Virus record (IMG/VR): IMGVR_UViG_3300043313_001192
Location: 89,598-153,597 of that record
Strand: one strand, 5' to 3'
DNA from: a virus
Taxonomy: Duplodnaviria > Heunggongvirae > Uroviricota > Caudoviricetes
DNA: 64,000 nt
A model generated the notes under the pieces. That model did not search any database. It was given only the letters and a program-made list of their open reading frames with translations, and was not told where the DNA came from. Each line of letters opens with the position of its first letter. Within the stretch, counting starts at the first letter, position 1. Both the position numbers and the translations under genes were made by a program. This document shows positions 1 through 64,000 of the stretch, piece after piece.

Positions 1-2622
1 AGTACCACCCGTGCCACCGGTAGCTCCGTCGGAGATCTTGGCCACGGTCAAGGTGTCGGCCACACCCGCGGCGTTCGCCATCCGCACCGAGATGGTCTTG
101 GCCGTCATCGTGGCACCGGTGACGGTGACGACGTTGCCGGTTCTGGAGACACCTGGAGGGACAGTCGCTGAGTACGCCGCCCCGTCCACGCCGTAGGTCC
201 AGTCGGTGATCGTCGTGTTGACCGCGACACCGGTCAAGGTCGCCGTCGCCGGGGTGGTGATACTCCCGCTGGCGGGCACAGCCAGGACCTGTGAGGTAGC
301 CGTCAGGGTGACCGTGGCCGCATCCGAGCCAGGTGGACCTTGGATCAGAGACCACTCGTAGTCGGTGGTGACGGTGGACTCCACCGTGGTGCTCTTGTTG
401 TACGCGATGCCCATGTAGCTCTTGCCCACGGGAGAGTCGCTCATCCCGGCGCCCAGGACGCTGGTCGCGTACTTGATCCAGGTGTAGGTGGGCTGGCCAT
501 CGGCTCCAGCCGGTCCTGGCACACCAGCAGAACCCGTAGGACCTGTGGTCAGCGTCCAGTCGTAGTCGGTGTAGACGCTCGACTCAGAGGGGCTGGTCTT
601 GTTGTACGCCAGACCCAGGTACGCCTTGCCCGCAGGTAGATCACTCATTCCTGTGCTGGGCGTGTCTGCGTACTTCACCCAGGTGTAGAGCTGCTGGCCG
701 TTAGGCCCCACCGGACCTGCAACACCCTGAGGCCCAGATGGACCCGGAGGGCCTTGCACACCCTGCGGTCCCTGGATCAGCGACCACTCATAGTCGGTAG
801 GCACACTGGACTCAGCAGCAGTGGTCTTGTTGTAGGCGATGCCGATGTAGGTCTTGCCCGCAGGAAGGTCGCTCAGACCGGCACCAGCAGCACTGTCGCC
901 GTACTTGATCCAGGTGTACATCGGTTGGCCGTTGGGGCCAGTAGGGCCTTGGACACCCGTGTTGCCCTGCGGTCCTTGGATCAAGGACCAGTCATAGTCG
1001 GTGTAGATGCTGCTCTCGGTGGAGCTGGTCTTGTTGTACGCCAGACCCATGTAGGTCTTACCGGCCGGGAAGTCGCTCATCCCGGTAGACGGGGTGTCGG
1101 CGTACTTCAGCCAGGTGTACAGCGTCTGGCCGGTGGGACCGGTAGGTCCCAGGATTCCCTGCGATCCGGTGGCGCCGGTCAGGCTCAGCGACCAGGAGAA
1201 CGTCTTGGTGAAGGACTTGCCATCTGCGGTCACGGGCACATTCAGCGTGCCGTTGATGGTCGTCAGCGCAGTCGTGACGTTGACCGTGAACCCCGCAGTG
1301 GTCGTCGCGTTGTTGGTCAGCGCGGTGGTGAGACCTGCGACCTGGCCGGTGATCGCCCCGATCGTGGCAGGGATCTGGGTGCCACCCTTGTAGGCGATCA
1401 CCTGACTGGCAACGCTGGCCGCCACAGCAGCCGTGGTGGTTCCTGCGAAGACCTGGGCCTCGTTGGTGAGCAGGATGGTGTAGGCGTCGGCACCTGCCGG
1501 TCCTTGGTCACCCGTGCCGCCGGTCGCACCATCGGAGATCTTCGCGACGGTCAGCGTGTCGGAGATGCCAGCAGCATTGGCTGCTCTCACCGAGATGGTC
1601 TTGGCCGTCATCACCGAGCCGGTGATGGTGACGACGTTGCCAGTCCTGGAGACACCTGGAGGGACAGTGGTGGTGAAGGCTGCTCCGTCCACACCGTAGG
1701 TCCAGTCGGTGATCGTGGTGCTGATCGCTTCGCCGGTGATCGTCGACGTGACTGGGTTCGTGGTACTGCCGCCAGGAGGCACAGCCAGCACCTGCGAGGT
1801 GGCTGTCAACGTGACGATGGCTGCGTCGGCTCCAGGTGGGCCTTGGAACAAGCTCCACTCATAGTCCGAGGCGTCGTCGCTCTCGGCGTAGGTGCTCTTG
1901 TTGTAGGCGATGCCGATGTAGGTCTTGCCGGTGGGGTCATCGCTCAGACCCGTTCCAGTATCGCTGTCGGCGTACTTGATCCAGGTGTACGTCGGCTGGC
2001 CGTCAGGACCTGTCGGGCCGGGCACACCGGGCTGCCCGGAGGGGCCGGGCGTGCCACGGAGCGGACCGACGTTCGTCCAGCTGGCGCCGGTCCAGACCAC
2101 GCCGTCGCCGGGGACGGGCGGACCCTTCGTAGACGCGGGGACCCAGCCGGGCACCGGCGTGCTGACGATCCACGTCTGACCCGGTGCCGGGTTCGACGGG
2201 GCTGTGTCCGGGGTCGGGCCGACGATGCTGATCCCCACACCCGACGGTCCGGTGGGTCCGAACCCACCTGGGTTGCCCGACGGTCCTGCAGGGCCAGTGG
2301 CACCCGTGGGTCCGGTCGCTCCGCGCTGACCGCTCAAGCCAGGTACACCTGGAGCACCCTGCAAGCCGGTGGGGCCGAGCGGGCCAGGAAGGCCGACCCG
2401 CCCGGTCGGTCCGGTCGGACCGAGAGCACCTGGCGTGCCCTCTGGACCAGTGGGACCACGAACTCCAGGTGGCCCTTCGGTGGTCGGGATGACCAGGTCG
2501 ATCTTGGCGCCGTCCTCGGGGATCAGGTCGATCATGACCCGTGGCTCGTCGGAGACGACATCCAGCTCGATGTCCCCGATGGCACTGGGCACCGTCACCC
2601 TGCTGGCACCGTCGACGGTCAT
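1..2622 (-). CDS. collagen-like tandem-repeat fibre protein (3' end beyond window start)
   Basis: Minus-strand frame is open from the ATG at 2620-2622 (ATGA overlap with the upstream stop) to position 1. It translates to Gly-X-Y runs (GPPGVRGPTGPEGTPGALGPTG...; GPQGVQGPPGPSGPQGVAGPVGPNG) alternating with five ~70-aa repeats (YTWIKYA..GMSD.P.GK.Y.GIAYNK...ES...TDYEWSLIQGP) and a ~170-aa module (TLTATSQVLAVP..TITDWTYGVDGAA..TVPPGVSRTGNVVT..TAKTISVR.ANAAG..DTLTVAKISDGATGGTG) that occurs twice ~1.5 kb apart. It is absent from the ORF track because the stop lies outside the window. Confidence 0.6.
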   Translation of the reverse strand, partial: MTVDGASRVTVPSAIGDIELDVVSDEPRVMIDLIPEDGAKIDLVIPTTEGPPGVRGPTGPEGTPGALGPTGPTGRVGLPGPLGPTGLQGAPGVPGLSGQRGATGPTGATGPAGPSGNPGGFGPTGPSGVGISIVGPTPDTAPSNPAPGQTWIVSTPVPGWVPASTKGPPVPGDGVVWTGASWTNVGPLRGTPGPSGQPGVPGPTGPDGQPTYTWIKYADSDTGTGLSDDPTGKTYIGIAYNKSTYAESDDASDYEWSLFQGPPGADAAIVTLTATSQVLAVPPGGSTTNPVTSTITGEAISTTITDWTYGVDGAAFTTTVPPGVSRTGNVVTITGSVMTAKTISVRAANAAGISDTLTVAKISDGATGGTGDQGPAGADAYTILLTNEAQVFAGTTTAAVAASVASQVIAYKGGTQIPATIGAITGQVAGLTTALTNNATTTAGFTVNVTTALTTINGTLNVPVTADGKSFTKTFSWSLSLTGATGSQGILGPTGPTGQTLYTWLKYADTPSTGMSDFPAGKTYMGLAYNKTSSTESSIYTDYDWSLIQGPQGNTGVQGPTGPNGQPMYTWIKYGDSAAGAGLSDLPAGKTYIGIAYNKTTAAESSVPTDYEWSLIQGPQGVQGPPGPSGPQGVAGPVGPNGQQLYTWVKYADTPSTGMSDLPAGKAYLGLAYNKTSPSESSVYTDYDWTLTTGPTGSAGVPGPAGADGQPTYTWIKYATSVLGAGMSDSPVGKSYMGIAYNKSTTVESTVTTDYEWSLIQGPPGSDAATVTLTATSQVLAVPASGSITTPATATLTGVAVNTTITDWTYGVDGAAYSATVPPGVSRTGNVVTVTGATMTAKTISVRMANAAGVADTLTVAKISDGATGGTGGT

Positions 2623-3011
2623 GGCGAACCAGAGTTGGTCACGTCGAGGACGCAGAGCACGTCACCCTTGGCCACGGTGCGGACGTCACCGTTGGGGAAG
2701 GTCATCTCCAGGTCCCAGATCCCCTTGAACTCCGACCCGGTGCCCAGGTCGGGCAGCTTGGCAGTCTCGGTCGGTGGCAGGGTGAGGATCACCGCGCTGG
2801 TGGCGTAGAGAGGATCAGGATCGGGCGCGGAGATGAAAGTGGCCGCCACCGTGCGGTCGGAGAGCGTGGCGATCTCGGCCTGGAACTCGTAGTCGGTCAG
2901 GGGCAGCGCTCCAGCGTCCTCCGGGTCGACCACCCGGACCCGGATCCGGAAGGTGTCTCCGGCCACGAAGGAGATGTCGACCACATCAGGGAGCTGACTC
3001 AGGGTTGCCAT
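2619..3011 (-). CDS. hypothetical protein (130 aa)
   Basis: ORF MATLSQLPDVVDISFVAGDTF...; normal composition; the stop overlaps the next start (ATGA). Confidence 0.55.
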   Translation of the reverse strand: MATLSQLPDVVDISFVAGDTFRIRVRVVDPEDAGALPLTDYEFQAEIATLSDRTVAATFISAPDPDPLYATSAVILTLPPTETAKLPDLGTGSEFKGIWDLEMTFPNGDVRTVAKGDVLCVLDVTNSGSP

Positions 3012-3026
3012 TTCGTCACGTCCTTC

Positions 3027-4190
3027 TCATCGCCACACGGCGGGTGTTTCGGGGAAGCTGTAGTTCCACCTGACCCACAGCTTCAGTTGCCAGTCAGCGT
3101 CGGGACTGGTGCCCGCCGAGGCTCTGGCGGAACGAAGGACGCAGTAGCCGTTGTGGCCGGTGGTGTTGTTGCCCGAGGCGGTGCCGTTGTAGATCAGCAT
3201 CCCGGTGTGGGCCGGTGCAGGCTTGAGCCATTCGGTGGCCCAGGTCTCCAGCTTGGAGATGTCCACCTCGTCCTTGGCTTTGCCGATGGCCGGTGCCGTG
3301 AACGTGGTTCCCGCTGCTGCCCCACCTACGATGCCGGGGCCTGCAGTCGAGCTGAAGTTGATCTTGCAGGGGTAGACGTGGACGGTCACGGTGGCCGCGC
3401 CACCACCCTTGCGGACGATCTGGTCGATCTTGGCGTCGGTCACCACGACCTTGCTGAGCAGGGTGGTGAGTTCGGCAGGAGTCAGGTCGGGGTTCAGCGC
3501 ATCGAGCCTGTCGGAAAGCTGACGACGAGCAGTCGAGTAGGAGACGACACCGCGGCCGTTCAATCCGGAGGTGCGGTAGTACCCCTGGATGACGTCTGGT
3601 CCGTGGCTCTTGGCTCCCCAGTGGTAGCTGCTGGTCCAGGTGTCGGTCTGGGCGGCGTCGATCAGGTACAGATCGGACTTCCCTGTCGTGCCGTAGCTGG
3701 GATTCTTCTTGGGCAACGGTGGGTGCCCGGTGTACAGCGTGATCGCGTTGGACGGGGTCTGGCTGATGATCTCGGTGTTGTCCACTGCAGTGCGCTTGGC
3801 CTGGACCGTGAAGGTGTACTCGGTGCCTGGATCCAGGCCGGTGACGTCCCAGAAGTTCTGCGCGGTCCACTCATTCTCGTTGGGCTTGTAGAACGTGGTC
3901 CCGAACGCGTCCGCGCCCGCCTTCTTGGGCTTGACCATGACCCGGTAGTGGGTGGCCTGTGCAGGCGGGTCCCAGGCGATCGTGCAGCTGGCGTGGTCCT
4001 GCTTGACACCGCGCAGGTTGGTCGGCGGTCGCTGGTAGCGGTCGTGGGCCACCTTCAAGACCATGTCGGCCTGGCCAGGCACCTTCTGCCACGTCTGGGC
4101 CAGGAGTACTTCTCTCCAGGCCCCTTGCTTGAAGGTGTAGATCTTGTTGACGGGCTTCACCAGTCCGGCCGTGATGACGTAGATCACCAT
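3027..4190 (-). CDS. fibronectin-III-like domain protein, possible fibre/minor tail-associated
   Basis: 387 aa; FN3-like segment (WDPPAQATHYRVMVKPKK...TEYTFTVQAKR); lies directly upstream of the collagen-like gene. Confidence 0.5.
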   Translation of the reverse strand: MVIYVITAGLVKPVNKIYTFKQGAWREVLLAQTWQKVPGQADMVLKVAHDRYQRPPTNLRGVKQDHASCTIAWDPPAQATHYRVMVKPKKAGADAFGTTFYKPNENEWTAQNFWDVTGLDPGTEYTFTVQAKRTAVDNTEIISQTPSNAITLYTGHPPLPKKNPSYGTTGKSDLYLIDAAQTDTWTSSYHWGAKSHGPDVIQGYYRTSGLNGRGVVSYSTARRQLSDRLDALNPDLTPAELTTLLSKVVVTDAKIDQIVRKGGGAATVTVHVYPCKINFSSTAGPGIVGGAAAGTTFTAPAIGKAKDEVDISKLETWATEWLKPAPAHTGMLIYNGTASGNNTTGHNGYCVLRSARASAGTSPDADWQLKLWVRWNYSFPETPAVWR

Positions 4191-4199
4191 CAGCGCGGC

Positions 4200-4472
4200 C
4201 TAGAGGGGAGCGATCATGAAGACGATGTCGTTCTCAACCCTGCCCGCAGCTGACGGCGGCGTGGTGCCCTGCACGATCTGGATGTTGCGCTGGTAGTTGC
4301 CGATGACGTCAGCCGGTGCTGGTGCCGCCTTGTCTGACTTGTCCAACTTCTGGTTGAGCGCGGCGGTGAGCGTGTCGGCCAGCGCGACGAAGTCGCTGGG
4401 CACGTCGGCCACATCGCCAGCGACGGGGACGTGCAGCTTGTAGGCGCCGCGCTCATGAGCAGTGTCAACCAT
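4200..4472 (-). CDS. hypothetical protein (90 aa)
   Basis: ORF MVDTAHERGAYKLHVPVAGDVADVPSDFVALADTLTAALNQ...; compact spacing to the neighbouring genes. Confidence 0.45.
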   Translation of the reverse strand: MVDTAHERGAYKLHVPVAGDVADVPSDFVALADTLTAALNQKLDKSDKAAPAPADVIGNYQRNIQIVQGTTPPSAAGRVENDIVFMIAPL

Positions 4473-4528
4473 GCGGGTGCCTCCGTACGAGTGCAGAGTT
4501 GGGTTTACTCAAACACAGAGTAGCCGCT

Positions 4529-4747
4529 TCAACGGTCGAGCACGCACTCCAAGACGTCTTGGGCCGAGGTGTTCGAGCAGTCACCGAGGGCACCGCACAG
4601 CGCCGTGGTCAATGCGGCTAAATCCAGCACAGTCTGGTTGAGTTCCTGCGTCGAGGACGAGCTGAGCATCTTGGTCATCGCGTCGTTGATCAGCGGGTCG
4701 TCAACCTCGGTGATGCCGGTGAGAATGCCATGGCCGAGGGGTGTCAT
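4529..4747 (-). CDS. hypothetical protein (72 aa)
   Basis: ORF MTPLGHGILTGITEVDDPLINDAMTKML... Confidence 0.35.
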   Translation of the reverse strand: MTPLGHGILTGITEVDDPLINDAMTKMLSSSSTQELNQTVLDLAALTTALCGALGDCSNTSAQDVLECVLDR

Positions 4748-4758
4748 TAGAAACAGTC

Positions 4759-5067
4759 TCAGGCACCGTTGCTCACCCTGGCAAGCGTGACCTGCAGAAC
4801 GTCGACGACGGCGTCACCGGTTCCGGCCGCGATTCCGTCCGAGTCACAAATCACCACAGTGCGGTCCTCGGTGACCCCAATCCAGCCCCACTTCAGGTGG
4901 GCGTCCTCCGCGGCCTGGAAGGGCGCGGCGTTGGTGGCGAACCAGCCGGTCTCACGCAGTGCGAAAGCCAGGGTCTCCCGGTCGTTGATCCAGCCGGGGT
5001 GGGCCAGCATCAGCGCGTCGGGCTCGTCCCCCAGCTCGATCTCGTCCCACTCGCCACGCCGCAGCAT
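4759..5067 (-). CDS. hypothetical protein (102 aa)
   Basis: ORF MLRRGEWDEIELGDEPDALMLAHPGWINDRETLAFALRETGWF... Confidence 0.45.
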   Translation of the reverse strand: MLRRGEWDEIELGDEPDALMLAHPGWINDRETLAFALRETGWFATNAAPFQAAEDAHLKWGWIGVTEDRTVVICDSDGIAAGTGDAVVDVLQVTLARVSNGA

Positions 5068-5074
5068 GGCCCCA

Positions 5075-5350
5075 TCATGTCCGCCGCCAGAAGCTGGGCT
5101 GACCGGGACGCCACGCGTCCCGCTCGACCAGCCCTCGGCGTTCGAGGCTGCGCAACGCCCGCTGGGTGCTCTTGCGCTCCTCGCGGCTGGCGTGCGTCTT
5201 GCGGATCGCGTTGCGCGAGCGGTGGCCGTAGACGACGTCGGCGATCACCGCGGTACTGACGGCAGTTACCTGCCCGTTCTCGCGCCCGGCGGGCTCGCGC
5301 TCCAGGTAGACCAGCACCAGGCGCTGCACCCGGCCCGGCCCACGGCTCAT
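5075..5350 (-). CDS. small basic protein, possible winged-helix DNA binding
   Basis: 91 aa; ...RKSTQRALRSLERRGLVERDAWRPGQ resembles a wHTH recognition region. Confidence 0.4.
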   Translation of the reverse strand: MSRGPGRVQRLVLVYLEREPAGRENGQVTAVSTAVIADVVYGHRSRNAIRKTHASREERKSTQRALRSLERRGLVERDAWRPGQPSFWRRT

Positions 5351-5689
5351 TCTGATGACCTTCCGTTGACGAAACGCCCGGTAAGCGTGGCCAGTTGGCG
5401 ATCACGACGGCCGCAACCCACGGCGCTTATCGGGCCGCTCGGAGCGTTTCGACAGCCGAACATCAGCAGCTCACGCTGTTTCGTCACTCGGGCGGCTCGA
5501 ACGCGCCGGGCCAGCGGGCGACCATCCGGACGTCCTCGAAGTCGCGCGCGGACAGGTGCTGCGGTGTCTCGTGCTGCCACTGGGCCAGCTGGCAGTGCAG
5601 GTCGATCGCGGACATCGGACCCATCTGCACGTGACGTGTCGAGCCGCACCGCCGGTTGGCCGGGTCGTGGGGGTCAGGGGGTCGGGTGG

Positions 5690-5914
5690 TCACTCGGTCA
5701 CCTTCCGCACGCTGATCTCGATCTCGAACTGCTCCTCCACGACGTCCAGGTTGCGGGTGCCCTGCACCTCGACCACCATGCAGTTCTCGCCGTGCTCGGT
5801 CTGGACCACCCGGTACTGACGATTGTCGCTCATCGTCATCGGGCCGCGGAACCACTCCTCCAAGGTCGCCATCGCGTCATAGGCGATGTCCTGCTCACTG
5901 ATCTGGTGATCCAT
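5690..5914 (-). CDS. hypothetical protein (74 aa)
   Basis: ORF MDHQISEQDIAYDAMATLEEWFRGPMTMSDNRQYRVVQTEHGENCMVVEVQG... Confidence 0.45.
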   Translation of the reverse strand: MDHQISEQDIAYDAMATLEEWFRGPMTMSDNRQYRVVQTEHGENCMVVEVQGTRNLDVVEEQFEIEISVRKVTE

Positions 5915-6221
5915 CGACGACCTCCCCCTGCACGGTGTCCGGGCTCTGGGAGTGCGCCAACCGGGACATGTACTCCCGGACGCCGGTCACGTGCTCGATC
6001 GGGACCTGCGCGCGCCACTTCACGGTGACCTCGGGGCGGGTCTTGTGGAAGGAGTAGCGCAGCTCGTCGGTGACGATCTCGATCCCCATGGTGGCGTTCA
6101 GGTCGCTGAGGATGTTGGCGATGAACTCGTCGGCCTTGACACGGGCGACCCGGATCGCCTGTTCGCCCGAGGCGCGCAGCCGGACCTCGATCCGGCCCTC
6201 GTCGGAGACCTGCCAGATCAT
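5895..6221 (-). CDS. hypothetical protein (108 aa)
   Basis: ORF MIWQVSDEGRIEVRLRASGEQAIRVARVKADEFIANILSDLNATMGIEIVTDELRY... Confidence 0.45.
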   Translation of the reverse strand: MIWQVSDEGRIEVRLRASGEQAIRVARVKADEFIANILSDLNATMGIEIVTDELRYSFHKTRPEVTVKWRAQVPIEHVTGVREYMSRLAHSQSPDTVQGEVVDGSPDQ

Positions 6222-6652
6222 GATGCCTGTTGCTGCTTCTTCACCTGGTTGAGCTTGCGGCTGCCCAGCGCCCGACGGAGCTGCTCATGCCGCAGGATCT
6301 CGCGCGGGTGTTCGGCCAGACCCATCTCGCTCATCAGGTAGCCCTCGGGATAGCGGTACTGCGCACCGAGGACTTCGAGCCGGTAGATGCCCCATCGGTC
6401 GGACCGCAACAGGAACCGGTCCTTGCGTTCGGTCTCGCAGTTCTCGCACTCGAAGTGTCGTTCGACCAGATCCCCGGTTTCGAGCTTCTCGGTGAGGTGC
6501 AGGTCAATACTGACCGCCCACCGGTGCTGGATCCCTCGGCATTGCAAGTAGGTGTCGGAGTAGCTCTCCAACGCCGCTACGAGGGAGTGGCTGGGGTCCG
6601 CGTTCCGTGCTGCAGCAGGCATGAATCCGTCGCTCTCGTCTTTAGTGGTCAT
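6218..6652 (-). CDS. hypothetical protein (144 aa)
   Basis: ORF MTTKDESDGFMPAAARNADPSHSLVAALESYSDTYLQCRGIQHRWAVSIDLHLTEK...; ATGA overlap with the downstream gene. Confidence 0.5.
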   Translation of the reverse strand: MTTKDESDGFMPAAARNADPSHSLVAALESYSDTYLQCRGIQHRWAVSIDLHLTEKLETGDLVERHFECENCETERKDRFLLRSDRWGIYRLEVLGAQYRYPEGYLMSEMGLAEHPREILRHEQLRRALGSRKLNQVKKQQQAS

Positions 6653-6685
6653 TGTGACTTTGCCACCTTACACACCAACCTTGGT

Positions 6686-6838
6686 TTAGGTCCGGTCCTT
6701 CAAGGAAAGAATGGCCCAGGTCACAGCGCTTAGTCCAAAGGCCAGCACCAAAGCCTGCTCCCTCAGCAAAGCAGCAGTCATCGCCAGCACCGTCAACACG
6801 CCCGCCAGGACTGCTGCCCAGGACACTCGCCGAAGCAC
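6686..6838 (-). CDS. small two-TM membrane peptide (~50 aa, GTG start; or 31 aa from ATG 6781)
   Basis: Hand translation of the 6653-6847 gap: VLRRVSWAAVLAGVLTVLAMTAALLREQALVLAFGLSAVTWAILSLKDRT*, in frame 12 nt after the upstream stop. Below the ORF-track length cutoff. Confidence 0.3.
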   Translation of the reverse strand: MLRRVSWAAVLAGVLTVLAMTAALLREQALVLAFGLSAVTWAILSLKDRT

Positions 6839-6847
6839 CTGCGCGGC

Positions 6848-7087
6848 CTAGGCCGCGCTCGTCGCGCCGGTCAGCTCGTCGGTGACTTTGCGGTCGAACT
6901 CGATCCGCGCGATGCACATGGTCTGGGACCCGTCGTCGTCGCGCGGCTCCTCGTAGAACTCGATGTGCGTGGACCACGGCAACGTCGCTGTCGGGTCCTC
7001 GACCAGGATCCGCCACCGCTCGGTCGCGGTCATGATCGCCTCATTGATCGTCATCGCTGTGAACTCCAGCTTCACTCCACCGGTCAT
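6848..7087 (-). CDS. hypothetical protein (79 aa)
   Basis: ORF MTGGVKLEFTAMTINEAIMTATERWRILVEDPTATLPWSTHIEFYEEPRDDDGS... Confidence 0.4.
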   Translation of the reverse strand: MTGGVKLEFTAMTINEAIMTATERWRILVEDPTATLPWSTHIEFYEEPRDDDGSQTMCIARIEFDRKVTDELTGATSAA

Positions 7088-7578
7088 TGCGTCACTCCTC
7101 GTTTCGTCGTTCGGATCGGTACTTGTCGCTCCAGCTTGTCTACCGGGTGGCGCACTCCCATGCCCATCCCGCTGCCCCGCACGTTCTCATAGGCGACCAC
7201 CACTCCGCCACGCAGCGCGGCCACTCGGCCGACCAGGCCGTTGTGTGCGGCCATCGACCCCTCGTAGGCGTCGACCCGGACCCGGACCCGATCGCCCTGG
7301 ATCAGTGACCGGGGCAGGATCGGCGCCCAGGTGTGCGTGCGCGCCGCCCGTTTCTCCTCGCTCCAGAACTCTTCGGTCAGCGGCTTGCCCAGCAGCAGCT
7401 GGGCGATGATCGGCATCGCCGCCACGGTGCGCTCGTAGTCGGCCTCGCCGTAGGGGATCAGCGTCTCGTAGACCTTGCGGGTCAGGTGGGCAGCGTTGCT
7501 GTCCTCGTAGCCCGCTTCCTTGAGCTGTGCACGCGCCCAAGCGAGTCCGCCAGGACCGAAGAGAGGGTGTCGCTGTTC
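7084..7578 (-). CDS. hypothetical protein (~165 aa, start uncertain, probably GTG)
   Basis: The C-terminal two thirds of ORF 7084..7923 read as protein (AGYEDSNAAHLTRKVYETLIPYGEADYERTVAAMPIIAQLLLGKPLTEEFWSEEKRAARTHTW...). The N-terminal ~110 codons are Arg/Pro-rich run-on that overlaps the 340-aa gene. Confidence 0.4.
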   Translation of the reverse strand, partial: EQRHPLFGPGGLAWARAQLKEAGYEDSNAAHLTRKVYETLIPYGEADYERTVAAMPIIAQLLLGKPLTEEFWSEEKRAARTHTWAPILPRSLIQGDRVRVRVDAYEGSMAAHNGLVGRVAALRGGVVVAYENVRGSGMGMGVRHPVDKLERQVPIRTTKRGVTQ

Positions 7579-8504
7579 CACATGGTCTCCTTGAGGTGAG
7601 CGGCCTGAGCGGCTGCCAGGTCGTGGTGCACGAGATCGCCGAGCCACTCCACGTCGTCGGGAGTCAGATAGTAGGGGCTGGTGACGCCCATCGCCCGGCC
7701 TTCGTCGGTGCCGCAGAGGTACACCGTGCGGGCGTGAGCGACGTACAGCGGCGTCGGGGTCCACCAGCCCGGCATCCGCTCGATCGCGCCCTGGTGGACG
7801 CCTCTGGCCACGCTGTAGACCTTCGCCGGGTTGGCCATGGTGGTGGAGTCGATCGGGATCACCGGCCAGTTCACCCGGTCGGGGTCCAGCTGCTCGGGTG
7901 AGTAGTGCCGGTCGGTCAGCCACAGCATCGCCGGTTGGGGCGGGTAGACCAGCTCGGGCAGCTCGATCGCCGAGGACACGTCCACCGGCACCACCTCGCT
8001 GACGATGCTGATCCGCTTGGCGGCGATCGCCGGGCTGGCCCAGGGGTGCAGCGGCATCAGCACCGGTGGCCAGACCTCCTCGCTGAGCACGGTGAGCGCG
8101 GCGGTGATGTGGGTGCGCTGCTTCTTGGTGAGGTTGCGCGACTGCTTGACCCGCTTGCTCATCAGGTACGGCGAGTAGAGCCGGTCCAGCTCGCGCAGTG
8201 CGCTCTGCGCCGCGGCGCGGGTCTTGTTCAGGTCCGGGTCGTCGACGAAGAGCAGCAGCGGTGTCTCCTCCAGCAGTGCTCGCCCGATCGTCTCCAGGCC
8301 GACCAGGGCGTAGGTCGCGCCCGGAGACAGGGCGGAGGTCACACCACCGATGATGAGGTCGGCGCTGTCAGGCTCGTCCGGGCCGCGATAGACCTCGTGG
8401 TTCATCGCGACCAGTGCCCGCTCCAGCGTGCGCGCGAACGTGACTAGCTCGCGCGCACGCTGGGACACCATCCGAGGACTCATCCCGGTGATGTGGATCC
8501 TCAC
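7482..8504 (-). CDS. hypothetical protein (340 aa)
   Basis: ORF MRIHITGMSPRMVSQRARELVTFARTLERALVAMNHEVYRGPDEPDSADLIIGG...; normal composition. Confidence 0.5.
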   Translation of the reverse strand: MRIHITGMSPRMVSQRARELVTFARTLERALVAMNHEVYRGPDEPDSADLIIGGVTSALSPGATYALVGLETIGRALLEETPLLLFVDDPDLNKTRAAAQSALRELDRLYSPYLMSKRVKQSRNLTKKQRTHITAALTVLSEEVWPPVLMPLHPWASPAIAAKRISIVSEVVPVDVSSAIELPELVYPPQPAMLWLTDRHYSPEQLDPDRVNWPVIPIDSTTMANPAKVYSVARGVHQGAIERMPGWWTPTPLYVAHARTVYLCGTDEGRAMGVTSPYYLTPDDVEWLGDLVHHDLAAAQAAHLKETMWNSDTLSSVLADSLGRVHSSRKRATRTATLPT

Positions 8505-8516
8505 ATTCCTGCCTTC

Positions 8517-9302
8517 CTAGAAGGGCGGCGGTTCCGTGGAGCCGGTCTTGCGCTCCTCGACCACCCACTGGTCCGCCCCGCCACCGGCCGGGGCCGCAGC
8601 AGGCTGCAGCTCCTGGGCCGGTGGCGGTGCCGCGGCTCCGTTGGTCTCCGGCGCAGACTGCGGGGGTGCTTGCGCGGGAGGTGGAGCCTGAGCAGCCGGT
8701 GCTTCCTGCTGTGCCGGAGGCTGCGGGGGCGCTGCCGGTGCTGCAGGAGGCGGAGGTGCTGAGGAGGACGGCGGTGCAGGCGGTGGCGTCGAAGACGGCG
8801 GAGCCGAGGACTGCGGCGGAGGTGGCGGACCACCCGGCGCCGAGGCACCCATCCCAGGAGGAGGCGGGCCACCAGGGGCACCACCACCGGCCCCGAGCGG
8901 GTTCCACTGCTTGATGTTGTTCCGCGGCACGCCCTGCCACTCGCGGATGGTGACCTTGGCCCGGAACTGCCGACCCATCAGGGCGTCGGCGATCTGCTGG
9001 TTCGTGGGCTTGGTCTTGAAGAACTCACCGGTCAGGCCAGCTGCAGCCATCTGCCGGAAGAACACGTTCAGCGCGTCGGGGTTGTCCATCGTCAGCGTCT
9101 GCTGCGTCCAGACCTTGCGCCCCGCGTGCGGCCCGTTCATGACTTCGGTCGTGATCTTCCACATCGGCTTGTCCGTGCTGGACTTGGTCGCCTCCGTCTC
9201 GATGATCTTGACGTCGTAGTCGCTCTGGGGGATCGGTGCGAAGTCGCTGCCTTCGGCAGCGTCCATCAGATCGTCCCAGGGGATGTCGGCCATGCTTTTC
9301 AC
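8517..9302 (-). CDS. putative ssDNA-binding protein with Pro/Ala-rich linker
   Basis: 261 aa; N-terminal globular region, then a ~110-aa P/A/Q-rich low-complexity linker and a short C-terminal tail (...EPPPF). Sits next to the Sak4-like ATPase, as SSBs do in phage recombination modules. Confidence 0.4.
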   Translation of the reverse strand: MKSMADIPWDDLMDAAEGSDFAPIPQSDYDVKIIETEATKSSTDKPMWKITTEVMNGPHAGRKVWTQQTLTMDNPDALNVFFRQMAAAGLTGEFFKTKPTNQQIADALMGRQFRAKVTIREWQGVPRNNIKQWNPLGAGGGAPGGPPPPGMGASAPGGPPPPPQSSAPPSSTPPPAPPSSSAPPPPAAPAAPPQPPAQQEAPAAQAPPPAQAPPQSAPETNGAAAPPPAQELQPAAAPAGGGADQWVVEERKTGSTEPPPF

Positions 9303-9318
9303 CTTCCTTTCGTGGGGC

Positions 9319-10068
9319 TCAGGTGGCCCCGTAGACCTTCTCGATCATGTGAGTGATGTTCAGGTCGTCGGACTCGACGACCGTGCCCAGACGTCCACCG
9401 ACACGTTCACCGGCGATGAACTTGTTGGACGCCTTGATGTGCATCCGCCGGTAGGACACCGGAGGTGCGGATGGATCCGTGCTCGGCCACTCCTCGATGG
9501 CCAGGTAGCCGGTGATGTCGTACAGGTACGGAGCGGTGACCGCCGACTGGCCCTGCAGGTAGGGACGACGCACGCCGTTCTGCTCGCGCGTCATCGCGGT
9601 CAGCACGACCGCCTGCAACGGGTTGCTCGGGTGCATGGTCAGGTCGCGCAGGTCCCGCATCAGTCCGGTGATCGCCCGCAGCAGCTCGCCCCAGGTCTGG
9701 AGCTGCAACTGCTCACGCCCGGCGATCGACTCGATCGCCTTCACCTGCAGCTCGGAGATCGAATCCACGATCACCGACCTGAACGGGTGCTTGCCTGACT
9801 GCAGCCATGCGTAGGACCTCAGCATCTGGTCGTACGACGTGGTCACCACCACGCAGGTGTCCCAGGAGCCGTCGTACTCCGGCGGCTCCGAGGTCATCGG
9901 GTCCCAGTACTTCACCTTGATCGGCAGGAACTTGTGCCCACCTTCGACGTCGTGCATCAACCGTGGCTCTGGCGCACTCACCGCGAGCGTCGACTTTCCA
10001 GTCTTCGACTCGCCGTGAATCATCAGGGTCAACGACTTGTTGATCCCATCAGCCACCATCAGCCTCAC
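9319..10068 (-). CDS. AAA_24/Sak4-like RecA-fold ATPase
   Basis: Walker A LMIHGESKTGKSTLAV; Walker B-like VIVDSISEL; 249 aa, typical of phage recombination ATPases. Confidence 0.55.
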   Translation of the reverse strand: MRLMVADGINKSLTLMIHGESKTGKSTLAVSAPEPRLMHDVEGGHKFLPIKVKYWDPMTSEPPEYDGSWDTCVVVTTSYDQMLRSYAWLQSGKHPFRSVIVDSISELQVKAIESIAGREQLQLQTWGELLRAITGLMRDLRDLTMHPSNPLQAVVLTAMTREQNGVRRPYLQGQSAVTAPYLYDITGYLAIEEWPSTDPSAPPVSYRRMHIKASNKFIAGERVGGRLGTVVESDDLNITHMIEKVYGAT

Positions 10069-10426
10069 CTCCTCCTTCTTCTCCGTTGTTCATCTGCCAT
10101 GGGTAGGAACCCTTCTTGCTGACGTGGGCGATCATGATCCGCACGTCAGTGCACTCGATTCGGGTCGGGATGATCTCGGTCATCTTCCGGACGTCGACGT
10201 CGCAGGTGATCACCCAGTCCTCGCCGATGTCGAAGTCGCTGTCGCCGATGATCTGGTTGCCCTCGCGGCGGATGTTGACGATCGTGCCGACGATCCCGCC
10301 GTTGGCGTTGTCACCGCCGTGGACCACCGGGACCGCCTTCTTCGACCAGGTGGTGCTGCCTGGTGTGATCTTGCGGCCGTCCTCGGTCCACTCGCCCTCG
10401 CGCAGCAGCTCGTAGGTGAACATCAC
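10049..10426 (-). CDS. hypothetical protein (125 aa)
   Basis: ORF MMFTYELLREGEWTEDGRKITPGSTTWSKKAVPVVHGGDNANGGIVGTIVNIRREG... Confidence 0.4.
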   Translation of the reverse strand: MMFTYELLREGEWTEDGRKITPGSTTWSKKAVPVVHGGDNANGGIVGTIVNIRREGNQIIGDSDFDIGEDWVITCDVDVRKMTEIIPTRIECTDVRIMIAHVSKKGSYPWQMNNGEEGGGEADGG

Positions 10427-10992
10427 AGCTCCTCGACGCCGCGCAGGTGACGCGGGTCGACGTACCAGTGGTAGTCGTCGGGCTCACCACACCGGGTGCC
10501 GGTCTCCATGAACTCGTCCCCGGCCCACCAGCCCATGCCGACCGCCCACCAGGAGAGGTCGGTGTCTCGCAGGATCCAGACGAAGACGCTGCGGCGCTTG
10601 CGGATGTTCTCCCGTTCTTCCTCCCGGAAGATCGCCTTCTTGGCCAGGTGGTCGGTGCACGCGACGTCGATGTCGTCGCCGACGTCAGCGATCTCCATCC
10701 AGACCTCGGTCTTGTACTTCCAGTCCAGGCCCAGGAAGTCGGCCACCATCTTCTGAGCGAGCCAGTTGTTGCGCGTCCGGACCACACGGACACGGGGTGG
10801 CTCGTTGGTGTGCCGAGCGTGGTTCCGCTCGTTCTTCATGCTGTCGATGACCACCTTGGTTGCCTCGGTGGTCGCTTCGTGGAAGAGATCCTCGGTGATC
10901 TGGCCGATCACTCGGTACCAGCGCTCATGGTCCAGATGCCACATCCAGCGCTTCTCGGGGTCGAAGAGCAGCGGCTCCAGCACGGTGCTCAT
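10423..10992 (-). CDS. hypothetical protein (189 aa)
   Basis: [59 protein letters not shown]...; ATGA overlap at 10423. Confidence 0.45.
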   Translation of the reverse strand: MSTVLEPLLFDPEKRWMWHLDHERWYRVIGQITEDLFHEATTEATKVVIDSMKNERNHARHTNEPPRVRVVRTRNNWLAQKMVADFLGLDWKYKTEVWMEIADVGDDIDVACTDHLAKKAIFREEERENIRKRRSVFVWILRDTDLSWWAVGMGWWAGDEFMETGTRCGEPDDYHWYVDPRHLRGVEEL

Positions 10993-11729
10993 TGGTCCCT
11001 CAGCTTGAAGCTACGGTGCCTGCGCTTCGGCTTGGGCGGCTGTACGGGTGGCAGCGTCTTCTTCACCCAGGGCGGGCGCAGCATGGTGGCGCTCTGCCGG
11101 GTCGCAGCGCGGTAGTAGCCCTGCTCGATCAGCTCGACATCGGCCAGTGCCTTGAGCAGCTTGCGGTACTGGTGCCAGCTCATCAGGTGGTCGATGTAGA
11201 GGTGGTGGTGTCCGGTGTGGGTGGACTGCACCAGCGTGACCGGGAAGTCCAGGTCGAGCATCACCGTGTGCTTGCCGTTGTACTTGCCGTTCTCGATCAC
11301 CGCCGAGGAGACCATCTCGGCGTTGGCGCCGTTGGACTCCACCAGCGCCTCGACCTGCCAGGTGCCGTAACCGTCGTCGTGCGTCTGGGTCTCCTTGCGG
11401 AAGAACGGGTGCGCGTACTTCGAGGGGATCGTGCCCTGCAGCAGCGGACCAGGGCCGCAGATCGCGCAGTTGACGTGCTCGAAGGTGGCGTCCGGCCAGA
11501 TCTGGTGCTCTTGGTCCTGGATGAACCGGTCGTTCTCGTCGAGGGTGATCGCTGCCTTGATCGGCTTGCGGTTCTGGGCCTTGTGCCGCAGCGGCGTGGA
11601 CTTCACGTAGGCCAGCCGCAGCAGCGACCACAGTCCGAAGAGCCAGACCGCGGTGACGAAGAAGTCGCGTAGCAGTGTCATGGCCAGACCTCGTCGTAGT
11701 CGACGATCCACCGTCGGGCCAGCTCGCAC
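10989..11729 (-). CDS. membrane protein (start may be 11681)
   Basis: TM segment [24 protein letters not shown]; 246 aa from the first ATG, or 230 aa from MTLLRDFF, which would ATGA-overlap the RyR gene stop. Confidence 0.4.
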
Positions 11730-12097
11730 AGCGCCACGAACACCGCGTCCTTGTCCTGCTCGTGCGGTTCGAGCTGGTCGAAGGGCACCATGTCCGGGTG
11801 CTCCTTGAGGATCACGCTGCGCTTCGGGCCGTACTTCCAGCCCATCTCCTCATAGGACTTGACCCAGTCGTCGTGCAGCTCCTCGGGGCTGGACTTGCGG
11901 TCCTCGCTCATCATCATCTTGATGACGTTGAGGAACTGGGTACGGAACTTCTGGTCGCGTTGGGGCCACGGCTCCGGCACGATCGGTGCGTACACCGCAG
12001 CTGCCTGCAGCCGGGCGCCCTCGTAGACGAAGATCGCCTGACGCTCCAGCAAGGTGCCAGTAGGCCAGTGCACGGGCTCGGTATTGATGTTCGTCAT
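11678..12097 (-). CDS. RyR-domain protein
   Basis: [47 protein letters not shown] matches the ryanodine-receptor (RyR) domain pattern (HE.W......GW.YG..R......HP.L.P(F/Y)..L...E...D) common in phages. Confidence 0.55.
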
Positions 12098-13032
12098 GCG
12101 TCGTCCTTGTCGTCCTTGTAGTAGGCATAGGGGTCGGCTCGCACGTAGAGGTCACCGAGCATCGAGGAGACGTCCGAGCCGTCGTCCATCAGCGGGCACA
12201 CCTGGAAGAACGGGCACCACCACTTGCAGTCCCGTGTCGGGGTCGGATAGGCGACCGAGCGGTGATCCTCCCCGGAGTCGAGGTTGTCGCGCACCCACAG
12301 CAGGTCGGTCAGGATGCCCTGGGTGCGGGTCCAGAACGAGCGCAGCGTGAACACGTTGTGCCGGATCTCGTGCTGGCGGTAGAACGGCGGCTTGGCCCGG
12401 ACGCCGCGCTTGACCTTCTTGATCAGCCGGAACACACCACCGGCGAGGCGCTGGTCCGCGTCCGGTCCCTTGCGGTTGACGAAGTCCAGGGTTTGGTAGG
12501 TCATCAGCTGCGGGTTCATGTGCCCCCAGCTGGGGAAGTCCTCCAGCGAGGCGGTGGTCTTGTGGTCGAGCACCAGGTTGGCGCCGTCGCGCAGGTCCTG
12601 CACGCGCAGGTCGATTTTGCCGATCAGCTCGACCCGGCCACCGAGCATCGGGGTGGCCAGGATCTCCTCGACGCCGATGATCTTGTAGATCGAGTCGATG
12701 CCTTCCTCGGCCACCCAGTCCTGGTAGCCCTCCAGCATCAGTCGGCCGAGTTCACCCTCCTGCTCCAGGGTGGTCAGATCCTGCCCGATCGAGGCGGCCA
12801 GCATCCTGTCCTCGGTCATCAGCAGGTCGTACTGCTCCAGCAACGGGCCGGTGCCCTTGTAGTAGACCTCCAGGGCGGCGTGCACGCGGGAGCCGAGTGC
12901 CAGCGCTCCGGTGACGACGGGCTCGCGGGTGTGCCAGCCCTCGTAGTAGGTGAGCATCCAGCGTCGTCGGCACTTCTGGAACATCTGGATCTCCGAGTTC
13001 GAGACCCGGATCGGCTCGGTTTCGCCCATGGT
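12094..13032 (-). CDS. Cas4/RecB-family PD-(D/E)XK exonuclease with C-terminal Cys cluster
   Basis: Real start judged at [26 protein letters not shown] (ORF 12094..13191 begins with Arg/Pro run-on). Nuclease core ...[23 protein letters not shown]...; C-terminal [11 protein letters not shown] as in Cas4-like 4Fe-4S exonucleases. Confidence 0.55.
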
Positions 13033-13219
13033 GCTCACTGCTCCGTCTCGTGCTGGTTCATCAAGAGGATCGAGTGCCCGGTGCCGCCCATGTGTGCGTC
13101 GGTCCACGACGTGCGGACGTCCTTGTTGTCGAAGGGCATCGGCATGAAGTTCTCCGGGTGGTCGATCAGGTCGCGGAGGTTGCCGTTGCACTGGACGCAG
13201 ATCGCGAGGTACCAGGTCG

Positions 13220-13516
13220 TCACTCGGGGGTCAGCCCCTCCGGGGAGTCTGGGATGCCGATGAACTCCAGGTCCTTGCCGATCGAGTTGAAGACCGCCTT
13301 CATGTGCACGAACAGCTCGGCCATCGCCTCGGCCTCGCTGTCGTAGCCGTGCAGCACGATGCCGCCGCGCTGGCGGTCATTGAGGAACACGATCGCCTTG
13401 ATGTCGGCGTTCTCCGGCCGTTCGCACGGCACCGTCATCTCGGCGCACAGATGGGTCAGCCGGTCCACCGGGTGATCGTTGGTGGTGACCTTGTCGTCGT
13501 TGATCTCGTCGCTCAT
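13220..13516 (-). CDS. hypothetical protein (98 aa)
   Basis: ORF MSDEINDDKVTTNDHPVDRLTHLCAEMTVPCERPENADIKAIVFLNDRQRGGIVLHGYDSE... Confidence 0.45.
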   Translation of the reverse strand: MSDEINDDKVTTNDHPVDRLTHLCAEMTVPCERPENADIKAIVFLNDRQRGGIVLHGYDSEAEAMAELFVHMKAVFNSIGKDLEFIGIPDSPEGLTPE

Positions 13517-13523
13517 GTCTCTC

Positions 13524-14333
13524 CTACTGCCTCGGGAAGTCGGTGACTGCCACCAACGTGCGTTCGACGAAATGGATCTTGTGGTCGCTGTTGGCTGCCA
13601 ACGACCAGCGTCGCTTGATCGTGGCGTCGGAGCCGTGGCTGTGTTGCAGGTGGTCGATGCCCTTGGGTTGCCGATCGGCCACGAACAGCGCGGGCAGCAG
13701 CGAGCCTGGGTAGTACCAACGGCCCTTCTGGGTCAGCTCGGCGTTGTAGTCCCCGCCGATGCTGACCACGTCCCACAGGTTGGCCATGCTCTTCACACCG
13801 GGGTCCTGCACGCTCATCATCCGGGCCGCGAAGGACACCACGTCCAGCCAGTACTGGCCGATCGCCCAGTCCTTCCAGTGGGCCAGTGCGGCGGAGTCGG
13901 TGTTGCGGGGGTTGGCTTCCGGCAAGACACCGTGGGACGCGGTGTGCACATTGATCCGGAGCACCTTGTACCCGCTGGCCTTGTGGATCAGGCCGACCCA
14001 GGTGAAGTCCCGCTCAGGATTGACATTGGAGGGCACGCCCATCGCCTTGGCGCTCGCGTGCGCGTTGACCACACCCTCGCTCACCTTGCCCCCGATGTTG
14101 GCCTGGTCGAAGGTGGCGCGCCTCCAGGAGATCGGATTGCCGCAGCTGGCGGGGTGGTAGAGACCGCGGTGGGCATCCGCGCAGTGCTTCTTCACCGCGG
14201 CGCGCGCAGCGGCATTGGTGGCTTCCTGGTAGCCGGTGATGTCTCCACGTGCGGACTTGGCCAGATCCTGCTGCCACTTCGCCGGGGTGAGCGTGCGCAG
14301 GATGTTGTGTGATGCGTCGATGTAGGTGCTCAT
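13524..14333 (-). CDS. endonuclease/exonuclease/phosphatase (EEP) family protein
   Basis: 269 aa; GGDYN motif (canonical EEP GDxN), INVHTASH and DHLQHSH histidine clusters. Confidence 0.45.
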   Translation of the reverse strand: MSTYIDASHNILRTLTPAKWQQDLAKSARGDITGYQEATNAAARAAVKKHCADAHRGLYHPASCGNPISWRRATFDQANIGGKVSEGVVNAHASAKAMGVPSNVNPERDFTWVGLIHKASGYKVLRINVHTASHGVLPEANPRNTDSAALAHWKDWAIGQYWLDVVSFAARMMSVQDPGVKSMANLWDVVSIGGDYNAELTQKGRWYYPGSLLPALFVADRQPKGIDHLQHSHGSDATIKRRWSLAANSDHKIHFVERTLVAVTDFPRQ

Positions 14334-14554
14334 CAGGTCTCCTCGACCAGTGGTGCGGTCACTGCGCGCACCAGGTCGCGCAGCAGATCGGCTGGGTACT
14401 CCTCGCAGCCGACACAGTCCCCCGCGTCATAGGTGGCGACGTCGCCGTCCCGTGCCACGCACGGGGTCATGTCGGACTTCGCGCGTGGGCAGCCGATGTG
14501 CTCGGGGGCGTCGTTGTAGCGGCCGTAGCCGAGCACGCCCTTCACGACGTCGAC
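14333..14554 (-). CDS. small Cys-containing protein (start uncertain)
   Basis: C-terminal part of ORF 14333..14650 (…MTPCVARDGDVATYDAGDCVGCEEYPADLLRDLVRAVTAPLVEET). The upstream part overlaps gene 14542..14847. Confidence 0.3.
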   Translation of the reverse strand, partial: VDVVKGVLGYGRYNDAPEHIGCPRAKSDMTPCVARDGDVATYDAGDCVGCEEYPADLLRDLVRAVTAPLVEET

Positions 14555-14847
14555 TCCGTGTCGGTCGGGCCGTTCTTGACCATCGTCAACAGGTGGTTGG
14601 TCGCCTCGTTGATCATGTCGTAGGTGGTCTCGGCTGTCGGCACCTGCCACTGATGCACGCTCCAGACCAGCTTCACTGCGGACAGGGCCATCTCGCGCGT
14701 CGTGCCGGTGATGTAGGCCAGGTAGTGCGCCTGCATGCCCTGAGCCAGTGCACCGATCGCGGTGTTCGGGATGAAGATCGCAGGCGGTGTCGGTGGCACC
14801 ACCGGCGCTGGTGGTGTCGGGGACGGGACGCTCTCGGAGAGGTTCAT
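14542..14847 (-). CDS. hypothetical protein (101 aa)
   Basis: ORF MNLSESVPSPTPPAPVVPPTPPAIFIPNTAIGALAQGMQAHYLAYITGTTREMALSAVK... Confidence 0.45.
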   Translation of the reverse strand: MNLSESVPSPTPPAPVVPPTPPAIFIPNTAIGALAQGMQAHYLAYITGTTREMALSAVKLVWSVHQWQVPTAETTYDMINEATNHLLTMVKNGPTDTESTS

Positions 14848-14966
14848 GAGTGCGCCCCCAGCATCGTCAGCAGTCCGGCGCAGAAGAGGATGACGCTGAT
14901 CGCGAGCCCGAGCACGAACATGCGCAGGGCCGGGGAGTGCACGTGCCGTGGGTGGTGCTTGGTCAT
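14844..14966 (-). CDS. small membrane peptide (40 aa)
   Basis: Hand translation MTKHHPRHVHSPALRMFVLGLAISVILFCAGLLTMLGAHS*. ATGA overlaps at both ends (14963-14966 and 14844-14847). Below the ORF-track cutoff. Confidence 0.4.
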   Translation of the reverse strand: MTKHHPRHVHSPALRMFVLGLAISVILFCAGLLTMLGAHS

Positions 14967-15274
14967 CGAATCGCCGTCCCGTTGTAGCCGTACTTGATCA
15001 GGGCACACGTCTGGCTGTGCGGCGCCCGCTTCTGGAACTCAGCTGACTTGTCCCGGTGCTGGCAGGTGCAGCGCTCCCGCTCGCCCTTCGGCATCAGCGG
15101 GTGCAGCCGACGCACCGGGCAGGCGTCGTCGCTCTGCCGGTGCACTGAAGACGGGTTCCCGCAGTTGACACAGAACGGCCCGGCGATGATCTCGCCGTCA
15201 CCGAAGATGAGCATGCTGGGGGACTTGCGCGGCACGAAGATCCGGTCGGGCAGCGGCAACTCGGACTTGGGCAT
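14963..15274 (-). CDS. Cys-rich zinc-finger-like protein (103 aa)
   Basis: FCVNCGNPSSVHRQSDDACPVRR...CTCQH Cys clusters; ATGA overlap with the helicase stop. Confidence 0.45.
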   Translation of the reverse strand: MPKSELPLPDRIFVPRKSPSMLIFGDGEIIAGPFCVNCGNPSSVHRQSDDACPVRRLHPLMPKGERERCTCQHRDKSAEFQKRAPHSQTCALIKYGYNGTAIR

Positions 15275-17244
15275 CAGAGCGGCTCCCCGGTCAGGAACTT
15301 CCGCATCAGGGCCTCGTCGTGCACGATCTCCTCCAACATGTCGCGCTTGCGGTCAAGCGAGACGAGCTGGGCCATCTCCACGGTGCCGGGCGTGACGTAG
15401 TCGATCTTGGTGATCGACTCGTGCTCCTCCGAGCCGATCCGGTGTGCGCGGGCGATCGCCTGGTCCATCTCGACGGGGCTCCAGTTGCGCTGGATGAACA
15501 CCTCGACCGATGCCTTGGTCAGCGTGATCCCGGTGCCGCCCGCCTTGATGGTGGACAGCACGTACTGGAAGTCGCCGCGCTGGAAGTCGTCGATGGCCCG
15601 GTTGCGGGCCTCCTCGTCGATCGCGCCGGTGATCATCCCGTGCCGGATCGGTCCGCCCTTGTTGGCCGGGTTCTTGTGCAGCCGCTCGGAGAGCATCTCG
15701 ATCAGCTGCCGGGACTCGGCGAAGACCAGCACGGACTGGCCGTCGAAGTCGCCTATGTCACCCATGAACGCGTCCAGCTTCGAGGACGGGTTCTGCAGAA
15801 ACAGGTGCTCCTCGTCGCGCATGATCGGCTCGCCGGTGTAGGCGTCGACCAGCTTCTCGCCAGCGCTCACCATCGGCATCCCGGTGTCCGGGTCGGTGCT
15901 GTGCTTGGCGCCCCAGTACTTCCACTTGCCGGTCTCCGGATCGACGGGCACCAGGTGGGTGGACTTGGCCGTCATCTGGACCTTGACGATCCGCAGGTCA
16001 CCGTGGGAGGAGGCCAGCTGCATCAGCCGAGCCACCTGCACCATCGGGTTCGCAGCCAGCAGCACCCCGGCGTCGAGCTTGGCGATCATCAGGTCGCGCA
16101 TCTGCTCGTAGCTCTTCTTCTGGGTCGGGTTCATCTCCACGTCGCGCTGCTCGGGCACGATCGGTGGCAGGAACGGGAGCACCAGCTCCTTGGTCATCCG
16201 GCGCAGGTGCGGGTCGACGCCAGCGTGGAACTCCACGTCGTGGGTGGGCTTGATCCCGTTGACCTCCATCCCGCCCCAGATGTTGTAGGTGAAGCTGATC
16301 AGCCGCTCCACCCAGGCGCTCTTCGCGGGCCACTCCAGGCCGTCGATCCAGTGCAGGACCGGCCACAGCTCGGTGGGGTCGTTGGCGATCGGGGTGCCGG
16401 TCATCGCGAACCGGATCTCGGTGTCCCCCGACGCGGCCCACAGCGCGCGGGTCTGCATCGAGTGCGGGTCCTTGGCCCGGTGCGCCTCGTCGGCGACCAC
16501 CGCGGCGAAGTCGATCTCGTTCAGCTCGCGTTCGTGCACCTCGCACTGGGCCTGCTTGACGGTGCCGGAGCCGCCGCACTCGACGCACTTCTTCAGTGCG
16601 TGCGAGCCGAAGGCCAGCAGCCGGGAGTGGCTGCGCAGCCCCTCCCAGTTGATGATCACGAACGTGGCACCCGAGCGGATCTTCTTGCGGCGCTGCTCGG
16701 CGGATCCGGAGATCACCGCGACCTCCACCTCGGGGTCGCCCCACCAGATCCCCAGCTCGCGCTCCCAGGTCCGCTTCATCGTGTTTGGACAAACGACCAG
16801 AATCTGGCCGTCGAGCTGTCCGGCGTCCTTGAGCTTGCGCAGCGCGAGGATCGCCTGGATCGTCTTGCCGGTGCCCATCTCGTCGGCCAGCAGCGCCCGC
16901 TTGACCAGCGCCAGGAACTCCACACCGGCTCGCTGGTAGGGGTAGAGCCGCTCGTCACCCTCCAGCCCGGCCCCCATCGACTCGCGCAGGTGCATCGCCG
17001 GGTCGATCACGTCGCGCTTGCGCGCCCACGCCCACTTCGAGAGGTCGTCGCCGACCTCCAGGTCGTCGCCGAAGACGTCGCGCATCGCCAGGCACGAGGT
17101 CCAGGCCAGCGGCACCGACCACTTGTTGTCGTCCTTGGACCACCGTGCGCCGGGCAGGGTGCGGACCAGATCCTTGGCGGTGTAGGGGGAGGCGATGATG
17201 ATTCGGTCACCCCGACGGGGGTGGACATCGGCCTCGATCCGCAT
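15274..17244 (-). CDS. SNF2/RAD54-family DEAD-like helicase
   Basis: 656 aa; Walker A LADEMGTGKTIQ; DEAH box VVADEAHRAKD; helicase C-terminal block (LVFAESRQL...TGAIDEE...GGTGITLT). Confidence 0.85.
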   Translation of the reverse strand: MRIEADVHPRRGDRIIIASPYTAKDLVRTLPGARWSKDDNKWSVPLAWTSCLAMRDVFGDDLEVGDDLSKWAWARKRDVIDPAMHLRESMGAGLEGDERLYPYQRAGVEFLALVKRALLADEMGTGKTIQAILALRKLKDAGQLDGQILVVCPNTMKRTWERELGIWWGDPEVEVAVISGSAEQRRKKIRSGATFVIINWEGLRSHSRLLAFGSHALKKCVECGGSGTVKQAQCEVHERELNEIDFAAVVADEAHRAKDPHSMQTRALWAASGDTEIRFAMTGTPIANDPTELWPVLHWIDGLEWPAKSAWVERLISFTYNIWGGMEVNGIKPTHDVEFHAGVDPHLRRMTKELVLPFLPPIVPEQRDVEMNPTQKKSYEQMRDLMIAKLDAGVLLAANPMVQVARLMQLASSHGDLRIVKVQMTAKSTHLVPVDPETGKWKYWGAKHSTDPDTGMPMVSAGEKLVDAYTGEPIMRDEEHLFLQNPSSKLDAFMGDIGDFDGQSVLVFAESRQLIEMLSERLHKNPANKGGPIRHGMITGAIDEEARNRAIDDFQRGDFQYVLSTIKAGGTGITLTKASVEVFIQRNWSPVEMDQAIARAHRIGSEEHESITKIDYVTPGTVEMAQLVSLDRKRDMLEEIVHDEALMRKFLTGEPL

Positions 17245-17283
17245 CGGTCGACCGTACCCTTAGAGGCTTGTCATTGGGACCCC

Positions 17284-17311
17284 TTGACCGGCGTGTCGTG
17301 GCACTTAATAT
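17284..17311 (+). promoter_or_regulatory. near-consensus sigma70-type promoter (TTGACC-N16-TAATAT)
   Basis: -35 TTGACC at 17284-17289; 16-nt spacer; -10 TAATAT at 17306-17311; ~45 nt upstream of the RBS GAAGGA and ATG 17370. Confidence 0.45.
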
Positions 17312-17369
17312 GAGGAGAATCCTCAACCCACGTTGGGGAATCTCCAACCACCAATGAAGGATGAGGCCC

Positions 17370-17858
17370 ATGTTCCGACCCCGCGCACTCGCCATCGCGC
17401 TCGCTGCTGTCCTCAGCGGCGCGTTCCTGTCCGTACCGTCCGCCACCGCGGCTCCCGACGACGCTCGCGTCTCTGGGTTCCAGCGGTTCGTCGGACTCAG
17501 CACCACTGCTGACGAAGGCGCCGAGGCACCGATCGCTGCCAACGGCCCGATCCATGCTCACGGCACCGACGTCGTGATCAATGACTCCACCGACCGCTTC
17601 GAGTTCCGCGGGGGCAATGTCTTCATCCGGCACCAGACGTTCAGGAAGAGCGTCCGCAACCACTTCGACCGGATCACCTGCTACGGCACCCACACCGAGC
17701 GCGGCAGCTGGCGCACCACCGGCGGCACCGGGCGCTACGACGAGGTCCGTGGTCGTGGTCTCTACACCCTCTCGGTGCAGTTCTTCGGCTGTGACCCGCG
17801 CCAGGAGCCGGACGTCATCGCCGTGTCCATCGAAGCAGCCGGGCCGCTCAGCTACTGA
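17370..17858 (+). CDS. secreted beta-rich protein of unknown function (only plus-strand gene)
   Basis: Signal peptide MFRPRALAIALAAVLSGAFLSVPSATA/APDD; RBS GAAGGA 8 nt upstream; mature part GNVFIRHQTFRKS...TGGTGRYDEVRGRGLYT. An alternative ATG lies at 17361. Confidence 0.55.
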   Translation: MFRPRALAIALAAVLSGAFLSVPSATAAPDDARVSGFQRFVGLSTTADEGAEAPIAANGPIHAHGTDVVINDSTDRFEFRGGNVFIRHQTFRKSVRNHFDRITCYGTHTERGSWRTTGGTGRYDEVRGRGLYTLSVQFFGCDPRQEPDVIAVSIEAAGPLSY

Positions 17859-17867
17859 GCAGTACGT

Positions 17868-18380
17868 CTAACCACGCGTGGGCGGTGCGCAGGCGTTGAC
17901 CAGGTCCGAGATGGTCCGGTGCCCCGAGCGCCGGACCAGGGCCTGGATCGCGTTGAGATGGCGCCCCGCCCACGCAACTGCATACCCCGCACGTCGTCGC
18001 CGTCCGTCGAGCAGGAACCCGGTAGCCCGGTCGTAGGCAGCCATCCCACCCATCAGGTGGTCGTTGACGGCGACCAGGTAGCGGCAGTTGCGGCTCTGGC
18101 CCTGCAGGGTCGCGCGCTCCCCCGTGGTCCGGGACAACGCCTGGGTGGTGCTGGCCAGCCGGTCCTGGGTGGTGTGCAGCATGGTCCCGGTCTCACCCAG
18201 GGCGTTCCGGGTCAGCTCCAGACTGAGCCGGGTGCTGGCCAGCTTGTGCTCGGCGCGGTCAGCTCGCGCGGCATCGTGGCGTGCGTGCACGTACATGGTC
18301 CCGCTGAAGACGATCCCGGCAGCGATCAGGACGGCGATGGTGAGCCCGGAGGCGATGCGGCGCAGCGTGGGGTAGTCCAT
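17868..18380 (-). CDS. membrane-anchored coiled-coil protein
   Basis: Start judged at MDYPTLRRIASGLTIAVLIAAGIVFSGTMYV (one N-terminal TM segment), followed by coiled-coil-like sequence; convergent with the plus-strand gene. Confidence 0.45.
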   Translation of the reverse strand: MDYPTLRRIASGLTIAVLIAAGIVFSGTMYVHARHDAARADRAEHKLASTRLSLELTRNALGETGTMLHTTQDRLASTTQALSRTTGERATLQGQSRNCRYLVAVNDHLMGGMAAYDRATGFLLDGRRRRAGYAVAWAGRHLNAIQALVRRSGHRTISDLVNACAPPTRG

Positions 18381-18544
18381 CACTGGCTCCTGTCGTTGTG
18401 TCGTGGCGTCGTTGGTCGTGCGTCTGGTCCCAGAGTAGCGCAGCACACCGAGTCGTCAGGATGTTCTGGTCTAGTCCGTCAGAGAAAGTTGCCGCAGATT
18501 CAGGGGGGTAACCGGCTGCGTGGACCTATAAGGAAGCGAGCGAC

Positions 18545-19504
18545 CTACAACTGCTGCTGGACCAGGAACCGCTCCAGCTCTTCCAGCTGATCTTGCGTCT
18601 CGACCCACACCTCCTGGGCGCGTAGACCCGCCATCGCGGCGTACGCCGCGTAGACGCCTGGGTCTGAGAGCGCGGTGATCGCCTCGGCCCAGTGCGTCGG
18701 GCGCTCGGGGTCGCGGAAGAGACCCGCGTAGCTGAGCGACTCCTGCAGACCTGGGGTGGGGCTGGCGATGACCGGGATGTTCGAGGAGGCAGCCTCCACG
18801 CCCACCCGTCCCCAGGACTCATACTTGCTGGGCACCAGCAAGATCCGGGTGCGGGCATAGATCTCTCCGGCCGGGTCGTCGGTGGGCGCGATCACCTCGA
18901 CGTTGCTCGGAACCACCTTCGGAATGCCCTGGTCCCCGTAGCCACCCTGCACGGCCAGGAAGCGGGTCTCGGGCAGCAGTCGGGCCACCTCCCACAGCAG
19001 CTTCCCGTTCTTGAACAGGTTGATCTGGGTCACCAGCGAGTCCTGTCGATGGACGGCGTAGTGGACGGGGCTCACCGGCGGGTAGACCACCTGGCGGGGC
19101 AGCTCTGGCCTGATGCGGGCACACTCCTCACCCAGCCACTGGGAGTTGAAGATGAGCCCGGTGAGAGTCCTGGCCCGCCGCACCACGATCTTGGTCATCC
19201 GCATGTCGTTGTGCAGCACGGACACGATCGGCAGGTCCAGCTTCCGCGCCGCGATCATCGCCACCGAGGTGACGTCGTGATGGGTCAGCAGCACGTCGGC
19301 ACCCTTCGCCGCGTCCACGATGTCAGTGCTGTAGATGTGCGGGATCGAGCTGAGCGGAGGGTCCCCGTCGGTCTCGTCCGGGTGCGGAATGACCACCGCG
19401 ACGGTGTGCCCGCGCTGATCGAGATGGGTGAGTATCGCCTGGAGCATCTGCTCCGAGCCCGCAGGGTCTGTCGTCGGACGGTGCAGGATGGCCGTGATGT
19501 TCAT
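18545..19504 (-). CDS. GT1 (GT4-like) glycosyltransferase
   Basis: 319 aa; C-terminal ...ILLVPSKYESWGRVGVEAASSNIPVIASPTPGLQE matches the GT-B E-X7-E / PVI motif. Confidence 0.65.
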   Translation of the reverse strand: MNITAILHRPTTDPAGSEQMLQAILTHLDQRGHTVAVVIPHPDETDGDPPLSSIPHIYSTDIVDAAKGADVLLTHHDVTSVAMIAARKLDLPIVSVLHNDMRMTKIVVRRARTLTGLIFNSQWLGEECARIRPELPRQVVYPPVSPVHYAVHRQDSLVTQINLFKNGKLLWEVARLLPETRFLAVQGGYGDQGIPKVVPSNVEVIAPTDDPAGEIYARTRILLVPSKYESWGRVGVEAASSNIPVIASPTPGLQESLSYAGLFRDPERPTHWAEAITALSDPGVYAAYAAMAGLRAQEVWVETQDQLEELERFLVQQQL

Positions 19505-19788
19505 GACGAGGTGTCGCCGACGTCCGAGCCGGGCTCGGCCGTCCCGGTCTCCTCATCGGTGCGCTCGGACTCCTCGGCCGAAACCAGCATGTCGCCCAGG
19601 GTGGTCACGCTCGCGGTGAACGCCCCGAAGAGCACGAAGATCGAGACCCACAGGTTGGAGACGTCGGGGAAGACGAAGACCACCAGGCCGATCGCCAGCG
19701 CGTTGGCGCCCAGCGTGACCACCGCCCAGGCAATCCGGTAGCGCTTGATGAGCGCGACCAGCTTGGAGGGTCTGGGCCGATGCGCCAT
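19501..19788 (-). CDS. small two-TM membrane protein
   Basis: RIAWAVVTLGANALAIGLVVFVF and LWVSIFVLFGAFTASVTTL hydrophobic helices; acidic C-terminus; ATGA overlap with the GT1 gene. Confidence 0.45.
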   Translation of the reverse strand: MAHRPRPSKLVALIKRYRIAWAVVTLGANALAIGLVVFVFPDVSNLWVSIFVLFGAFTASVTTLGDMLVSAEESERTDEETGTAEPGSDVGDTSS

Positions 19789-19796
19789 GCCTCATG

Positions 19797-20276
19797 TTAG
19801 CTAAACACTGCGCCCTTGGGCCGCTCGCGCGGGTTGTCGATGTCGTCCCAGGCCGCGGCGGGCGCCCAGCCATGCCGCTGAGCCGCCTCGATGCTGCGTC
19901 TGCGCATCCCGGTCTCCACCTGGCCACGCAGCTCACCACGCAGCCACCGGCCCCACAGCACCTCGTGAGCCTCCTCGATGCGCTCGGCCGTGCTGCGCAG
20001 CACCAGGTCGCGCCGCATCACCACGCTCACCGCCGCCGGGGTCGCCCAGCCGCACACGTCGGCGATCTCCTCCAGCTTCCAGCCCATCAGCTTCAGCGCC
20101 TGGATCCGCCGCTGAGAGCCGGTCGCGTCGACTCGACGTCGGCCGTCATCGCCGTGGATGGCGATGTCGGACTTCCACTTGCGGTTGTAGGCGTAGATCG
20201 CCTCCCGACAGCAGTCCTCCCGGCAGCCGGTCACCCAGCCCTGTGTCTCCCCATGACGGATCTCGGTCATGTCCAC
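19797..20276 (-). CDS. putative HTH DNA-binding protein with Cys cluster
   Basis: 159 aa; GCREDCCREA Cys cluster; HTH-like ...LEEIADVCGWATPAAVSVVMRR. Confidence 0.35.
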   Translation of the reverse strand: MDMTEIRHGETQGWVTGCREDCCREAIYAYNRKWKSDIAIHGDDGRRRVDATGSQRRIQALKLMGWKLEEIADVCGWATPAAVSVVMRRDLVLRSTAERIEEAHEVLWGRWLRGELRGQVETGMRRRSIEAAQRHGWAPAAAWDDIDNPRERPKGAVFS

Positions 20277-20388
20277 CTCTCGTCATTCGTCGTGTGTCAT
20301 TCGTCGTTGGCGAGATCGTAGACCAATCTGCATCACCTTCTGGCCCGAATCTCGTTAGACAGAACAGGGCAGTGGGGGGAGCCCACGA

Positions 20389-20418
20389 GGGCCGGGCCAC
20401 CTTGCGGTGACCCGGCCC
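20389..20418 (-). terminator. GC-rich hairpin 18 nt downstream of the rsr stop
   Basis: 13-bp stem (one mismatch), 4-nt loop: AGGGCCGGGCCACC-TTGC-GGTGACCCGGCCCT. No U-tract on the minus strand, which is common in high-GC actinobacteria. Confidence 0.35.
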
Positions 20419-20435
20419 TTGTCCTGGACGGTGAC

Positions 20436-22103
20436 TCAGCTCTCCCAGGGCCAGTCCTGCGTGGCCCCCAGCTCGATCTGCGGGATCAGCCCCCAGCTCT
20501 GGTCGGTCAGACCGCCGAAGCTGTGTCGGGTCGGCCCCGACTCACCGTGGGCCGCACGGTAGCCCGCGACGTTCCAGGTGTAGCAGAACACGTCGTCCGG
20601 CAGGAGCGAGTCGATCGACCCACCGAGCCGGTCGTAGGCCGCCTGCTCGTCGGTGACGATGATGACCCGCTTGTGCTCGCCCGCCCGGAAGTGGTCGCGC
20701 ACCGCCTGCATCGTGGCCGTGCCACCCATCGAGACGAACTTGCCCATGTGGTCCAGCACACCCTTCGACCGGTCGACCTTGATCACCGACGAGCCCGTGC
20801 CGTACTGCACCAGCGTCGGGTTCTCGGCCCGCAGCGCCAGCGCCGAGGCGAACAGCGCCGCCTGCTCGTAGGGGAACGTCTTGCCCCGCTCCGAGCCGCC
20901 CCAGGGCCACATCGACCCGGACATGTCGGCCAGGATCAGCGAGCCGCCGTCCAGCACCGGCACGTTCGCCAGCGAGTACTGCAGCCCCGCGCTGAGCGAC
21001 TTCGCCCAGTGGTTGCCCTCGGTGGCCTTGAACGCGGAGTAGAACCGGAACGGGAACTGCCGCGACCGTGCCACCTCGTCGGAGTCGGCCAGCACCGCCT
21101 TGACGTGCTTGACCACGTCGGGAGCGATCTTGGCCTCGTCGAAGTTGCGCAGGTTGCGGAGCAGGGCCATGTAGCCCATCCCGTGCTGGATGAACAGCTT
21201 CCACTGGTCGGCCTCGGACACGCGATCGAACGTGCGGTCCTCGGTGTTCTCACCCAGCCAGGACTTGCCCCACTCCCACTGACCCGCGAGGGCCTGCAGC
21301 CAGCGGAACTCGGCGTCCGGCTCACCGGCGAGCACCTGCCGCACGAACGCGTGCCGCTCAGCGATCGCCAGCTCGTTCAGCGCCAGCCGGTTGGTGATGG
21401 CCTTGAGCATCACCAGGTCCGCCTCGGGGGTCTCCCGACGTGCGTGACGCCGGTCGAGCAGCCAGCCGAACAGCGCCGACTGCTCCGGCCCCTTGGGGGT
21501 CGGGTGGGTCAGCTCGACCACGTCACCCAGACGCATCGCGCCCCGGTTGCCGTCGTAGCGCAGCGCCGCACGCTGGTTGAAGACCTTGCGCGCAGCATCA
21601 GCCACGCCTCGCTTCACCGGCATCGGCAGGTTGCGCCCGTACCGGGTCTGCCAGTAGGCGATGAACTCGCCGGGCTCGTCAGCACGCAGGATCGCTGCCG
21701 AGATCACCTGCCGGTTGAGCCCAGGCGCGAGCGGGGCCGTGAGGCGCTCGCCCTTCTCAGGTGCCTCGGAGACACCGGCGTCCAGGCGGGCCTTGACGAA
21801 CTCGGCCGCGACCAGGATCGAGACCGAGCGCATGTTGGCCTTGGCCCGCAGCCACTCGACGAAGTTGCGCACCCACTGCGGGTCTTCGAGCGTGACCCGC
21901 TTGACCAGCTCGCGAAGTCGATTCTCGCGATCACTGGGGGACTCGTAGAACGTCGGCTCCAGCGTGGTGGACACGGCGCTCAGGTACAGCTCCGCCTGGG
22001 GCTCGCGTGCGAACCCGGTCCCTCCCTCGTGGGTCGCGACCTTCTCGCCCGTGGTGCCGAGCAGTGCTCCCCGGCCCTTCGTGGTGCCTGCGAACTTCGC
22101 CAT
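20436..22103 (-). CDS. rsr: Ro60-like TROVE-domain RNA-binding protein with C-terminal vWA (Rsr-like)
   Basis: 555 aa; N-terminal ...HEGGTGFAREPQAELYLSAVSTTLEPTFYE (Ro60 'GG..F / TFYE' signature); C-terminal vWA with MIDAS LILADMSGSMW (DxSxS); RBS GAGGAG before the ATG at 22103. Confidence 0.75.
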   Translation of the reverse strand: MAKFAGTTKGRGALLGTTGEKVATHEGGTGFAREPQAELYLSAVSTTLEPTFYESPSDRENRLRELVKRVTLEDPQWVRNFVEWLRAKANMRSVSILVAAEFVKARLDAGVSEAPEKGERLTAPLAPGLNRQVISAAILRADEPGEFIAYWQTRYGRNLPMPVKRGVADAARKVFNQRAALRYDGNRGAMRLGDVVELTHPTPKGPEQSALFGWLLDRRHARRETPEADLVMLKAITNRLALNELAIAERHAFVRQVLAGEPDAEFRWLQALAGQWEWGKSWLGENTEDRTFDRVSEADQWKLFIQHGMGYMALLRNLRNFDEAKIAPDVVKHVKAVLADSDEVARSRQFPFRFYSAFKATEGNHWAKSLSAGLQYSLANVPVLDGGSLILADMSGSMWPWGGSERGKTFPYEQAALFASALALRAENPTLVQYGTGSSVIKVDRSKGVLDHMGKFVSMGGTATMQAVRDHFRAGEHKRVIIVTDEQAAYDRLGGSIDSLLPDDVFCYTWNVAGYRAAHGESGPTRHSFGGLTDQSWGLIPQIELGATQDWPWES

Positions 22104-22142
22104 GACTGCTCCTCTCGTTGTCGTGTGTCTTGGCGTGCAAAA

Positions 22143-22218
22143 GGCGGCTGAGTACAGGTATGCAGTGGGGTGGTTTCAGTTTGCAGATGAAGTAACCCAC
22201 CACTTCGCAGCAGCCGCC
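22143..22218 (-). ncRNA. long imperfect hairpin closed by an 8-bp stem and followed by UUUUG (terminator-like or Y-RNA-like stem)
   Basis: Minus strand GGCGGCTG-(60 nt including the inner stem AGTGGTGGGTT.../...AACCACCCCACT)-CAGCCGCC-TTTTG, ending 35 nt upstream of the rsr start codon. Confidence 0.3.
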
Positions 22219-22998
22219 AAAAAGTGAGTGCCGAGAACATGTCGATGCAACTGACGTAGATGCTCTGCCGATTGAGCTACAGCCGCCACGTGGGGCGGCT
22301 GCTGGGACTCGAACCCAGAACCCTCTCCTCCAGATGGAAGTAAGTCGCGTCTTCGCATCGGCACTCAAGATCTTTAGTTGTAGGTGTGCTGAGAACAAAG
22401 CCAGATCACGCAAATCCGCGACCGTCCGGTTATCGAGCCGAGTGTCCACGGGTCATGCGGTGGTTTGGTGCATGAAGGATCGCGATCTTTCGCATCAGCA
22501 CACTGTTCAGTTGTTGTGATAACGAGTGCTGAGAACGTGGTCGAACCAGGACCACGGCGCTCTACCAGCTGAGCTACAGGAACCTTGCGGCCCTGACGGG
22601 ACTCGAACCCGCGACCACCCGATTAACAGTCGAAGGAGCCCGATTCTGCGCAACAGCGCTCGAACTTTGGATGTGCTGAGAACAAGAAGATCCACGAGAT
22701 GTTGCAGCTAACCCCGCTTGCACGGGTGCCACCTCGCCAATGTGGCCTCAGCCGTCCCAGGATGACTAGTCCAGTGACGACCGACAGGAGTCGAACCTGT
22801 GATTTCCGAAGGAACGCGAATCCGCGCATCAGCACATAACACTGTTTAGTTGGTAAGTGCACCGAGAACATGTAGACGCAGGCGTTGGCCCGTTGAAAGG
22901 CCGCGCGAGGGACATTGAACCTCAACGCCTTTTCCGAAGTAACCCGCAGCAATCGCATCGGTGCACACTGTGAAGTTGTCCGAGTAGCGGCCGAGAAC
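22213..22998 (-). repeat. array of 6 non-coding units (130-185 bp), each ending in a conserved GTTCTC(A/G)GCAC box, containing tRNA-like arms
   Basis: Plus-strand gtgc(t/c)gagaac occurs at ~22228, 22386, 22527, 22673, 22857 and 22987, preceded by TTyAGTTG-like sequence. Minus-strand D-arm consensus GTAGCTCAATCGGCAGAGC (22262-22287) and GTAGCTCAGCTGGTAGAGC (22559-22584). T-arm-like GGTTCGAGTCC / GGTTCGACTCC / GGTTCAATGTCC at 22303-22319, 22596-22612, 22786-22802 and 22906-22922. No full cloverleaf could be folded by eye. Confidence 0.5.
22587..22634 (-). ncRNA. tRNA-like 3' portion (GTT anticodon-like stem-loop + T-arm + acceptor-like strand) abutting a 5' acceptor + D-arm segment
   Basis: Minus: TTCGA-CTGTTAA-TCGGG (7-nt loop, U33, GUU, A37), TGGTC, GCGGG-TTCGAGT-CCCGT, CAGGGCC-G, immediately followed by GGTTCCTG-TAGCTCAGCTGGTAGAGC. 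No matching 5' acceptor lies upstream, so either a permuted/split tRNA, a degenerate tRNA or a Y-RNA-like tRNA mimic. Confidence 0.3.
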
Positions 22999-23375
22999 CC
23001 AGAGGCGCCGGTGCAGGAGCTGTTCGCTGAATGAAGGATCCCGCGTGGCTTCGCAACGGCCACCGTTGCTCAGGAGGACGACACTACACAGCCTGCACAG
23101 CCACGTCACCTGGTTTACCGAGAAGTTTCCAGGTTGGGGAGTCTAGACATGCCAGCACGGAGTTGACACGATGGTGGGCAACGCCGCCGTCCCGGTTACC
23201 CCCCGTACCTGGGCGGCGGCGTCTCCACGCTCAGGGGTCGGTGAAGAGCCGGACATTTACCGCGACCACGTCGCGCCAGCTCTGCACGCAGCTGCACTCG
23301 CTGCAGCCGTCATCAGCGTGGTAGGGGCTGGTGTGCCCGCACCACGGGCACCTCATCGAGTGGAACGGCAGGGAG

Positions 23376-24173
23376 TCACGTCCAGGACGAGACCGTCGGG
23401 CTTCCTTCGATGCAGGCATTCTTGATCCGATCGACGTAAGCCAGGACGTTGCGCGGAACCGAGCCTGGCGGTGTGTACATCTCCGGAGCACCTGCGGCCA
23501 GCCACCGTTTGGCTCCGGTGATGCCGAGGTTGTAGCTGACGATCGCATGGTCGAGGTTGCCGTCCAGGCGGTCCATCGCGTTGAGCAGGTAGCTGATGAT
23601 GAAGTTGAAGGAGAACGTCGGGCTCAGTCGCTCCCGCTCGCTCATGTCCGGGTGGGCCTCGCCGTTGATCTGGGCGAGCCCGATGTCCACCGGCTTGATG
23701 TAGCCGACCGCGCCAGGGTCCCACGCCGACTCGTTCTGGACCACTCCACAGACCACTTCCCACTGCTCGATCCCGCGCTTGTGACACAGCGCCTGCAGCT
23801 CGGGCAGCCACAGTGCCTTGGCGGTGTACGGCCCGATCCCGCCCCAGCTGTCCTGGCCGATGGTGCGCCGGAACCGGCTGGCTGCAGCAGCCGTGGGACG
23901 GTCGAAGGTGCCGTTGATGTCCAGCTTGATCTTCAGCCTGCGGTTCAGCGCCCGCTGGATGGCCAGCACGGCGCCGTGCACGGCCCGCTCGTTGCCGTCC
24001 TTGGACTTCCAGCCCCCGGAGCCCACCAGCGGCATCCCAGAGGCTGCCAGGCAGTAGTAGCGCCCCGACGTCTTGCCGTTCCACTCCAGGGTGCCGCCAC
24101 CCCCGGCCTTGGGCCAGGCGGCTCGGCCGCGCGGTCCCGCCGGTGCCCCTGGTGGCGGCGTGCGCTCGCTCAT
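23376..24173 (-). CDS. endolysin: peptidoglycan-binding domain + lytic transglycosylase (SLT) domain
   Basis: Start judged at MSERTPPPGAP (the upstream 132 codons of ORF 23376..24569 are Arg/Pro run-on). PG_binding_1-like AVLAIQRALNRRLKIKLDINGTFDRPTAAAASRFRRTIG; SLT motifs ...NESAWDPGAVGY...DIGLAQIN...SYNLGITG. Confidence 0.6.
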   Translation of the reverse strand: MSERTPPPGAPAGPRGRAAWPKAGGGGTLEWNGKTSGRYYCLAASGMPLVGSGGWKSKDGNERAVHGAVLAIQRALNRRLKIKLDINGTFDRPTAAAASRFRRTIGQDSWGGIGPYTAKALWLPELQALCHKRGIEQWEVVCGVVQNESAWDPGAVGYIKPVDIGLAQINGEAHPDMSERERLSPTFSFNFIISYLLNAMDRLDGNLDHAIVSYNLGITGAKRWLAAGAPEMYTPPGSVPRNVLAYVDRIKNACIEGSPTVSSWT

Positions 24174-24820
24174 CGGAGCTTCTTCATCCGGGAGATCGCG
24201 GTGGTCTTGGTGTAGCCCATCCGGTCGACCTTGCGCCGCGGCGCCCAGGTCTTGTGCTCCAGGTGTGCGCGCAGCGGCAGGTCGTACATCTGCTGGGTGC
24301 CGTTGAGGCAGCGGGCCATGAAGTCGTGGAAGTTCATCTTCTTGCCGGTCTTGGCGTTGGTGTAGACCCGCGTCCAGTCGATGTTGGCCAGCCCGCCCTC
24401 GAACTCCCAGCCGAAGGCGTACCGGCGCGCGGAGTCTCTGGGGATCGTGTAGGTCTTGGGCTTGGCCACCCCGGACGGCACCACGATCGGACCGCCCTTG
24501 CCGGGGTGGTTGGCGTAGCCCAGGGTGATGATCCGGGCGACCAGGTCGAAGCCGCCGTAGCCGTTGCACAGCGGGCCGGGCAGGTTGTCAGCCGGTCGGC
24601 CGCGCTTGACCAGGGACAGGCACGGGGTCTTGTTCTTGGCGTTGTACCGACTCACCGTGTGATGGGCGAACGAGGCGACCACGAACTGGGAGTTCCACAC
24701 CCCGTACGGGCTGGGTCGTCCCGGCATCACCTCGATGGAGACCTGGGGGACACCGCAGTCCAGCAATGCTGCCCGGAGCTGACGAGCCTCGGCGACAGCG
24801 GAGGCACGCGTGTTCGCCAT
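24170..24820 (-). CDS. putative cell-wall amidase/peptidoglycan hydrolase (Amidase_2/PGRP-like, tentative)
   Basis: 216 aa; SFAHHTVS, GYGGFDLV and AFGWEFEGG blocks resemble Amidase_2 H..T / ..IGIE.EG motifs; ATGA overlap with the transglycosylase gene. Confidence 0.4.
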   Translation of the reverse strand: MANTRASAVAEARQLRAALLDCGVPQVSIEVMPGRPSPYGVWNSQFVVASFAHHTVSRYNAKNKTPCLSLVKRGRPADNLPGPLCNGYGGFDLVARIITLGYANHPGKGGPIVVPSGVAKPKTYTIPRDSARRYAFGWEFEGGLANIDWTRVYTNAKTGKKMNFHDFMARCLNGTQQMYDLPLRAHLEHKTWAPRRKVDRMGYTKTTAISRMKKLR

Positions 24821-25035
24821 CAGTCGTCCACACCCGTCGAGTCATCGTCGTCGGGGTCGATGTCCGCGCCGAGCTGCTGCCCGGCGGCCAGCTCGTCGGC
24901 GGTGGGCTCGGCAATGATCTGATCATTGTCGACCCACGTGCCGGTGGTGGGTGGCTCGTCGGGGAAGACGGTGAGGTTGCCGGTGGTGTCCTCGTCCTCG
25001 TCGTCGATGGTGCCGCGCGCGTGGGACTGGGTCAT
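24820..25035 (-). CDS. small highly acidic protein (71 aa)
   Basis: ORF MTQSHARGTIDDEDEDTTGNLTVFPDEPPTTGTWVDNDQIIAEPTADELAAGQQLGADIDPDDDDSTGVDD; ATGA overlap. Confidence 0.35.
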   Translation of the reverse strand: MTQSHARGTIDDEDEDTTGNLTVFPDEPPTTGTWVDNDQIIAEPTADELAAGQQLGADIDPDDDDSTGVDD

Positions 25036-25100
25036 GCCCCGATGCTAGTGACGAACCGATCTGTTTACAACAACACCAACTCAGCGGCGTACGCTCCAGG

Positions 25101-25481
25101 TCAGTACATAGGCCCGTACGAGTAGATGTTGGCGGTGCGCAGGAAGCCCTTCTCGTTCGTCTTGATGGCCAGGATCTGCGCGATGTAGGCGTCGGTGTGC
25201 GGCAGTCGTTCACACGCGTCGCCGTTCATGACGTACATCATCGGGTGGGCGCACAACGCCCACCCGGTTCTGGCCCGCGTGGTGAATGGCCCGCCAACGA
25301 GCACCGGCTGCAGCGTGACCACGTTGCCCACGTAGCCGTGTCTGAGGATCTCGTACCCGCCGCCCTCAGACCCGGTGATCACGATCCGCCCGGTCCTCTC
25401 GAAGTGAGCCCGCTCCCGAGGGTTGAGCACCCTCGGGAGCAGCTCCACAGCTCGCCTCTCGGCGTCCGCGCTGGTGCGCAC
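25101..25481 (-). CDS. hypothetical protein (126 aa)
   Basis: ORF MRTSADAERRAVELLPRVLNPRERAHFERTGRIVITGSEGGGYEILRHGYVGNVVTL... Confidence 0.4.
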   Translation of the reverse strand: MRTSADAERRAVELLPRVLNPRERAHFERTGRIVITGSEGGGYEILRHGYVGNVVTLQPVLVGGPFTTRARTGWALCAHPMMYVMNGDACERLPHTDAYIAQILAIKTNEKGFLRTANIYSYGPMY

Positions 25482-25759
25482 TAGCCCCCCTGGATCTGCG
25501 GGGTGATGAAGGTCTCCTTGGCCGTCGGGTCGAACTCCTTGATGATCTGACCCTGCTCGCCGTCCTGCATGGTGTACGCCAGCGGTCGCTGGCTCTCCAT
25601 GATGGCGTCAAACTGGTCCCGGACCTCTTGCACCGCGACCGGGTCGTTCGGGTCGAACCTGACCTCGGTGTGACCCGACCCGTCGAGGATGTTCAGGACG
25701 TGCAGCTCCTGCCCCTCGACCGTCGACTCGCCCTTCTTGAGCCTGCCGAACACTGTCAT
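25481..25759 (-). CDS. small protein, paralogue A (92 aa)
   Basis: Shares with 27108..27392 the pattern (V/M)(R/M)(F/W)DP.(D/N)P..V......FDA.......LAY......G.....I(K/R)(E/D)FDP....I...Q..GG-end. Confidence 0.45.
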   Translation of the reverse strand: MTVFGRLKKGESTVEGQELHVLNILDGSGHTEVRFDPNDPVAVQEVRDQFDAIMESQRPLAYTMQDGEQGQIIKEFDPTAKETFITPQIQGG

Positions 25760-25794
25760 CTGTCATTCCTTCCTGTTGGTGAATCCCTGGTGCT

Positions 25795-26229
25795 TCATTC
25801 CCCGAACCGGGTCTGGTGCGGTGGCTTGGTCGGGTCGTTGGCTGCTTCGATCTGCCGGTGCACGATGTTGTCGCGCTCGTGCTCGATCTCCACCAGCGAG
25901 CGCTCCATCACCAGCTCGCCGCGCTTGTCGCGCAGCTCGCGGCGCTGCCGTCGGCTCAGCACTTCCTGCTCGATCGGGTTCGCGAAGACCTTCTCGTGCC
26001 CGGTCAGGCGCTCCCCGTAGAGCGAGGCGGCGAACCCGCAGGCAACGGTGAACACCGCCAGCAAGAGCGTCGGAATGATCAGCCACATGCTCTGCACCGC
26101 GGTGAGCACCAGCAGCGTCGCGGTGGCCAGCGCACTGGCGATCGCCACCACGGCTGCGGCGATCATCATGATCCGGTTCAGCATCTGTTCGTCCATCGTC
26201 ATGCGTCCTTCGCTACTCGATCTACTCAA
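25795..26229 (-). CDS. two-TM membrane protein (144 aa)
   Basis: IMMIAAAVVAIASALATATLLVL and LIIPTLLLAVFTVACGFAASLY hydrophobic segments; charged coiled-coil C-terminus. Confidence 0.45.
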   Translation of the reverse strand: MSRSSSEGRMTMDEQMLNRIMMIAAAVVAIASALATATLLVLTAVQSMWLIIPTLLLAVFTVACGFAASLYGERLTGHEKVFANPIEQEVLSRRQRRELRDKRGELVMERSLVEIEHERDNIVHRQIEAANDPTKPPHQTRFGE

Positions 26230-26446
26230 CTTTCCCGATCATCCGGAATCCGCCCTGGCCCTGCAGGTTGCCGATCCGGTACCCGGCCTTGAGCCGGAAG
26301 TCGACCTCATCCGGATCGTCGTCCATCTCGGGCATCGCGTACTCCAGGTAGCCCTCGAAGGAGTCCCCCTCCTCGACGTGCGCCCGGATGTCGTCCAGCA
26401 CCGCCAGCAGCGTCGCCTTGGAGACCGGCTCCGGGACCTGGGCCAT
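26222..26446 (-). CDS. hypothetical protein (74 aa)
   Basis: ORF MAQVPEPVSKATLLAVLDDIRAHVEEGDSFEGYLEYAMPEMDDDPDEVDF... Confidence 0.4.
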   Translation of the reverse strand: MAQVPEPVSKATLLAVLDDIRAHVEEGDSFEGYLEYAMPEMDDDPDEVDFRLKAGYRIGNLQGQGGFRMIGKVE

Positions 26447-27102
26447 CAGGCTGCTGCCTGGGCGGGCTCACAGCGGCGTACGCCGGACCAGTTGGCGTGG
26501 GAGAGGAAGTTCGCGGCATCGAACTTCAGCCCCAGGTACTGGCCCACCCAGCCGTCGGCGGTGGGCAGCACCTCGTAGCCGTCGCGCATCCCCGGCGCTA
26601 CGCAGGCACGGCCCAGCATGCAGCCGTGCTCGTCGGTGCGCACGATGTTGCCGTGCACCGTCTCGCGGTGCATCTCCAGCCAGTACAGGTGCCCGTCCGA
26701 GCCCAGTACCGCGACCCGCTGCTGCTCGTCGCGGACTTCCCGCTCGTCCTCGGTCAGCAGCTCGTCGAGCAGGTCGAGCGCCCGCGAGTGCGCCACCAGC
26801 CGGTTCTCCATCCGCGCCTGCTCGGCAGCCAGCTGCTCGCGGGAACGCTGCTCGCGGCGCGCCTGCAGCTCGTCGGCCTGCTGCTGGGTGAGCGCCCGCC
26901 GCTCCTGGTAGCGCCGGTCGTCCTCCATCCAGGCGTCCCAGACCGGCTGCTGCCAGGTGAGGTTCGAGATCGTGGTCGTCGTGCTGGTGGTGTTCAGCCA
27001 GTAATGCCAGACCTGATCGTTGGTGGGCACCGTCCAGGCCGCGGCCGTACCGGTGGTGAAGTGCGGATGGGTCACCCACGCGTTGGCGGTGTAGGTCGCC
27101 AT
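26446..27102 (-). CDS. hypothetical protein with coiled-coil segment (218 aa)
   Basis: ORF MATYTANAWVTHPHFTTGTAAAWTVPTNDQVWHYW...; central Q/E/R-rich helix. Confidence 0.45.
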   Translation of the reverse strand: MATYTANAWVTHPHFTTGTAAAWTVPTNDQVWHYWLNTTSTTTTISNLTWQQPVWDAWMEDDRRYQERRALTQQQADELQARREQRSREQLAAEQARMENRLVAHSRALDLLDELLTEDEREVRDEQQRVAVLGSDGHLYWLEMHRETVHGNIVRTDEHGCMLGRACVAPGMRDGYEVLPTADGWVGQYLGLKFDAANFLSHANWSGVRRCEPAQAAA

Positions 27103-27107
27103 CGGTC

Positions 27108-27392
27108 CTACCCGCCAGCGGTCTGGCGCACCATGACGATCTTCCCGCGCTGCGGGTCGAAGTCGCGGATGACCTCACCGGTCTTGCCGCCGGTCTCCGG
27201 GTCGACCGCGTAGGCCAGCATCTTCTTCTTCTTCGCGGCGTCGAACGCGGCCTTGGCCGCAGCCACCTCGTCGGGATTGGCCGGGTCCCACATGACCCTG
27301 GTGTCGCCGGTGGCGTCGGTGATGTGCAGTGCGTGTTGGCTGGGGGCGAGGGTGTCGGTTGTCATGCGCACACTCTTCCCTGAGTTCCCCAC
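27108..27392 (-). CDS. small protein, paralogue B (94 aa)
   Basis: See 25481..25759; ...RVMWDPANPDEVAAAKAAFDAAKKKKMLAYAVDPETGGKTGEVIRDFDPQRGKIVMVRQTAGG. Confidence 0.45.
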   Translation of the reverse strand: MGNSGKSVRMTTDTLAPSQHALHITDATGDTRVMWDPANPDEVAAAKAAFDAAKKKKMLAYAVDPETGGKTGEVIRDFDPQRGKIVMVRQTAGG

Positions 27393-27404
27393 CTTGGGAA
27401 GACC

Positions 27405-27740
27405 TCAAGCCCTCCAGGGAGCTTCCTTGCCGTCCACGATCGCCAGCGTCGGGCACAGCGCGTAGCCGGGCAGGTGCTTGTGATCGGTTGCACAATCCTC
27501 GGTCTGGCCGAAGTTCACCTGGGTGCAGCAGTGACGGCAGATCGTCATCAGCAGCCCCTCCTCACACGTCCAACCGACCCCGTCGACGTACATCGCCTCC
27601 GGGTCGTTCTCGGTGTGCAGGTGACTGCAGCTGTCGTAGACCCCGTACTCGGCGTGCAGGGCGTGCAGCGCCTGGATCATCCGTGCCCGTGAAAGGTCAT
27701 GCACGGCGGCTCCGCTGGTCTGCAGCAGTGTCCTGGCCAT
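27405..27740 (-). CDS. Cys-rich protein (111 aa)
   Basis: Many Cys (CSHLH...CEEG...CRHCC...C...C); normal composition. Confidence 0.4.
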   Translation of the reverse strand: MARTLLQTSGAAVHDLSRARMIQALHALHAEYGVYDSCSHLHTENDPEAMYVDGVGWTCEEGLLMTICRHCCTQVNFGQTEDCATDHKHLPGYALCPTLAIVDGKEAPWRA

Positions 27741-27743
27741 CCT

Positions 27744-28004
27744 TCATCCCTTCGTCGTCCCCGTCTTCTTCGGTGGGTACAGCACGTCGGCGTTGGGCTC
27801 CTCGCCGCGCTGCTGCATCAGCAGCGTGTAAGCCACGTTGAAGGCGTCCTTGTCCGAGCGGCGCATCCGCTCCTCGTCCCCCGGCATCACGTAGCGGCAC
27901 TCGGTGCGCGAGCACCAGTAGTTGCCGTTGTACTCCAGCTCGCTCTGGCACCTCGGGCAGCGTGATCCGTGGATCAGCTGCCCGTCGCCTGACCACTCAG
28001 GCAT
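27744..28004 (-). CDS. zinc-ribbon protein (86 aa)
   Basis: CPRC...(N9)...C..TEC Cys4 arrangement. Confidence 0.4.
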   Translation of the reverse strand: MPEWSGDGQLIHGSRCPRCQSELEYNGNYWCSRTECRYVMPGDEERMRRSDKDAFNVAYTLLMQQRGEEPNADVLYPPKKTGTTKG

Positions 28005-28022
28005 CGGTCTCCTTCCGTTGAC

Positions 28023-28373
28023 TCAGCCCTTCTCAGGGACCGACTCCAGTTCGAGCTTCAGCGGTTTCGCGTGCTCGATCGCGGTACGCAGCTCGGTGAT
28101 GCACAGCGACAGCACCGCGTCGGCGACACGCGCCTGCCAGTCGTCGTTGGTGGGGTAGGTATTGCGGTCCTTCTCCCACTGCGCGAGCAGCTTGTCCACC
28201 TCGGCCTGCAACCGCATCGAGGAGGGCAACAGCACCGAGAGCACCCGCGCAGCGGCGTCCTCGCTGGCCTTGTACATCGTCTCGCCCGCATTGCGGGCGT
28301 CGAAGAAGGCGTTCCGGATGACGCCAGCCAGGGTCTCGTGCAGGAAGTCCTCCTGCTCGCTGGCAGCCATCAC
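28023..28373 (-). CDS. hypothetical protein (116 aa)
   Basis: Start judged at MAASEQEDFLHETLAGVIRNAFFDARNAGETMYK (ATGA overlap with the upstream stop at 28370). Confidence 0.4.
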   Translation of the reverse strand: MMAASEQEDFLHETLAGVIRNAFFDARNAGETMYKASEDAAARVLSVLLPSSMRLQAEVDKLLAQWEKDRNTYPTNDDWQARVADAVLSLCITELRTAIEHAKPLKLELESVPEKG

Positions 28374-28720
28374 TCGGCCAGGTAGGACTGGGTGTTGGCT
28401 GCGAACGAGGCCGCCCACTGCCAGCGGTTCTGCACGTAGCGCTGGAAGTCCATGTAGTCGAGCTGGACGGAGGTGCCCTGCTCCCACTCCAGCATCTCGA
28501 TCGCGGTGTTGAACTCCTCGGTGTGATCCTCGGGGACCGGCAGCGCGAACGAGCGGCGGATCTTCTTGCCTTCCCGCGCCTCCTCCAGCGCCCGGTCCAG
28601 CTCGGCGATCATCGCGTCGCGATAGCGCTCCTGGGCCTTGAGGAACATCGAGCGATGCTCGTCCCGATTGGCCCGAATCTTGGCGATCAGATCGGCCTTG
28701 TCAACGGTGATCTCCTGCAT
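28370..28720 (-). CDS. hypothetical protein (~116 aa)
   Basis: Start judged at MQEITVDKADLIAKIRANRDEHRSMFLKAQERYRDAMIAELDRALEEAREGKK. Confidence 0.4.
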   Translation of the reverse strand: MQEITVDKADLIAKIRANRDEHRSMFLKAQERYRDAMIAELDRALEEAREGKKIRRSFALPVPEDHTEEFNTAIEMLEWEQGTSVQLDYMDFQRYVQNRWQWAASFAANTQSYLAE

Positions 28721-28758
28721 GTGTCGCTCCTTCGTTGCGGATGGTCCGAGAGGGAAGT

Positions 28759-29073
28759 TCAGAGGGGCCACTGCATCCAGTCGGCGCGGGCGAACCGACC
28801 ACCGTCGCTGGACCACGGCCGGTGCACGTTGGGTTGCTGCTCACGGTCGTCCAGCTCGTCGCAGAACCGGCGCTCCAGCCGTGCCGGATGGGTGTCGTAG
28901 GACGCCTCCACGGCTGCCCAGGCGTCGTCCTCGGTCTTGGCCGGGACCGAGGCCACGATGACCGAGCGTTGTGCCCCCAGCTCGATGGTGTAGCCGCTGA
29001 TCCACCAGGGCGTGTGCAGCTCGAACTCCCCGTCGTCGGGGTGGTGGTACCAGGAGATCCACCAGCCCTTCAC
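28759..29073 (-). CDS. hypothetical protein (104 aa)
   Basis: ORF MKGWWISWYHHPDDGEFELHTPWWISGYTIELGAQRSVIVASVPAKTEDDAWAAVE... Confidence 0.4.
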   Translation of the reverse strand: MKGWWISWYHHPDDGEFELHTPWWISGYTIELGAQRSVIVASVPAKTEDDAWAAVEASYDTHPARLERRFCDELDDREQQPNVHRPWSSDGGRFARADWMQWPL

Positions 29074-29351
29074 AGATCGACCTGACCAGGGGTGGCGTGG
29101 ATCAGTGCCTGACCCTCACTGTCGTAGGCACACGCAGTGGCTGACCCGCAGACCGGGCAGGTGGTCTGCAGCGTCTGGACCAGGTCGTCCAGCTGGGCCT
29201 GGTCGTACTGGTCGGCGATGTCGACCGGGTCCGGGGCCAAGCCCAGATTCCGGTTCACCTGCGCCCAGAAGTCGTCGTCGTTCAGTCTTCGACGAGTGCC
29301 TGTCTCCGAACACTCGGCGAGCCAGCCTGCGTGTGCGAATGGAGCGGTCAT
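29070..29351 (-). CDS. small Cys-containing protein (93 aa)
   Basis: Start MTAPFAHAGWLAECSETGTRRRLNDDDFW...TTCPVCGSATACAYDSEG (ATGA overlap at 29348-29351). The upstream part of ORF 29070..29837 is run-on. Confidence 0.35.
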   Translation of the reverse strand: MTAPFAHAGWLAECSETGTRRRLNDDDFWAQVNRNLGLAPDPVDIADQYDQAQLDDLVQTLQTTCPVCGSATACAYDSEGQALIHATPGQVDL

Positions 29352-30172
29352 GACGGTCTCCCCAACCCCCAATGCGCCACGTGCGCGTCGACGGAGAACT
29401 CTCCGATCCTGCCCCAGTCCGCATGGTCGGGCAACGGGGTGCCGTTCTCCAGGATCTGCTGGGTGGTCTGGGTCAACCCGAGGATGACTCGGGAGACCTC
29501 CTCGCGCGGGACCTCCCCGCGCTTGACCGCCAGCACGTGCTCGCGCGGTGTCTCCGGCAGCGGCAGGCTCAGTCGTCCCAGCAAGCAGATCTCGTAGCCC
29601 TGGTAGGCCAGGCGGAGAGCGTGCGCGGCGAACTTGACGTCGAAGCCGTACTTCTCGACCAGCTCCGGCCGATTGGGCACATTGCCCCGCTTGCCGCGCC
29701 CCATCATCCGCTCGTGCTGGGCGAACATGTAGCCCAGGAACCGATCGACCGCGGCCTTGGACATGAACGCCTCGCGCATCCCGCGCAGGATCTCCCCGGT
29801 CTCGGTGATCTCCAGCACCGACTCCTCCGGGCACCACAGCGGCAGCTGCGCGGTGGGGTTGCCGACCGCGGCCAGCCGCAGGTACTTGCGCAGCGAGTAG
29901 AGGTTCAGGTCCAGGTCGCCGGGCTGGGAGCGCTCCCCCTCCGGCTGGGTCCGGTAGACCGCGACGTCCATCGGCTCGCCCATCCCGACGACGCTCTCGA
30001 CCGGCTCGATGAAGATGCCCATCTCATCGCGGTCGTCGAAGCCCTCGATCGCGATCCCGTGCACCCCGGAGCCGACCACGGTGCGCAGGATCAAGTTGGC
30101 CTGGGCCGTCTTGACGTTCCCGTAGGAGACGTTGGGGCGCTCTTCCTCGACCTCAGTCACCGAACACCTCAA
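29348..30172 (-). CDS. putative nucleotidyltransferase-fold protein (tentative)
   Basis: 274 aa; GSGVHGIAIEGFDDRDEMGIF resembles the G[SG]-x9-13-D.[DE] Pol-beta-type NTase motif; helical C-terminal half. Confidence 0.4.
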   Translation of the reverse strand: MRCSVTEVEEERPNVSYGNVKTAQANLILRTVVGSGVHGIAIEGFDDRDEMGIFIEPVESVVGMGEPMDVAVYRTQPEGERSQPGDLDLNLYSLRKYLRLAAVGNPTAQLPLWCPEESVLEITETGEILRGMREAFMSKAAVDRFLGYMFAQHERMMGRGKRGNVPNRPELVEKYGFDVKFAAHALRLAYQGYEICLLGRLSLPLPETPREHVLAVKRGEVPREEVSRVILGLTQTTQQILENGTPLPDHADWGRIGEFSVDAHVAHWGLGRPS

Positions 30173-30371
30173 CCGCCGCCGCGAGCAGTGTCTTCAGCGG
30201 CACCGCGGCCTGCTCGAAGACGTCGTCGATGTGAGCGAGGCAGGCGCCGACGTCATCCACCGAGACGACCACCTCGGTGCTGCCGCAGAACGCGCAGGTC
30301 TCGGGCGGTGTGTGGGTGCACTCGTCCATCAGCGGATCACCGCCGGGTCGGCCATGAACTCGTGAGCCCAC
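30153..30371 (-). CDS. small Cys-containing protein (72 aa)
   Basis: ORF MGSRVHGRPGGDPLMDECTHTPPETCAFCGSTEVVVSVDDVGACLAHIDDVFEQ... Confidence 0.3.
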   Translation of the reverse strand: MGSRVHGRPGGDPLMDECTHTPPETCAFCGSTEVVVSVDDVGACLAHIDDVFEQAAVPLKTLLAAAVEVFGD

Positions 30372-30574
30372 GCCTGCTGGTAGTCGCAGTCCCGACAGAT
30401 CCAGCCGTCCTTGGTGGCCACCAGCACGCCGATGTCGCCGTCGCCGTGGTCCTGATGGCCGGGCATGTCCCGGTCGGCACAGGTGAACGGGTGGAACATG
30501 CTGGCGCGCTGGAAGGCGTTCAGAGCGTCGACCTGCTCCTGGGTCCAGGGCGGGGTGATCTGATCGAGTTTCAT
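30329..30574 (-). CDS. small protein (81 aa)
   Basis: Start judged at MKLDQITPPWTQEQVDALNAFQRASMFHPFTCADRDMPGHQDHGDGDIGVLVATKDGWICRDCDYQQAW. Confidence 0.35.
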   Translation of the reverse strand: MKLDQITPPWTQEQVDALNAFQRASMFHPFTCADRDMPGHQDHGDGDIGVLVATKDGWICRDCDYQQAWAHEFMADPAVIR

Positions 30575-30615
30575 GAAGTCACAGCCTTCATCGTCGTAGA
30601 AGTGAAGCGTGATGC

Positions 30616-30984
30616 TCACTCTCGGAAGTCCAGGTGCTCCGCGGCCTCCCACAGCGCCTCGGTGGCGATGTGCGGACCGAAGACCGCCCGGCCGCGCCAC
30701 TTGAAGCCCTCGCGGCACTCGTGCTCCTCGTAGGCCATGAACAGCGCGAACGCGCGCCGCACGATCTCCCCGTCGGTCATGTGCTCGGAGAGGTACGCCT
30801 TGCCGCCGTGGCCCAGGCCGACGATCTGGGTGTAGACGTCCGGCCGCTCGCACTCGACCTGGAGGTAGAGCCGCCCGGCCGGGTCCTTCTTGTCGCGCTC
30901 GCAGAGCAGCCGGTAGCGCGGCCAGTACTCGATCTCGTCGACCAGGGTCTTGACCCGTGTGTCGAAGTCGCTGTCGTTCGTCAT
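30616..30984 (-). CDS. hypothetical protein (122 aa)
   Basis: ORF MTNDSDFDTRVKTLVDEIEYWPRYRLLCERDKKDPAGRLYLQVECERPDVYTQIVGLGHGG... Confidence 0.45.
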   Translation of the reverse strand: MTNDSDFDTRVKTLVDEIEYWPRYRLLCERDKKDPAGRLYLQVECERPDVYTQIVGLGHGGKAYLSEHMTDGEIVRRAFALFMAYEEHECREGFKWRGRAVFGPHIATEALWEAAEHLDFRE

Positions 30985-31418
30985 CAGTCCTCCGCAGGTT
31001 CGAGTGCAAGCCGGTCGCGCCAGTCGTCGCGGAGCGTCCGGTTGGGGCTGGTCACCAGGTAGGGCAGCATCACCTCATCCAGCGTGGCCATCTGGGCCTC
31101 GATCAGCGCGAGCTGCGCGGCCAGCCAGTCCTTGACGATCCGCCAGGCCACCCGCTCGGCCTGCGCCGGGCGGTCATCCACCCGCTTGGATTCGCGCTTC
31201 TGAGCGGTCAGCAGCTTCTGCACGGCCCCGACGTCCACCGGGAGGTTGAACGTCCGTTCACCCCCTGGTGTACGCAGCATGAAGCTCATCCCCACCGGCT
31301 TGCCGTCCTCGTACATCACCGCGACCGCGCTGGCGCCGCTCTTGCCCAGCAGCGCCTGCATCTCGGCCGTGGTCCGGGAGACCGGTACGGCAGTGGTGTA
31401 GTTCAACGCAGGAGCCAC
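30984..31418 (-). CDS. hypothetical protein (144 aa)
   Basis: ORF MAPALNYTTAVPVSRTTAEMQALLGKSGASAVAVMYEDGKPVGMSFMLRTPGGERTFNLPVD... Confidence 0.45.
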   Translation of the reverse strand: MAPALNYTTAVPVSRTTAEMQALLGKSGASAVAVMYEDGKPVGMSFMLRTPGGERTFNLPVDVGAVQKLLTAQKRESKRVDDRPAQAERVAWRIVKDWLAAQLALIEAQMATLDEVMLPYLVTSPNRTLRDDWRDRLALEPAED

Positions 31419-31505
31419 GAACGTCCTTCTGTCTCTTGGGGCCGAGTGCCCTCACCCAAGATTCAGGGCAGCACACCGTGGTGTCAACAGGGTTCCACGG
31501 ACGGT

Positions 31506-32444
31506 CTACTTGCCGCCGCTCGGTGCGCTGAAGCCGGGGATGATCGGGCTCGGGTAGGGGTTGCAGTTTGGTGTCTCGATGCACTGGTTGATGTTGTACG
31601 CCTCCACCGACCCGAAGCCCGCGATCTCGGCACGGCGCTTCCCGGCCTCGGCCTGGGAGACCTTGATCTGGGCCTCCGCCTTGGCCTGGTCCGCCTTGGC
31701 CTGGGCCTCGGCCGACTGCGCCTTGGCCACGTTGGTCTGCTCCTCGGCGACCGCGTTGGACAGCGCCTTGCGGACCGGCTGGGCCTTGCCGACCAGCACC
31801 GAGATGTTGTCGAAGTACGCCTGGTGCGCGGTCTGGACCATCAGCGAGTCCTTCGACTTCAACGCCTCGGTCAGTCTGCGCTCGATCTCGGGCTTGGTGG
31901 TCGGGTCGTTCCACACCGCGCGCCAGTTGTAGTCCTGGATGATCCGGTCCAGCGTGGTGTCGGCCGGGTCGGCCACCAGCTTGCGCAGCACGGTCAGCCA
32001 CGCCTGGTTGTACCCAGCACCGGTGTCATCGAAGGTGCCGTCGCCGTTCTTGAACTGCACGCCGTAGCGCCGCGCGTACTTGGTGTAGAAGTCCTTGAGC
32101 CGCTTGCACTCGGTGATCAGGGTGAACCGGACCGTGACCGGGATGTACATCTCCACGTTGTCCTTGGTCACCGAGGTGAACCGACCGTCGTCCGAGCCCT
32201 TCTGGCCGGTGGCGTCCCACTCCCGCTCGGAGGTGGGGAAGTACTCGTAGTTGTCGTTGGTCAGGTAGCCACGGGTCGATGGCTGGATGCAGTCGCCCTT
32301 GACCTTCTTGGCCTCGAAGGGACCGGCGCCGACCCGGATCGCGACCATGTCCGAGGGCGTGCTGTAGCCGTGGAACGCGAACAGCCCGATGACCACGACC
32401 AGCGCGACCACCACGCCGATGGCGATGGAGACACCCTTGTACAT
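31506..32444 (-). CDS. SPFH/band-7 (prohibitin/flotillin-like) membrane protein
   Basis: N-terminal TM VSIAIGVVVALVVVIGLFAF, band-7-like core, then an Ala/Gln/Lys-rich coiled coil (AQSAEAQAKADQAKAEAQIKVSQAEAGKRRAE). Confidence 0.6.
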   Translation of the reverse strand: MYKGVSIAIGVVVALVVVIGLFAFHGYSTPSDMVAIRVGAGPFEAKKVKGDCIQPSTRGYLTNDNYEYFPTSEREWDATGQKGSDDGRFTSVTKDNVEMYIPVTVRFTLITECKRLKDFYTKYARRYGVQFKNGDGTFDDTGAGYNQAWLTVLRKLVADPADTTLDRIIQDYNWRAVWNDPTTKPEIERRLTEALKSKDSLMVQTAHQAYFDNISVLVGKAQPVRKALSNAVAEEQTNVAKAQSAEAQAKADQAKAEAQIKVSQAEAGKRRAEIAGFGSVEAYNINQCIETPNCNPYPSPIIPGFSAPSGGK

Positions 32445-32704
32445 CAGCAGCCCTTCGCGTTCGGGACGACGGTGATCGAGCCGTACGGCGCGTCAGCGTG
32501 GTAGGTCACGTAGACCCGGTTGCCGTGGTCGCACTTGGTGGCCACGTTGTTGAACCCGTCGGGGAAGGTGATCAGGTCGGCCTTGCCGCTGTTGGTCGCT
32601 CCCCGTCCCGAGTCCTTGTACGGCTCGGTGGCCTTCTCCCCGCAGCCGGTCACGACCAGCAGTCCCAGCACCGTCGCAGCGGTCAGTGTGGTGAAGCGCT
32701 TCAT
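32444..32704 (-). CDS. lipoprotein
   Basis: Start MKRFTTLTAATVLGLLVVTGC (lipobox VTGC); ATGA overlaps at both ends. Confidence 0.5.
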   Translation of the reverse strand: MKRFTTLTAATVLGLLVVTGCGEKATEPYKDSGRGATNSGKADLITFPDGFNNVATKCDHGNRVYVTYHADAPYGSITVVPNAKGC

Positions 32705-32991
32705 GGCTTGTCCTCTTCCTTCAGAGCCTCGGTGGCCAGTCCTTGGACGACCTGCCACATGCTGACGTCGGCGCCCTCGCCGAGGGTGATCTCGGTCTCG
32801 GCCAGGTCGTGGATCTCCTGCAGGGTCGCCGTCTGGTGGGCTTGGCGATCCTCCAGCTCCTCGACCTTCTTCTGCTTCTGCTGCAGGCCCAGCGTGGTCC
32901 GTTGCTTCTGCCGGTCCAGGAACAGTCCCCAGAGCCCCAGCAGGATCACCGTCACCACGATCATGGCAAGGAGGATCAGCAGCTTCCCCAT
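32701..32991 (-). CDS. single-TM coiled-coil membrane protein
   Basis: MGKLLILLAMIVVTVILLGLWGLFL then charged helix (QKQKKVEELEDRQAHQTATLQEI). Confidence 0.45.
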   Translation of the reverse strand: MGKLLILLAMIVVTVILLGLWGLFLDRQKQRTTLGLQQKQKKVEELEDRQAHQTATLQEIHDLAETEITLGEGADVSMWQVVQGLATEALKEEDKP

Positions 32992-33056
32992 GTCGTTCCT
33001 CGTTTCGTCATCCGTCGTTAGGAGGCGGACTTTAGCATGTGGGCAACTCTAAAACG

Positions 33057-33539
33057 TCACTCCAGGTTGGCCCAGGCGTCAGTCACCTTGTGCGCGGTGG
33101 CGTACCGGTAGACGCCGTGCCGGAGCGCGTCTCGCGCGTGCCCGGCACCGCCCTTGTGCCAGATCCCGACCCGGCGTAGCACCGTGTTGGGGACCAGTCG
33201 CTTGGCCTCGCTGGCGCCCTGGTAGACGAGCGTCTGATCACCGGGCAGCCCCCAGTGCTTCCAGATCAGGTACTCCAGCATCCCGTTGACCTTCAGCGAC
33301 CAGTCCGGGTTGGCCAGCTCGCCGGTCCGGGTGGTGATCACGAACCGCTCGGAGACCATCTCGGCGCGCGTGGGGTTGTGCAGTGCCAGGAACGCCTCGG
33401 CCATCTCACCGACCTCGGCCAGCGAGCCCTCGAAGGAGTCGACCTTCTCCACCCCGTTCTCGGCCGTCCAGTGCAGGATGGCGACCCCAGAGACCAGGCC
33501 AGGGTCGCAGCTGAACAACCACCAGGGTGGGTCGGTCAT
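33057..33539 (-). CDS. RuvC-like Holliday junction resolvase
   Basis: N-terminal LFSCDPGLVSGVAIL (RuvC-fold D..G...G.A motif); 160 aa, typical actinophage RuvC-like resolvase size. Confidence 0.6.
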   Translation of the reverse strand: MTDPPWWLFSCDPGLVSGVAILHWTAENGVEKVDSFEGSLAEVGEMAEAFLALHNPTRAEMVSERFVITTRTGELANPDWSLKVNGMLEYLIWKHWGLPGDQTLVYQGASEAKRLVPNTVLRRVGIWHKGGAGHARDALRHGVYRYATAHKVTDAWANLE

Positions 33540-33745
33540 GCGGGACCTGAAGGTGGCAGCAGCGCCGACATCATCTGGTGCGGAGCGAAGATGTGCAGCA
33601 GGCCAGGGATCAGCTGGGACTCCACCACCACGCGCTCGGTGCCGTCGAGCTTCTCGAAGAGCGCCACCACCGTCCCGTCGAAGGCGTAGTCGCCCTTGAT
33701 CTTGTGCACCCGCATCCCGACCTGCAGCTCACTCACTCCAGCCAC
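33536..33745 (-). CDS. hypothetical protein (69 aa)
   Basis: ORF MAGVSELQVGMRVHKIKGDYAFDGTVVALFEKLDGTERVVVESQLIPGLLHIF... Confidence 0.35.
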   Translation of the reverse strand: MAGVSELQVGMRVHKIKGDYAFDGTVVALFEKLDGTERVVVESQLIPGLLHIFAPHQMMSALLPPSGPA

Positions 33746-33975
33746 ACCTTCCCGTCCTCCTGGCCCTCCAGGACCAGCTTGGTAGCCATCAGGTAGACCT
33801 CTCGCTCGTAGCAGTCCGAGCAGCCACAGAACGGCATCCCCGACAGCGTCTCGATCTCGCCCTCGGTACCGTCCTCCAGGGAGACCTCCAGGAGGTCGAC
33901 GTACTCACGCATCGCTCCCATGAACGCCTCGCCCCACTCCTCCTCGAAGATCGGGACACGTCCGTAGCTAGACAT
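33733..33975 (-). CDS. hypothetical protein (80 aa)
   Basis: ORF MSSYGRVPIFEEEWGEAFMGAMREYVDLLEVSLEDGTEGEIETLSGMPFCGCSDCYEREV... Confidence 0.35.
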   Translation of the reverse strand: MSSYGRVPIFEEEWGEAFMGAMREYVDLLEVSLEDGTEGEIETLSGMPFCGCSDCYEREVYLMATKLVLEGQEDGKVWLE

Positions 33976-35779
33976 ACTTCTCGCCCCACGACTGGAACGG
34001 ACCCTCAGCGTCGGCCGTCAGCGGCACCGCGTAGTCGGCCATGTTCGACATCACCTTGGGCACCGCGTTCATCAGCTCCTCGGCCATGTCCTCGGGGGCG
34101 TCGAGCAGGATCTCGTCGTGCACCGGCAGCACCATGTAGTCCCCGAGCCCGGCCATGTCCAGGTCGACCAGCGCCCGCTTGAAGATCTCCGCGGCGTGCC
34201 CCTGGTGCAGGTAGTTGGTCAGCGCGTAGACCTTGTCGTCGTCGCACGGGAGTTTCCGGCCGTAGGGGGTGACCACGTAGCCCTGGCCCTCGTTGCGCAG
34301 CCGCCGCATCCCGATGTCCTCGACCGACTTCATGAACCGCTTGATGCCGGGGTAGCGCGCGTCGACCGCCTTGACCACCGGCTCCATCTGGCCGTAGGGC
34401 ACCCCGGCGCTCTCGGCCATCTTGCCGACACCGGCGCCGTACGCCTTGCCGTACATCGTGTTCTTGACCAGGCCGCGGCGCTTGTCGGACTTCTTGAAGC
34501 CGGGGTCGACGTAGATCTCGCGGCCCATGATGACGAAGAAGTCGCCGCCGGTGGCGTCGGCCTCGATGAACGCCTGGCGCAGGTCGCGATCCCCGGAGAA
34601 GTGCGCGAGCAGCCGCATCTCGATCTGGGAGTAGTCCACCGGGATCAGCACCCGGCCCTCACGGGCGATGAACGCCGCCCGGACCAGGGCGTCCCGCTTG
34701 GGGATCTGCTGCAGCGGAGGCTTGCTGATGCTCATCCGCGAGGTGCGGGCAGCCAGGGTGCGGATGTCGGCGTGCACGGTGAACCCGTCCGGGCCGTAGA
34801 CCGCGGACTCCTCGATCGAGCCGAAGTAGGAGGTGGCGTTCCGGCTGGCCCGACGCATGTCCAGCACCGCCTGCGCGAGCTGGGCCACACCGGGCAGCTC
34901 GGAGTGGGTGAAGACCTCCATCTGGTACTTGTCGACCGACTTGCCCCCGGTCTTCTCGCTGAACACGGTGATCGTCTCGCCCATGTCCTCGAAGAGCTTG
35001 ACCAGCGACCGGTTCTGCCGCATCGAGATCCGGTAGTTGTCCCGGCACCACTGCATGATCGCGGCGGCGTAGTCGGCTTGGGCCTGTCCGGTTCGGGCGA
35101 CATAGTCCATGTCGATCCGGGCGCCGCGCTGCTGCATCGCGGTGACCACGTGCCGCGCGGCCATCTCCAGGTCGAAGATCTCGGCGTACTTGCCGCCGTC
35201 ACCGACCTGGGAGGCGAAGGTGAGGTCGAGGTGGTAGCTCAGCACCGGATCCAGGGCGCCGTACTGCCAGTAGGGCGGGTAGTCGACCGGCACCGTGGCC
35301 CAGGTCCACTTGTTCTTGCTCATCCCGTCGGAGAGCCGGTGCTGCCCGGCCGCAGCACGCGGGTCGACCAGCCGCTGGGAGAGCGTCTTGAGCGCGCCCG
35401 GCCCGAGCGGGTCGATGATGTGCGCGGCGATCATCCCGTCGCGGATCGTGTGCCGCTGGAACCGGAACGGCGAGTGCGCCTCGATCCAGCGGACGTCGAA
35501 GGAGGCGATGTTGTGTCCGGCCCAGTCGCCCTGCCACTCGTTCAGGGCCTCCAGGGCCAGGCCCTTCCACAGGTCCCAGGACATCGCCCAGCCGTGCTCG
35601 CCGTCGCCGAACTGGATCAGCCGGACCTTGGCGTCACGGGCCAGCGGGTCGAGCCCGGAAGTCTCGGTGTCGAGACCGAGCACCGGCCGCGGGCGGCGCT
35701 CGCCGAGCCAGCGCTTGAACTCCATCGCCTGGTCGACCGAGTCGACCAGGTGCAGGTTGACACCTGCTAGTCCGCCCAT
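33968..35779 (-). CDS. family-A DNA polymerase (PolA-like) with 3'-5' exonuclease domain
   Basis: 603 aa; Exo I LGLDTETSGLDP; polymerase motifs ...RRGLVKNTMYGKAYGAG... and ...VLPVHDEILLD (motif C). Confidence 0.85.
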   Translation of the reverse strand: MGGLAGVNLHLVDSVDQAMEFKRWLGERRPRPVLGLDTETSGLDPLARDAKVRLIQFGDGEHGWAMSWDLWKGLALEALNEWQGDWAGHNIASFDVRWIEAHSPFRFQRHTIRDGMIAAHIIDPLGPGALKTLSQRLVDPRAAAGQHRLSDGMSKNKWTWATVPVDYPPYWQYGALDPVLSYHLDLTFASQVGDGGKYAEIFDLEMAARHVVTAMQQRGARIDMDYVARTGQAQADYAAAIMQWCRDNYRISMRQNRSLVKLFEDMGETITVFSEKTGGKSVDKYQMEVFTHSELPGVAQLAQAVLDMRRASRNATSYFGSIEESAVYGPDGFTVHADIRTLAARTSRMSISKPPLQQIPKRDALVRAAFIAREGRVLIPVDYSQIEMRLLAHFSGDRDLRQAFIEADATGGDFFVIMGREIYVDPGFKKSDKRRGLVKNTMYGKAYGAGVGKMAESAGVPYGQMEPVVKAVDARYPGIKRFMKSVEDIGMRRLRNEGQGYVVTPYGRKLPCDDDKVYALTNYLHQGHAAEIFKRALVDLDMAGLGDYMVLPVHDEILLDAPEDMAEELMNAVPKVMSNMADYAVPLTADAEGPFQSWGEKYV

Positions 35780-35827
35780 CAGACGAGGTCCCGAGGCATG
35801 TCGTTGTGTCCCTTCGACACCTCGACT

Positions 35828-36916
35828 CTAGGTGATCCCACCCTCCGCTGTAGAGGGGTGCGTGGTCACCTTGTCACCCTTGATCGTGACCTCGATCGAG
35901 GCGGTGTTGTTGTACTCGTTCGACTCCACGACGGCTCTACGTGCGTCGGCGTGCACGGTCACCTTGTAGTCCCCGTCAGGCAGGTCCGTGACGTCGATGG
36001 CCTGGTCCGGCAGTGTGGACGGGTAGGTGTCTCCCCACCCTCGACTCAGGCCGTGGATGATGGTCAGCGCGTGAGGGAGCCCCTTGCCGCACGACGTCGT
36101 CTCCAGGTACACCGGCGCCTTCGGGACGCCCTCCTGGCCCTGCATCGACATCTCGCCGGTGTTGTCCTGCATGCAGTAGCCGTGCTTCTCGGCCCTGGCC
36201 TTGACGTCGGTGTCCTGCACCCCGGTGATCTCATAGTTGTCGAAATCACGCACGTGCCAGTGGTTGTGGCCATCCCCGGCGAAGTAGAACTCCACGCCCT
36301 TGTCGACCACCGAGCCGAGCCGTTTGCCGGTGGCGTCGAAGAACGTCTGGTACGCCTTCCAGTCCTTGACGTCCGCCGCCGAACGGTCCGCGAGGATCTC
36401 GGCAGGCTGCTTGCCGACGTTCAGGGTGATCACCGGGAACTTCAGCAGCTTGCGTCCCCTGAGCTTGGGGAAGTCCTCCACGTACGGCGCGGGGTTCACG
36501 ATCTTGAAGCAGTCGCCACCGGTGGCCTTCAGGTCGCCGGTACCGCACTGATCGAGCTGCTTGATCACCAGGTCGGGCAGCGCTGCGTTCTGGGGTTGCT
36601 CGGTGAGGATGTTCAGGCAGTCATCGGCATCAGCGGGCCGGGTGGTGACACCCTGACTAGCCCACGTGCTCCAGTGCTTGACCCACTTGTCAGCGCCCTT
36701 GTCCCAGGACCAGGAGGCGGTGCGGACCATGGTGCGGATCGGCACGCTGAGCTGCTGGCAGTACGGCTTGCCGATGTCTTGGGAGGTGTGCTGGACATCG
36801 GCCTTGGGTTTGTCCGGACGGCCTTGTCCGCACGCGCCCGCCACCAGCAGGCTCGCGACCACGACGATGAGTAGGAATCTCACCCGAGTTGGTTGCACAT
36901 CTACACATTCCCACAA
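35828..36916 (-). CDS. lipoprotein with lysyl-oxidase-like (LOX) catalytic domain
   Basis: Signal/lipobox ...FLLIVVVASLLVAGAC. LOX landmarks: LLKFPV..N.G; GDGHNHWHVRDFDNYE (cf. LOX WHSCHQHYHSMDEFSHYD); AEKHGYCMQDNT (cf. AEGHKASFCLEDT); SRGWGDTYP..PDQAIDVTDLPDGDYKVTVH....VVESNEYNN (cf. [23 protein letters not shown]....VPESDYTNN). Confidence 0.6.
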   Translation of the reverse strand: MWECVDVQPTRVRFLLIVVVASLLVAGACGQGRPDKPKADVQHTSQDIGKPYCQQLSVPIRTMVRTASWSWDKGADKWVKHWSTWASQGVTTRPADADDCLNILTEQPQNAALPDLVIKQLDQCGTGDLKATGGDCFKIVNPAPYVEDFPKLRGRKLLKFPVITLNVGKQPAEILADRSAADVKDWKAYQTFFDATGKRLGSVVDKGVEFYFAGDGHNHWHVRDFDNYEITGVQDTDVKARAEKHGYCMQDNTGEMSMQGQEGVPKAPVYLETTSCGKGLPHALTIIHGLSRGWGDTYPSTLPDQAIDVTDLPDGDYKVTVHADARRAVVESNEYNNTASIEVTIKGDKVTTHPSTAEGGIT

Positions 36917-36938
36917 CTAGCTGTGAACAGAACATGAG

Positions 36939-37034
36939 CTGGCCCAGAAGGAGTCGAACCTTCATCTTCCCCCTGAACAAGGAGGTGCTCTACCGTGGGT
37001 GCTCTGGACAGAGCGCCACTTGAGCTACAGGCCA
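36939..37034 (-). tRNA. non-canonical tRNA-like gene (GUU anticodon-like loop; ~22-nt hairpin insertion in the D-loop)
   Basis: Minus: TGGCCTG-TA-GCTC-AAGTGG[CGCTCTGTCCAGAGCACCCACG]TA-GAGC-A-CCTCC-TTGTTCA-GGGGG-AAGAT-GAAGG-TTCGACT-CCTTC-TGGGCCA-G. Acceptor pairs 7/7 (2 G-U); perfect T-arm; no encoded CCA; position 37 is C. Confidence 0.35.
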
Positions 37035-37100
37035 TGGGCACTGACGGGGCCGTACAACGCTGGGGGGCAGTCGTTCGACCCCGTCAGTGGTCTAGAGGAG

Positions 37101-38555
37101 TCAGTCCAGACCTCCGGCTGCAGTACCGGGGTAGGGCGTGACCGTGTTGCCCGTGATGTTGATCTTCATGGAGGCGACGTTGTTGTCCTCGTTGGACTCC
37201 GTCACCGCGCCGACGTCATCAGCGTGGATCTGGGCGGTGTAGTCCCCGTCCGGGAGCCCGGTGATGTCCACTGCCTGGTCCGGCAGCGACGTGGGGTAGG
37301 TGTCGCCCCATCCCCTGCTGAGTCCATGGATGATGGTCAGCGCGTTCGGCAGGCCCTTCCCGCACGAGGTGGTCTCCAGGTAGACCGGCGCTGTCGGAAC
37401 ACCCGCCTGACCCTGCAGCTGGCGGTAGGAGGTGTTGTCCTGCAGGCAGTACCCGTGCTTCTCCGCGCGGGCCACCACCTCGCCGGTGCTGTCCAGCAGC
37501 TGGTAGGAGTCGAAGTCCTGTACGTGCCAGTGGTTGTGACCATCCCTGGCGTAGTAGAACTTCACCTTGGGCTCGTAGACCGACTGGGTGGACCCGTCAG
37601 GACGGTAAAACGTCTGGTACGCCTTCCAGTCGTTTGGTGAGTCCGCGGAGCGGTCAGCGATGATCTCTGAGGGTCCAGCACCCACGTTGAGCCCGATCAC
37701 CGGGAACTTGAGCAGCTTCTTGCCCTCCAGGGCAGGGAAGTCATCGTTGAGTGGAGCCGACGGGTCGATCAGGAAGCACTTCCCGTCGGTCGCGAGCATG
37801 TCACCGGTCCCGCACTTGTCCAGGCTCTTGACCCGGATGTCGGGGAGCAGAGCATCAGCCGGTGGGGTGTCCACGACGTTCATGCAGTCGGCCGCCGCAG
37901 CAGCCCGAGGTTCTCCCTGGCTCACCGTCGTCCAGGCTGAGGGCTCCGCGGGGACCCACTTCTTCGCGGTGGTGCTCCAGACCCAGCCCTGGGTCCGCTG
38001 CTGGTTCGCCGTGGTGACGATCAGCTGGTTGCACTGCGCCTGGTCGTCGACGACCTGGGTCTGGATCAGGTCAGCGGGCTTCGCGCACGTCGTGGGGCTC
38101 GGGTTGCTCGCGCACGTCGCCGACTGCGGTGGCGTCCGGCTGATCACCCGCAGCGCGATCTGCCGCGATCTGCCGCGCAGGTGGCCCTTGGCGTAGACCA
38201 GGGTGCGGAACCGGGCGATGCCGGGCTTGCTGACCCGCTGGCTGGGCATTGTGTACTTGCCGAGCGCTCGCCGGTACCTGGTGCTCCGGTTGATCCAGCG
38301 GTGCCCGTTCCAGCGCTGCAGGACGATCCGCTTCTGGACGTGGCTGTTGTTCCCGCTGAGGTAGCCCACGATCGGGATGGCCGCGTTGACGTACCGGCTG
38401 CCCACCGAGTTCAAGGAGATGGCCAACCGCACCGGCTGGGTGCGGTAGGCCGCTCCTCCACTGCCCGAGCGCGCCTCAGCAGGCGTGAGGCTCAGCCCCA
38501 TGCTTGCGACCAGCGCGACCAGCAGTCCCAGCACTGCTACTGCTCGTGTCTTCAT
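37101..38555 (-). CDS. secreted protein with lysyl-oxidase-like catalytic domain (paralogue of 35828..36916)
   Basis: Signal peptide MKTRAVAVLGLLVALVASMGLSLTPAEA. C-terminal 250 aa ~60% identical to the neighbour, including LLKFPVIGLN, ARDGHNHWHVQDFDSYQ, AEKHGYCLQDNT, SRGWGDTYPTSLPDQAVDITGLPDGDY and VTESNEDNNVAS. Confidence 0.6.
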   Translation of the reverse strand: MKTRAVAVLGLLVALVASMGLSLTPAEARSGSGGAAYRTQPVRLAISLNSVGSRYVNAAIPIVGYLSGNNSHVQKRIVLQRWNGHRWINRSTRYRRALGKYTMPSQRVSKPGIARFRTLVYAKGHLRGRSRQIALRVISRTPPQSATCASNPSPTTCAKPADLIQTQVVDDQAQCNQLIVTTANQQRTQGWVWSTTAKKWVPAEPSAWTTVSQGEPRAAAAADCMNVVDTPPADALLPDIRVKSLDKCGTGDMLATDGKCFLIDPSAPLNDDFPALEGKKLLKFPVIGLNVGAGPSEIIADRSADSPNDWKAYQTFYRPDGSTQSVYEPKVKFYYARDGHNHWHVQDFDSYQLLDSTGEVVARAEKHGYCLQDNTSYRQLQGQAGVPTAPVYLETTSCGKGLPNALTIIHGLSRGWGDTYPTSLPDQAVDITGLPDGDYTAQIHADDVGAVTESNEDNNVASMKINITGNTVTPYPGTAAGGLD

Positions 38556-38571
38556 GTCGTGTCCGTCTCTA

Positions 38572-39300
38572 CTAGTTGATGGTTCGGTTCGCTGATGCGG
38601 CGTAGATGGAGTCCACCTGCTCTGGGGTGAGTTCGCGGTCGAAGAACGCCACGTTGCGCACGGTCCCGATCAGTGACCCAGCGTTGTCGCCGAGTCCCCC
38701 GATGCGGACCGCGCTGGGTGTGTTCTTGGGCTTGATCCGGAAGCTGGACAGCGGGTCGTCATCGCGCTTCACGCCGTTCTTCCAGATGGCGATCTGGCTC
38801 CGGTCCACCTCGCCGACGATGAGCCGCTCGGTCGTGGCCTGGCGGTCCTGGAAGTAGGAGCCAGCGCCCAGCCCACCCTGGGGGTTGAAGTAGTAGAACG
38901 ACGTGCGACCTTGGCGCTCGGCCGCTTCGCCGGGCGCGTCCTGCACGTAGTGCCGAAACACCCACTCGTGCCAGTTGCCCTTGCCCTTGCCCAGCCAGTG
39001 CACGTACTGCGTCGACTCGGGATCTGAGCCGTGCCAGTCCTTGATCGTCAGGAGCGCCACCACCGTCAGCTTCCCGGTCGTGGTCACCGAGAAGTCGTCG
39101 TTGTCGGGGATCCGGATGTAGCTGTGCCCGTCGAAGACCGCACCCTGGTCGGTGAACTCGGCGCCGTGGTTGGTGCCGTCGTCGTTGCCGATGACATCGT
39201 CCGAGCCGGTCACCTGGTTGAGTGGGTAGAAGTGGGTCAGCCCAGGGATCTTGAAGATCACCCTGCCCGCCTGATCCAGCTTCTCAGTGTCTGTCTGCAC
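38572..39300 (-). CDS. LamG/concanavalin-A-like lectin/glucanase-fold protein
   Basis: 242 aa; paralogue of the N-terminal 240 aa of 42549..43712 (shared IPGLTH.Y.L, FSV.T.G.LTV...T...[29 protein letters not shown](F/W)(D/N)R.LT..(Q/E)..SIYAA). Confidence 0.5.
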   Translation of the reverse strand: MQTDTEKLDQAGRVIFKIPGLTHFYPLNQVTGSDDVIGNDDGTNHGAEFTDQGAVFDGHSYIRIPDNDDFSVTTTGKLTVVALLTIKDWHGSDPESTQYVHWLGKGKGNWHEWVFRHYVQDAPGEAAERQGRTSFYYFNPQGGLGAGSYFQDRQATTERLIVGEVDRSQIAIWKNGVKRDDDPLSSFRIKPKNTPSAVRIGGLGDNAGSLIGTVRNVAFFDRELTPEQVDSIYAASANRTIN

Positions 39301-39508
39301 TTTTCCAGGGCGCGTTGATCGCCAGAACCACCATCAGTGCCGCGATGATCCCTCCAACGAGCAGGATCAGGGGCAGGCGTGGCGAGGCTCTCACGCGCTC
39401 GATGAAGTGGTTCTGCGGCATCCGGCTCCCCCAGCGTCGTTTCGGTCTTGTGTCAGGTGTCGTTGTTCTATCAGGTAAACCTGAAGTTGGTGAATCTGGA
39501 CTATACAA
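39284..39508 (-). CDS. small membrane protein (start possibly 39421)
   Basis: ...RVRASPRLPLILLVGGIIAALMVVLAINAPWK TM helix; the N-terminus of the ORF is Pro/Thr/Arg-rich and may be run-on. Confidence 0.3.
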   Translation of the reverse strand: MYSPDSPTSGLPDRTTTPDTRPKRRWGSRMPQNHFIERVRASPRLPLILLVGGIIAALMVVLAINAPWKSADRH

Positions 39509-39512
39509 CGTT

Positions 39513-41501
39513 CTACGTCACCGACGCACCCACCTTGGCGTTGGCGAGCAGCCAGGTGCGCGCCGTGCCGTGTCCGGAGAGCACGTAGCCGCCTGCCGGG
39601 ATCGCGATGTTGCCGACACCGTCCTGGACCTTGGTGATCACACCGTTCACCACGACTGCCTCGAAGCCGTACGCGTTGGTCCCGGTCGTCGCGCCGAAGG
39701 ACGGCGTGTAGACGATCAGCGTGTTGGCAGCGCGGTAGACGTTCGTGCCCGAGACGGCCAGGCTCTTGCCGTTGATGGTGACCTTGCTCGTCGGCGTGCC
39801 GCTCGGCGGGGGAGTCGGCGTAGGCGTAGGCGTGGGAGTAGGCGTAGGTGTCGGAGTCGGCGTCGGCGTCGGGGTCGGCGTGCCGCCACCCGGAATGGTG
39901 AGCACCTGTCCGATGCTGAGGTTGTAGGGAGACACGATGTTGTTGGCACTGGCGATCTGCTGCCAAGGGACACCGACCTTGGTGCCGATCTTGGAGAGGG
40001 TGTCTCCGCTCACCACGGTGTAGGTCCCGGCACCCGGAGTGGGCGTGGGAGTGGGCGTGGGAGTAGGTGTCGGGGTCGGCGTAGGGGTGGGCGTCGGCGT
40101 AGGTGTCGGGGTGGGCGTCGGCGTGCTGCCGCCGATGACAGCACCCATGGTCTTGACCGTGACGTAGGACTGCTGGGACACCCAGTCGACGAACTGGGTG
40201 AACTCGTCGAGGCTGATCGAGGTGTCCGTGCACCCGCTACAGATGCTGTGGATGACCAGCGGCACCCAACCGCCTCGGTCGTCTCCTGCCTGGGTCACGT
40301 AGGTCTTGAGCATGTCCAGCGTCGTGTCGGAGTGCACCGACTGGTTGGTGCCGATCTCGTACGGCTTGGGCGGTGGGATCGACTCGGCAGTGGCGCACGA
40401 GGCACAGCCATACCCAGGCGACCGCAGGTTGCCCACGACGCGCGCGTTGGAGTAGCCGCACGACTGGGTGATGCTGTCCACTGCTGCACTGGTCGAGCCG
40501 AACGGGTAGGCGAAGCTCTTGGCCGAGAAGCCCATGCCGACCAGCGCCGTCCGGTCATCACAGATCTGACGACGGGCCTCGGTGGTGGTCGCAGCCGCGA
40601 GGTCGACGTGGTCCAGCGTGTGCCCACCGATCTCGTCACCGGCCGTCTGCAGGGCGGTGGCCTGGGCCTTGGTCATGTAGGCCGTGTTGCCGCCGGTGAG
40701 TCGGGGGCTGTTGACGTAGTACGTCCCGTTCATCCCGTGCTGGTGCAGGACCTGCGCGGCGGAGAGCTGGCTGGAGAACGTGTCGTCGAAGGTGAAGCTC
40801 AGCGTGACGGGATTGCTCGGGGTCGCAGTGGCAGCAGCCACGGCGGCAACACGCGCGGTCGAGGTGTCGGTCTGTCCCGTGGTGTCGGTCGTGGTCAGCT
40901 TGACCGCGTACGTGCCCGACTTCTCATAGACGTGCTGCACGGTCGAGGCTGGCTGTGGCGCAGTGCTGGTGCCGTCACCGAAGTCGTAGGTGTAGGACTT
41001 GATGCCGTGGTCGTCGGTGGAGGTTCCGCCGTCGATCGTCACCGCGTCGGGCGCGGTCTTGTCCGCCACCACCTTGGCGTCCGGGGGTGCGTCGGCCGTC
41101 GGGGGCTTGGCCGCGACCACGAGCTTGCGGGTGGCCGAGCTGGCCTTGCCGTCCTGGTCGCGCACCGTCAGGCGGACGTCGTAGGTGCCCGCCTTGGTGT
41201 AGGTGTGGCTGAAGGTTCCCTGCGGCTCCTTGCGGTCCTTGGTGCCGTCTCCCCACTGGTAGGTGAAGGAGGTGACCCCCACGTCGTCGGTGGATCCGGA
41301 TCCGTCCGCGACGACAGGTGCACCGACCGCTGCGGTGCCGGGATTGAGGACCAGGTCCGCCGTCGGTGCCTGGTTGGTCGCTGCGGTGGCTGGAGTGCCA
41401 CTCCCGGTCCCCACGACCAGGAAGGCTGGCGCGATCAGCGCCACAGCAGCGATGCCGCTACCAAGAATCTGGGCTCGCTTGCTCGTTCGCCGTTGCGTCA
41501 T
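39513..41501 (-). CDS. secreted multidomain protein: 2x PKD-like + NodB polysaccharide deacetylase + LysM + conserved C-terminal module
   Basis: Signal-like N-terminus; PKD-like FSHTYTKAGTYDVRLTVRDQDGK / YTYDFGDGT; NodB motifs NGTYYVNSPRL...GDEIGGHTLDHVDL; (TP)n linkers; LysM YTVVSGDTLSKIGTKVGVPWQQIASANNIVSPYNLSIGQVLTIP; C-terminal [18 protein letters not shown] module shared with 42549..43712. Confidence 0.65.
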   Translation of the reverse strand: MTQRRTSKRAQILGSGIAAVALIAPAFLVVGTGSGTPATAATNQAPTADLVLNPGTAAVGAPVVADGSGSTDDVGVTSFTYQWGDGTKDRKEPQGTFSHTYTKAGTYDVRLTVRDQDGKASSATRKLVVAAKPPTADAPPDAKVVADKTAPDAVTIDGGTSTDDHGIKSYTYDFGDGTSTAPQPASTVQHVYEKSGTYAVKLTTTDTTGQTDTSTARVAAVAAATATPSNPVTLSFTFDDTFSSQLSAAQVLHQHGMNGTYYVNSPRLTGGNTAYMTKAQATALQTAGDEIGGHTLDHVDLAAATTTEARRQICDDRTALVGMGFSAKSFAYPFGSTSAAVDSITQSCGYSNARVVGNLRSPGYGCASCATAESIPPPKPYEIGTNQSVHSDTTLDMLKTYVTQAGDDRGGWVPLVIHSICSGCTDTSISLDEFTQFVDWVSQQSYVTVKTMGAVIGGSTPTPTPTPTPTPTPTPTPTPTPTPTPTPTPGAGTYTVVSGDTLSKIGTKVGVPWQQIASANNIVSPYNLSIGQVLTIPGGGTPTPTPTPTPTPTPTPTPTPTPTPPPSGTPTSKVTINGKSLAVSGTNVYRAANTLIVYTPSFGATTGTNAYGFEAVVVNGVITKVQDGVGNIAIPAGGYVLSGHGTARTWLLANAKVGASVT

Positions 41502-41568
41502 GTCGTCTCCTGTGTCGCTGTGTCCATCTTGTCGGTGCTGAATCAGTAGTGTTACATCATATTCTGCG

Positions 41569-42552
41569 CTAGAGCAAACCCTTCTTGATCAGCGCGTCGA
41601 CCATCGCGTTGTGCTTCGCCACGATGCTCCTCGTGGTCGCGTGGTAGTCAGCACCCGGCGTGGGCTCGGGCGTGGGCTTCGGAGTGGGTGTGGGAGTGGG
41701 CTCGGGCTTGGGCTCCGGCGTCGGTGTGGGAGTGGGCTCGATCGCGCCAGTCGGGCTGATCTCACGCACGCTGGCCTTCTTGTAGATCAGGCCGTCCGTC
41801 GCCACGTCGTCGGAACGGAAGTAGACGGTGATGTTCGGCTTCCCGGACTCCGAGCCGCTCCGGGTCCCGCTCTTGGTCAGCTTCATCTTCGGGTCGATGC
41901 CGCTCTTGCAGGCGGTCACTCCGAGCTTGGTGCCGTCGTCCTCAAGCTCGGTGATCTTCTCCCAGGTGCCACCGTCCTTGCCGTCGGTCATGTCTCGGTA
42001 GATCTCGATCTTGACGTTGCCGTTCGAGAGGTCGTAGGTCAGCATCTTGAAGCCGATCCAGATGTTCCTCGCCAGACCTCCCGACCACACGGTCTTGCGG
42101 TACTGCCACGGGGCGTCGGAGGCAGGGTGGTTGGTCTCCTTCTCGATGTCCACGTCGCCGTCGTACCTGAAGCGGCCGTTGATGCTGCGGGTGTCGCACT
42201 TGTTGGTGTTCTCCGAGCCGATGGTCCCGTGGTTGGCCCTGGTGCAGCACACCAGACCGCCCCACGGCGTCCCGGCGTCGTTGACCCGCTTGAAGTAGAC
42301 CGTCACCTCGACGTCGGTCCATTGCCGCTGCTTCGCCGGGTCATGCACGTACATCCGCGGCACCGCGCCCGAGATGAACAGCTGCCCGTCGGCCACGCGG
42401 TAGCTCGCGTCGCCGTGGTCGCAGTTGAACCAGGGGTCCTTGGGGTCGGTGCCGGTGAACGTGCGTGGCGTGACCCAGTTCGCCTCCCACTTCATGCCGC
42501 CTGGGAGGTCGGCGTAGAGCTTGGTGGTCCCAAAGGTGTCGACGGCGCTCAC
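41569..42552 (-). CDS. beta-jelly-roll-like protein, possible glycan hydrolase/lyase (tentative)
   Basis: GTG start in a GTGA overlap with the upstream stop ([22 protein letters not shown]...). Beta-rich core; PT-rich linker; C-terminal [27 protein letters not shown] shared with 42549..43712. The first ~90 codons of ORF 41569..42819 are run-on. Confidence 0.4.
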
Positions 42553-43712
42553 AGGACACCGTCCTCGGTGAGTTTGTCCACGACGAGATTGTGCTTCTCG
42601 ACGACGTTGTCGGCGGTGGCGTGATAGTCGGTGTCTGGCGTTGGTTCGACGCCGCCGGTGAGCGTGACGCTCGTGCCCACCTTGGCGTAGTTGATGAGCC
42701 AGGTACGCGCTGCTCCGTGCCCGGAGAGGACGTAGCCACCCGCTGGGATGGTCGCGTTTCCCTTGGCGTCGACCAGTGCGGTGACCTTGCCACCCACCAC
42801 CGTGGCTTCGGCACCCCACTGGTTGGTGCCGGTGGTCGCGCCGGTCTTGGAGGTGTACTCGATCAGCTGGTCGGTCTGGCGCCCGACGTCCACACCGTCG
42901 AGCGTGTGGGCGGTCGAGCCGATGCGCACGTGGTCCTCGGTGGGGGTCGGTTCTGGGGTCGGAGTCGGGGTAGGTGCCGGATCCGGTGTCGTGGTCGGGG
43001 GCGTCGTGGATGCCCCGCCGTCCGCTTCGTTGCGTGCCGCGTAGATCGACTTGATCTCGGTGTCGGTGAGCACCCGGTTCCAGAACGCCACCCGGCGTAG
43101 CTTGCCGACCAGGAATCCGGTGGCCAGGTCCTTGCTGCCCAGCCGGACCGGCTGGGTGGTGTTCTGCGGCTTGATCGAGTAGCCCGAGAGCAGATCGGAG
43201 TCACGCTTGACCCCGTCCTTGAAGATCTGGGTCTGCTTGAGGTCACAGGTCCCGACCACGACACGCTCCTGGCCCGTGGGGTCGTCGTCCTGGAAGTAGG
43301 AGCCAGCGCCCAGACCACCTGAGTAGTTGAAGTGGTAGAACGACGTCCGCTTCGGCCGCGACGGCGCCTCGCCGGTGCCCCCCGGATAGACGTAGTGCCG
43401 GAAGCACCACTCCGCCGGGGTACCGTTCGCGGCCTTGCCCATCCAGTTGACGTACTCGCTGGCGTGCGCGCCCTTCCAGCTGTCCAGGGTCATGAAGACC
43501 AGGACCGTCAGCCCACCCTTGGTGGCCACCGAGAAGTCGTCGTGGTCCGACAGCTCGATGTAGGAGTCTCCGGTGAAGACGGCCCCCTTCGAGCCGAAGG
43601 TGCAGCCGTGATTCTTGCCGTCGATGTTGCCCACCGAGTCGCTGGCGTCCTTGGTCAGGTCGTAGTAGTGGGTGAGACCTGGCATCTTCGAGATCACATC
43701 GAGAAACGTCAT
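42549..43712 (-). CDS. LamG-like domain protein with shared C-terminal module
   Basis: 387 aa; N-terminal 240 aa paralogous to 38572..39300; PT-rich linker; C-terminal ...[30 protein letters not shown]...[28 protein letters not shown]. Confidence 0.5.
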
Positions 43713-43758
43713 CAGCGCACCCTAAACCTACCGTCGGAGGTGCCTTGACGTTACCACT

Positions 43759-45090
43759 TCACTTGCTCACGATGACGGTCTCCACAGCGGGCTCGACGGC
43801 GACATCTGCGTGAACAACAGACCCACGGGTGTGCCACGAGGTGGACTTCAGCTGGGTCAGCGCGTAGTACACGGCGGGGCGCAGGATGATCAGGCCGAGC
43901 AGCGGGTAGAGCGGTGAGAGCGCCCACTGGATCCACCGGTCCTTGGCGGTGAAGCTGGGCCGGTACATGGCGTAGATCGCTGTCATGGTGAGTGCACACA
44001 CCTCCCAGAAGAGCAGCCCGCGCAGCAGCGCGAGACTGCCGTACTTGATCGTGACGGTCGTGAGCACCACGACCACGATCGGCCAGAGCAGCGCGAAGAC
44101 CAGCGGGAAGACGTAGAAGAACACCATCAGCGGGCGCAGGTTCGTGATCACGAATGGCGTGCCGAGCCAGGCAGACTTGCTCCAGCGCATCCGCTGCCAG
44201 AAGCAGCCCTTCCAGGTCTCGGGCAGCTGGGTAGCGACTATCGACTCGGTGACACCGACGACCTGCCCGCGCATCAGCGCGTAGAAGGACAGTCGTCGGT
44301 CGTCCCCGGCAGTGCCGGAGGTCAGGTAGTCGTCCAGGTTGTCGTAGATGACCCTGGCTCGGTACAGCGCGAGTGCGCCGGATGTCGGAGAGACGATGCC
44401 CAGGATCGAGCGTGCCATCCGGAAGAGCAGGCACGAGGTGACCACGTTGATGTCGGTGAGCCGGGTCAGGAAGTTCTTGTTCCAGTTGCGCACCAGGATC
44501 ATCCCGGTGGCTGCCTGGACCCGGTCGTCCTTCATCGAGCGCAGCAGGTGCTCCAGCGCGTCCTCGTCACAGACCGAGTCGGAGTCGACAGTGAGGATGT
44601 AGTCGAACTCGTACGGCGAGTGCATCTTCAGGGCGTGCGCCTGAGCCTCGCGCTTGCCCGCGTTGTCGACCCGGTGCCACTGGACCAGCGGGTCCTCGAA
44701 GGTCGTCAGAGGGACCTCGGAGCCGTCGTCGATCACGTGGATCACGTCGGGCAGGATCGTCTGGCGCAGCAGCGCGCGCACCGCCTCGTGCACCAGGTGC
44801 GCCTCCTCGTTGTAGACCGGCATGATGCACATCACCCGCCCCGCTGCTGGGGGCAGGTGCGTGAAGGAACGCCAGTGCACCGCCGAGAGCATGAAGTAGG
44901 TGATCATCACCGCGATCACGGTGAAGAACACCGTCAGGAAGAGGATGTCCTGGTGCCAGCCCCACGAGATGTGGGTCCAGATCGTGTAGGTCAGGAACAC
45001 GATCAACGGCAGGTAGGCCAACGCCGTCCGGGTCCCGCGAAAGGGCTGGCTCCGTCCAGCCCTACGCTCGGTGTTGACGGCGTTGGACAT
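43759..45090 (-). CDS. processive family-2 glycosyltransferase (polysaccharide synthase, QxxRW type)
   Basis: 443 aa; multiple TM helices; VIDDGS, DSDS, GDDRRL and QRMRW motifs (D,D,D,QxxRW as in cellulose/chitin/hyaluronan/PNAG synthases). Confidence 0.75.
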   Translation of the reverse strand: MSNAVNTERRAGRSQPFRGTRTALAYLPLIVFLTYTIWTHISWGWHQDILFLTVFFTVIAVMITYFMLSAVHWRSFTHLPPAAGRVMCIMPVYNEEAHLVHEAVRALLRQTILPDVIHVIDDGSEVPLTTFEDPLVQWHRVDNAGKREAQAHALKMHSPYEFDYILTVDSDSVCDEDALEHLLRSMKDDRVQAATGMILVRNWNKNFLTRLTDINVVTSCLLFRMARSILGIVSPTSGALALYRARVIYDNLDDYLTSGTAGDDRRLSFYALMRGQVVGVTESIVATQLPETWKGCFWQRMRWSKSAWLGTPFVITNLRPLMVFFYVFPLVFALLWPIVVVVLTTVTIKYGSLALLRGLLFWEVCALTMTAIYAMYRPSFTAKDRWIQWALSPLYPLLGLIILRPAVYYALTQLKSTSWHTRGSVVHADVAVEPAVETVIVSK

Positions 45091-46099
45091 AGCGATCCCC
45101 CCTGGTGGCGATGCGGTAGGTGAACACGAACGTCAGTGCGATGGTGATGCCCAGCAGCATGATCAGGGTCTGGTTCACCCGGATCGCCCCGATGGTGACC
45201 GCGGACTGTGCCGAGTCCGGTGTCTTGACGGATGTGTCGCCTGCCGTGGCTGCACTTCCGTAGTGCTGGACGTTGCCGTCCGAGGGCAGCAGCTTGCCGC
45301 CGACGACGTTGGCAACGGTGGCCACCGTAGTGGACGTCGGGCGCTTGGAGAGCCAGTCCACGAACGCGATGAAGGTGTCCAGCGAGATCGAGTTGTCCGA
45401 GGGCGTGTCGACCTTGGAGCAGTTGGTGTCACAGATCCGGTGGAACACCAACGGGACCCAGCCGCCGTGGTCGTCCTCGGCCTGGGTGACGTACTTCCTC
45501 AGGTCGGCCAGCGTCGTGCTGGGACGTGCTGTGGTCGGCGTCCGGATGGCCCACTGGTCCTTGGCTGGGATCGTCTCAGCAGTGGGGCAGTCCAGATCGC
45601 AGCCGTAGCTGGACGAGCGCAGGCCGGGCAGTGCGCGAGCGCTGTTGTAGCCACAGTCACGGGCGACCTTCTTCACCTCGCTGTTCGTCGAGCCGAGCGG
45701 GTAGGCGAAGTCGCTGACCCGGAATCCCATGCTGAGCAGGGTGGCCCGGTCGTCACAGATCTCGTGACGCATCTTGCTCGGTGACAGGGTGGTCAGGTCG
45801 GGGTGGTCGAGCGTGTGCCCGCCGATCTCGAAGCCCGCGGCCTGGTACTTCTTGAGCTGTGCACGGGTCAGGTAGTCGACGTCCTTGCTGATGCGCGGGC
45901 TGTTGACGTACACGGTGCCGGTCATGTCGTAGTTCTTCAGCACGTCCAGCGCGAGCTTCTGGGTGGCGAGCGTGTCGTCGAAGGTGAAGCTGACGATCGT
46001 GGGCTCCGGCTCCGAGGACGCTGCCGTTGCCGAGAGGGTGAACGGTCCGAGCGTCAACAGCACCATCATGCCGAGTAGCAGGAGAGAGAAGCGCTTCAC
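45062..46099 (-). CDS. membrane-anchored NodB-family polysaccharide deacetylase
   Basis: Signal/TM MKRFSLLLLGMMVLLTLGPF...; NodB motifs FTFDDT, TGTVYVNSPRI, GFEIGGHTLDHPDL; C-terminal TM LIMLLGITIALTFVFTY. Confidence 0.7.
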   Translation of the reverse strand: MKRFSLLLLGMMVLLTLGPFTLSATAASSEPEPTIVSFTFDDTLATQKLALDVLKNYDMTGTVYVNSPRISKDVDYLTRAQLKKYQAAGFEIGGHTLDHPDLTTLSPSKMRHEICDDRATLLSMGFRVSDFAYPLGSTNSEVKKVARDCGYNSARALPGLRSSSYGCDLDCPTAETIPAKDQWAIRTPTTARPSTTLADLRKYVTQAEDDHGGWVPLVFHRICDTNCSKVDTPSDNSISLDTFIAFVDWLSKRPTSTTVATVANVVGGKLLPSDGNVQHYGSAATAGDTSVKTPDSAQSAVTIGAIRVNQTLIMLLGITIALTFVFTYRIATRGDRYVQRRQHRA

Positions 46100-47355
46100 A
46101 GCCGCACCACGTTCCTACGGTCAGGGACCACGTTGCGGCAGTCGAGCACGCGCTGGGCCTCGACGCAGAGCTTGTCGTAGTCGATCTCGTCGTGGTGGGT
46201 GACCACGATCGTCAGCGGGAACTGGCTCAGCTCACCGGCGAGGTCGTGGGAGGAGAGACGCTTGGTCATCGCCCACTCGTCCACGTGCGGGTCCACCACG
46301 GTGACGTCAGCGCCCTGGGCGAGCAGGCCGTCGACGATCGCCAGCGCCGGGGACTCACGCAGGTCGCCCACGTTCGGCTTGTAGGCCAGCCCGACGACCA
46401 GCACCTTGGTGCCCCGGATGTCGATGTCGTCCTTGCGGAGCATGTCCATCGCCCGCTCGACCACGTACGCCGGACGTCGGCCGTTGACCTCGTGGGCCAG
46501 CTCGGCGAACTTGAACGGACGCCCGAGCAGCGCATTGGTCTGCCAGGCCAGGTACATCGGGTCGATCGGCAGGCAGTGCCCACCGACACCCGGACCAGGC
46601 GCCCACCGGGAGACCGAGTGCCCCTTGGTCATCGCCGCGTCGATCATCTCGTGCACGTCGATGTCCATGTCGTGGCAGATCTCGGCCAGCTCGTTGACCA
46701 GCGCGATGTTGACGTATGCCTGGGTGTTCTCGAAGACCTTGGCCAGCTCAGCCACCTTGGGCGAGGACACCGGCACGGTCGTGTCCACGATGTCGTCGTA
46801 GAAGCCCTTGATGATGCCCAGCGCCTTCTCGGTGGTGCCGGAGACCAGCTTCGGGGTGTTCTCCAGCGTGTGCGGGCTGGAGGGGCCAGGGTCGATCCGC
46901 TCGGGTGAGAACCCCAGGTGGAAGTCCACACCCGCGGTGAGCCCGGAGGTGCGCTCCAGCGCGTCGGCGAAGACGCCCTCCGTGGTGCCGGGGTAGGTGG
47001 TGGACTCCAGCACGATGGTGCTGCCCTCCTGCAGGATCCGACCCAGGTCCTCACCGGCCGAGATCACGTAGCTCAGGTCGGGGTTGCCGTCGCGCAGCGG
47101 CGTCGGCACGGTGACCACCGCGATGTCGAAGGTGCCGTGGCTGCTCACCATCTGGTGGCACAGTCCCAGCCGGTTGGCAGCGCGCACCTCCGTCAGTCGC
47201 TCGTCGCTGACGTCCTCGATGTAGGAGGTCCCCGCGACCAGCGAGTTGATCTTGGTGCGGTCCAGGTCGATACCCACCACGTGGTGGCCGACCTCTGCTG
47301 CCCGAACCGCCAGTGGCAGTCCGACGTATCCCAGTCCGATGATGCAGACCCTCAT
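46096..47355 (-). CDS. NDP-sugar 6-dehydrogenase (UDP-glucose/UDP-N-acetylhexosamine dehydrogenase family)
   Basis: 419 aa; N-terminal Rossmann MRVCIIGLGYVGLPLAV; catalytic GGHCLPIDP; YKPNVGDLRESPAL. The GGHC (rather than GGSC) block is more like WbpA/TviB/WecC-type UDP-N-acetylhexosamine dehydrogenases than UgdH. Confidence 0.8.
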   Translation of the reverse strand: MRVCIIGLGYVGLPLAVRAAEVGHHVVGIDLDRTKINSLVAGTSYIEDVSDERLTEVRAANRLGLCHQMVSSHGTFDIAVVTVPTPLRDGNPDLSYVISAGEDLGRILQEGSTIVLESTTYPGTTEGVFADALERTSGLTAGVDFHLGFSPERIDPGPSSPHTLENTPKLVSGTTEKALGIIKGFYDDIVDTTVPVSSPKVAELAKVFENTQAYVNIALVNELAEICHDMDIDVHEMIDAAMTKGHSVSRWAPGPGVGGHCLPIDPMYLAWQTNALLGRPFKFAELAHEVNGRRPAYVVERAMDMLRKDDIDIRGTKVLVVGLAYKPNVGDLRESPALAIVDGLLAQGADVTVVDPHVDEWAMTKRLSSHDLAGELSQFPLTIVVTHHDEIDYDKLCVEAQRVLDCRNVVPDRRNVVRL

Positions 47356-48065
47356 GATGCGCTCTCTTCCTCTTCCTCTTGCTCCTGGTCAGGGGACTTC
47401 TCACGCAGAACCACCGACAGGGGGTCCTCGTAGTCGAACAACACGGTGAGGATCGAGTCCCCGGTCACGTGCTCGTGCTTGCTCCAGATCACCGGGATGT
47501 TCTTGGCGGTGAACTCGGCGCAGTCGCCCATGTAGGCGCGAGCGCCGGTGCCCGAGAGATAGCTCAGCGGGCGCGGAAACGCCTCCATCGCGTAGATCAG
47601 ACCCTCTGAGCCGCGTAGGTCATCAGGGATCGCACGGCTGAGTGTCAGCGGCGTCTCGATGCCGAGCATGTCGCGGATCAGCAGGATCAGCCGGAAGTTG
47701 AACTCCCAGAGCCGATCGGTCGTGATCGAGGTGATCTCGTCCATGACCCGCTCGCCGCGCTGCTCGTGGTCCCAGAACTGGGCCACTCCGTCCCCGGCCT
47801 TGCTGCCGTAGCGGGAGTGCACCATCTTGGCCAGCTCGGCCGCGGCCTCGGGCTTGACCCGCTTGTCGAAGATCGACTCGGTCGAGGATCCGGGCTGCAG
47901 CGGAAGGTTGGCCCAGCGCTCGCGCATCAGCACCCGACGCTGGTAACCCCGGTTGACGAACTGGTCCCAGATCTTGAGGTCGAAGACCTCGGCGTGGGCC
48001 ATCTTGTAGAAGAACCCGCTGTAGGGCAGCAGGTCTGGCTGGTGGGCTGAGTAGAGCATCAGCAC
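47352..48065 (-). CDS. WbqC-like family protein
   Basis: N-terminal ...SAHQPDLLPYSGFFYKMAHAEVFDL fits the WbqC pattern (Q.NY.PW.GYF..I..AD.F); ATGA overlap. Confidence 0.5.
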   Translation of the reverse strand: MLMLYSAHQPDLLPYSGFFYKMAHAEVFDLKIWDQFVNRGYQRRVLMRERWANLPLQPGSSTESIFDKRVKPEAAAELAKMVHSRYGSKAGDGVAQFWDHEQRGERVMDEITSITTDRLWEFNFRLILLIRDMLGIETPLTLSRAIPDDLRGSEGLIYAMEAFPRPLSYLSGTGARAYMGDCAEFTAKNIPVIWSKHEHVTGDSILTVLFDYEDPLSVVLREKSPDQEQEEEEESAS

Positions 48066-48095
48066 CCTTCCTGGTGTCGTTGTGTCATTGCGTCG

Positions 48096-48764
48096 TTAGA
48101 CCCGCACGCTGCGAACCAGGGCGTACTGCTCTGCCCAAGCCACCTGACGTGCGACGCCGACGGCATGTGCCATCTGCTTGATGCTGTTGACCGGGTGTGG
48201 GCCGGTCACGGCCTGGGAGGAGTATGCCTCAAGTGCCTCGACCTTGCGGTCGATCTGGTCCTCGTTCAGGGCCTCGAAGACGTTCCACCTCAGGTCGCTC
48301 GGATAGAGCTGGGCGTCGTAGACGGCGACGTCGTAAACGAAAACCGACGGGGTGAAGTGGTGGCCTTCACTCATCGAGAGCCGGGCGGCACGCATGCCCG
48401 CCTCGTAGGCGGCGATGTGATCCTGATGCAGCGAGGGGAACGGCAGGTACAGCTCTTCTGGCCACCATTCGGACAGCGCCTCGTCGAGCGAGCCGACCAG
48501 ACCGTGCATGTCGTGGTCGAGACTGCCGTCGGGACGCTGCAGATAGGCGACGTGCTGGTAGCCCAGCACCTCGCGTGCCCGGTCGAACTCCTTCTCCCGG
48601 ACCTTGTCCGGTGCAGTGAGCACGATCACGCCGCACTCGTCGCGGTACTTCGCGAGAAGCCCACCACATCCCAGTGTCTCGTCGTCACAGTGCGGTGCGA
48701 CCACCGCGCGAGCAACATGTCGCATGAACCCCCCAAGGCCACTATGCGGCCCGCACCGCAGCAC
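48096..48764 (-). CDS. PIG-L/LmbE-family N-acetylglucosaminyl deacetylase
   Basis: VVAPHCDDETLGCGGLL (PIG-L signature) and LHQDHIAAYE (HxDH zinc site). Confidence 0.7.
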   Translation of the reverse strand: MLRCGPHSGLGGFMRHVARAVVAPHCDDETLGCGGLLAKYRDECGVIVLTAPDKVREKEFDRAREVLGYQHVAYLQRPDGSLDHDMHGLVGSLDEALSEWWPEELYLPFPSLHQDHIAAYEAGMRAARLSMSEGHHFTPSVFVYDVAVYDAQLYPSDLRWNVFEALNEDQIDRKVEALEAYSSQAVTGPHPVNSIKQMAHAVGVARQVAWAEQYALVRSVRV

Positions 48765-48910
48765 GGACGATCGTTCGAGTGGACCCCCAGTGGACCCGCA
48801 AGACGGCCCTTCTGGGCTCTGTCGGTCACACCCTAGAGGCTGGTTGAACCGTCTGTCACGTGGGGAACCTCAAAACGCCAAGGTTAGATAAACCAGGTGT
48901 AGACCATCCG

Positions 48911-49390
48911 CTAGTAGATGGTTTCGACCCTGTAGGCTCCCTCGATCGCGGCGTCGACGACCGACGCTTCCTCCAACAGTCGCTCGGCCACGCTGGTCAA
49001 GTAGCGTGCACCGGCCTCGTCGTACTTGTAGAGACTGTCCACCACCGCCTCGGCGGTGTCGGAGACCTGCGCCCAGTACCGGGGCATCTCCGGAGAGACC
49101 ATCTCGGCGTTGCTCCGGTCCGGACGGCACACCTCGCAGGGCACGCTGCCCTCGCGCAGCGCCGGGCGCGGGATCTGGGTCAGCCCGTTGCGCTGGGCCA
49201 CTGCGCACTCCACATCGTGGAACAGGTGCGTCTCACCGACGCGAGAGATCACGTAGGATCCGCCCACGGTTCGGTACAGTCCGAACTCGATCCAGCGCTT
49301 CACCCCAGGACGGAAGGAGGTCGAGAAGGCGAGCAGCACCCCATCGAACTTGATGGTTCGCTTGTTGTCCTTGACCTCGTACATCGTCAT
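48911..49390 (-). CDS. hypothetical protein (159 aa)
   Basis: ORF MTMYEVKDNKRTIKFDGVLLAFSTSFRPGVKRWIEFGLYRTVGGSYVISRVGETHLF... Confidence 0.4.
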   Translation of the reverse strand: MTMYEVKDNKRTIKFDGVLLAFSTSFRPGVKRWIEFGLYRTVGGSYVISRVGETHLFHDVECAVAQRNGLTQIPRPALREGSVPCEVCRPDRSNAEMVSPEMPRYWAQVSDTAEAVVDSLYKYDEAGARYLTSVAERLLEEASVVDAAIEGAYRVETIY

Positions 49391-49455
49391 CCCATCTTCC
49401 GTCGCTCCAACGCGACCACTCTACCCGGCACCGGCACTCTGCCGACCCGGTTCTC

Positions 49456-49917
49456 TCACGGTCCCTTGTTGAACTGGACGCCATCCATCGTGAACGAGAC
49501 CGGTACCTGAGCGTCGATCACGTGCACGGTGGCCACCCCGGTGGTGGCGATGTCGAGCTTCCCGGCCACCGCGTTGGTGGTGCCGGTGCGGTGCACCGCG
49601 ATCACCACGCTCACCGCGGCGGTCGGGCGCGCCTCGGCGGGCAGGGTGAACACGGTCTCACCGGAGACGATCGCGCTGGACTTGGTCATCCCGCCGCGCA
49701 GGTGGACCTGTCCGTTCTTCAGCAGCCGGTAACCCGGTGTCAGGTACCCCGCGCGGGCAGTGTAGTTCGCCCCCAGGGGCGTGAGCGTCGTCCAGGCGGG
49801 CGCCAGCGCCGCCTCCACCGCCAACGCGAGTGCCGTGATGGCGTCGTCGCCGTCGGTGACCAGCTCGTTGCCGTCCGGGCACGGTAGCCGCAGGGTTGGT
49901 GTCAGGTTGATGGCCAT
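49456..49917 (-). CDS. probable minor tail protein (153 aa)
   Basis: Beta-rich, Thr/Ala/Val-rich sequence directly downstream of the minor tail genes. Confidence 0.4.
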   Translation of the reverse strand: MAINLTPTLRLPCPDGNELVTDGDDAITALALAVEAALAPAWTTLTPLGANYTARAGYLTPGYRLLKNGQVHLRGGMTKSSAIVSGETVFTLPAEARPTAAVSVVIAVHRTGTTNAVAGKLDIATTGVATVHVIDAQVPVSFTMDGVQFNKGP

Positions 49918-49930
49918 GGTTCGTCTCCGC

Positions 49931-50662
49931 TCATAGCGCTGTGACCCCGTTCGGGTACGAACTCCAGGTGACGTCCTCGCCCATGTCGTTCCAGGTCAGA
50001 GTGCTGGGGGAGTCGTCCCAGCCGCCTTCCATGGTGGCGTCGGTGCTGAGCTGGACGCAGGGGAAGATTCCCTGCAGTGAGATCCAGCCGGTGCTGGCGG
50101 TCAGCCCTAGGGTCCCCATCACGAAGTAGACCCAGCCGCTGTTGTGCTGGTTCGGCGGATCTTCTGGACGAATCTCGATCCAGGCCGTGCCGAAGTTGCT
50201 CGCCGGGGGACCAGGCACTGCGTCCGGGTCTGGGTTGGCGTTGCCCATGATGCAGGGCAGGATCACGTTGTGCTGGGGGCGCCAGTCCGACGGGAGGCCG
50301 AACATCGGCTGGTTGTAGCGGATGTTGGCGGTCAGGTTCGGCGCTCCCGCCTTGCGGCGCACCATCCCGGTCAGCACGCACATGCCGCCGATCAGATGTG
50401 CCTCAGGCATGCTGTAGGGAGTGCTGAGCACCCCACCGGGGTAGCCAGGGTCCGCCGGATCGGTGATCACCGGCCCGAAGGTGGTGTAGGACTCCCACAG
50501 GTTGACGGCCGGGGACCAGTCCAGTACCTCCTCCACCACCGTCGCGCCGGTCTCCTCGTCGACGTAGATCTGAGCCTGGGTGGACTGAGACCGCATGGTG
50601 CTCTGCTCCAGCATCTCCAGCCGGAGGTCCATCTGGTTCAGCGAGGTCCCGATCTCAGGCAT
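49931..50662 (-). CDS. probable minor tail protein (243 aa)
   Basis: Position in the tail module; ATGA overlap with the upstream gene. Confidence 0.45.
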   Translation of the reverse strand: MPEIGTSLNQMDLRLEMLEQSTMRSQSTQAQIYVDEETGATVVEEVLDWSPAVNLWESYTTFGPVITDPADPGYPGGVLSTPYSMPEAHLIGGMCVLTGMVRRKAGAPNLTANIRYNQPMFGLPSDWRPQHNVILPCIMGNANPDPDAVPGPPASNFGTAWIEIRPEDPPNQHNSGWVYFVMGTLGLTASTGWISLQGIFPCVQLSTDATMEGGWDDSPSTLTWNDMGEDVTWSSYPNGVTAL

Positions 50663-52398
50663 TACTCACCCTCTGAGATGTGGGTGTCGTCGGTCAGCTC
50701 CAGCGTGATCTCTTCGCTGCTGTAGTCGCTCTCCTGCTCACCCTGGATGGTGACGGTGTAGCCGATGATGCGCCGCTGCAGGTACATCTTGCCGCCGTAG
50801 AACGGGTCCTCGATGGCGAACGTGGCCCAGTCACCAAGACCGAACTCTGGGAACGGGGTGCCGGGGTCGGTGCGCAAGGTGATGGACAGGTCGGTGGCAC
50901 GCTTGGAGGTGTGCAGTCCCACTTGTTGGGTGCCGAGGTCGCTGAGCTGCCCGGCTATGGGTGGGTGCGCTAGCTGCAGCAAGCGATTGCCACGGCTTCG
51001 CAGAGTGGACAGTGACGACGTTTCGTATGACTGCACCCGGTCGTAGAGCCGCCAGCCCTGGGTACCTCGGGTCGCAGCCGCTGCCGTGTTGCCCGGCACC
51101 AGCATCAGGCTGGTGTTCGGCACGTACTCGACATGCTTGAGAGCACCTTCACCCTGGTCCACCACGATGATGCGAGTCGCACAGTCCTCCATCGACTCGT
51201 TCAACGACCAGGCAGAGATGTGGCCGGGGTAGTCGAAAGTCAGGCCGTCGGGATTGTCCACGGACGTGACCGGGTGCTTCCCGATGAACTCGCTCGTGAT
51301 CCCGGTCGGTGTGACACCGTCGGTGCCCATGGACATCTCGCCGAACAGCCAGCGTTGCCGGAAGATCTGCTGAGCGTCGTCGAACCAGGACATCACTCGG
51401 TACTCGAAGCGGCGGAAGGCACCCACAGCCGTGCTGGTGGCCACTGTCTCGGTGTCGGCCCAGGTCTGCAGTGCGTCACCGACCCGATTCATGTCATAGC
51501 CCCGGAAGGTCTCGTTCACCGTGGTCAGCACCTCGACGCCGTTGCGCTTCCACTTGAAGGTCGGACTGCTCTGTGGCATCTCGATCTTCGGGCTGTTCTT
51601 CGGCCACACCTCATAGGCCGAGGCTGCGGTTCCGTCGGTCGAGCGAGGAGCGGCATTGGACGTGGACCACGCCGCGATCCACTTGGTCCCCACCTTCTTC
51701 CTCGGATATGACCTGGTGATCCCGGTCCACGGCACCGGGAGCTTCCTCTTGGCGCTGCCGTCGAGATAGCGATTGGCCTCGTTGGCGACATTGCCGTGAG
51801 CCGCATCGGAGAACTTGAAGTCGTTCATGGTCTGGTCGATCACCGCCCACCAGATCTTGTAGGCGTTGGTCTTGGCCGTGAACACCACCGACTTGCGCAG
51901 TGCCCGGTAGTAGAGGTAGCCCTCCCAGGAGAGAGCAGTGATGGACATCGTGGAATCACCGCTGCTGTAGCCGCGTGACCACAAGATGCCGCCCCAGACC
52001 ACCTTCTCGTTGCGCAGGATGTAGATCGCCCGGTTGCCGCACTCGAACATCGACCCGATCGGGATGCCCGATCGGTCAGGATGCGGAACTCGCTGGAAGA
52101 CGTTGGACGGTGGGTGTGCCATCAGGTCGAGGTAGAAGTCCGGCATGTAGATGTTGCCGCTCATCTCGGTCCCGGAGTACAGCCCGAGTGAGTAGCTGAC
52201 CCCGGTCAGAGGCAGCACGTACATCACCTCACCGGCCTTGTGAGGATGCGTCGGGTCGCTGGGGTTCGGGGTGTCGTGCAGGTAGGCCATCACGTAGCGG
52301 TACCGGACCGGCTTGAAGTTGCCGTACAGCTCGTTGGGGTCAGGTTGGACACCCTGAAGGACGGGGTGCACCTTGGAAACAGTCATCAGCTCACTCAT
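50662..52398 (-). CDS. minor tail protein (~578 aa)
   Basis: Start judged at MSELMTVSKVHPVLQG (ATGA overlap with the upstream stop at 52395); large beta-rich protein after the TMP. Confidence 0.5.
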   Translation of the reverse strand: MSELMTVSKVHPVLQGVQPDPNELYGNFKPVRYRYVMAYLHDTPNPSDPTHPHKAGEVMYVLPLTGVSYSLGLYSGTEMSGNIYMPDFYLDLMAHPPSNVFQRVPHPDRSGIPIGSMFECGNRAIYILRNEKVVWGGILWSRGYSSGDSTMSITALSWEGYLYYRALRKSVVFTAKTNAYKIWWAVIDQTMNDFKFSDAAHGNVANEANRYLDGSAKRKLPVPWTGITRSYPRKKVGTKWIAAWSTSNAAPRSTDGTAASAYEVWPKNSPKIEMPQSSPTFKWKRNGVEVLTTVNETFRGYDMNRVGDALQTWADTETVATSTAVGAFRRFEYRVMSWFDDAQQIFRQRWLFGEMSMGTDGVTPTGITSEFIGKHPVTSVDNPDGLTFDYPGHISAWSLNESMEDCATRIIVVDQGEGALKHVEYVPNTSLMLVPGNTAAAATRGTQGWRLYDRVQSYETSSLSTLRSRGNRLLQLAHPPIAGQLSDLGTQQVGLHTSKRATDLSITLRTDPGTPFPEFGLGDWATFAIEDPFYGGKMYLQRRIIGYTVTIQGEQESDYSSEEITLELTDDTHISEGE

Positions 52399-53702
52399 CC
52401 CATCCAGGTGTCGCGCCAGTACGCCGTGGGCAAGGGGACGGTCTTGACGGTCGAGCTGTTCATGGTCAGCAGCACCGCGTTGGGACCCGGTGCCAGCGTG
52501 ATCCACTGCGAAGCCAAGCTCAGGTAGCTGCGGTCATCGAACTGCCATGAGGTGCTGCTGGCGGTCGGACTGATCTCACCCACCCGACGCATCCCGCAGT
52601 CGATCACCAGCTGGTGTCCCGCAGCGACCGTCTTCTGGATCCGCAACGTCTCACCGGTGGTGAGGTTCTGCACAGTGAGTGGGTAGGTCGCACTTGCACC
52701 GTCGATCCGGTTGAACACGAAGGTCGGGAAGGCGAAGTAGTCACCCTTGTTGTGGAGCACCTGGACCTGGGAGGGGGCTGAGGTGACATAGGAAGTCGGG
52801 TCGAAGGTGGCTGAGGTGTACAGCTCCTCGTCCTCGATCAAGAAGTCGGGGTTCACCGCCTTGACCTCGCCGTAGCTTCGGGTCTTGGCGCTGTCCTTGA
52901 TCCGTGCGAGTTCCTGATACTCGGTGGTGAGACCGCCGCCCTCACCAACCTCCAGCGCGAACGCGTGGTACTTGCGGGTGGTCACCACGCCGGTGTTCTG
53001 GATCTCCAGTACCTCGCTCTTCTCCTTGACCGAGAGCTTGGCCGGATTGACACACCTGAACGACAGCGAGAACCGGGTGTGCCCGTTGGTGTTGTAGGTC
53101 TCGACCAGCGGTGCGTCGGCGGTCTGGATGAGCGACATCTTCGGTGGGTCGTAGAAGGTGTTGGGCGTCATCTTCCCCGTTTCGTCTGTCACCTGCTCCT
53201 GGTTCTCGGGTGTCTCGTTGCCGCACAGGGCCAGTAGCCCGACGCCGCGTACGATCCCGGCTGCACGGAGGATCGCGTCGCGGTTGTACCAGACAAGTGA
53301 GGGGTCCGGTGGGATGAAGAGACCGCTGATGGTGACGGTGCGGTTCGTGTAGCGGCCGGTGGTCACCAGTGAGCCGTCCCAGAACGGCTTGGGTGTGTCG
53401 GGGATCTCTGCGGGTGCCAGGGTCCACCAGCCTTCGATGTCGGTGCACAGCCAGAGGGTTCCGTTGAGGTCGCGATGGTTGAGCAGCAGCCCGTTGACGT
53501 TGATGTCCTCGGACAAGGCGATGCCGCCGACAAGCTTCGGGTTGCGCCCGGCGTAGTGGAGCGTGGTGTCGTTGAACGTGGCATCGGGCTGGTTCATCGT
53601 CGCTTCTGCAGCTGGGTTGTTGCCACAGTGCCAGGTCTCGTTCGGCTCCAGGCCGATCCGACGCTGCAGCCCGTCGTAGTCGAACATCTCGTAGATGCTC
53701 AT
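52395..53702 (-). CDS. minor tail protein (distal-tail-protein position, 435 aa)
   Basis: Immediately downstream of the TMP with an ATGA overlap (53699-53702). Confidence 0.5.
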   Translation of the reverse strand: MSIYEMFDYDGLQRRIGLEPNETWHCGNNPAAEATMNQPDATFNDTTLHYAGRNPKLVGGIALSEDINVNGLLLNHRDLNGTLWLCTDIEGWWTLAPAEIPDTPKPFWDGSLVTTGRYTNRTVTISGLFIPPDPSLVWYNRDAILRAAGIVRGVGLLALCGNETPENQEQVTDETGKMTPNTFYDPPKMSLIQTADAPLVETYNTNGHTRFSLSFRCVNPAKLSVKEKSEVLEIQNTGVVTTRKYHAFALEVGEGGGLTTEYQELARIKDSAKTRSYGEVKAVNPDFLIEDEELYTSATFDPTSYVTSAPSQVQVLHNKGDYFAFPTFVFNRIDGASATYPLTVQNLTTGETLRIQKTVAAGHQLVIDCGMRRVGEISPTASSTSWQFDDRSYLSLASQWITLAPGPNAVLLTMNSSTVKTVPLPTAYWRDTWMG

Positions 53703-56700
53703 GACGTTCCGCCTCCTCGACGACGCTTCCAGGACACGCGACGCGCCACCATGTCGGCCAGATGGGCCTCGTTCATGCCGGGTGCGGGATGCACGTTGTA
53801 AATGTCGCCGCCGCCACCGCTTCCACCGACGCTTGCCTGCAAGGTCTCCAGCATCTGGCGCTCAGCCGGGGTGAACCCCTCACGGTCCAGTGGTGTGACC
53901 CGCTCGGACTTCCCGGCCTCGGCGATCATTGCCATCGTGCCCCCTACAGAGGGAGCGACCACACCACCCTTGGCAAGCCGGACGCCGTGCCTACGCAGCC
54001 AGTCGTCAGTCATCCCGTCGCCGCGCACCTCGAAGTGCAGGTGCACACCGGTCGAGTGTCCGGTGGTGCCCATCATGCCGAGCTTCTGACCAGTGCGGAC
54101 CGATTGCCCCTGCCTCACCGCGAGTGAAGCCAGGTGGGCGTAGAGCGTGCTGATGCCACCAGCGTGGCTGATAATCAGGTGGTTGCCGTAGCGCCCGTGA
54201 CTGTCGCTGTAGCCGTGATAGGTGTGGTTGACCCGACCAGTGCTGGCGGCTCGGATGGCGTCACCCGTGACACCGTCGAAGTCCATCGAGTTCTTCGGCA
54301 GGTGGTGACCGCCCGGCCACTGCGAGATGGGTACGTGCCGACTGACGGGGTAGGTCCAGCCACTTGCCGGGCCGGTGTAGGCAGCGCCACCACCGCCACC
54401 AGCTGCCTCCATGGCGTCACTGCCCTTGTACACGTTGTACCAGTGCTGTGCCTGGGTGATCCGGTTCCCTTGCGGACCACCCGCGTGACGCTCGTAGCCA
54501 AGCTCGAACGCTCGGGTTGCCGCACCGATGGTCTTGGCAGCTCTGAGTCGTGCACCGGCTCCTCCTTCAGGAGACGACCCACGTCCAGCGAGCTGTGCCG
54601 CGAGAGCGGTGACCTCCGCGTTGATGCTCGGCTTCTTCCCCTTCAGGTAGGGGATCAGCTTGCGTCCAGGAGTCCACTGCACCAGGCCGTACCCGCCACC
54701 GCCAGCCGCCGCCGGGTTCATCGAGTGACCGCCACCCTGGACGATGAACGGGTCGAAGCCCGACTCGGACTGCATGTTGCCCATGACACCAGCGGTCTGC
54801 ACCTTGGAGAGCCCGATGGATCGCAGTGCTCGCCAGACCGCGGCAGTGCCGCCTCCTGATGAGGATGCGGCAGCCGCAGCGGCTGCGGCCCTGGCGATGT
54901 CGTCTTGGTGCTTGCCCATCCCAGTGATCCTGCCTGCGATGGAGTTGATCGCACCGTAGGCGATTCGCTTGACGATGCCGCTGTCCTCGCTGACGTTCAT
55001 CGACTTCTTGAACTTCGAGAGCGCCCACTTGAAGGCCGCCTCGTAGCCCTTCTTGAGCACGTCACCGAGACTCTTGAGATTGTCGAGCCGATCTCCGAAC
55101 CAGTTGAGGATCCCGCCGCCGCTGTCCTTCTTCTTCCTCTTCGTCGTCGTCGAGCCGCTGCCACCCGTACCCGTTGGTCCCACACCGCGCAGCGCGTCCT
55201 TGCGCAGCTGAGTCACCCTCTGGTGCCCACCCAGAGCCTTGACCTCGGAGGCGGTCAGCACGTGCTCGCCGCTGGAGAGGCGCGCCAGGATCTTGTCCTC
55301 CTTGGGGCCACCAGGGCCGCGGACCGGACCACCTTCGGCGAACCCCTTGAACTTCCCCAACGGCGACCACTTGAGCTTGATGGGGGACGCACCGAACTTG
55401 CCGAGGATGGTGTTGAGCTTCCCGATCAGCCAGAGGATCTTCTCGCGCACCCAGTTGACGGCGCCGACCAGGCCCGAGCCCATGCCGTCCCAGATCTTCG
55501 ACAGGGAGCCCTTGATGGCCGCGCCCCATCCGGAGATGGTCGTCTTGATCCGGCCCCACTTCTTGACGATCCAGTTCCAGGCGTCCTTGAATGCGCCGGA
55601 GAACTTGGCCCAGACGTTGCCGATGCTCCTGGTGAGCTGCGTGCGCCAGTTGCCCACGTTCCGCTTGATGTTGGCCCACTTGCCGGTGACCCATCCCCAG
55701 GCGCTGACCAGTGCGTTGTAGAACTTGGCCCAGAGGTTGCCGATTTTCTTGGTGAGCTGTGCACGCCAGCCCGAGACTGCGTCCTTGATGCGCTTCCAGG
55801 CGCCCTTGACCGAACTCCACGCACTACTCAGTGCGTTGGTGAACTTGGCCCAGATGTTGCCAATCCTCTTGGTGAGCTGCGCACGCCAGCCCGAGACACT
55901 GGACTTGATGTCCTCCCACTTGCCGGTGATCGACGCCCAGGCAGCAGACAGTCCGCTGGTGATCTTGTCCCACATGTGGCCGAGGAAGCCCTTGATGTTG
56001 TCGATCGCATCAGTGACTGTCTTCGAGATGGCGTCCCAGTGCTTGGTGATCAACAGCACGGCGATCCCGATCGGGCCGGTGAGGATCGCCAGGATGGTGG
56101 GCCAGTTCTTCTTGACCCAGTCGAAGACGTCGACGATCTTGTCCCACACCCACTGGAAGGCATCACCGATCGCGCTCAGGACACCCTTCGAGTCCTCGAA
56201 GGTGCTCACCATGTCGTCCCAGATCTGGACGGCGACGTCCTTGATCCAGCCGAACATGGGTTGCAGGATCGTCTTCCACACCCAGCTGGCCGCGTCGCCC
56301 AGTGCACTCAGGGTCTTGGAGAAGATGTGCGTCTTCTTCTCCAGCTTCACCAGCAACGGCCAGACCAGCGGGATGATGATCATCGCCGCCATCCCCCACG
56401 GCCCCATCGCGAACCGCATGGCCGAGCCGATGCCGCGGATCCCCAGCGACAGCGGCTTCATCATCTTCGACAGCGGCCCGGCTGCCTTGCCGAACTTGCC
56501 CATCACACCGGCGAACTTGCCGACCTTGCCGACCTCGCCCGCTGCTGCTCCACCGAGACCTGCAGCTCCGCCGCCGCCCGCTGCGGCACCGGTGGTGGCA
56601 CCCACCGCCCCAGCCCCGGCGGAACCCTCCTTCAGCGCCGTGACCGAGGAGGCACCCATCTGGGCTGCGGCGGCCTCGGCAGCGACCGTGCTCTCACGCA

Positions 56701-59638
56701 GACCGGTCGCATACGACTCGCCGATGTTCACACCGATCCCGGTGGCGACCGCAGACGGCGACTTGATCTGCCAGATGGCCTTGATGCTTGTGAGCGCGGA
56801 CCGTGCCATCGACTCCGCGGCCAGGACAAGGGCAGGTGTGGCTTCCTCGATACCGATGGTCAGGCCAGTGGCGAACTCACTGCCTGCTGCGACCAGACCA
56901 GTCTTGGGCAGTGCTGCCTTCACCGCTCTGGTTGCTGTTGCGGCCAGAGTCTTGATGCCGGTGCCGAAGCCGGTCTCGAACGCAGCCGCAACCTCCAGGC
57001 CCGCTTCCTCCATCGCGATCCCGGCCGACGTCGCCTTGCCAGCCGCGCCGCGGATGTTGCCCGGCAGACCCTGAAGACCCTTGAGCAGACCAGGTGGCGG
57101 TACGAAGGTGGAGAAGAGCTTCTTACCGATGCCACCAGCGAACCGGATGGCAGCGATGGTCCCCAGTGCGGTGCCGATGCCCTTGAGGACCGGGACCGGG
57201 ACCATGTCGACGAGGTTGCCGATGAAGCCGACGAAGTCGGCGAGAGTGTCGACGAAGACCTTCAACGATCCACTCTCGGAGAGCGAGTTGAAGAGGTCGA
57301 CCAGGTTCACCACCAGGCGGGCCAGCCCTGGTGCAGCTTCACCGGCATGGGTGGCGAGGTCCTTGAACGCGTCGCTCTTGCCAATGATGTCGAAGGCGTC
57401 CCCGATCCGCTTGTCACTGCCCATGATGAGCAAGGGGTCGATGATGGCGCTCTTGAGTGCTCGTCCCTCAGAGTCCAGAGTCTCCAAGGAGGTGGTGAAC
57501 CGGTCGACCATGCCATCGTGGTCAAGGGATGCGGTGAAGTTGTTGAGGCTCTCGGTGAGCTTGGGGATGTAGCCGGTGCGTGCGTTGCCCTTCTTGTCGG
57601 TCCACTTGAAGCTCTCACTGGCTTCGAGAGCAGCCCCGCCGACCTTCTTCAGCCAGCCCCACAACCCGACGAAGAGATCCTTGAACTCGGCGACTCGGTC
57701 GCCTGCTCTGGAGATGGTGCCGTCCAGCTTGCCGGTCTTGTTGTCGAGTGTCGCGGTCGCATTCCACGATCCAGTGACCTTCTCGGTCCACTCGGAGAAC
57801 TTCAGCAACGTCGGTCCGGCAGCGTCAGCGATCTGGATGAACGCACCGGCCAGGTTGCCTGCCGCGTTGCCGAAGTTCTCGATCACGTCGTTGTTGTTGT
57901 CCATCACGCTGACGAGAGCAGTCGAGAACGGCGGCTTGGTCGCAGCGTCGGCGCCCCTGCGGACCAGGTCACCCAGTACGGTCGAGGTGCCCTCCAGCTT
58001 GTCGACCACCTGCTGCCATGTCGGGCTCTTGACGACCGTGTTCAGACCGTCCAGCAACCCACCGAACAACGGGTCGGCGATCTCGTTCCGTGCTTTCCTG
58101 AACTTCGGCCCCAGCTCGATCAGACGCTTGACGAACTCCCGCTGCTTCGGGCTGAGCTTGTCGAGTGCGGTCTTGTAGGCATCGGCAGCGGTGGTCGCCG
58201 CCTTCGTCGCGGCGGTGCCTTCCTTCTGGGCCTCAGTCAGCCTGGACTGAGCATCAGCCAGCGCCTGCTGAGCATCAGCGATCTTCCGGGCGTTGTCCTG
58301 GGCGGTTTGGCCCTGCTCACGACGGGCGTCAGCAAGATCACGCCCGGCGTCGGCCTCGGCCCTCTGGGCATCAGCGACCGCGTTGTGGGCGTCGATCATC
58401 GCGTCGGTGCCCTCGACGCCGGTCTTGGCAGCCTTCCTCTGGTCCTTGTCGGCTCGCTCGCGTCGGTTCTTGGCCTCGCGGTAGTTCAGGTCGGCTTCCT
58501 TGAACGACAGCTCGGCCTCAACCCGTGCCCGGTCGTCCGGTGCCAGCTCGGAGACCGACGCCAGCTTGTCTTGAGCATCACCCAGGGCCAGCGCCGCCCG
58601 GTCTTCAGCCAGGGCAGCGTCCTCGGCCGCGAACCCGATTTCCTTGAGCTGCTGCAGAGCCTCCTCACGGGCGGCGTTCAGCTCCTTCTGCGCGATCGCA
58701 CTGTCTCGCTGGGCACTCGCCAACGCCCGCTCGGCGTCCTGGACCCGACGCGACGCATCAGCAGCAGCGCGCGCAGCGTCCTGGTATGCCTGGGCCAGGT
58801 TCTGCTTGGCGTCGCGCACGGCGCGGCTCGCTGCTGCGGTGGCCTTGCCCATCCCACCTACTGCTCCACCAGCAACGGCTGCACTCTTGTCGACAGACTT
58901 GAACCCTGCGGTGACGGCCTCGCCCACACCGTGCATCGAGATGGCCACCACAGCGCCGACTTGGCCGAGGCTGGTCAGACCCCCGGCCAGGACGCCGAGC
59001 GCCGGTGCGGTAGCCGCTGCTGAAGCACCCAGAGCGAAGATGCCTTGTCCGGCAGCAACAAGACCACCCACAGCAGCACCGGCGGCGGTGCCGGTGAAGG
59101 CCAGCATGTCGTGCAGTCCAGAGAGCCACTGACGCGCCGATACGCCCTGTCTGCTCAGTGAGTTCAGGGCGTTGCTGAAGAACCCTGCGTCGTTGCCCGC
59201 CGAGCGGAACCCACTGCCGCCGCCGATGTTCTTGAGCGAGCTGCTGGCTTGACGTCCGGATCGCGATACGTCCTTGGACGTGTTGCTGATCCGGCGCAGG
59301 TCGTCGTTGGTGGTCTGCAGCGTCGAGGACGTCCTGGCGAACGAGGACTGCATCATGTCCCCGGCATCGGATGCCGTGAGCCCGACGTCGTCCAGGGAGC
59401 GCTCGACCTTCTTGAAGTCGTTGCTCATCTTGGTGCTGGCCTTCTGGCCACGCAGTTCCAAGTCGCGGAAGAACTTCTCGGTGTTGCTGCTGGACAGGCC
59501 CTTGACGAAGTCGTCGCCGAGCTTCTTGCCCCCGGTCTCCATCTGCCTGGAGAGGCGCTTGAGCATCGAGTCCAGGGACTTCTCGAAGCCCTTGGTGTTG
59601 ACCCGGATATTGACGTAGGCAGTGCCGACGCTAGGCAT
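53699..59638 (-). CDS. tail tape measure protein with SLT-like and M23 peptidase motifs
   Basis: 1979 aa; long Ala-rich helical regions; Gly-rich TM stretch; SLT/Rpf-like ...QTAGVMGNMQSESGFDP...GYGLVQWT; M23 ...GTTGHSTGVHLHFEVR. Confidence 0.85.
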   Translation of the reverse strand: MPSVGTAYVNIRVNTKGFEKSLDSMLKRLSRQMETGGKKLGDDFVKGLSSSNTEKFFRDLELRGQKASTKMSNDFKKVERSLDDVGLTASDAGDMMQSSFARTSSTLQTTNDDLRRISNTSKDVSRSGRQASSSLKNIGGGSGFRSAGNDAGFFSNALNSLSRQGVSARQWLSGLHDMLAFTGTAAGAAVGGLVAAGQGIFALGASAAATAPALGVLAGGLTSLGQVGAVVAISMHGVGEAVTAGFKSVDKSAAVAGGAVGGMGKATAAASRAVRDAKQNLAQAYQDAARAAADASRRVQDAERALASAQRDSAIAQKELNAAREEALQQLKEIGFAAEDAALAEDRAALALGDAQDKLASVSELAPDDRARVEAELSFKEADLNYREAKNRRERADKDQRKAAKTGVEGTDAMIDAHNAVADAQRAEADAGRDLADARREQGQTAQDNARKIADAQQALADAQSRLTEAQKEGTAATKAATTAADAYKTALDKLSPKQREFVKRLIELGPKFRKARNEIADPLFGGLLDGLNTVVKSPTWQQVVDKLEGTSTVLGDLVRRGADAATKPPFSTALVSVMDNNNDVIENFGNAAGNLAGAFIQIADAAGPTLLKFSEWTEKVTGSWNATATLDNKTGKLDGTISRAGDRVAEFKDLFVGLWGWLKKVGGAALEASESFKWTDKKGNARTGYIPKLTESLNNFTASLDHDGMVDRFTTSLETLDSEGRALKSAIIDPLLIMGSDKRIGDAFDIIGKSDAFKDLATHAGEAAPGLARLVVNLVDLFNSLSESGSLKVFVDTLADFVGFIGNLVDMVPVPVLKGIGTALGTIAAIRFAGGIGKKLFSTFVPPPGLLKGLQGLPGNIRGAAGKATSAGIAMEEAGLEVAAAFETGFGTGIKTLAATATRAVKAALPKTGLVAAGSEFATGLTIGIEEATPALVLAAESMARSALTSIKAIWQIKSPSAVATGIGVNIGESYATGLRESTVAAEAAAAQMGASSVTALKEGSAGAGAVGATTGAAAGGGGAAGLGGAAAGEVGKVGKFAGVMGKFGKAAGPLSKMMKPLSLGIRGIGSAMRFAMGPWGMAAMIIIPLVWPLLVKLEKKTHIFSKTLSALGDAASWVWKTILQPMFGWIKDVAVQIWDDMVSTFEDSKGVLSAIGDAFQWVWDKIVDVFDWVKKNWPTILAILTGPIGIAVLLITKHWDAISKTVTDAIDNIKGFLGHMWDKITSGLSAAWASITGKWEDIKSSVSGWRAQLTKRIGNIWAKFTNALSSAWSSVKGAWKRIKDAVSGWRAQLTKKIGNLWAKFYNALVSAWGWVTGKWANIKRNVGNWRTQLTRSIGNVWAKFSGAFKDAWNWIVKKWGRIKTTISGWGAAIKGSLSKIWDGMGSGLVGAVNWVREKILWLIGKLNTILGKFGASPIKLKWSPLGKFKGFAEGGPVRGPGGPKEDKILARLSSGEHVLTASEVKALGGHQRVTQLRKDALRGVGPTGTGGSGSTTTKRKKKDSGGGILNWFGDRLDNLKSLGDVLKKGYEAAFKWALSKFKKSMNVSEDSGIVKRIAYGAINSIAGRITGMGKHQDDIARAAAAAAAASSSGGGTAAVWRALRSIGLSKVQTAGVMGNMQSESGFDPFIVQGGGHSMNPAAAGGGGYGLVQWTPGRKLIPYLKGKKPSINAEVTALAAQLAGRGSSPEGGAGARLRAAKTIGAATRAFELGYERHAGGPQGNRITQAQHWYNVYKGSDAMEAAGGGGGAAYTGPASGWTYPVSRHVPISQWPGGHHLPKNSMDFDGVTGDAIRAASTGRVNHTYHGYSDSHGRYGNHLIISHAGGISTLYAHLASLAVRQGQSVRTGQKLGMMGTTGHSTGVHLHFEVRGDGMTDDWLRRHGVRLAKGGVVAPSVGGTMAMIAEAGKSERVTPLDREGFTPAERQMLETLQASVGGSGGGGDIYNVHPAPGMNEAHLADMVARRVSWKRRRGGGTS

Positions 59639-59653
59639 GTCTCATCACCACCA

Positions 59654-60334
59654 TCACCCCAGCGGTGCGTCCAGCACGGAGCCGTACGGCGTGGCCGAGG
59701 TGGGATCGACCGGGGTGGGTGGGATGTAGGGCTTGTGGGTCAGTCTGGGTGCCCCGGACGACGGTGCTGATGCTGCCGACGATGACGGCGCACTGTCGGA
59801 GTAGACGTCCCCGCTGGCCACGTCTTGGGTGCCGAACTCGCCGTCCTCGGCACTGCTGCCCCAGCGGTAGGGACGATCGTAGAGCTGGGTGTAGATGGTG
59901 CCGCGCATCTTGCGCTTGGCGTCCGCGGTCTCCTTCTCGTCGAGACTGTCGGACTCGAAGCAGTAGTGGACGATGTCGAGCATGTCCTGGGCAGGCATCC
60001 GCTCCAGACGAAGGCCAGTTTGTACGAGACACCATCCACGGAGGTACGGCCAGTGTTGATCGGCCCAGCCTAGGAGACCGAGGATGGCCGTGTAGGGCGG
60101 TCGGTGTACTCCTCGATCAGCCAGGACATGATGTCGGAGAGGGTGTCCATCGGGACGATCCGCTTCGGGTCCTCCATCAGCTTCCCGAACCGCTCGTACT
60201 CCTCGGAAGGCATCACCTTCTCGAAGAAATCGAGGACCGAGACCGCCATCATCACGCCGCGGGTGTCCTCGTCGCCCTCGGCGGCGACCCTCATGATGTC
60301 GAGGATGGTCTTGCCCTGCACCTCGGGGTAGCAC
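59654..60334 (-). CDS. tail assembly chaperone G-T extension (-1 frame; expressed by programmed frameshift from 60070..60447)
   Basis: Open -1 frame overlaps the 3' half of the G gene and continues to 59654. Distal part reads as protein (RMPAQDMLDIVHYCFESDSLDEKETADAKRKMRGTIYTQLYDRPYRWG...); the proximal part is read-through. Confidence 0.45.
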   Translation of the reverse strand: MLPRGAGQDHPRHHEGRRRGRRGHPRRDDGGLGPRFLREGDAFRGVRAVREADGGPEADRPDGHPLRHHVLADRGVHRPPYTAILGLLGWADQHWPYLRGWCLVQTGLRLERMPAQDMLDIVHYCFESDSLDEKETADAKRKMRGTIYTQLYDRPYRWGSSAEDGEFGTQDVASGDVYSDSAPSSSAASAPSSGAPRLTHKPYIPPTPVDPTSATPYGSVLDAPLG

Positions 60335-60447
60335 ATGAATGTCTCACCCCCGAGGTCGAAGTCCAGGGGTTCCGAGTCGTCGATGTTGACGACCTCGAAC
60401 GACTTGTGCCGCTTCTTCCCGTTCTTACCGGTGGCCTTGGCAGGCAT
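60070..60447 (-). CDS. tail assembly chaperone (G-like)
   Basis: 125 aa acidic protein immediately upstream of the TMP; overlapped by a -1 frame ORF. Confidence 0.55.
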   Translation of the reverse strand: MPAKATGKNGKKRHKSFEVVNIDDSEPLDFDLGGETFMCYPEVQGKTILDIMRVAAEGDEDTRGVMMAVSVLDFFEKVMPSEEYERFGKLMEDPKRIVPMDTLSDIMSWLIEEYTDRPTRPSSVS

Positions 60448-60614
60448 GTCTTCGGTCCCTTCGTGGTCCGTCGTCTGTCGCTGTCTTGGTAAACACTAGC
60501 GACGAGAAGCCAGGACGTCAGTGGCGAAGGGCGGTTCTGATTACGTTGGTTTATTTAGGTTTAGCAAGACAGAACCCGCACCGGGTGGCCGATGCGGGTT
60601 CTGTGGTACTCAGA

Positions 60615-61115
60615 TCACTCGTCGGGTTGCTCGTCCTCCCCCTTCTCGACGTTGGTCTTGCCCTCGATCGAGCCGTCGAGATCCTTGGAGTCGCTGTTGC
60701 CACCCGAGAGCGCGTTCTCCACGCCCTTGCCGACACCGCCGGTCAGGTTGGTCAGGATCTCCGGGTTCTCGTCGATCGTGGTCATCACCCGGTCGACGAT
60801 CTTGTAGACCTCGTCGAGGCGGACCTTGAGCATCGCCTGCACCCGGACGTTCTCGATGTCGACCTCGACCTTCTCGATCGAGACCTGGGCTCCGACGCTC
60901 AGCTCCAGCAGGTCGAGCACCTTGGCGTGCAGCTGGACGTCGGCCCGCAGGTTGTCCACCGTGATCCCGATGTGGTCGATGCCCAGGTTCGGGATCGCCA
61001 GCAGCACGTCGGGGTCCTGGTTGCTGCCCAACCAGTCCTGCGCCGAGGCGTCAGCCAGCGGCTCCAGCGTGGCCGTGGTGTCGGTGCGGGTGTTGTCGTC
61101 CTTGGACGTCTGCAT
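60615..61115 (-). CDS. hypothetical protein (~166 aa), acidic C-terminus
   Basis: Start judged at MQTSKDDNTRTD; the upstream RS/RSR-rich 78 codons overlap gene 61186..62226. Core ...VDNLRADVQLHAKVLDLLELSVGAQVSIEKVEVDIENVRVQAMLKVRLDEVYKIVDRV. Confidence 0.4.
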   Translation of the reverse strand: MQTSKDDNTRTDTTATLEPLADASAQDWLGSNQDPDVLLAIPNLGIDHIGITVDNLRADVQLHAKVLDLLELSVGAQVSIEKVEVDIENVRVQAMLKVRLDEVYKIVDRVMTTIDENPEILTNLTGGVGKGVENALSGGNSDSKDLDGSIEGKTNVEKGEDEQPDE

Positions 61116-61185
61116 CGAGACTTCCTTGGACTCCGACTCCTGCTGATCCGACTCCTCCTTGGGGCGCCGCTGCGGACGCCCCTTG

Positions 61186-62225
61186 TCAGGCACGCGCCCG
61201 CCTGGCGGGTCGCGCCCTCCGGGTAGGTGCGGGCTCCGGCTCCGGCTCCGGCTCCGGCTCTTCCTCCGGCTCCTCGACCTCGTCCTCGGGCTCGGTCTCG
61301 TCGACGTCCTCCGGCTCCGGCTCTTCCTCGTCCGTCGGCTCCTCGGCACCTTCCTCGTCCGTGGGTTCCTCGGTCTCCTCGCCCTCGGGTTGCCCCTCCG
61401 GCTCCTCGGTCTCCAGGTCGTCGTTCTCCTCGACCATCTCGTCCAGCTCTTCGGGCTCGGTGCGCATCACGTACCGACGGAAGTGCTTCATGTCGAGCCG
61501 CACCCGCTTGCCCACCGTGTGCCAACGCTGGCCCATCCACTCGACCGGACCCTTGCTCCAGTACTCGATCTCGATCGCCATCAGGGTGGCGTTGTCGCCG
61601 ATCTCCGTGAGCGTGATGGTCCCGTCGACCTTGCCCTTGGCGCCCTCGGACTTCCACGACACCCGCTGGGGCGGGTCGAAGTCGACCGTGGTCGCCTTCC
61701 AGGAGCGCTTGGACATGAAGATCTTGGCCGACCAGTTGGTCTCCTCGCCCTCCAGCGGGTGATCACCCTCCTCCAGCTCGTCCTCGTTCTTCTCCTCACC
61801 GCGAGCAACGTTCTCGGGTCCCTTCATGAACGAGGGGAACTCCTCCCACTGCACGAACGCGGCCCAGCAGACGTCACGGGGCACACCGACGATGATGTCC
61901 TCGACGATGTTGTGCGGACGCTTGGAGCCGCTCTTGCGCTTGAACAGGCCGCCGACACCCTCCTTGATCGTCGAGCCCAGCCCCTTGACGGCAGCTCCGA
62001 CCGGAGAGGCGCCCTCGCCGAGCTTCTCCGCGGCGTTGCCGAGAAAGCCCTTCTTCTCCTCGCCGTCGTCACCGTCACCGTCGTCCTGACTGCCGTTGCC
62101 GTTGCTGCCGTTGGACTTCCCGGACGCACGGTCACCGAGGTTGCTGATGACCTGCCCAGCCTTGGCGGTGGCGAACTCGGTTGCTGCCTTGGTGAGCAGC
62201 TCGGTGGTCTTGGATCCTTCAGCCA

Positions 62226-62226
<1 letters not shown>
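61186..62226 (-). CDS. SRPBCC-like (START/Bet v1-fold-like) protein with long acidic E/P-rich C-terminal tail
   Basis: 346 aa; N-terminal Gly/Ser/Asp-rich low complexity; core IVEDIIVGVPRDVCWAAFVQWEEFPSFM...VDGTITLTEIGDNATLMAIEIEY; C-terminal (E/P/T)n tail ending PEPEPEPEPAPTRRARPARRARA. Confidence 0.4.
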
Positions 62227-63281
<1,055 letters not shown>

Positions 63282-63336
63282 AAACAGTTAACTACAGCCG
63301 TGCGTCACCACCGGAGACTAGCGGACTCTGGCGGAT

Positions 63337-63756
63337 TCAGGGACGTAGGGAGGAGGCGTCTCTCAGCTTCATGAACGCAGGGAGCGCGTTGCGCAGGAAC
63401 GGGTTCCCAGGAGTACCTGGGTGGTGTACCACCCGAGGATGCACCAACCGGCCATGGCTGCGGAACGACAAGCTGCCCTCGATGATGTGCGGCTTGGTGC
63501 CCTGGTGGTGCCAGTAGGCGTAGCGAGTGTTGCCCTCGATCTGGAACCACCAGTACGGCGGTGCCATTCGAGAGGTCAGCGTGATCCGTGAGGCAAGCCG
63601 TCCCGAGTCCTTGCCGACCAGCACCTTGGCCCTGCGCTGGACCGCCTTCGCACGACGTTCGAGGTCGTAGAAGATCGGTGTCATGTCGGGTGTGATGGTC
63701 TTGCCGAACAGCAGCTTGGCGACACCCGGCCGATTGATCTCGTGCGTCTGGGCCAT
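63337..63756 (-). CDS. head-tail connector/tail-completion-like protein (HK97 gp10-like, tentative)
   Basis: 139 aa basic protein at the head-tail junction position. Confidence 0.4.
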   Translation of the reverse strand: MAQTHEINRPGVAKLLFGKTITPDMTPIFYDLERRAKAVQRRAKVLVGKDSGRLASRITLTSRMAPPYWWFQIEGNTRYAYWHHQGTKPHIIEGSLSFRSHGRLVHPRVVHHPGTPGNPFLRNALPAFMKLRDASSLRP

Positions 63757-63992
63757 CAGAGCGTCACGGTGTAGGTGCAGATCGCTCCGTGGAAGCCGCC
63801 CGAGGCGGGGATCGGGTCGACGTTGACGATCACGCCGGTCAGGAACGGGTCGAAGTAGGCAGCCAGATCGAGCATGATCTCCATGTCGATCACCGGGTGG
63901 ATCGAAGCCAGCTCGATCGCCTCACCGGAGGGGGGCTTGCCGCGGTTGTCCAGGGTCGGCACGCAGCGCACCACCTCGACGGTGAAGGTCAA
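63756..63992 (-). CDS. small head-tail adaptor-like protein (78 aa)
   Basis: ATGA overlap with the downstream gene; position upstream of the tail genes. Confidence 0.3.
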   Translation of the reverse strand: MTFTVEVVRCVPTLDNRGKPPSGEAIELASIHPVIDMEIMLDLAAYFDPFLTGVIVNVDPIPASGGFHGAICTYTVTL

Positions 63993-64000
63993 CCCGCGCG

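What the first reader, a model, noticed from the sequence alone, without database searches (positions are those of the whole stretch)
20436..23110. Ro60/TROVE-vWA (Rsr-like) gene preceded by a 1-kb array of tRNA-like / Y-RNA-like modules
The 555-aa protein has the Ro60 N-terminal signature (EGG..F...TFYE) and a C-terminal vWA with DxSxS MIDAS. Bacterial Rsr proteins bind Y RNAs that contain a tRNA-mimicking module and are encoded next to rsr, and in phages within tRNA clusters. Immediately upstream, on the same strand, lies ~1 kb of non-coding DNA made of ~6 units. The units carry canonical D-arm sequences (GTAGCTCAGCTGGTAGAGC; GTAGCTCAATCGGCAGAGC), T-arm-like hairpins (GGTTCGAGTCC, GGTTCGACTCC), one anticodon-like loop (CUGUUAA) and acceptor-like stems. 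None of them folds by eye into a complete cloverleaf. In two units a T-arm + 3' acceptor segment directly abuts a 5' acceptor + D-arm segment. In one case the 8-nt acceptor strands (CAGCCGCC / GGCGGCTG) are perfectly complementary across a 6-nt linker, the arrangement expected for a permuted or split tRNA, or for a Y-RNA tRNA-like domain. The array ends in a long hairpin + UUUUG, 35 nt before the rsr RBS.
Basis: partly seen in the sequence, partly recalled or inferred. Interest (0 to 1): 0.75.

Follow-up and report, generated by a model that had tools for sequence, protein, structure and literature searches.

The report
Phage Ro60 gene with seven Y RNAs
A bacteriophage genome carries a Ro60-type RNA-binding protein gene preceded by a conserved tandem array of seven small Y-RNA genes, two of them tRNA mimics; this is a known kind of system, here in an unusually large and tidy form.

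Summary
The minus-strand gene 20436-22103 encodes a Ro60/Rsr protein. It passes the Pfam TROVE cut-off, aligns over most of its length (residues 19-226 and 296-546) to the solved Thermus phage phiLo Ro60, and has a complete MIDAS motif (D393-x-S-x-S397, T462, D485). The 1 kb upstream holds seven tandem units, not six, and is not a tRNA cluster. Each unit is closed by the same bulged helix: 5' N8-N-U-GCG paired with 3' UGU-UC-U-N8. That helix covaries across 47 units from eight related phage loci. Units Y4 and Y6 carry the circularly permuted tRNA-like core of YrlA RNAs (T arm, closed acceptor stem, D arm). They give significant but sub-threshold Rfam YrlA hits, many compensatory changes, and covariation of the 15:48 Levitt pair. 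The "long hairpin" next to rsr is the seventh unit. ARAGORN's tRNA-Asn call is a pseudo-cloverleaf built from Y4. Relatives with 58-93% Rsr identity keep arrays of 5-8 units in conserved class order, behind one conserved promoter-like block. Phage Ro60 with adjacent Y RNAs is already published, but with only two RNAs per locus. Chromosomal Streptomyces loci carry about 2-4 units. I rate this a new, expanded member of a known kind, of moderate interest.

The parts
20436..22103 (-). rsr: Ro60 ortholog, 555 aa (TROVE HEAT-repeat ring plus C-terminal vWA domain with MIDAS D393-x-S395-x-S397, T462, D485)
   Evidence: ORF. Pfam TROVE E 6.9e-12, 45.7 bits against cut-off 23. phrog_850 'RNA-binding protein' E 1.3e-39 over residues 20-493. 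Aligns to Thermus phage phiLo Ro60 (PDB 9l5y/9kop) E 1.3e-19 over residues 19-226 and 296-546, with DMSGS/DVSGS, GGT and TDE aligned. The MIDAS residues are invariant in 20 homologs.
22109..22116 (-). Shine-Dalgarno-like GAGAGGAG, 5 nt upstream of the rsr ATG
   Evidence: Read directly from the sequence. An equivalent AGGAG/GGAAAG is present in the relatives.
22143..22218 (-). Y7 (class eta): short 76-nt Y RNA-like hairpin, 5' GGCGGCUG-CU-GCGAAG ... UGU-AC-UCAGCCGCC 3', followed by UUUUG. Possible weak terminator or autoregulatory site in the rsr leader
   Evidence: RNAfold. Orthologs in 7 loci give a consensus fold of 19 pairs, 6 of them compensatory. Always the last unit and always followed by 2-4 U. 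nhmmer hit.
22226..22366 (-). Y6 (class zeta): YrlA-type Y RNA. Order: Ro-type helix, helix 2, small hairpin, T arm (CUGGGUUCGAGUCCCAG), closed 8-bp acceptor stem (CAGCCGCC/GGCGGCUG; the loop reads C-CCA-CGU after the 7th pair), UA, D arm (GCUCAAUCGGCAGAGC)
   Evidence: Rfam YrlA 33.4 bits, E 3.9e-5, model positions 23-86. Eight orthologs give 41 pairs, 17 compensatory, including the acceptor stem. A15:U48 changes to G15:C48 in step (A2 columns 100 and 51).
22384..22503 (-). Y5 (class epsilon): 120-nt Y RNA-like unit with a three-hairpin distal module and no tRNA-like arms
   Evidence: RNFold structure from RNAfold. Consensus fold with 2 orthologs gives 36 pairs, 3 compensatory. nhmmer hit E 2e-5.
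22524..22661 (-). Y4 (class delta): YrlA-type Y RNA that also keeps an anticodon-arm-like hairpin (5 bp, loop CUGUUAA) and a 5-nt variable loop (UGGUC) before the T arm. These are followed by a closed acceptor stem and a D arm (GCUCAGCUGGUAGAGC). Source of the ARAGORN 'tRNA-Asn' call
   Evidence: Rfam YrlA 40.7 bits, E 3e-7. Six orthologs give 39 pairs, 15 compensatory. The loop 'anticodon' is not conserved among orthologs (GUU, ACU, UGU, AGU). ARAGORN call; tRNA model below cut-off.
22671..22837 (-). Y3 (class gamma): 167-nt Y RNA-like unit with a lone T-arm-like hairpin (CAGGUUCGACUCCUG) and further hairpins. Resembles M. smegmatis YrlB in having a T arm only
   Evidence: RNAfold. Consensus fold of 5 sequences gives 36 pairs, 17 compensatory. 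The YrlB probe sequence in PMC4201824 reads GACUUCAAGGUUCGACU as sense RNA.
22857..22966 (-). Y2 (class beta): 110-nt Y RNA-like unit with a conserved hairpin GAGGUUCAAUGUCCCUC and a second hairpin
   Evidence: RNAfold. Eight orthologs give 32 pairs, 13 compensatory.
22986..23064 (-). Y1 (class alpha): short 79-nt Y RNA-like unit, 5' GGUGGCCG-UU-GCGAAGCCA ... GGU-UC-UCGGCCGC 3'. Always first in the array
   Evidence: RNAfold. Six orthologs give 20 pairs, 8 compensatory.
23080..23123 (-). Conserved promoter-like block: invariant TGTGTAGTGTC (23080-23090; a TAGTGT -10-like hexamer about 15 nt before Y1) and, upstream of it, TTCTCGGTAAACCAGGTGACG
   Evidence: Alignment of 6 loci. The block occurs once in the window. 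It is not picked up by the sigma-70 consensus scan, so promoter function is inferred.
23178..23225 (-). GC-rich hairpin (GACGCCGCCG ... CGGCGGCGU) after the upstream 41-aa ORF. Probable terminator or boundary of the upstream SLT operon
   Evidence: Read from the sequence. Only weak chance-level Rfam matches (6C, mir-8791).

Best explanation
This is the Ro60 (Rsr) locus of a tailed actinobacteriophage. The rsr gene is preceded, on the same strand, by an operon-like array of seven distinct Y RNA genes.

Anatomy of the units. Each RNA pairs its 5' and 3' ends into a conserved bulged helix. That helix has 8-9 freely covarying base pairs, then a one-nucleotide 5' bulge (U) opposite a two-nucleotide 3' bulge (UC), then G.U/C-G/G.U formed by GCG and UGU. 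A second helix and a conserved YUACUUC element follow. I take this module to be the Ro60-binding platform, the counterpart of the GGUCCGA / GNCGAA bulged helix of animal and bacterial Y RNAs.

The distal modules differ between units:
- Two are YrlA-type tRNA mimics (Y4, Y6).
- Two carry lone T-arm-like hairpins (Y2, Y3).
- Three are other hairpin sets (Y1, Y5, Y7).

Proposed mechanism. The array is transcribed from the single conserved promoter-like block upstream of Y1, probably reading through into rsr. The precursor is cut in the short A-rich, G-poor spacers (consensus about CAACURAAYA). RNase P may additionally cut at the 7-8-bp acceptor stem of Y6. Each mature Y RNA then docks on the outer face of the Ro60 ring and uses its distal module to tether the ring to a different partner. 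Candidate partners are host PNPase or other exoribonucleases, and tRNA-elbow-binding enzymes for Y4 and Y6. The outcome would be redirection or damping of host RNA decay and repair during infection.

Shown here: protein family membership; the seven units and their shared helix; covariation; the tRNA-like cores; conservation of array and order in relatives; the conserved upstream block.

Inferred: transcription as one unit; processing sites; Ro60 binding; partner identity; biological role.
For: Protein. TROVE passes the Pfam cut-off. The protein aligns over residues 19-226 and 296-546 to the solved phage Ro60, with MIDAS aligned, and those residues are invariant in homologs.

Phage context. Tape measure protein, DNA polymerase, endolysin and minor tail protein are present, and nearly all genes lie on one strand.

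The units.
- Seven A/B motif pairs alternate.
- All seven fold with the same closing helix.
- The nhmmer profile gives 7 hits in the window, all in the array.

Helix covariation. Across 47 units from 8 loci, 93.8% of cells are paired, against 75% in shuffles and 26-53% in slid registers. Seven of 12 pairs show double changes. In a non-circular test, the outer 4 bp lying outside the motifs are fully paired in 27 of 45 cognate pairs against 12.7% of non-cognate pairs.

tRNA-like cores.
- YrlA hits E 3e-7 and 3.9e-5 in the window.
- In 48 kb of relatives, all 13 hits at E<=0.05 are YrlA, all lie in the upstream gap, and there are two per locus except one.
- Consensus folds have 17/41 and 15/39 compensatory pairs.
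- The 15:48 Levitt pair covaries in 13 of 14 sequences.

Other classes. Compensatory pairs are also found in classes alpha, beta, gamma, eta and epsilon.

Conservation. A gene-free gap of 700-1280 nt with 5-8 units is present in every relative whose upstream DNA was available. A promoter-like block is conserved in 6 loci. Spacers are 38% A and 12% G, against 18% A and 30% G in the units.

Precedent. Y RNAs are encoded next to rsr on the same strand in 254 bacteria and 22 phages (PMC4201824). Thermus phage phiLo Ro60 binds two upstream Y-like RNAs and host PNPase (PMC12135203).
Against: - No expression, end-mapping or binding data exist for this phage or its relatives.
- The Rfam YrlA hits (40.7 and 33.4 bits) are far below the family's gathering score of 69, and they cover only model positions 23-86.
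- The published 5'-strand motif GNCGAAN0-1G is matched only loosely: GCGAA(N0-1)G in Y1, Y5, Y6 and Y7, but GCGAUU, GCGCGG and GCGCAG in Y2, Y3 and Y4.
- No sigma-70-type promoter or canonical intrinsic terminator was found by the consensus scan.
- The units used for the main covariation count were selected partly by complementarity, which inflates that count. addresses this only partly.
- No PNPase or RNA ligase gene is present in the window, so the partners are unknown.
Confidence: 0.85

Rival explanations
1. The region is an ordinary, or decayed, phage tRNA gene cluster. The units would be tRNAs or tRNA pseudogenes, as in the tRNA clusters that flank Ro-like genes in Streptomyces phage BRock and Arthrobacter phage Atuin.
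For: ARAGORN calls tRNA-Asn(GUU) at 22587-22660. Canonical D-arm and T-arm sequences are present. In BRock and Atuin the Ro-like gene sits inside a real tRNA cluster. Part of Y4 is 82.7% identical to a true tRNA-Asn/tRNA-Pro junction in Vibrio phage RYC.
Against: Only one borderline call is made in 1 kb. The Rfam tRNA model scores it 28.8 bits (cut-off 29), against 42-74 bits for true phage tRNAs. The arm order is T arm, acceptor, D arm, which is permuted. ARAGORN 'anticodons' on orthologous units are inconsistent: Asn-GUU, Ser-ACU, Leu-CAG, Arg-UCU. Covariation supports the Y-type fold, with ends paired and acceptor stem closed. Five of the seven units have no D arm at all.
Confidence: 0.03
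2. The array is a purely cis-acting structured leader of the rsr mRNA. It would be a series of attenuator or stability hairpins, possibly titrating Ro60 for autoregulation, rather than a set of trans-acting Y RNAs.
For: The array lies directly upstream of rsr on the same strand, with one conserved promoter-like block. Y7 ends 39 nt before the ATG and is followed by a short U run in all relatives. No internal promoters were found.
Against: Seven structurally distinct classes are kept in conserved order, with compensatory changes in their distal modules. Conserved A-rich single-stranded spacers look like cleavage sites. Homologous units in M. smegmatis, Salmonella and phage phiLo are discrete Ro60-bound RNAs (PMC4201824, PMC12135203). 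The two ideas are not exclusive for Y7.
Confidence: 0.06
3. The tRNA-like units act mainly without Ro60. They would be decoys or spare parts against host tRNA-targeting defences such as anticodon nucleases, with Ro60 and the RlaP nucleotidyltransferase forming a phage RNA-repair kit.
For: Y4-class units keep a full anticodon-arm mimic with a 7-nt CUNNNAA loop. Y6 has a 7-8-bp acceptor stem, the feature that makes M. smegmatis YrlA an RNase P substrate (PMC4201824), and an encoded CCA after the discriminator position. The phage encodes an RlaP-family RNA-repair nucleotidyltransferase at 29348-30172 (PMC12776372). TROVE proteins are listed among phage RNA-repair components (PMC7824862).
Against: The 'anticodon' is not conserved among orthologs, and the encoded CCA is found only in the three closest sequences. 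Every unit, tRNA-like or not, keeps the Ro-type helix, which argues that Ro60 binding is the common function. No RNA ligase was found in the window.
Confidence: 0.1

Closest known systems
YrlA / YrlB Y RNAs with Rsr in Salmonella Typhimurium and Mycobacterium smegmatis (Chen et al. 2014, PMC4201824; Rfam RF02553; structure in bioRxiv 10.1101/312249)
   Same: The RNAs are encoded just 5' of rsr on the same strand. The 5' and 3' ends pair into a Ro-binding module with a CGAA-type motif. The YrlA core is T arm, closed acceptor stem, UA, D arm in permuted order, with the YUAY element and the 15:48 pair. A second RNA has only a T arm (YrlB, like Y3). The M. smegmatis YrlA probe sequence shows the same UUAC plus anticodon-like hairpin as Y4.
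   Different: There are seven RNAs instead of two, and two YrlA-type units per array. Both strands of the closing helix are conserved here (UGCG and UGUUCUC), whereas only the 5' strand was recognisable in Salmonella and M. smegmatis. Scores fall below the Rfam gathering threshold. The host is a phage, not a chromosome.
Thermus phage phiLo Ro60 with Yrl1 and Yrl2 (PMC12135203; PDB 9l5y, 9kop)
   Same: A phage-encoded Ro60 with Y-like RNAs directly upstream. It is the best PDB sequence match to this protein (E 1.3e-19), with MIDAS aligned. The RNAs have a stem-bulge-stem with a CGAA motif.
   Different: phiLo has two Y-like RNAs and no reported tRNA-like module. The hosts (Thermus versus a high-GC actinobacterium) and the protein sequences are far apart.
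Deinococcus radiodurans Rsr-Yrn1-PNPase (RYPER) machine
   Same: The working model used here comes from this system: the Y RNA's closing helix binds Ro60 and its distal module tethers an effector (PNPase). More than one Y RNA is encoded upstream of rsr (Yrn1, Yrn2).
   Different: No PNPase link is shown here. The Yrn1 tRNA-like part has a different arm order. The RNAs are fewer.
Unannotated Y-like units next to Ro-like genes of isolated actinophages (Streptomyces phage BRock, Gordonia phage VanLee) and of Streptomyces chromosomes
   Same: The 5' signature (UGCG ... GGUUACUUC) and the YrlA-type cores are the same. BRock has 4 units and VanLee at least 4. Streptomyces and Actinocatenispora loci have about 2-4.
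   Different: Arrays are smaller. In BRock the 3' strand motif differs (UCGCUUUUUCUAG) and the units follow a real tRNA cluster. Rsr identity is only 36-45%.
Animal Y RNAs (four in human) and nematode stem-bulge RNAs
   Same: A family of several paralogous small RNAs shares one Ro60-binding bulged helix and differs in its loops.
   Different: Those are Pol III genes dispersed or clustered in eukaryotic genomes, with no tRNA-like module and a different helix sequence (GGUCCGA / bulged C).
Circularly permuted tRNA genes (Cyanidioschyzon merolae and some archaea)
   Same: The 3' half precedes the 5' half, and the acceptor stem starts out closed by a loop.
   Different: Those are processed into functional tRNAs through a circular intermediate. 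Here the break is extended into a Ro-type helix and nothing indicates maturation into a decoding tRNA.

Membership tests
Ro60 / Rsr (TROVE + vWA) | TROVE (HEAT-repeat ring) domain recognised by PF05731 above the curated cut-off | tested here: met
   45.7 bits against cut-off 23, E 6.9e-12. phrog_850 covers residues 20-493.
Ro60 / Rsr (TROVE + vWA) | C-terminal von Willebrand A domain with MIDAS (DxSxS ... T ... D) | tested here: met
   D393-M-S395-G-S397, T462 and D485 align to DVSGS, GGT and TDE of solved phiLo Ro60 and are invariant in 20 homologs.
Ro60 / Rsr (TROVE + vWA) | Closed ring fold with a central cavity and an outer Y-RNA-binding surface | not tested
   No structure prediction was run. 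Supported only by sequence alignment to PDB 9l5y/9kop over residues 19-226 and 296-546.
Y RNA (Ro60-associated ncRNA, general) | 5' and 3' ends pair into a long helix with conserved bulges (stem-bulge-stem) | tested here: met
   All 7 units. Across 47 units, 93.8% of cells are paired and 7 of 12 pairs show double changes. Non-circular test.
Y RNA (Ro60-associated ncRNA, general) | Encoded close to the Ro60 gene on the same strand (bacterial and phage Y RNAs: within 4 kb) | tested here: met
   The units lie 39-960 nt upstream of rsr on the same strand. The same holds in 8 relatives.
Y RNA (Ro60-associated ncRNA, general) | Conserved 5'-strand Ro-contact motif (GGUCCGA in animals; GNCGAAN0-1G or 'CGAA' in bacteria and phages) | tested here: inconclusive
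   UGCG is invariant in all 47 units. Full GCGAA(N0-1)G is present in Y1, Y5, Y6 and Y7 only; Y2, Y3 and Y4 have GCGAUU, GCGCGG and GCGCAG.
Y RNA (Ro60-associated ncRNA, general) | Physically bound and stabilised by Ro60 | not testable with these tools
   Needs RIP or EMSA.
YrlA (Rfam RF02553) | Score at or above the Rfam gathering threshold (69 bits) | tested here: not met
   40.7 and 33.4 bits (E 3e-7, 3.9e-5). None of 17 actinobacterial chromosomal rsr loci (Streptomyces, Kitasatospora, Microtetraspora, Actinocatenispora) reached it either, so the threshold appears too strict for this phylum.
YrlA (Rfam RF02553) | Permuted tRNA-like core: T stem-loop, closed acceptor-like stem, UA, D stem-loop, flanked by a stem leading to the Ro-binding helix | tested here: met
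   Met for Y4 and Y6. Model positions 23-86 align. Consensus folds have 15-17 compensatory pairs, including the acceptor stem.
YrlA (Rfam RF02553) | tRNA tertiary-interaction nucleotides kept, including a covarying 15:48 Levitt pair (G15:C48 or A15:U48) | tested here: met
   Y4 has G15/C48 and Y6 has A15/U48. 13 of 14 orthologs are consistent (A2 columns 100/51, A3 columns 108/49). GG in the D loop and UUCGAGU in the T loop are present.
Canonical tRNA | Cloverleaf with open acceptor ends, scoring above the Rfam tRNA cut-off, with the anticodon conserved among orthologs | tested here: not met
   28.8 bits, below 29. Ends are paired in a Y-type helix. ARAGORN anticodons are inconsistent among orthologs.

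The most novel reading that the evidence does not exclude
The array would be a seven-member adaptor library, letting one phage Ro60 ring be tethered to several different host or phage enzymes. Within it, the Y4-class unit is a complete circularly permuted tRNA (anticodon arm, variable loop, T arm, closed acceptor stem, D arm). RNase P and the phage RlaP nucleotidyltransferase would process it into a CCA-ended tRNA surrogate or a decoy that defeats host anticodon-nuclease defences. That would make the Ro60/Y RNA system a phage counter-defence module rather than an RNA quality-control device.
Probability: 0.12. Interest if true: 0.8.

Novelty: new member of a known kind. Interest (0 to 1): 0.42.

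Why it matters
Ro60 and Y RNAs are conserved from bacteria to humans. In prokaryotes only a handful of Y RNAs have been studied, at most two per organism in the papers I could read. How the distal module chooses the effector is still open.

This phage clade offers seven structurally distinct Y RNAs that share one clearly defined protein-binding helix. The units are kept in the same order across relatives with 58-93% Rsr identity, and the compensatory changes are abundant.

That provides four things:
- A clean consensus for the actinobacterial and phage Ro-binding site, on both strands.
- A natural panel for asking which module recruits which partner.
- A near-intact example for the proposed dimeric-tRNA origin of YrlA. 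Y4 still has the anticodon arm of 'tRNA 1', and ARAGORN folds its 5' half as a cloverleaf.
- A practical annotation warning. tRNA finders mis-call these units, and at least one GenBank phage record (VanLee tRNA-Arg) appears to carry such a call.

None of this changes the known concept. It extends it.

Tried and rejected
- Rfam at gathering thresholds on the whole window found nothing. The YrlA signal appears only in E-value mode.
- Megablast of 24 kb of the window against isolated phages found nothing, so the phage has no close cultured relative.
- The sigma-70 promoter and terminator scan found no promoter and only one internal terminator-like site, inside Y5. The promoter proposal therefore rests on conservation.
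- One-mismatch motif scans over the whole window were too noisy to use. They were replaced by exact counts and an nhmmer profile.
- Three relatives (L004, L007, L014) and P0008's contig gave no upstream DNA, because the contig ended at the array or the file was too large.
- Two reviews (PMC6047535, PMC10870794) and the supplement of Chen 2014 were not available. I therefore could not check whether larger Y RNA sets have been tabulated.
- The gene just downstream of rsr (19797-20276) has a weak PHROG match labelled 'RNase E'. It has no Pfam hit even at E<=5 and by eye looks like a Cys-rich helix-turn-helix protein, though no domain search confirmed this. I do not treat it as a nuclease partner.
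- I considered CRISPR-like, REP-like or attP-type repeats. I rejected them because the units differ in length and content, are found only at this locus, and each class is conserved with compensatory changes.
- The clade-specific 5' profile does not detect Streptomyces chromosomal units. Their count of 2-4 rests on a cruder regular expression and on reading three loci by eye.

Full report
**1. What is there**

On the minus strand, ORF 20436-22103 encodes a 555-aa protein. Upstream of it, from about 23064 down to 22143, lies about 1 kb with no credible coding frame.

The window as a whole is a tailed-phage genome segment. Nearly all genes are on the minus strand. It contains a 1980-aa tape measure protein, a minor tail protein, an endolysin, a family A DNA polymerase and an exonuclease. 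It has no close cultured relative: megablast found nothing.

**2. The protein is a Ro60/Rsr ortholog**

- Pfam TROVE scores 45.7 bits against a cut-off of 23.
- PHROG 850 ('RNA-binding protein') covers residues 20-493.
- The best solved relative is the Ro60 of Thermus phage phiLo (PDB 9l5y/9kop, E 1.3e-19). It aligns over residues 19-226 and 296-546.
- The MIDAS elements DMSGS, GGT and TDE align to DVSGS, GGT and TDE of that structure.
- D393, S395, S397, T462 and D485 are invariant in an alignment of 20 homologs.
- Isolated actinophages annotate the homolog as 'Ro-like RNA binding protein'. The closest is Gordonia phage VanLee at 42% identity.

**3. The upstream kilobase is an array of seven units, not six**

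Two short motifs alternate strictly seven times on the minus strand. They are 5' GYYG(A/U/C)UGCG and 3' GU(U/A)CUCRG.

All six minus-strand exact copies of GTTCTCRG in the 64-kb window lie inside the array.

RNAfold closes each A-to-B interval with the same helix. It has 8-9 bp, then a single bulged U on the 5' strand, then GCG pairing with UGU (G.U, C-G, G.U), with a 2-nt bulge (UC) on the 3' strand. A second helix follows, and then a conserved (U/A)U(A/C)CUUC element. That element matches the 'YUAY' that begins the variable region in published YrlA RNAs (PMC4201824).

The unit coordinates are:

| Unit | Coordinates (minus strand) |
|---|---|
| Y1 | 22986-23064 |
| Y2 | 22857-22966 |
| Y3 | 22671-22837 |
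| Y4 | 22524-22661 |
| Y5 | 22384-22503 |
| Y6 | 22226-22366 |
| Y7 | 22143-22218 |

A profile HMM of the 5' segments hits the window exactly seven times at E<=1, all in the array. In about 600 kb of fetched loci it hits almost nowhere outside such arrays.

**4. Comparative evidence**

The large protein database holds a clade of metagenomic Rsr homologs at 57-93% identity. I retrieved DNA for eight loci. Every one that includes upstream sequence has a gene-free gap of 700-1280 nt before the TROVE gene. They also share the window's synteny: SLT transglycosylase, a roughly 42-aa ORF, the gap, TROVE, then in most loci a glycosyltransferase and an SNF2 helicase.

Each gap contains 5-8 units with the same closing helix.

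On 47 mini-constructs of the helix:
- 93.8% of cells are standard pairs, against 75% in column shuffles and 26-53% in slid registers.
- 7 of 12 pairs show changes on both sides.
- UGCG, the G of UGU and the C of the UC bulge are invariant.

These units were picked partly by complementarity, so I repeated the test with anchors defined by sequence motif only. The four outermost base pairs, which lie outside both motifs, are all paired in 27 of 45 cognate pairs against 12.7% of non-cognate combinations.

**5. Unit classes**

The units fall into orthologous classes that keep their order across loci.

| Class | Unit in window | Description | Consensus fold (pairs, compensatory) |
|---|---|---|---|
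| alpha | Y1 | short, always first | 20 pairs, 8 |
| beta | Y2 | hairpin GGAGGUUCAAUGUCCCUC | 32 pairs, 13 |
| gamma | Y3 | lone T arm CAGGUUCGACUCCUG | 36 pairs, 17 |
| delta | Y4 | YrlA-type | 39 pairs, 15 |
| epsilon | Y5 | three-hairpin distal module | 36 pairs, 3 |
| zeta | Y6 | YrlA-type | 41 pairs, 17 |
| eta | Y7 | short, always last | 19 pairs, 6 |

Some relatives carry further classes. One example is a third tRNA-like unit in L010.

**6. The two tRNA-like units are YrlA-type**

Rfam's YrlA model matches Y4 (40.7 bits, E 3e-7) and Y6 (33.4 bits, E 3.9e-5) over model positions 23-86. That span is T arm, closed acceptor stem, UA, D arm.

In 48 kb of relatives, all 13 Rfam hits with E<=0.05 are YrlA. 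All lie in the upstream gap on the gene's strand, two per locus except one.

These scores are below the gathering score of 69. However, none of 17 actinobacterial chromosomal rsr loci reached it either. I therefore read the shortfall as model bias, not as evidence against homology.

The acceptor stem covaries freely: CAGCCGCC/GGCGGCUG, CGUCCGCC/GGCGGACG, CAGUCGAC/GUCGGCUG, CUCCCC/GGGGAG.

The tertiary Levitt pair also covaries. A15 goes with U48 and G15 with C48 in 13 of 14 sequences. This is the signature reported for YrlA RNAs.

**7. Why ARAGORN sees a tRNA**

Y4-class units keep, before the T arm, a 5-bp hairpin with a 7-nt loop CUNNNAA and a 5-nt UGGUC 'variable loop'. That is the geometry of tRNA positions 27-48.

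[quoted passage not shown] The tRNA model scores it 28.8 bits (cut-off 29), against 42-74 bits for real phage tRNAs.

On orthologs the called 'anticodons' are inconsistent: Asn-GUU, Ser-ACU, Leu-CAG, Arg-UCU, Lys-CUU.

The GenBank 'tRNA-Arg(tct)' of phage VanLee is such a unit.

**8. How it probably works**

*Shown:* the anatomy described above. In addition, a strongly conserved block lies just upstream of Y1 in six loci. It includes invariant TGTGTAGTGTC, with a TAGTGT -10-like hexamer about 15 nt before Y1. The block occurs once in the window. Spacers between units are 7-24 nt and A-rich, G-poor (38% A and 12% G, against 18% A and 30% G in the units). They carry a recurrent CAACURAAYA. Y7 is followed by 2-4 U and a leader of about 35 nt with an RBS.

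*Inferred:*
- One promoter drives the array, with read-through into rsr.
- Endonucleolytic cleavage in the spacers releases the units. RNase P may additionally cut at Y6's 7-8-bp acceptor stem, by analogy with M. smegmatis YrlA.
- The shared helix binds the Ro60 ring.
- The seven different distal modules tether it to different partners.

Two published cases serve as precedents. In D. radiodurans and Salmonella, Y RNA tethers Rsr to PNPase. In phage phiLo, Ro60 binds two upstream Y-like RNAs and forms a ternary complex with host PNPase that lowers its activity.

An RlaP-family RNA-repair nucleotidyltransferase lies at 29348-30172 (PMC12776372). This hints that the phage invests in RNA end-repair. 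No RNA ligase was found.

**9. How novel**

Phage Ro60 genes with adjacent Y RNAs are published: 22 phages in Chen et al. 2014, and phiLo in 2025. YrlA/YrlB-type pairs are known in M. smegmatis. The probe sequences in that paper even show that its YrlA has the Y4-type UUAC plus anticodon-like hairpin, and that its YrlB has a Y3-type T arm.

I also found unannotated multi-unit sets in BRock (4 units) and VanLee (at least 4). About 2-4 units sit upstream of chromosomal Streptomyces and Actinocatenispora rsr genes, with the same UGCG...UACUUC...UGUUC signature.

What is new here is a matter of degree and clarity:
- Seven units, and up to eight in relatives.
- Seven structural classes in conserved order.
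- Both helix strands conserved.
- A near-complete 'first tRNA' preserved in Y4. This fits the dimeric-tRNA origin model quoted. In line with it, Y4's core is 82.7% identical to a true tRNA-Asn/tRNA-Pro junction in Vibrio phage RYC.

I could not read the two main reviews, so larger sets may already have been noted.

**Verdict:** a new, expanded member of a known kind, of moderate interest.

Noticed in passing
window 36940-37034 (-): A tRNA-Asn(GUU)-like cloverleaf with a 7-bp acceptor stem and a 21-nt insertion that forms its own hairpin inside the D loop. It has C at position 37 and no encoded CCA. ARAGORN calls a shifted 74-nt version, and the Rfam tRNA model scores 23.8 bits, below its cut-off. 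It sits between two genes with lysyl-oxidase domains. It has no Y-type closing helix.
   Followed up: partly
window 29348-30172 (-): An RlaP-family (PF10127) RNA-repair nucleotidyltransferase (E 1.4e-24; phrog_388), about 7 kb upstream of rsr on the same strand. No RNA ligase was found beside it, although RlaP genes usually accompany one.
   Followed up: partly
L001 3171-3242 (Gordonia phage VanLee NC_073474.1 65454-65525): The record's only tRNA in this region, tRNA-Arg(tct), lies inside a Y4-type Y RNA unit next to the Ro-like gene. It does not reach the Rfam tRNA cut-off, so it is probably a mis-annotation. ARAGORN makes similar pseudo-tRNA calls on units in L009, L010, L013 and L034.
   Followed up: partly
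L002 2920-3500 (Streptomyces phage BRock KX925554.1): The 580-nt unannotated gap between a true tRNA-Asn and the Ro-like gene holds four Y-like units, two of them YrlA-type. Their 3' strand motif differs (UCGCUUUUUCUAG).
   Followed up: partly
L015, L029, L034 and about 75 other actinobacterial chromosomal loci (L015-L094): Chromosomal rsr genes of Streptomyces and relatives are preceded by about 2-4 Y-like units with the same UGCG...YUACUUC...UGUUC signature. None reaches the Rfam YrlA gathering score, which suggests the Rfam model under-detects actinobacterial YrlA.
   Followed up: partly
window 22557-22631 (-) versus L095 2501-2580 (Vibrio phage RYC): The T-arm/acceptor/D-arm stretch of Y4 is 82.7% identical to the junction of two adjacent true tRNA genes (tRNA-Asn 3' part, 5-nt spacer, tRNA-Pro 5' part). 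This is consistent with the proposed origin of YrlA from a dimeric tRNA transcript.
   Followed up: partly
L004, L007, L014 (contig ends): Three metagenomic contigs of relatives end exactly at the start of the TROVE gene. The repetitive Y array probably breaks short-read assemblies.
   Followed up: no
window 23231-23356 (-) and 23178-23225 (-): A conserved 41-aa Cys-rich ORF (CPWC...C..C.C), also present as a 42-43-aa gene in relatives. It is followed by a GC-rich hairpin without a U tract, just upstream of the array's promoter-like block.
   Followed up: no
window 42549-48095 (-), 18545-19504 (-): The phage carries several cell-envelope or sugar-metabolism genes: UDP-glucose dehydrogenase, polysaccharide deacetylase, a WbqC-like protein, a GT4 glycosyltransferase, and two lysyl-oxidase-domain proteins at 35828-38669.
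   Followed up: no
window 22291-22299 (-) within Y6: After the 7-nt 3' acceptor strand, Y6 reads C-CCA, that is, a discriminator followed by an encoded CCA, before the loop closes. This is shared only with the two or three closest relatives (L013, L012).
   Followed up: partly

What the first reader, a model, noticed from the sequence alone, without database searches (positions are those of the whole stretch)
22213..22998. Conserved GTTCTC(A/G)GCAC box repeated six times at ~130-185 bp spacing
Each non-coding unit of the array ends (minus strand) with GTTCTCAGCAC or GTTCTCGGCAC, followed ~6 nt later by CAACTAAA-like sequence. On the plus strand this reads TTyAGTTG...GTGCyGAGAAC, at 22228, 22386, 22527, 22673, 22857 and 22987. 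Such periodic boxes between small RNA genes suggest either unit promoters or shared RNase processing/terminator signals. They are not CRISPR repeats.
Basis: seen in the sequence. Interest (0 to 1): 0.55.

Follow-up and report, generated by a model that had tools for sequence, protein, structure and literature searches.

The report
Ro60-binding stem of phage Y RNAs
The repeated box is the 3' half of the closing stem, and probably of the protein-docking site, of seven tandem Y-RNA-like small RNA genes just upstream of a phage Ro60 (Rsr) gene; this is a known kind of RNA-protein system, here as an unusually large and unannotated array.

Summary
GTTCTC(R)G(Y)CAC occurs six times on the minus strand between 22228 and 22998, and a seventh variant copy (GTACTCAGCCGCC, 22143-22155) was missed. 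The boxes are not promoters, terminators or inter-gene spacers. Each box is the 3' end of a small RNA unit. Its CRGCAC half pairs with a 5' GYGCYG that sits next to an invariant UGCG, and this helix covaries strongly. The array lies directly upstream of a TROVE/Ro60 (Rsr) gene (20436-22103) on the same strand. Two units carry the T-arm/closed-acceptor/D-arm module of YrlA Y RNAs. A covariance model built from one unit type finds full-length homologues upstream of rsr in nearly all of 80 actinobacterial loci and in three known actinophages, and the box core G-N-N-C-U-C is invariant in them. The box is therefore best read as the 3' strand of the Ro60-binding module of Y-RNA-like genes. These are probably cut from one precursor at the G-poor CAACUNAA spacers. 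It is a new member of a known kind. Two features are notable: seven conserved paralogues against one to three in bacteria, and invisibility to Rfam thresholds and phage annotation. Expression and Rsr binding are inferred, not shown.

The parts
23080..23090 (-). Conserved promoter-like element TGTGTAGTGTC (-10-like TAGTGT) upstream of the first unit. It is the only such element in the locus.
   Evidence: Invariant block in the alignment of seven phage loci (A8). Its function is inferred. The consensus promoter scan finds nothing in the region.
22986..23064 (-). Unit Ya (type A, about 79 nt): 5' GGUGGCCG-U-UGCG ... AUCCUUC ... 3' GUUCUC-GGCCGCU.
   Evidence: Orthologues in 6 loci with a consensus fold that pairs the box with the 5' motif (A6).
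22857..22966 (-). Unit Yb (type B, about 110 nt): closing helix GUGCACCG/CGGUGCAC and an effector module with two hairpins. Box at 22857-22869.
   Evidence: Type present in all 7 loci; RNAalifold gives 13 pairs with compensatory changes (A4).
22671..22837 (-). Unit Yc (type C, about 167 nt): contains a T-arm-like hairpin CACAGGUUCGACUCCUGU plus further hairpins. Box at 22673-22683.
   Evidence: Matched by model R1 at 54.4 bits over its full length.
22523..22662 (-). Unit Yd (type D, about 140 nt): YrlA-type tRNA-like module (T arm, closed acceptor-like hairpin, D arm) preceded by an anticodon-arm-like hairpin with loop CUGUUAA. Box at 22526-22536. The ARAGORN call 'tRNA-Asn(gtt)' at 22587-22660 lies inside this unit.
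   Evidence: Rfam YrlA 40.7 bits, E 8e-07, below the gathering score of 69. Rfam tRNA 28.8 bits against a cut-off of 29. A5 consensus fold. R1 83.6 bits.
22384..22503 (-). Unit Ye (type E, about 120 nt): closing helix GUGUGCUG/CAGCACAC; the effector module is the least conserved. Box at 22386-22396.
   Evidence: Clear orthologue only in L009. R1 35.7 bits.
22225..22367 (-). Unit Yf (type F, about 143 nt): canonical YrlA-like RNA with a V-arm hairpin, T arm, 8-bp closed acceptor-like stem and D arm. Box at 22228-22238, followed by UUUUU.
   Evidence: Rfam YrlA 33.4 bits, E 1e-4. A3 consensus fold with 18 compensatory pairs. Seed of model R1.
22143..22218 (-). Unit Yg (type G, about 76 nt): simple long hairpin with 5' GGCGGCUG-C-UGCG, UUACUUC and the variant box GUACUC-AGCCGCC. 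It is followed by CUUUUG and then the rsr ribosome-binding site.
   Evidence: Orthologues in all 7 loci, with canonical GUUCUC in L005 and L008 (A7).
20436..22103 (-). rsr: Ro60/Rsr orthologue (555 aa, TROVE domain and a vWA-type DxSxS motif), the predicted protein partner of the seven RNAs.
   Evidence: Pfam TROVE 6.9e-12. PHROG 850 'RNA-binding protein' 1.3e-39. 36-42% identity to annotated 'Ro-like RNA binding protein' genes of actinophages. PDB match to Thermus phage phiLo Ro60, 9L5Y/9KOP, E 1.3e-19. D393/S395/S397 invariant in A2.

Best explanation
The box is the 3' strand of the Ro60/Rsr-binding module of Y-RNA-like (YrlA-type) small RNAs. Seven such genes (Ya-Yg, 23064-22143, minus strand) lie head to tail directly upstream of a phage rsr gene.

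Shown by sequence and comparison: in each unit the 3' C-R-G-C-A-C of the box pairs with a 5' G-Y-G-C-Y-G to form an 8-10 bp closing helix that covaries freely. Directly above that helix sit bases that do not vary: 5' (N)UGCG opposite 3' G-U-N-C-U-C. These are predicted to form an asymmetric internal loop plus a G.U/C-G/G.U mini-helix. A second invariant element, UACUU(C), follows a middle stem.

Inferred: the invariant loop with its flanking helix is the docking site for the Rsr ring, as in Y RNAs generally. The seven units are transcribed from one promoter-like element upstream of Ya, together with rsr, as in M. smegmatis. Host RNases cut them apart in the 9-24 nt G-poor CAACUNAA spacers. Each mature RNA then presents a different effector module (tRNA-like in Yd and Yf, T-loop hairpins in Yb and Yc, plain hairpins in Ya and Yg). 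These modules would tether or gate phage Rsr towards different partners such as PNPase.
For: 1. Position: the array ends about 40 nt upstream of a TROVE/Ro60 gene on the same strand.
2. YrlA similarity: Rfam YrlA is the best RNA-family match for Yd and Yf (E 8e-07 and 1e-4) and for two units in each of six related phage loci. Full-length alignments show the same layout as the Rfam consensus, 5' ...CgaAUGC...CUAc ... 3' ...cUuGucG....
3. Covariation in the phage clade: 44 curated units from the window and six related contigs (Rsr 58-75% identical) were anchored only on the two motifs. 92.4% of cells pair, against 26-52% when the partner is slid. 8 of 9 helix pairs show compensatory changes. 106 cells are changed on both sides, against 37.5 in shuffles (0 of 500 shuffles reach it). 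G12, U14, G15, C16, G17 and G33, C36, C38 are invariant.
4. Independent fold: RNAalifold, run separately on five orthologous unit types, predicts the same box-to-5'-motif pairing each time.
5. Wider homology: model R1, built from type F only, gives 110 hits with E<1e-3, all on the rsr strand. They include one or two full-length hits (45-109 bits) 100-550 nt upstream of rsr in nearly all of 80 actinobacterial loci, and hits in phages VanLee, BRock and Atuin. In 81 homologues not used for training, the box core G180, C184, U185, C186 and the 5' GGUGCG are 97-100% conserved, while 8 of 10 closing-helix pairs covary.
6. Age of the units: unit types and their order are conserved across the phage clade, so the units are old, distinct genes rather than a recent duplication.
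7. Literature: Y RNAs carry the Ro60 site in the stem formed by their 5' and 3' ends. YrlA RNAs lie within 4 kb of rsr on the same strand. M. smegmatis YrlA and YrlB lie upstream of rsr and are processed from one precursor (PMC4201824). Thermus phage phiLo Ro60 binds two Y-like RNAs encoded upstream of its gene (PMC12135203).
Against: There are no expression, end-mapping or binding data; transcription, processing and Rsr binding are all inferred. No unit reaches the Rfam YrlA gathering score (40.7 and 33.4 bits against 69). The 5' motif is GNYG(N)UGCG, not the published GNCGAAN0-1G. Five of the seven units lack the tRNA-like module that defines YrlA. Published structural work says Ro60 contacts mainly the 5' strand and that the 3' strand is not recognisable in Salmonella or M. 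smegmatis YrlA (PMC4201824). Known contacts therefore do not explain the strict invariance of the 3' G-N-N-C-U-C, which could instead reflect an RNA tertiary motif or an RNase determinant. Alignment A9 is fitted to the model, which inflates its pairing counts.
Confidence: 0.85

Rival explanations
1. The boxes, with or without the CAACTAAA element, are unit promoters, so each small RNA gene is transcribed on its own.
For: The boxes are periodic. TTCTCA/TTCTCG matches TTGACA at 4 of 6 positions. Several spacers contain NAGTGT, which resembles the TAGTGT of the upstream promoter-like element.
Against: The consensus scan finds no promoter-like site on either strand of 21900-23500. The distance from the box to the NAGTGT element varies from about 13 to 24 nt, which does not fit a fixed -35/-10 geometry. 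NAGTGT overlaps the 5' strand of the covarying helix, so a start 6-8 nt downstream would remove half of a helix that is clearly under selection at the RNA level. The real promoter-like element upstream of Ya has no GTTCTC at its -35 position.
Confidence: 0.03
2. The box and closing helix are mainly an RNase processing or 3'-end stabilising or terminator signal shared by unrelated small RNAs, and are not a protein-docking site for Rsr.
For: Every unit ends at the box. The helix would block 3' exonucleases. The last two units are followed by U-runs. The published view is that Ro60 reads mainly the 5' strand (PMC4201824), which leaves the invariant 3' bases unexplained.
Against: Only one terminator-like site is found in the region, and it is not at a box. 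Five of seven boxes have no U-run. A pure end-protecting hairpin needs no invariant bases, yet UGCG and G-N-N-C-U-C are invariant across 44 phage units and 81 actinobacterial homologues while the neighbouring helix drifts. The element is found only next to rsr and always on its strand. The two roles are not exclusive: Rsr binding could itself define the mature ends.
Confidence: 0.08
3. The region is a tRNA gene or pseudogene array, and the box is a conserved tRNA-spacer element as in actinophage tRNA clusters.
For: ARAGORN calls a tRNA-Asn(gtt) at 22587-22660. T-arm motifs GGUUCGA occur four times. In BRock and Atuin the Ro-like gene sits among genuine tRNA genes.
Against: ARAGORN finds only that one call in the array. 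It scores 28.8 bits against the Rfam tRNA cut-off of 29 and overlaps a better YrlA match. No Rfam family reaches its threshold anywhere in the window. In the tRNA-like units the order of arms is T arm, closed 'acceptor', D arm. That is a permuted layout typical of YrlA, with no free acceptor end. Genuine tRNAs in BRock and Atuin score 42-74 bits.
Confidence: 0.02
4. The repeats are a neutral remnant of recent tandem duplication (or a dispersed repeat such as REP or MITE) with no function of their own.
For: Six to seven similar boxes lie in 900 nt. Metagenome assemblies often break at this array (L001, L004).
Against: Units within one genome are far more diverged from each other than from their positional orthologues in phages whose Rsr is only 58-75% identical. 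The helix keeps pairing through compensatory changes. The motif pair occurs nowhere else in the 64 kb window.
Confidence: 0.02

Closest known systems
YrlA / YrlB Y RNA-like RNAs of bacteria and mycobacteriophages (Rfam RF02553; Chen et al. 2014, PMC4201824), especially M. smegmatis YrlA and YrlB
   Same: Encoded next to rsr on the same strand and, as in M. smegmatis, upstream of it with more than one RNA per locus. The long stem is formed by the 5' and 3' ends, with a conserved 5' motif close to GNCGAA(N)G. Yd and Yf have a tRNA-like T arm, closed acceptor and D arm. A conserved UA-containing CUAC/UACUUC element is present. At least one unit is a plain long hairpin like YrlB (Ya, Yg).
   Different: Seven units instead of two. 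Scores are below the Rfam gathering threshold. The 5' motif is GNYG(N)UGCG. The 3' strand is strongly conserved (G-U-N-C-U-C), whereas it was reported as unrecognisable in Salmonella and M. smegmatis. Type D carries an extra anticodon-arm-like hairpin. Types B, C and E have effector modules not described for YrlA or YrlB.
Thermus phage phiLo Ro60 with Yrl1/Yrl2 (PMC12135203; PDB 9KOP, 9L5Y)
   Same: A phage-encoded Ro60 with Y-like RNAs encoded just upstream of its gene. It is the only solved structure matched by this Rsr at the sequence level (E 1.3e-19). Binding and formation of a RYPER-like complex with host PNPase were shown there in vitro.
   Different: Two RNAs against seven. They were identified through a CGAA motif, and no GUUCUC-type 3' box was reported. 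The protein is distant (about 25% identity by tblastn). The host phylum differs.
Metazoan Y RNAs and D. radiodurans Yrn1/Yrn2
   Same: Modular design: a closing stem carrying the Ro60 site plus a variable effector loop or module, with several paralogues per genome. Both strands of the binding helix are conserved, as here.
   Different: No detectable sequence homology. The metazoan site is a bulged helix, GGUCCGA over UUGACU, with a bulged C. Here the helix GYGCYG/CRGCRC is continuous and the conserved asymmetry lies just above it.
Unannotated or mis-annotated Y-like RNAs of known actinophages (Gordonia phage VanLee, Streptomyces phage BRock, Arthrobacter phage Atuin)
   Same: Model R1 hits at 67-89 bits beside their 'Ro-like RNA binding protein' genes. 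BRock has at least 4 units with GAUGCG, UACUUC and a variant 3' box CUUUUUCUA. VanLee has at least 3-4 units with GAUCCC/GACCCC boxes.
   Different: The Rsr proteins are only 36-42% identical. The box sequences differ. The arrays there are shorter, and in BRock and Atuin they are embedded in genuine tRNA clusters.

Membership tests
YrlA-type bacterial/phage Y RNA | Encoded within 4 kb of a Ro60/Rsr (TROVE) gene on the same strand (criterion of Chen et al. 2014) | tested here: met
   All seven units lie 40-960 nt upstream of the TROVE gene 20436-22103 on the minus strand. The same arrangement holds in six related phage loci and in 80 actinobacterial loci.
YrlA-type bacterial/phage Y RNA | Long stem formed by pairing of the RNA's 5' and 3' ends, which carries the Ro60 site | tested here: met
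   Closing helix with 8 of 9 covarying pairs in 44 units and 8 of 10 in 81 independent homologues. RNAalifold predicts it de novo in five unit types.
YrlA-type bacterial/phage Y RNA | 5' motif GNCGAAN0-1G (putative Rsr recognition) | tested here: inconclusive
   The units have G-C-Y-G-(A/U/G/C)-U-G-C-G. The best case, GCCGAUG, differs from GNCGAAG at one position, and U replaces the second A in all 44 units. The Rfam consensus cggCgaAUGCuu aligns to it with a one-base shift (my alignment).
YrlA-type bacterial/phage Y RNA | tRNA-like effector module: T arm, closed acceptor-like stem-loop, D arm | tested here: met
   Met for Yd and Yf. Not met for Ya, Yb, Yc, Ye and Yg, which resemble YrlB-type or other Y RNAs that share only the stem module.
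YrlA-type bacterial/phage Y RNA | Rfam RF02553 gathering score (69 bits) | tested here: not met
   40.7 and 33.4 bits. No family reaches its threshold anywhere in the window. The chromosomal Streptomyces/Kitasatospora homologues also fail it, so the threshold excludes this whole actinobacterial branch.
YrlA-type bacterial/phage Y RNA | Physically bound by Rsr/Ro60 in vivo or in vitro | not testable with these tools
   Needs RIP/CLIP or gel-shift assays.
Ro60/Rsr protein (partner) | TROVE HEAT-repeat domain followed by a vWA domain with a MIDAS DxSxS motif | tested here: met
   Pfam TROVE 45.7 bits against a cut-off of 23. D393, S395 and S397 are invariant in 25 homologues. Some homologues carry PF13519 VWA_2. 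The ring fold was not modelled.
tRNA gene array | Cloverleaf with a free acceptor stem that reaches the tRNA model threshold | tested here: not met
   One ARAGORN call in the array. Rfam tRNA 28.8 bits against 29. The arms are in permuted order.
Sigma-70-type promoter at each box | -35 and -10 hexamers at 16-18 nt spacing upstream of each unit | tested here: not met
   0 sites in 21900-23500. The distance from the box to the -10-like element is variable.
Intrinsic terminator at each box | GC-rich hairpin immediately followed by a U-run | tested here: not met
   The only terminator-like site lies inside Ye, not at a box. U-runs follow only Yf and Yg.
CRISPR array | Near-identical direct repeats of 24-48 nt separated by unique spacers of similar length | tested here: not met
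   The shared element is 11-13 nt. The intervals are 129-186 nt, structured, and conserved between genomes.

The most novel reading that the evidence does not exclude
The phage clade carries an expanded, fixed 'toolkit' of seven different Y RNAs that share one Rsr-docking module, of which the box is part, but display seven different effector modules. One of these is a tRNA mimic with an anticodon-arm-like hairpin (loop CU-NNN-AA). A single phage Ro60 ring could then be re-targeted to several host factors during infection: PNPase and other RNases, tRNA-modifying enzymes, or anticodon nucleases of host defence. The strictly invariant 3' G-N-N-C-U-C would be a previously unrecognised second recognition strand of the actinobacterial Ro60 site.
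Probability: 0.2. Interest if true: 0.7.

Novelty: new member of a known kind. Interest (0 to 1): 0.4.

Why it matters
The finding turns an anonymous 'repeat box' into a specific, testable RNA-protein interface: 5' G-N-U-G-C-G opposite 3' G-U-N-C-U-C on top of a covarying helix.

It also shows that Rfam thresholds and current actinophage annotation miss Y-RNA genes. One of them is annotated as a tRNA in phage VanLee, and ARAGORN calls another a tRNA here.

Finally, it documents a phage lineage with seven conserved Y-RNA paralogues beside its Ro60 gene, against one to three in the bacterial loci examined. What Ro60 does for a phage is still open, and the only experimental work is in vitro on Thermus phage phiLo. 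A set of seven RNAs with one common handle and different heads is a convenient system for asking which host factors a viral Ro60 is steered towards.

Tried and rejected
- blastn of the array against 50,697 phage records matched only the 80-nt tRNA-like core, in distant phages. This was not useful for homologues, though the Xanthomonas phage hits also lie beside TROVE genes.
- The Rfam gathering-threshold scan of the window returned nothing. The same scan on 20 bacterial rsr loci returned only one tRNA.
- ARAGORN gave one call in the array, rejected as a tRNA.
- The promoter/terminator consensus scan found nothing relevant.
- A permissive stem scanner of my own (any G..C.C box, 7 of 8 pairs) gave 40 hits in the window against about 26 in random sequence, so it was too loose. 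Tightening it to G..C[TC]C with the first four pairs required gave 5-7 units per phage locus and 0 on the opposite strand.
- The search for related loci with the single protein found one viral contig cut off at the gene (L001) and nothing in genome contigs. The alignment-based rescan worked.
- P0008's contig could not be fetched, and L004 starts at the gene.
- The supplementary tables of Chen et al. and two Wolin-lab reviews are not held. I therefore could not check how many YrlA genes per phage were reported before.
- I considered RNase III excision of the units and set it aside: the closing helices are only 8-10 + 3 bp, shorter than the roughly 20 bp that RNase III needs (my own knowledge, not tested).
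- I considered a match of the spacers to the mycobacterial RNase E preference (cleavage 5' of C, from memory). Only the CAACUUCA-type spacers fit, so I make no claim.
Full report
OBSERVATION. Exact 11-mers lie at 22228, 22386, 22526 and 22673. A copy with two extra bases (GTGCACCGAGAAC) lies at 22857, and a degenerate copy (GCGGCCGAGAAC) at 22987. All exact matches in the 64 kb window are in this stretch. The five one-mismatch matches elsewhere equal the shuffle expectation (9 found in all, 3.3 expected). GAGAAC alone occurs 16 times on the plus strand, six of them here. The CAACTNAA element is present after four boxes, at variable distance.

THE NEIGHBOUR THAT EXPLAINS IT. All genes here are on the minus strand. 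The ORF immediately downstream of the array (20436-22103, 555 aa, start preceded by GAGAGGAG) is a TROVE-domain protein (Pfam 6.9e-12; PHROG 850 'RNA-binding protein' 1.3e-39). It is 36-42% identical to proteins annotated 'Ro-like RNA binding protein' in Gordonia, Streptomyces and Arthrobacter phages. It matches the solved Ro60 of Thermus phage phiLo. It keeps a DxSxS MIDAS-type motif that is invariant in 25 homologues. The window is phage DNA, with a tape measure protein, minor tail protein, endolysins, DNA polymerase and helicase. A 93%-identical Rsr lies on an IMG/VR viral contig. A permissive Rfam scan of 21000-24500 gives YrlA (Y RNA-like, RF02553) as the best hits, at 22556-22619 (40.7 bits, E 8e-07) and 22257-22326 (33.4 bits, E 1e-4). 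Both cover the T arm, closed-acceptor and D arm core. ARAGORN's 'tRNA-Asn' at 22587-22660 overlaps the first hit and scores 28.8 bits, just under the tRNA cut-off.

ANATOMY OF A UNIT. On the minus strand every unit starts with G-Y-G-C-Y-G-(N)-U-G-C-G. About 12 nt further on it has (U/C)(A/C)CUUC, and it ends with G-U-U-C-U-C-R-G-C-R-C. Single-sequence folds close each unit by pairing GUGCYGA with UCRGCAC. There are seven units, not six: Ya 23064-22986, Yb 22966-22857, Yc 22837-22671, Yd 22662-22523, Ye 22503-22384, Yf 22367-22225 and Yg 22218-22143. The last carries the variant box GUACUCAGCCGCC.

RELATIVES. Protein search found Rsr homologues at 93, 75, 72, 67, 60 and 59% identity in metagenomes. 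Six contigs with DNA (L002, L005-L009) all show a gene-free gap of 700-1280 nt upstream of the TROVE gene. L002 and L009 also show the SLT-lysin and glycosyltransferase neighbours seen in the window. The gaps hold 5-8 units with the same two motifs.

COVARIATION. I anchored 44 units on the motifs only, joined 20 nt of the 5' arm to 24 nt of the 3' arm, and counted pairs (A1). 92.4% of cells are standard pairs, against 26-52% when the 3' partner is slid by 1-3 columns. 8 of 9 closing-helix pairs have compensatory changes, for example GUGAGCCG/CGGCUCAC, GAUCGCUG/CGGCGAUC and GGUGCGUG/CACGCGCU. 106 cells are changed on both sides, against 37.5 +/- 4.8 in shuffles (0 of 500 reach it). By contrast G12, U14, G15, C16, G17 and G33, C36, C38 never vary.

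GUUCU is one side of an invariant internal loop and mini-helix. C-R-G-C-A-C is a helix strand whose sequence is free as long as it pairs.

UNIT TYPES. Clustering the unit interiors shows that each unit has positional orthologues: type B and type F in all seven loci, types D and G in six, A in five, C in four. RNAalifold run on types F, B, D, A and G separately predicts in every case the closing helix, the G.U/C-G/G.U triplet (UGCG against YGU), a covarying middle stem and a type-specific effector module. Type F has a V-arm hairpin, T arm, an 8-bp closed acceptor-like stem with covariation, and a D arm. Type D is similar but has an anticodon-arm-like hairpin. The array is thus an old set of distinct genes, not a recent duplication.

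LINK TO THE KNOWN FAMILY. Full-length Rfam alignments obtained in L007 and L008 expose the YrlA consensus ends: 5' acggCgaAUGCuuggGgaaCUAc and 3' aAaAcUuGucGccgucuu. The layout is the same: stem-GA|AUGC ... CUAC ... CUUG|UC-stem. Chen et al. [quoted passage not shown] They show that M. smegmatis YrlA and YrlB lie upstream of rsr and come from one precursor. They state that only the 5' strand of the Ro60 site is recognisable in those species.

To test homology directly I built a covariance model from the seven type-F units (R1). I searched the window, three known actinophage loci and 80 actinobacterial rsr loci obtained with a protein-profile scan. There were 110 hits at E<1e-3, every one on the rsr strand. 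They include full-length matches of 45-109 bits 100-550 nt upstream of rsr in nearly all bacterial loci. In the phages, VanLee scores 88.9 bits, BRock 73.2 and Atuin 67.2. Within the window the model also aligns Yd (83.6), Yc (54.4), Ye (35.7) and Yb (29.7) over its full length.

In the 81 best non-training homologues (A9), the 5' GGUGCG, the UACUU element and the box core G180, C184, U185, C186 are 97-100% conserved, while closing-helix pairs switch between A-U/C-G and U-A/G-C. A9 is fitted to the model, so this count leans towards the structure. A1 and the RNAalifold runs are not fitted. None of the bacterial homologues reaches the Rfam gathering score either, so the curated threshold excludes this whole actinobacterial branch.

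WHAT THE BOXES ARE NOT. No sigma-70-like promoter is found on either strand of 21900-23500, and the one terminator-like site is not at a box. One conserved promoter-like block, TGTGTAGTGTC, precedes the first unit in all loci and is not repeated. U-runs follow only Yf and Yg. There is no room for a separate rsr promoter in the roughly 40 nt after Yg, so read-through into rsr is likely (inference). The spacers between closing helices are 9-24 nt, G-poor in a GC-rich genome, and share CAACUNAAYA. That makes them candidate endonuclease sites, but this is untested.

MECHANISM (shown / inferred). Shown: the position next to rsr, the helix, the invariant loop, homology to rsr-linked RNAs across Actinobacteria, and the tRNA-like modules of Yd and Yf. 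Inferred: transcription as one precursor, cleavage in the spacers, docking of Rsr on the invariant loop and helix, and use of the different heads to tether or gate Rsr. The last is by analogy with the RYPER complex of D. radiodurans and the in-vitro phiLo Ro60-Yrl-PNPase complex (PMC4201824, PMC12135203).

HOW UNUSUAL. A tightened motif-pair scanner finds 0-4 units (mode 2) upstream of rsr in 77 bacterial loci, against 0-1 on the control strand. It finds 5-7 in the phage clade, 7 in the window and 0 on their control strands. Seven conserved Y-RNA paralogues beside one Ro60 gene is therefore an expansion. The kind of element, however, is known from bacteria, mycobacteriophages and Thermus phage phiLo.

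VERDICT. The box is the 3' strand of the Ro60-binding stem module of Y-RNA-like genes. It is a new member of a known kind. Interest is moderate, for three reasons: the size of the array, the clear two-strand recognition motif, and the annotation blind spot.

Noticed in passing
window 36936-37033 (minus strand): A second tRNA-like gene. ARAGORN calls it tRNA-Asn(gtt) at 36938-37011, but Rfam tRNA gives only 23.8 bits against a cut-off of 29. The fold is a cloverleaf whose D-loop carries a hairpin insertion of about 23 nt (GCUCUGUCCAGAGC...). The anticodon loop is UUGUUCA, with C at position 37. It has no GUUCUC box and no Ro-type stem.
   Followed up: partly
L010 (Gordonia phage VanLee, NC_073474.1) 2167-2311; annotated tRNA-Arg(tct) at 2171-2242: The GenBank 'tRNA-Arg(tct)' lies inside a full-length match to the Y-RNA model (88.9 bits). 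It gets no Rfam tRNA hit at E<=0.01, and an Rfam YrlA hit overlaps it. It is probably the anticodon-arm-like hairpin plus T arm of a type-D Y RNA, mis-called as a tRNA. ARAGORN makes the same kind of call in the window at 22587-22660.
   Followed up: partly
L011 (Streptomyces phage BRock, KX925554.1) 1920-2500: The unannotated 580-nt gap between tRNA-Asn and the Ro-like gene holds at least four Y-like units with GAUGCG, UACUUC and a lower-GC version of the box (CUUUUUCUA + stem). In BRock and Atuin the Ro gene sits inside a genuine tRNA cluster.
   Followed up: partly
window 22616-22640 (Yd); type-D units of L002, L005-L008; alignment A9: The hairpin after UACUUC often has a 7-nt loop CU-NNN-AA, the pattern of a tRNA anticodon loop, with a variable middle triplet. 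The triplet is GUU in the window and L008; ACU, AGU and UGU in other phage loci; and CUU, GUU, GAU, CAU and others in bacteria. With a T-arm-like hairpin (GUGGUCCUGGUUCGACCAC, 22537-22555) after the D arm of Yd, this looks like the remnants expected under the published 'dimeric tRNA' origin model for YrlA (bioRxiv 10.1101/312249).
   Followed up: partly
L001 (IMG/VR contig end) and L004 (contig start): Two long metagenome contigs (114 kb and 68 kb) break exactly at or just inside the 5' end of the rsr gene, which is where the array would start. The repeated stem modules may fragment assemblies, so such arrays may be under-represented in contig collections.
   Followed up: no
L002 3001-3100: The gene call for the TROVE protein (579 aa) starts about 100 nt too early and runs over the last Y unit (type G, 2981-3058). 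A ribosome-binding site and ATG matching the other homologues lie about 100 nt downstream. Chen et al. describe the same kind of over-extension for the M. smegmatis locus.
   Followed up: partly
L007 2225-2305: A 78-nt 'spacer' between units 4 and 5 contains a degenerate extra unit (GGUGAGUAGCAACUUGCC ... CCUUGUUCCACGC) without the UGCG motif. It is possibly a decaying eighth or ninth copy.
   Followed up: no
window 18545-19504 and 23376-24569; L002 and L009: The array and rsr sit between an SLT-domain lytic transglycosylase and a GT4 glycosyltransferase in the window and L002. L009 keeps the SLT side, and L004 has a related glycosyltransferase downstream of rsr. An SNF2-type helicase lies further on in L002 and L007, and possibly in the window at 15274-17244. 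The linkage of a glycosyltransferase with rsr was not explored.
   Followed up: no
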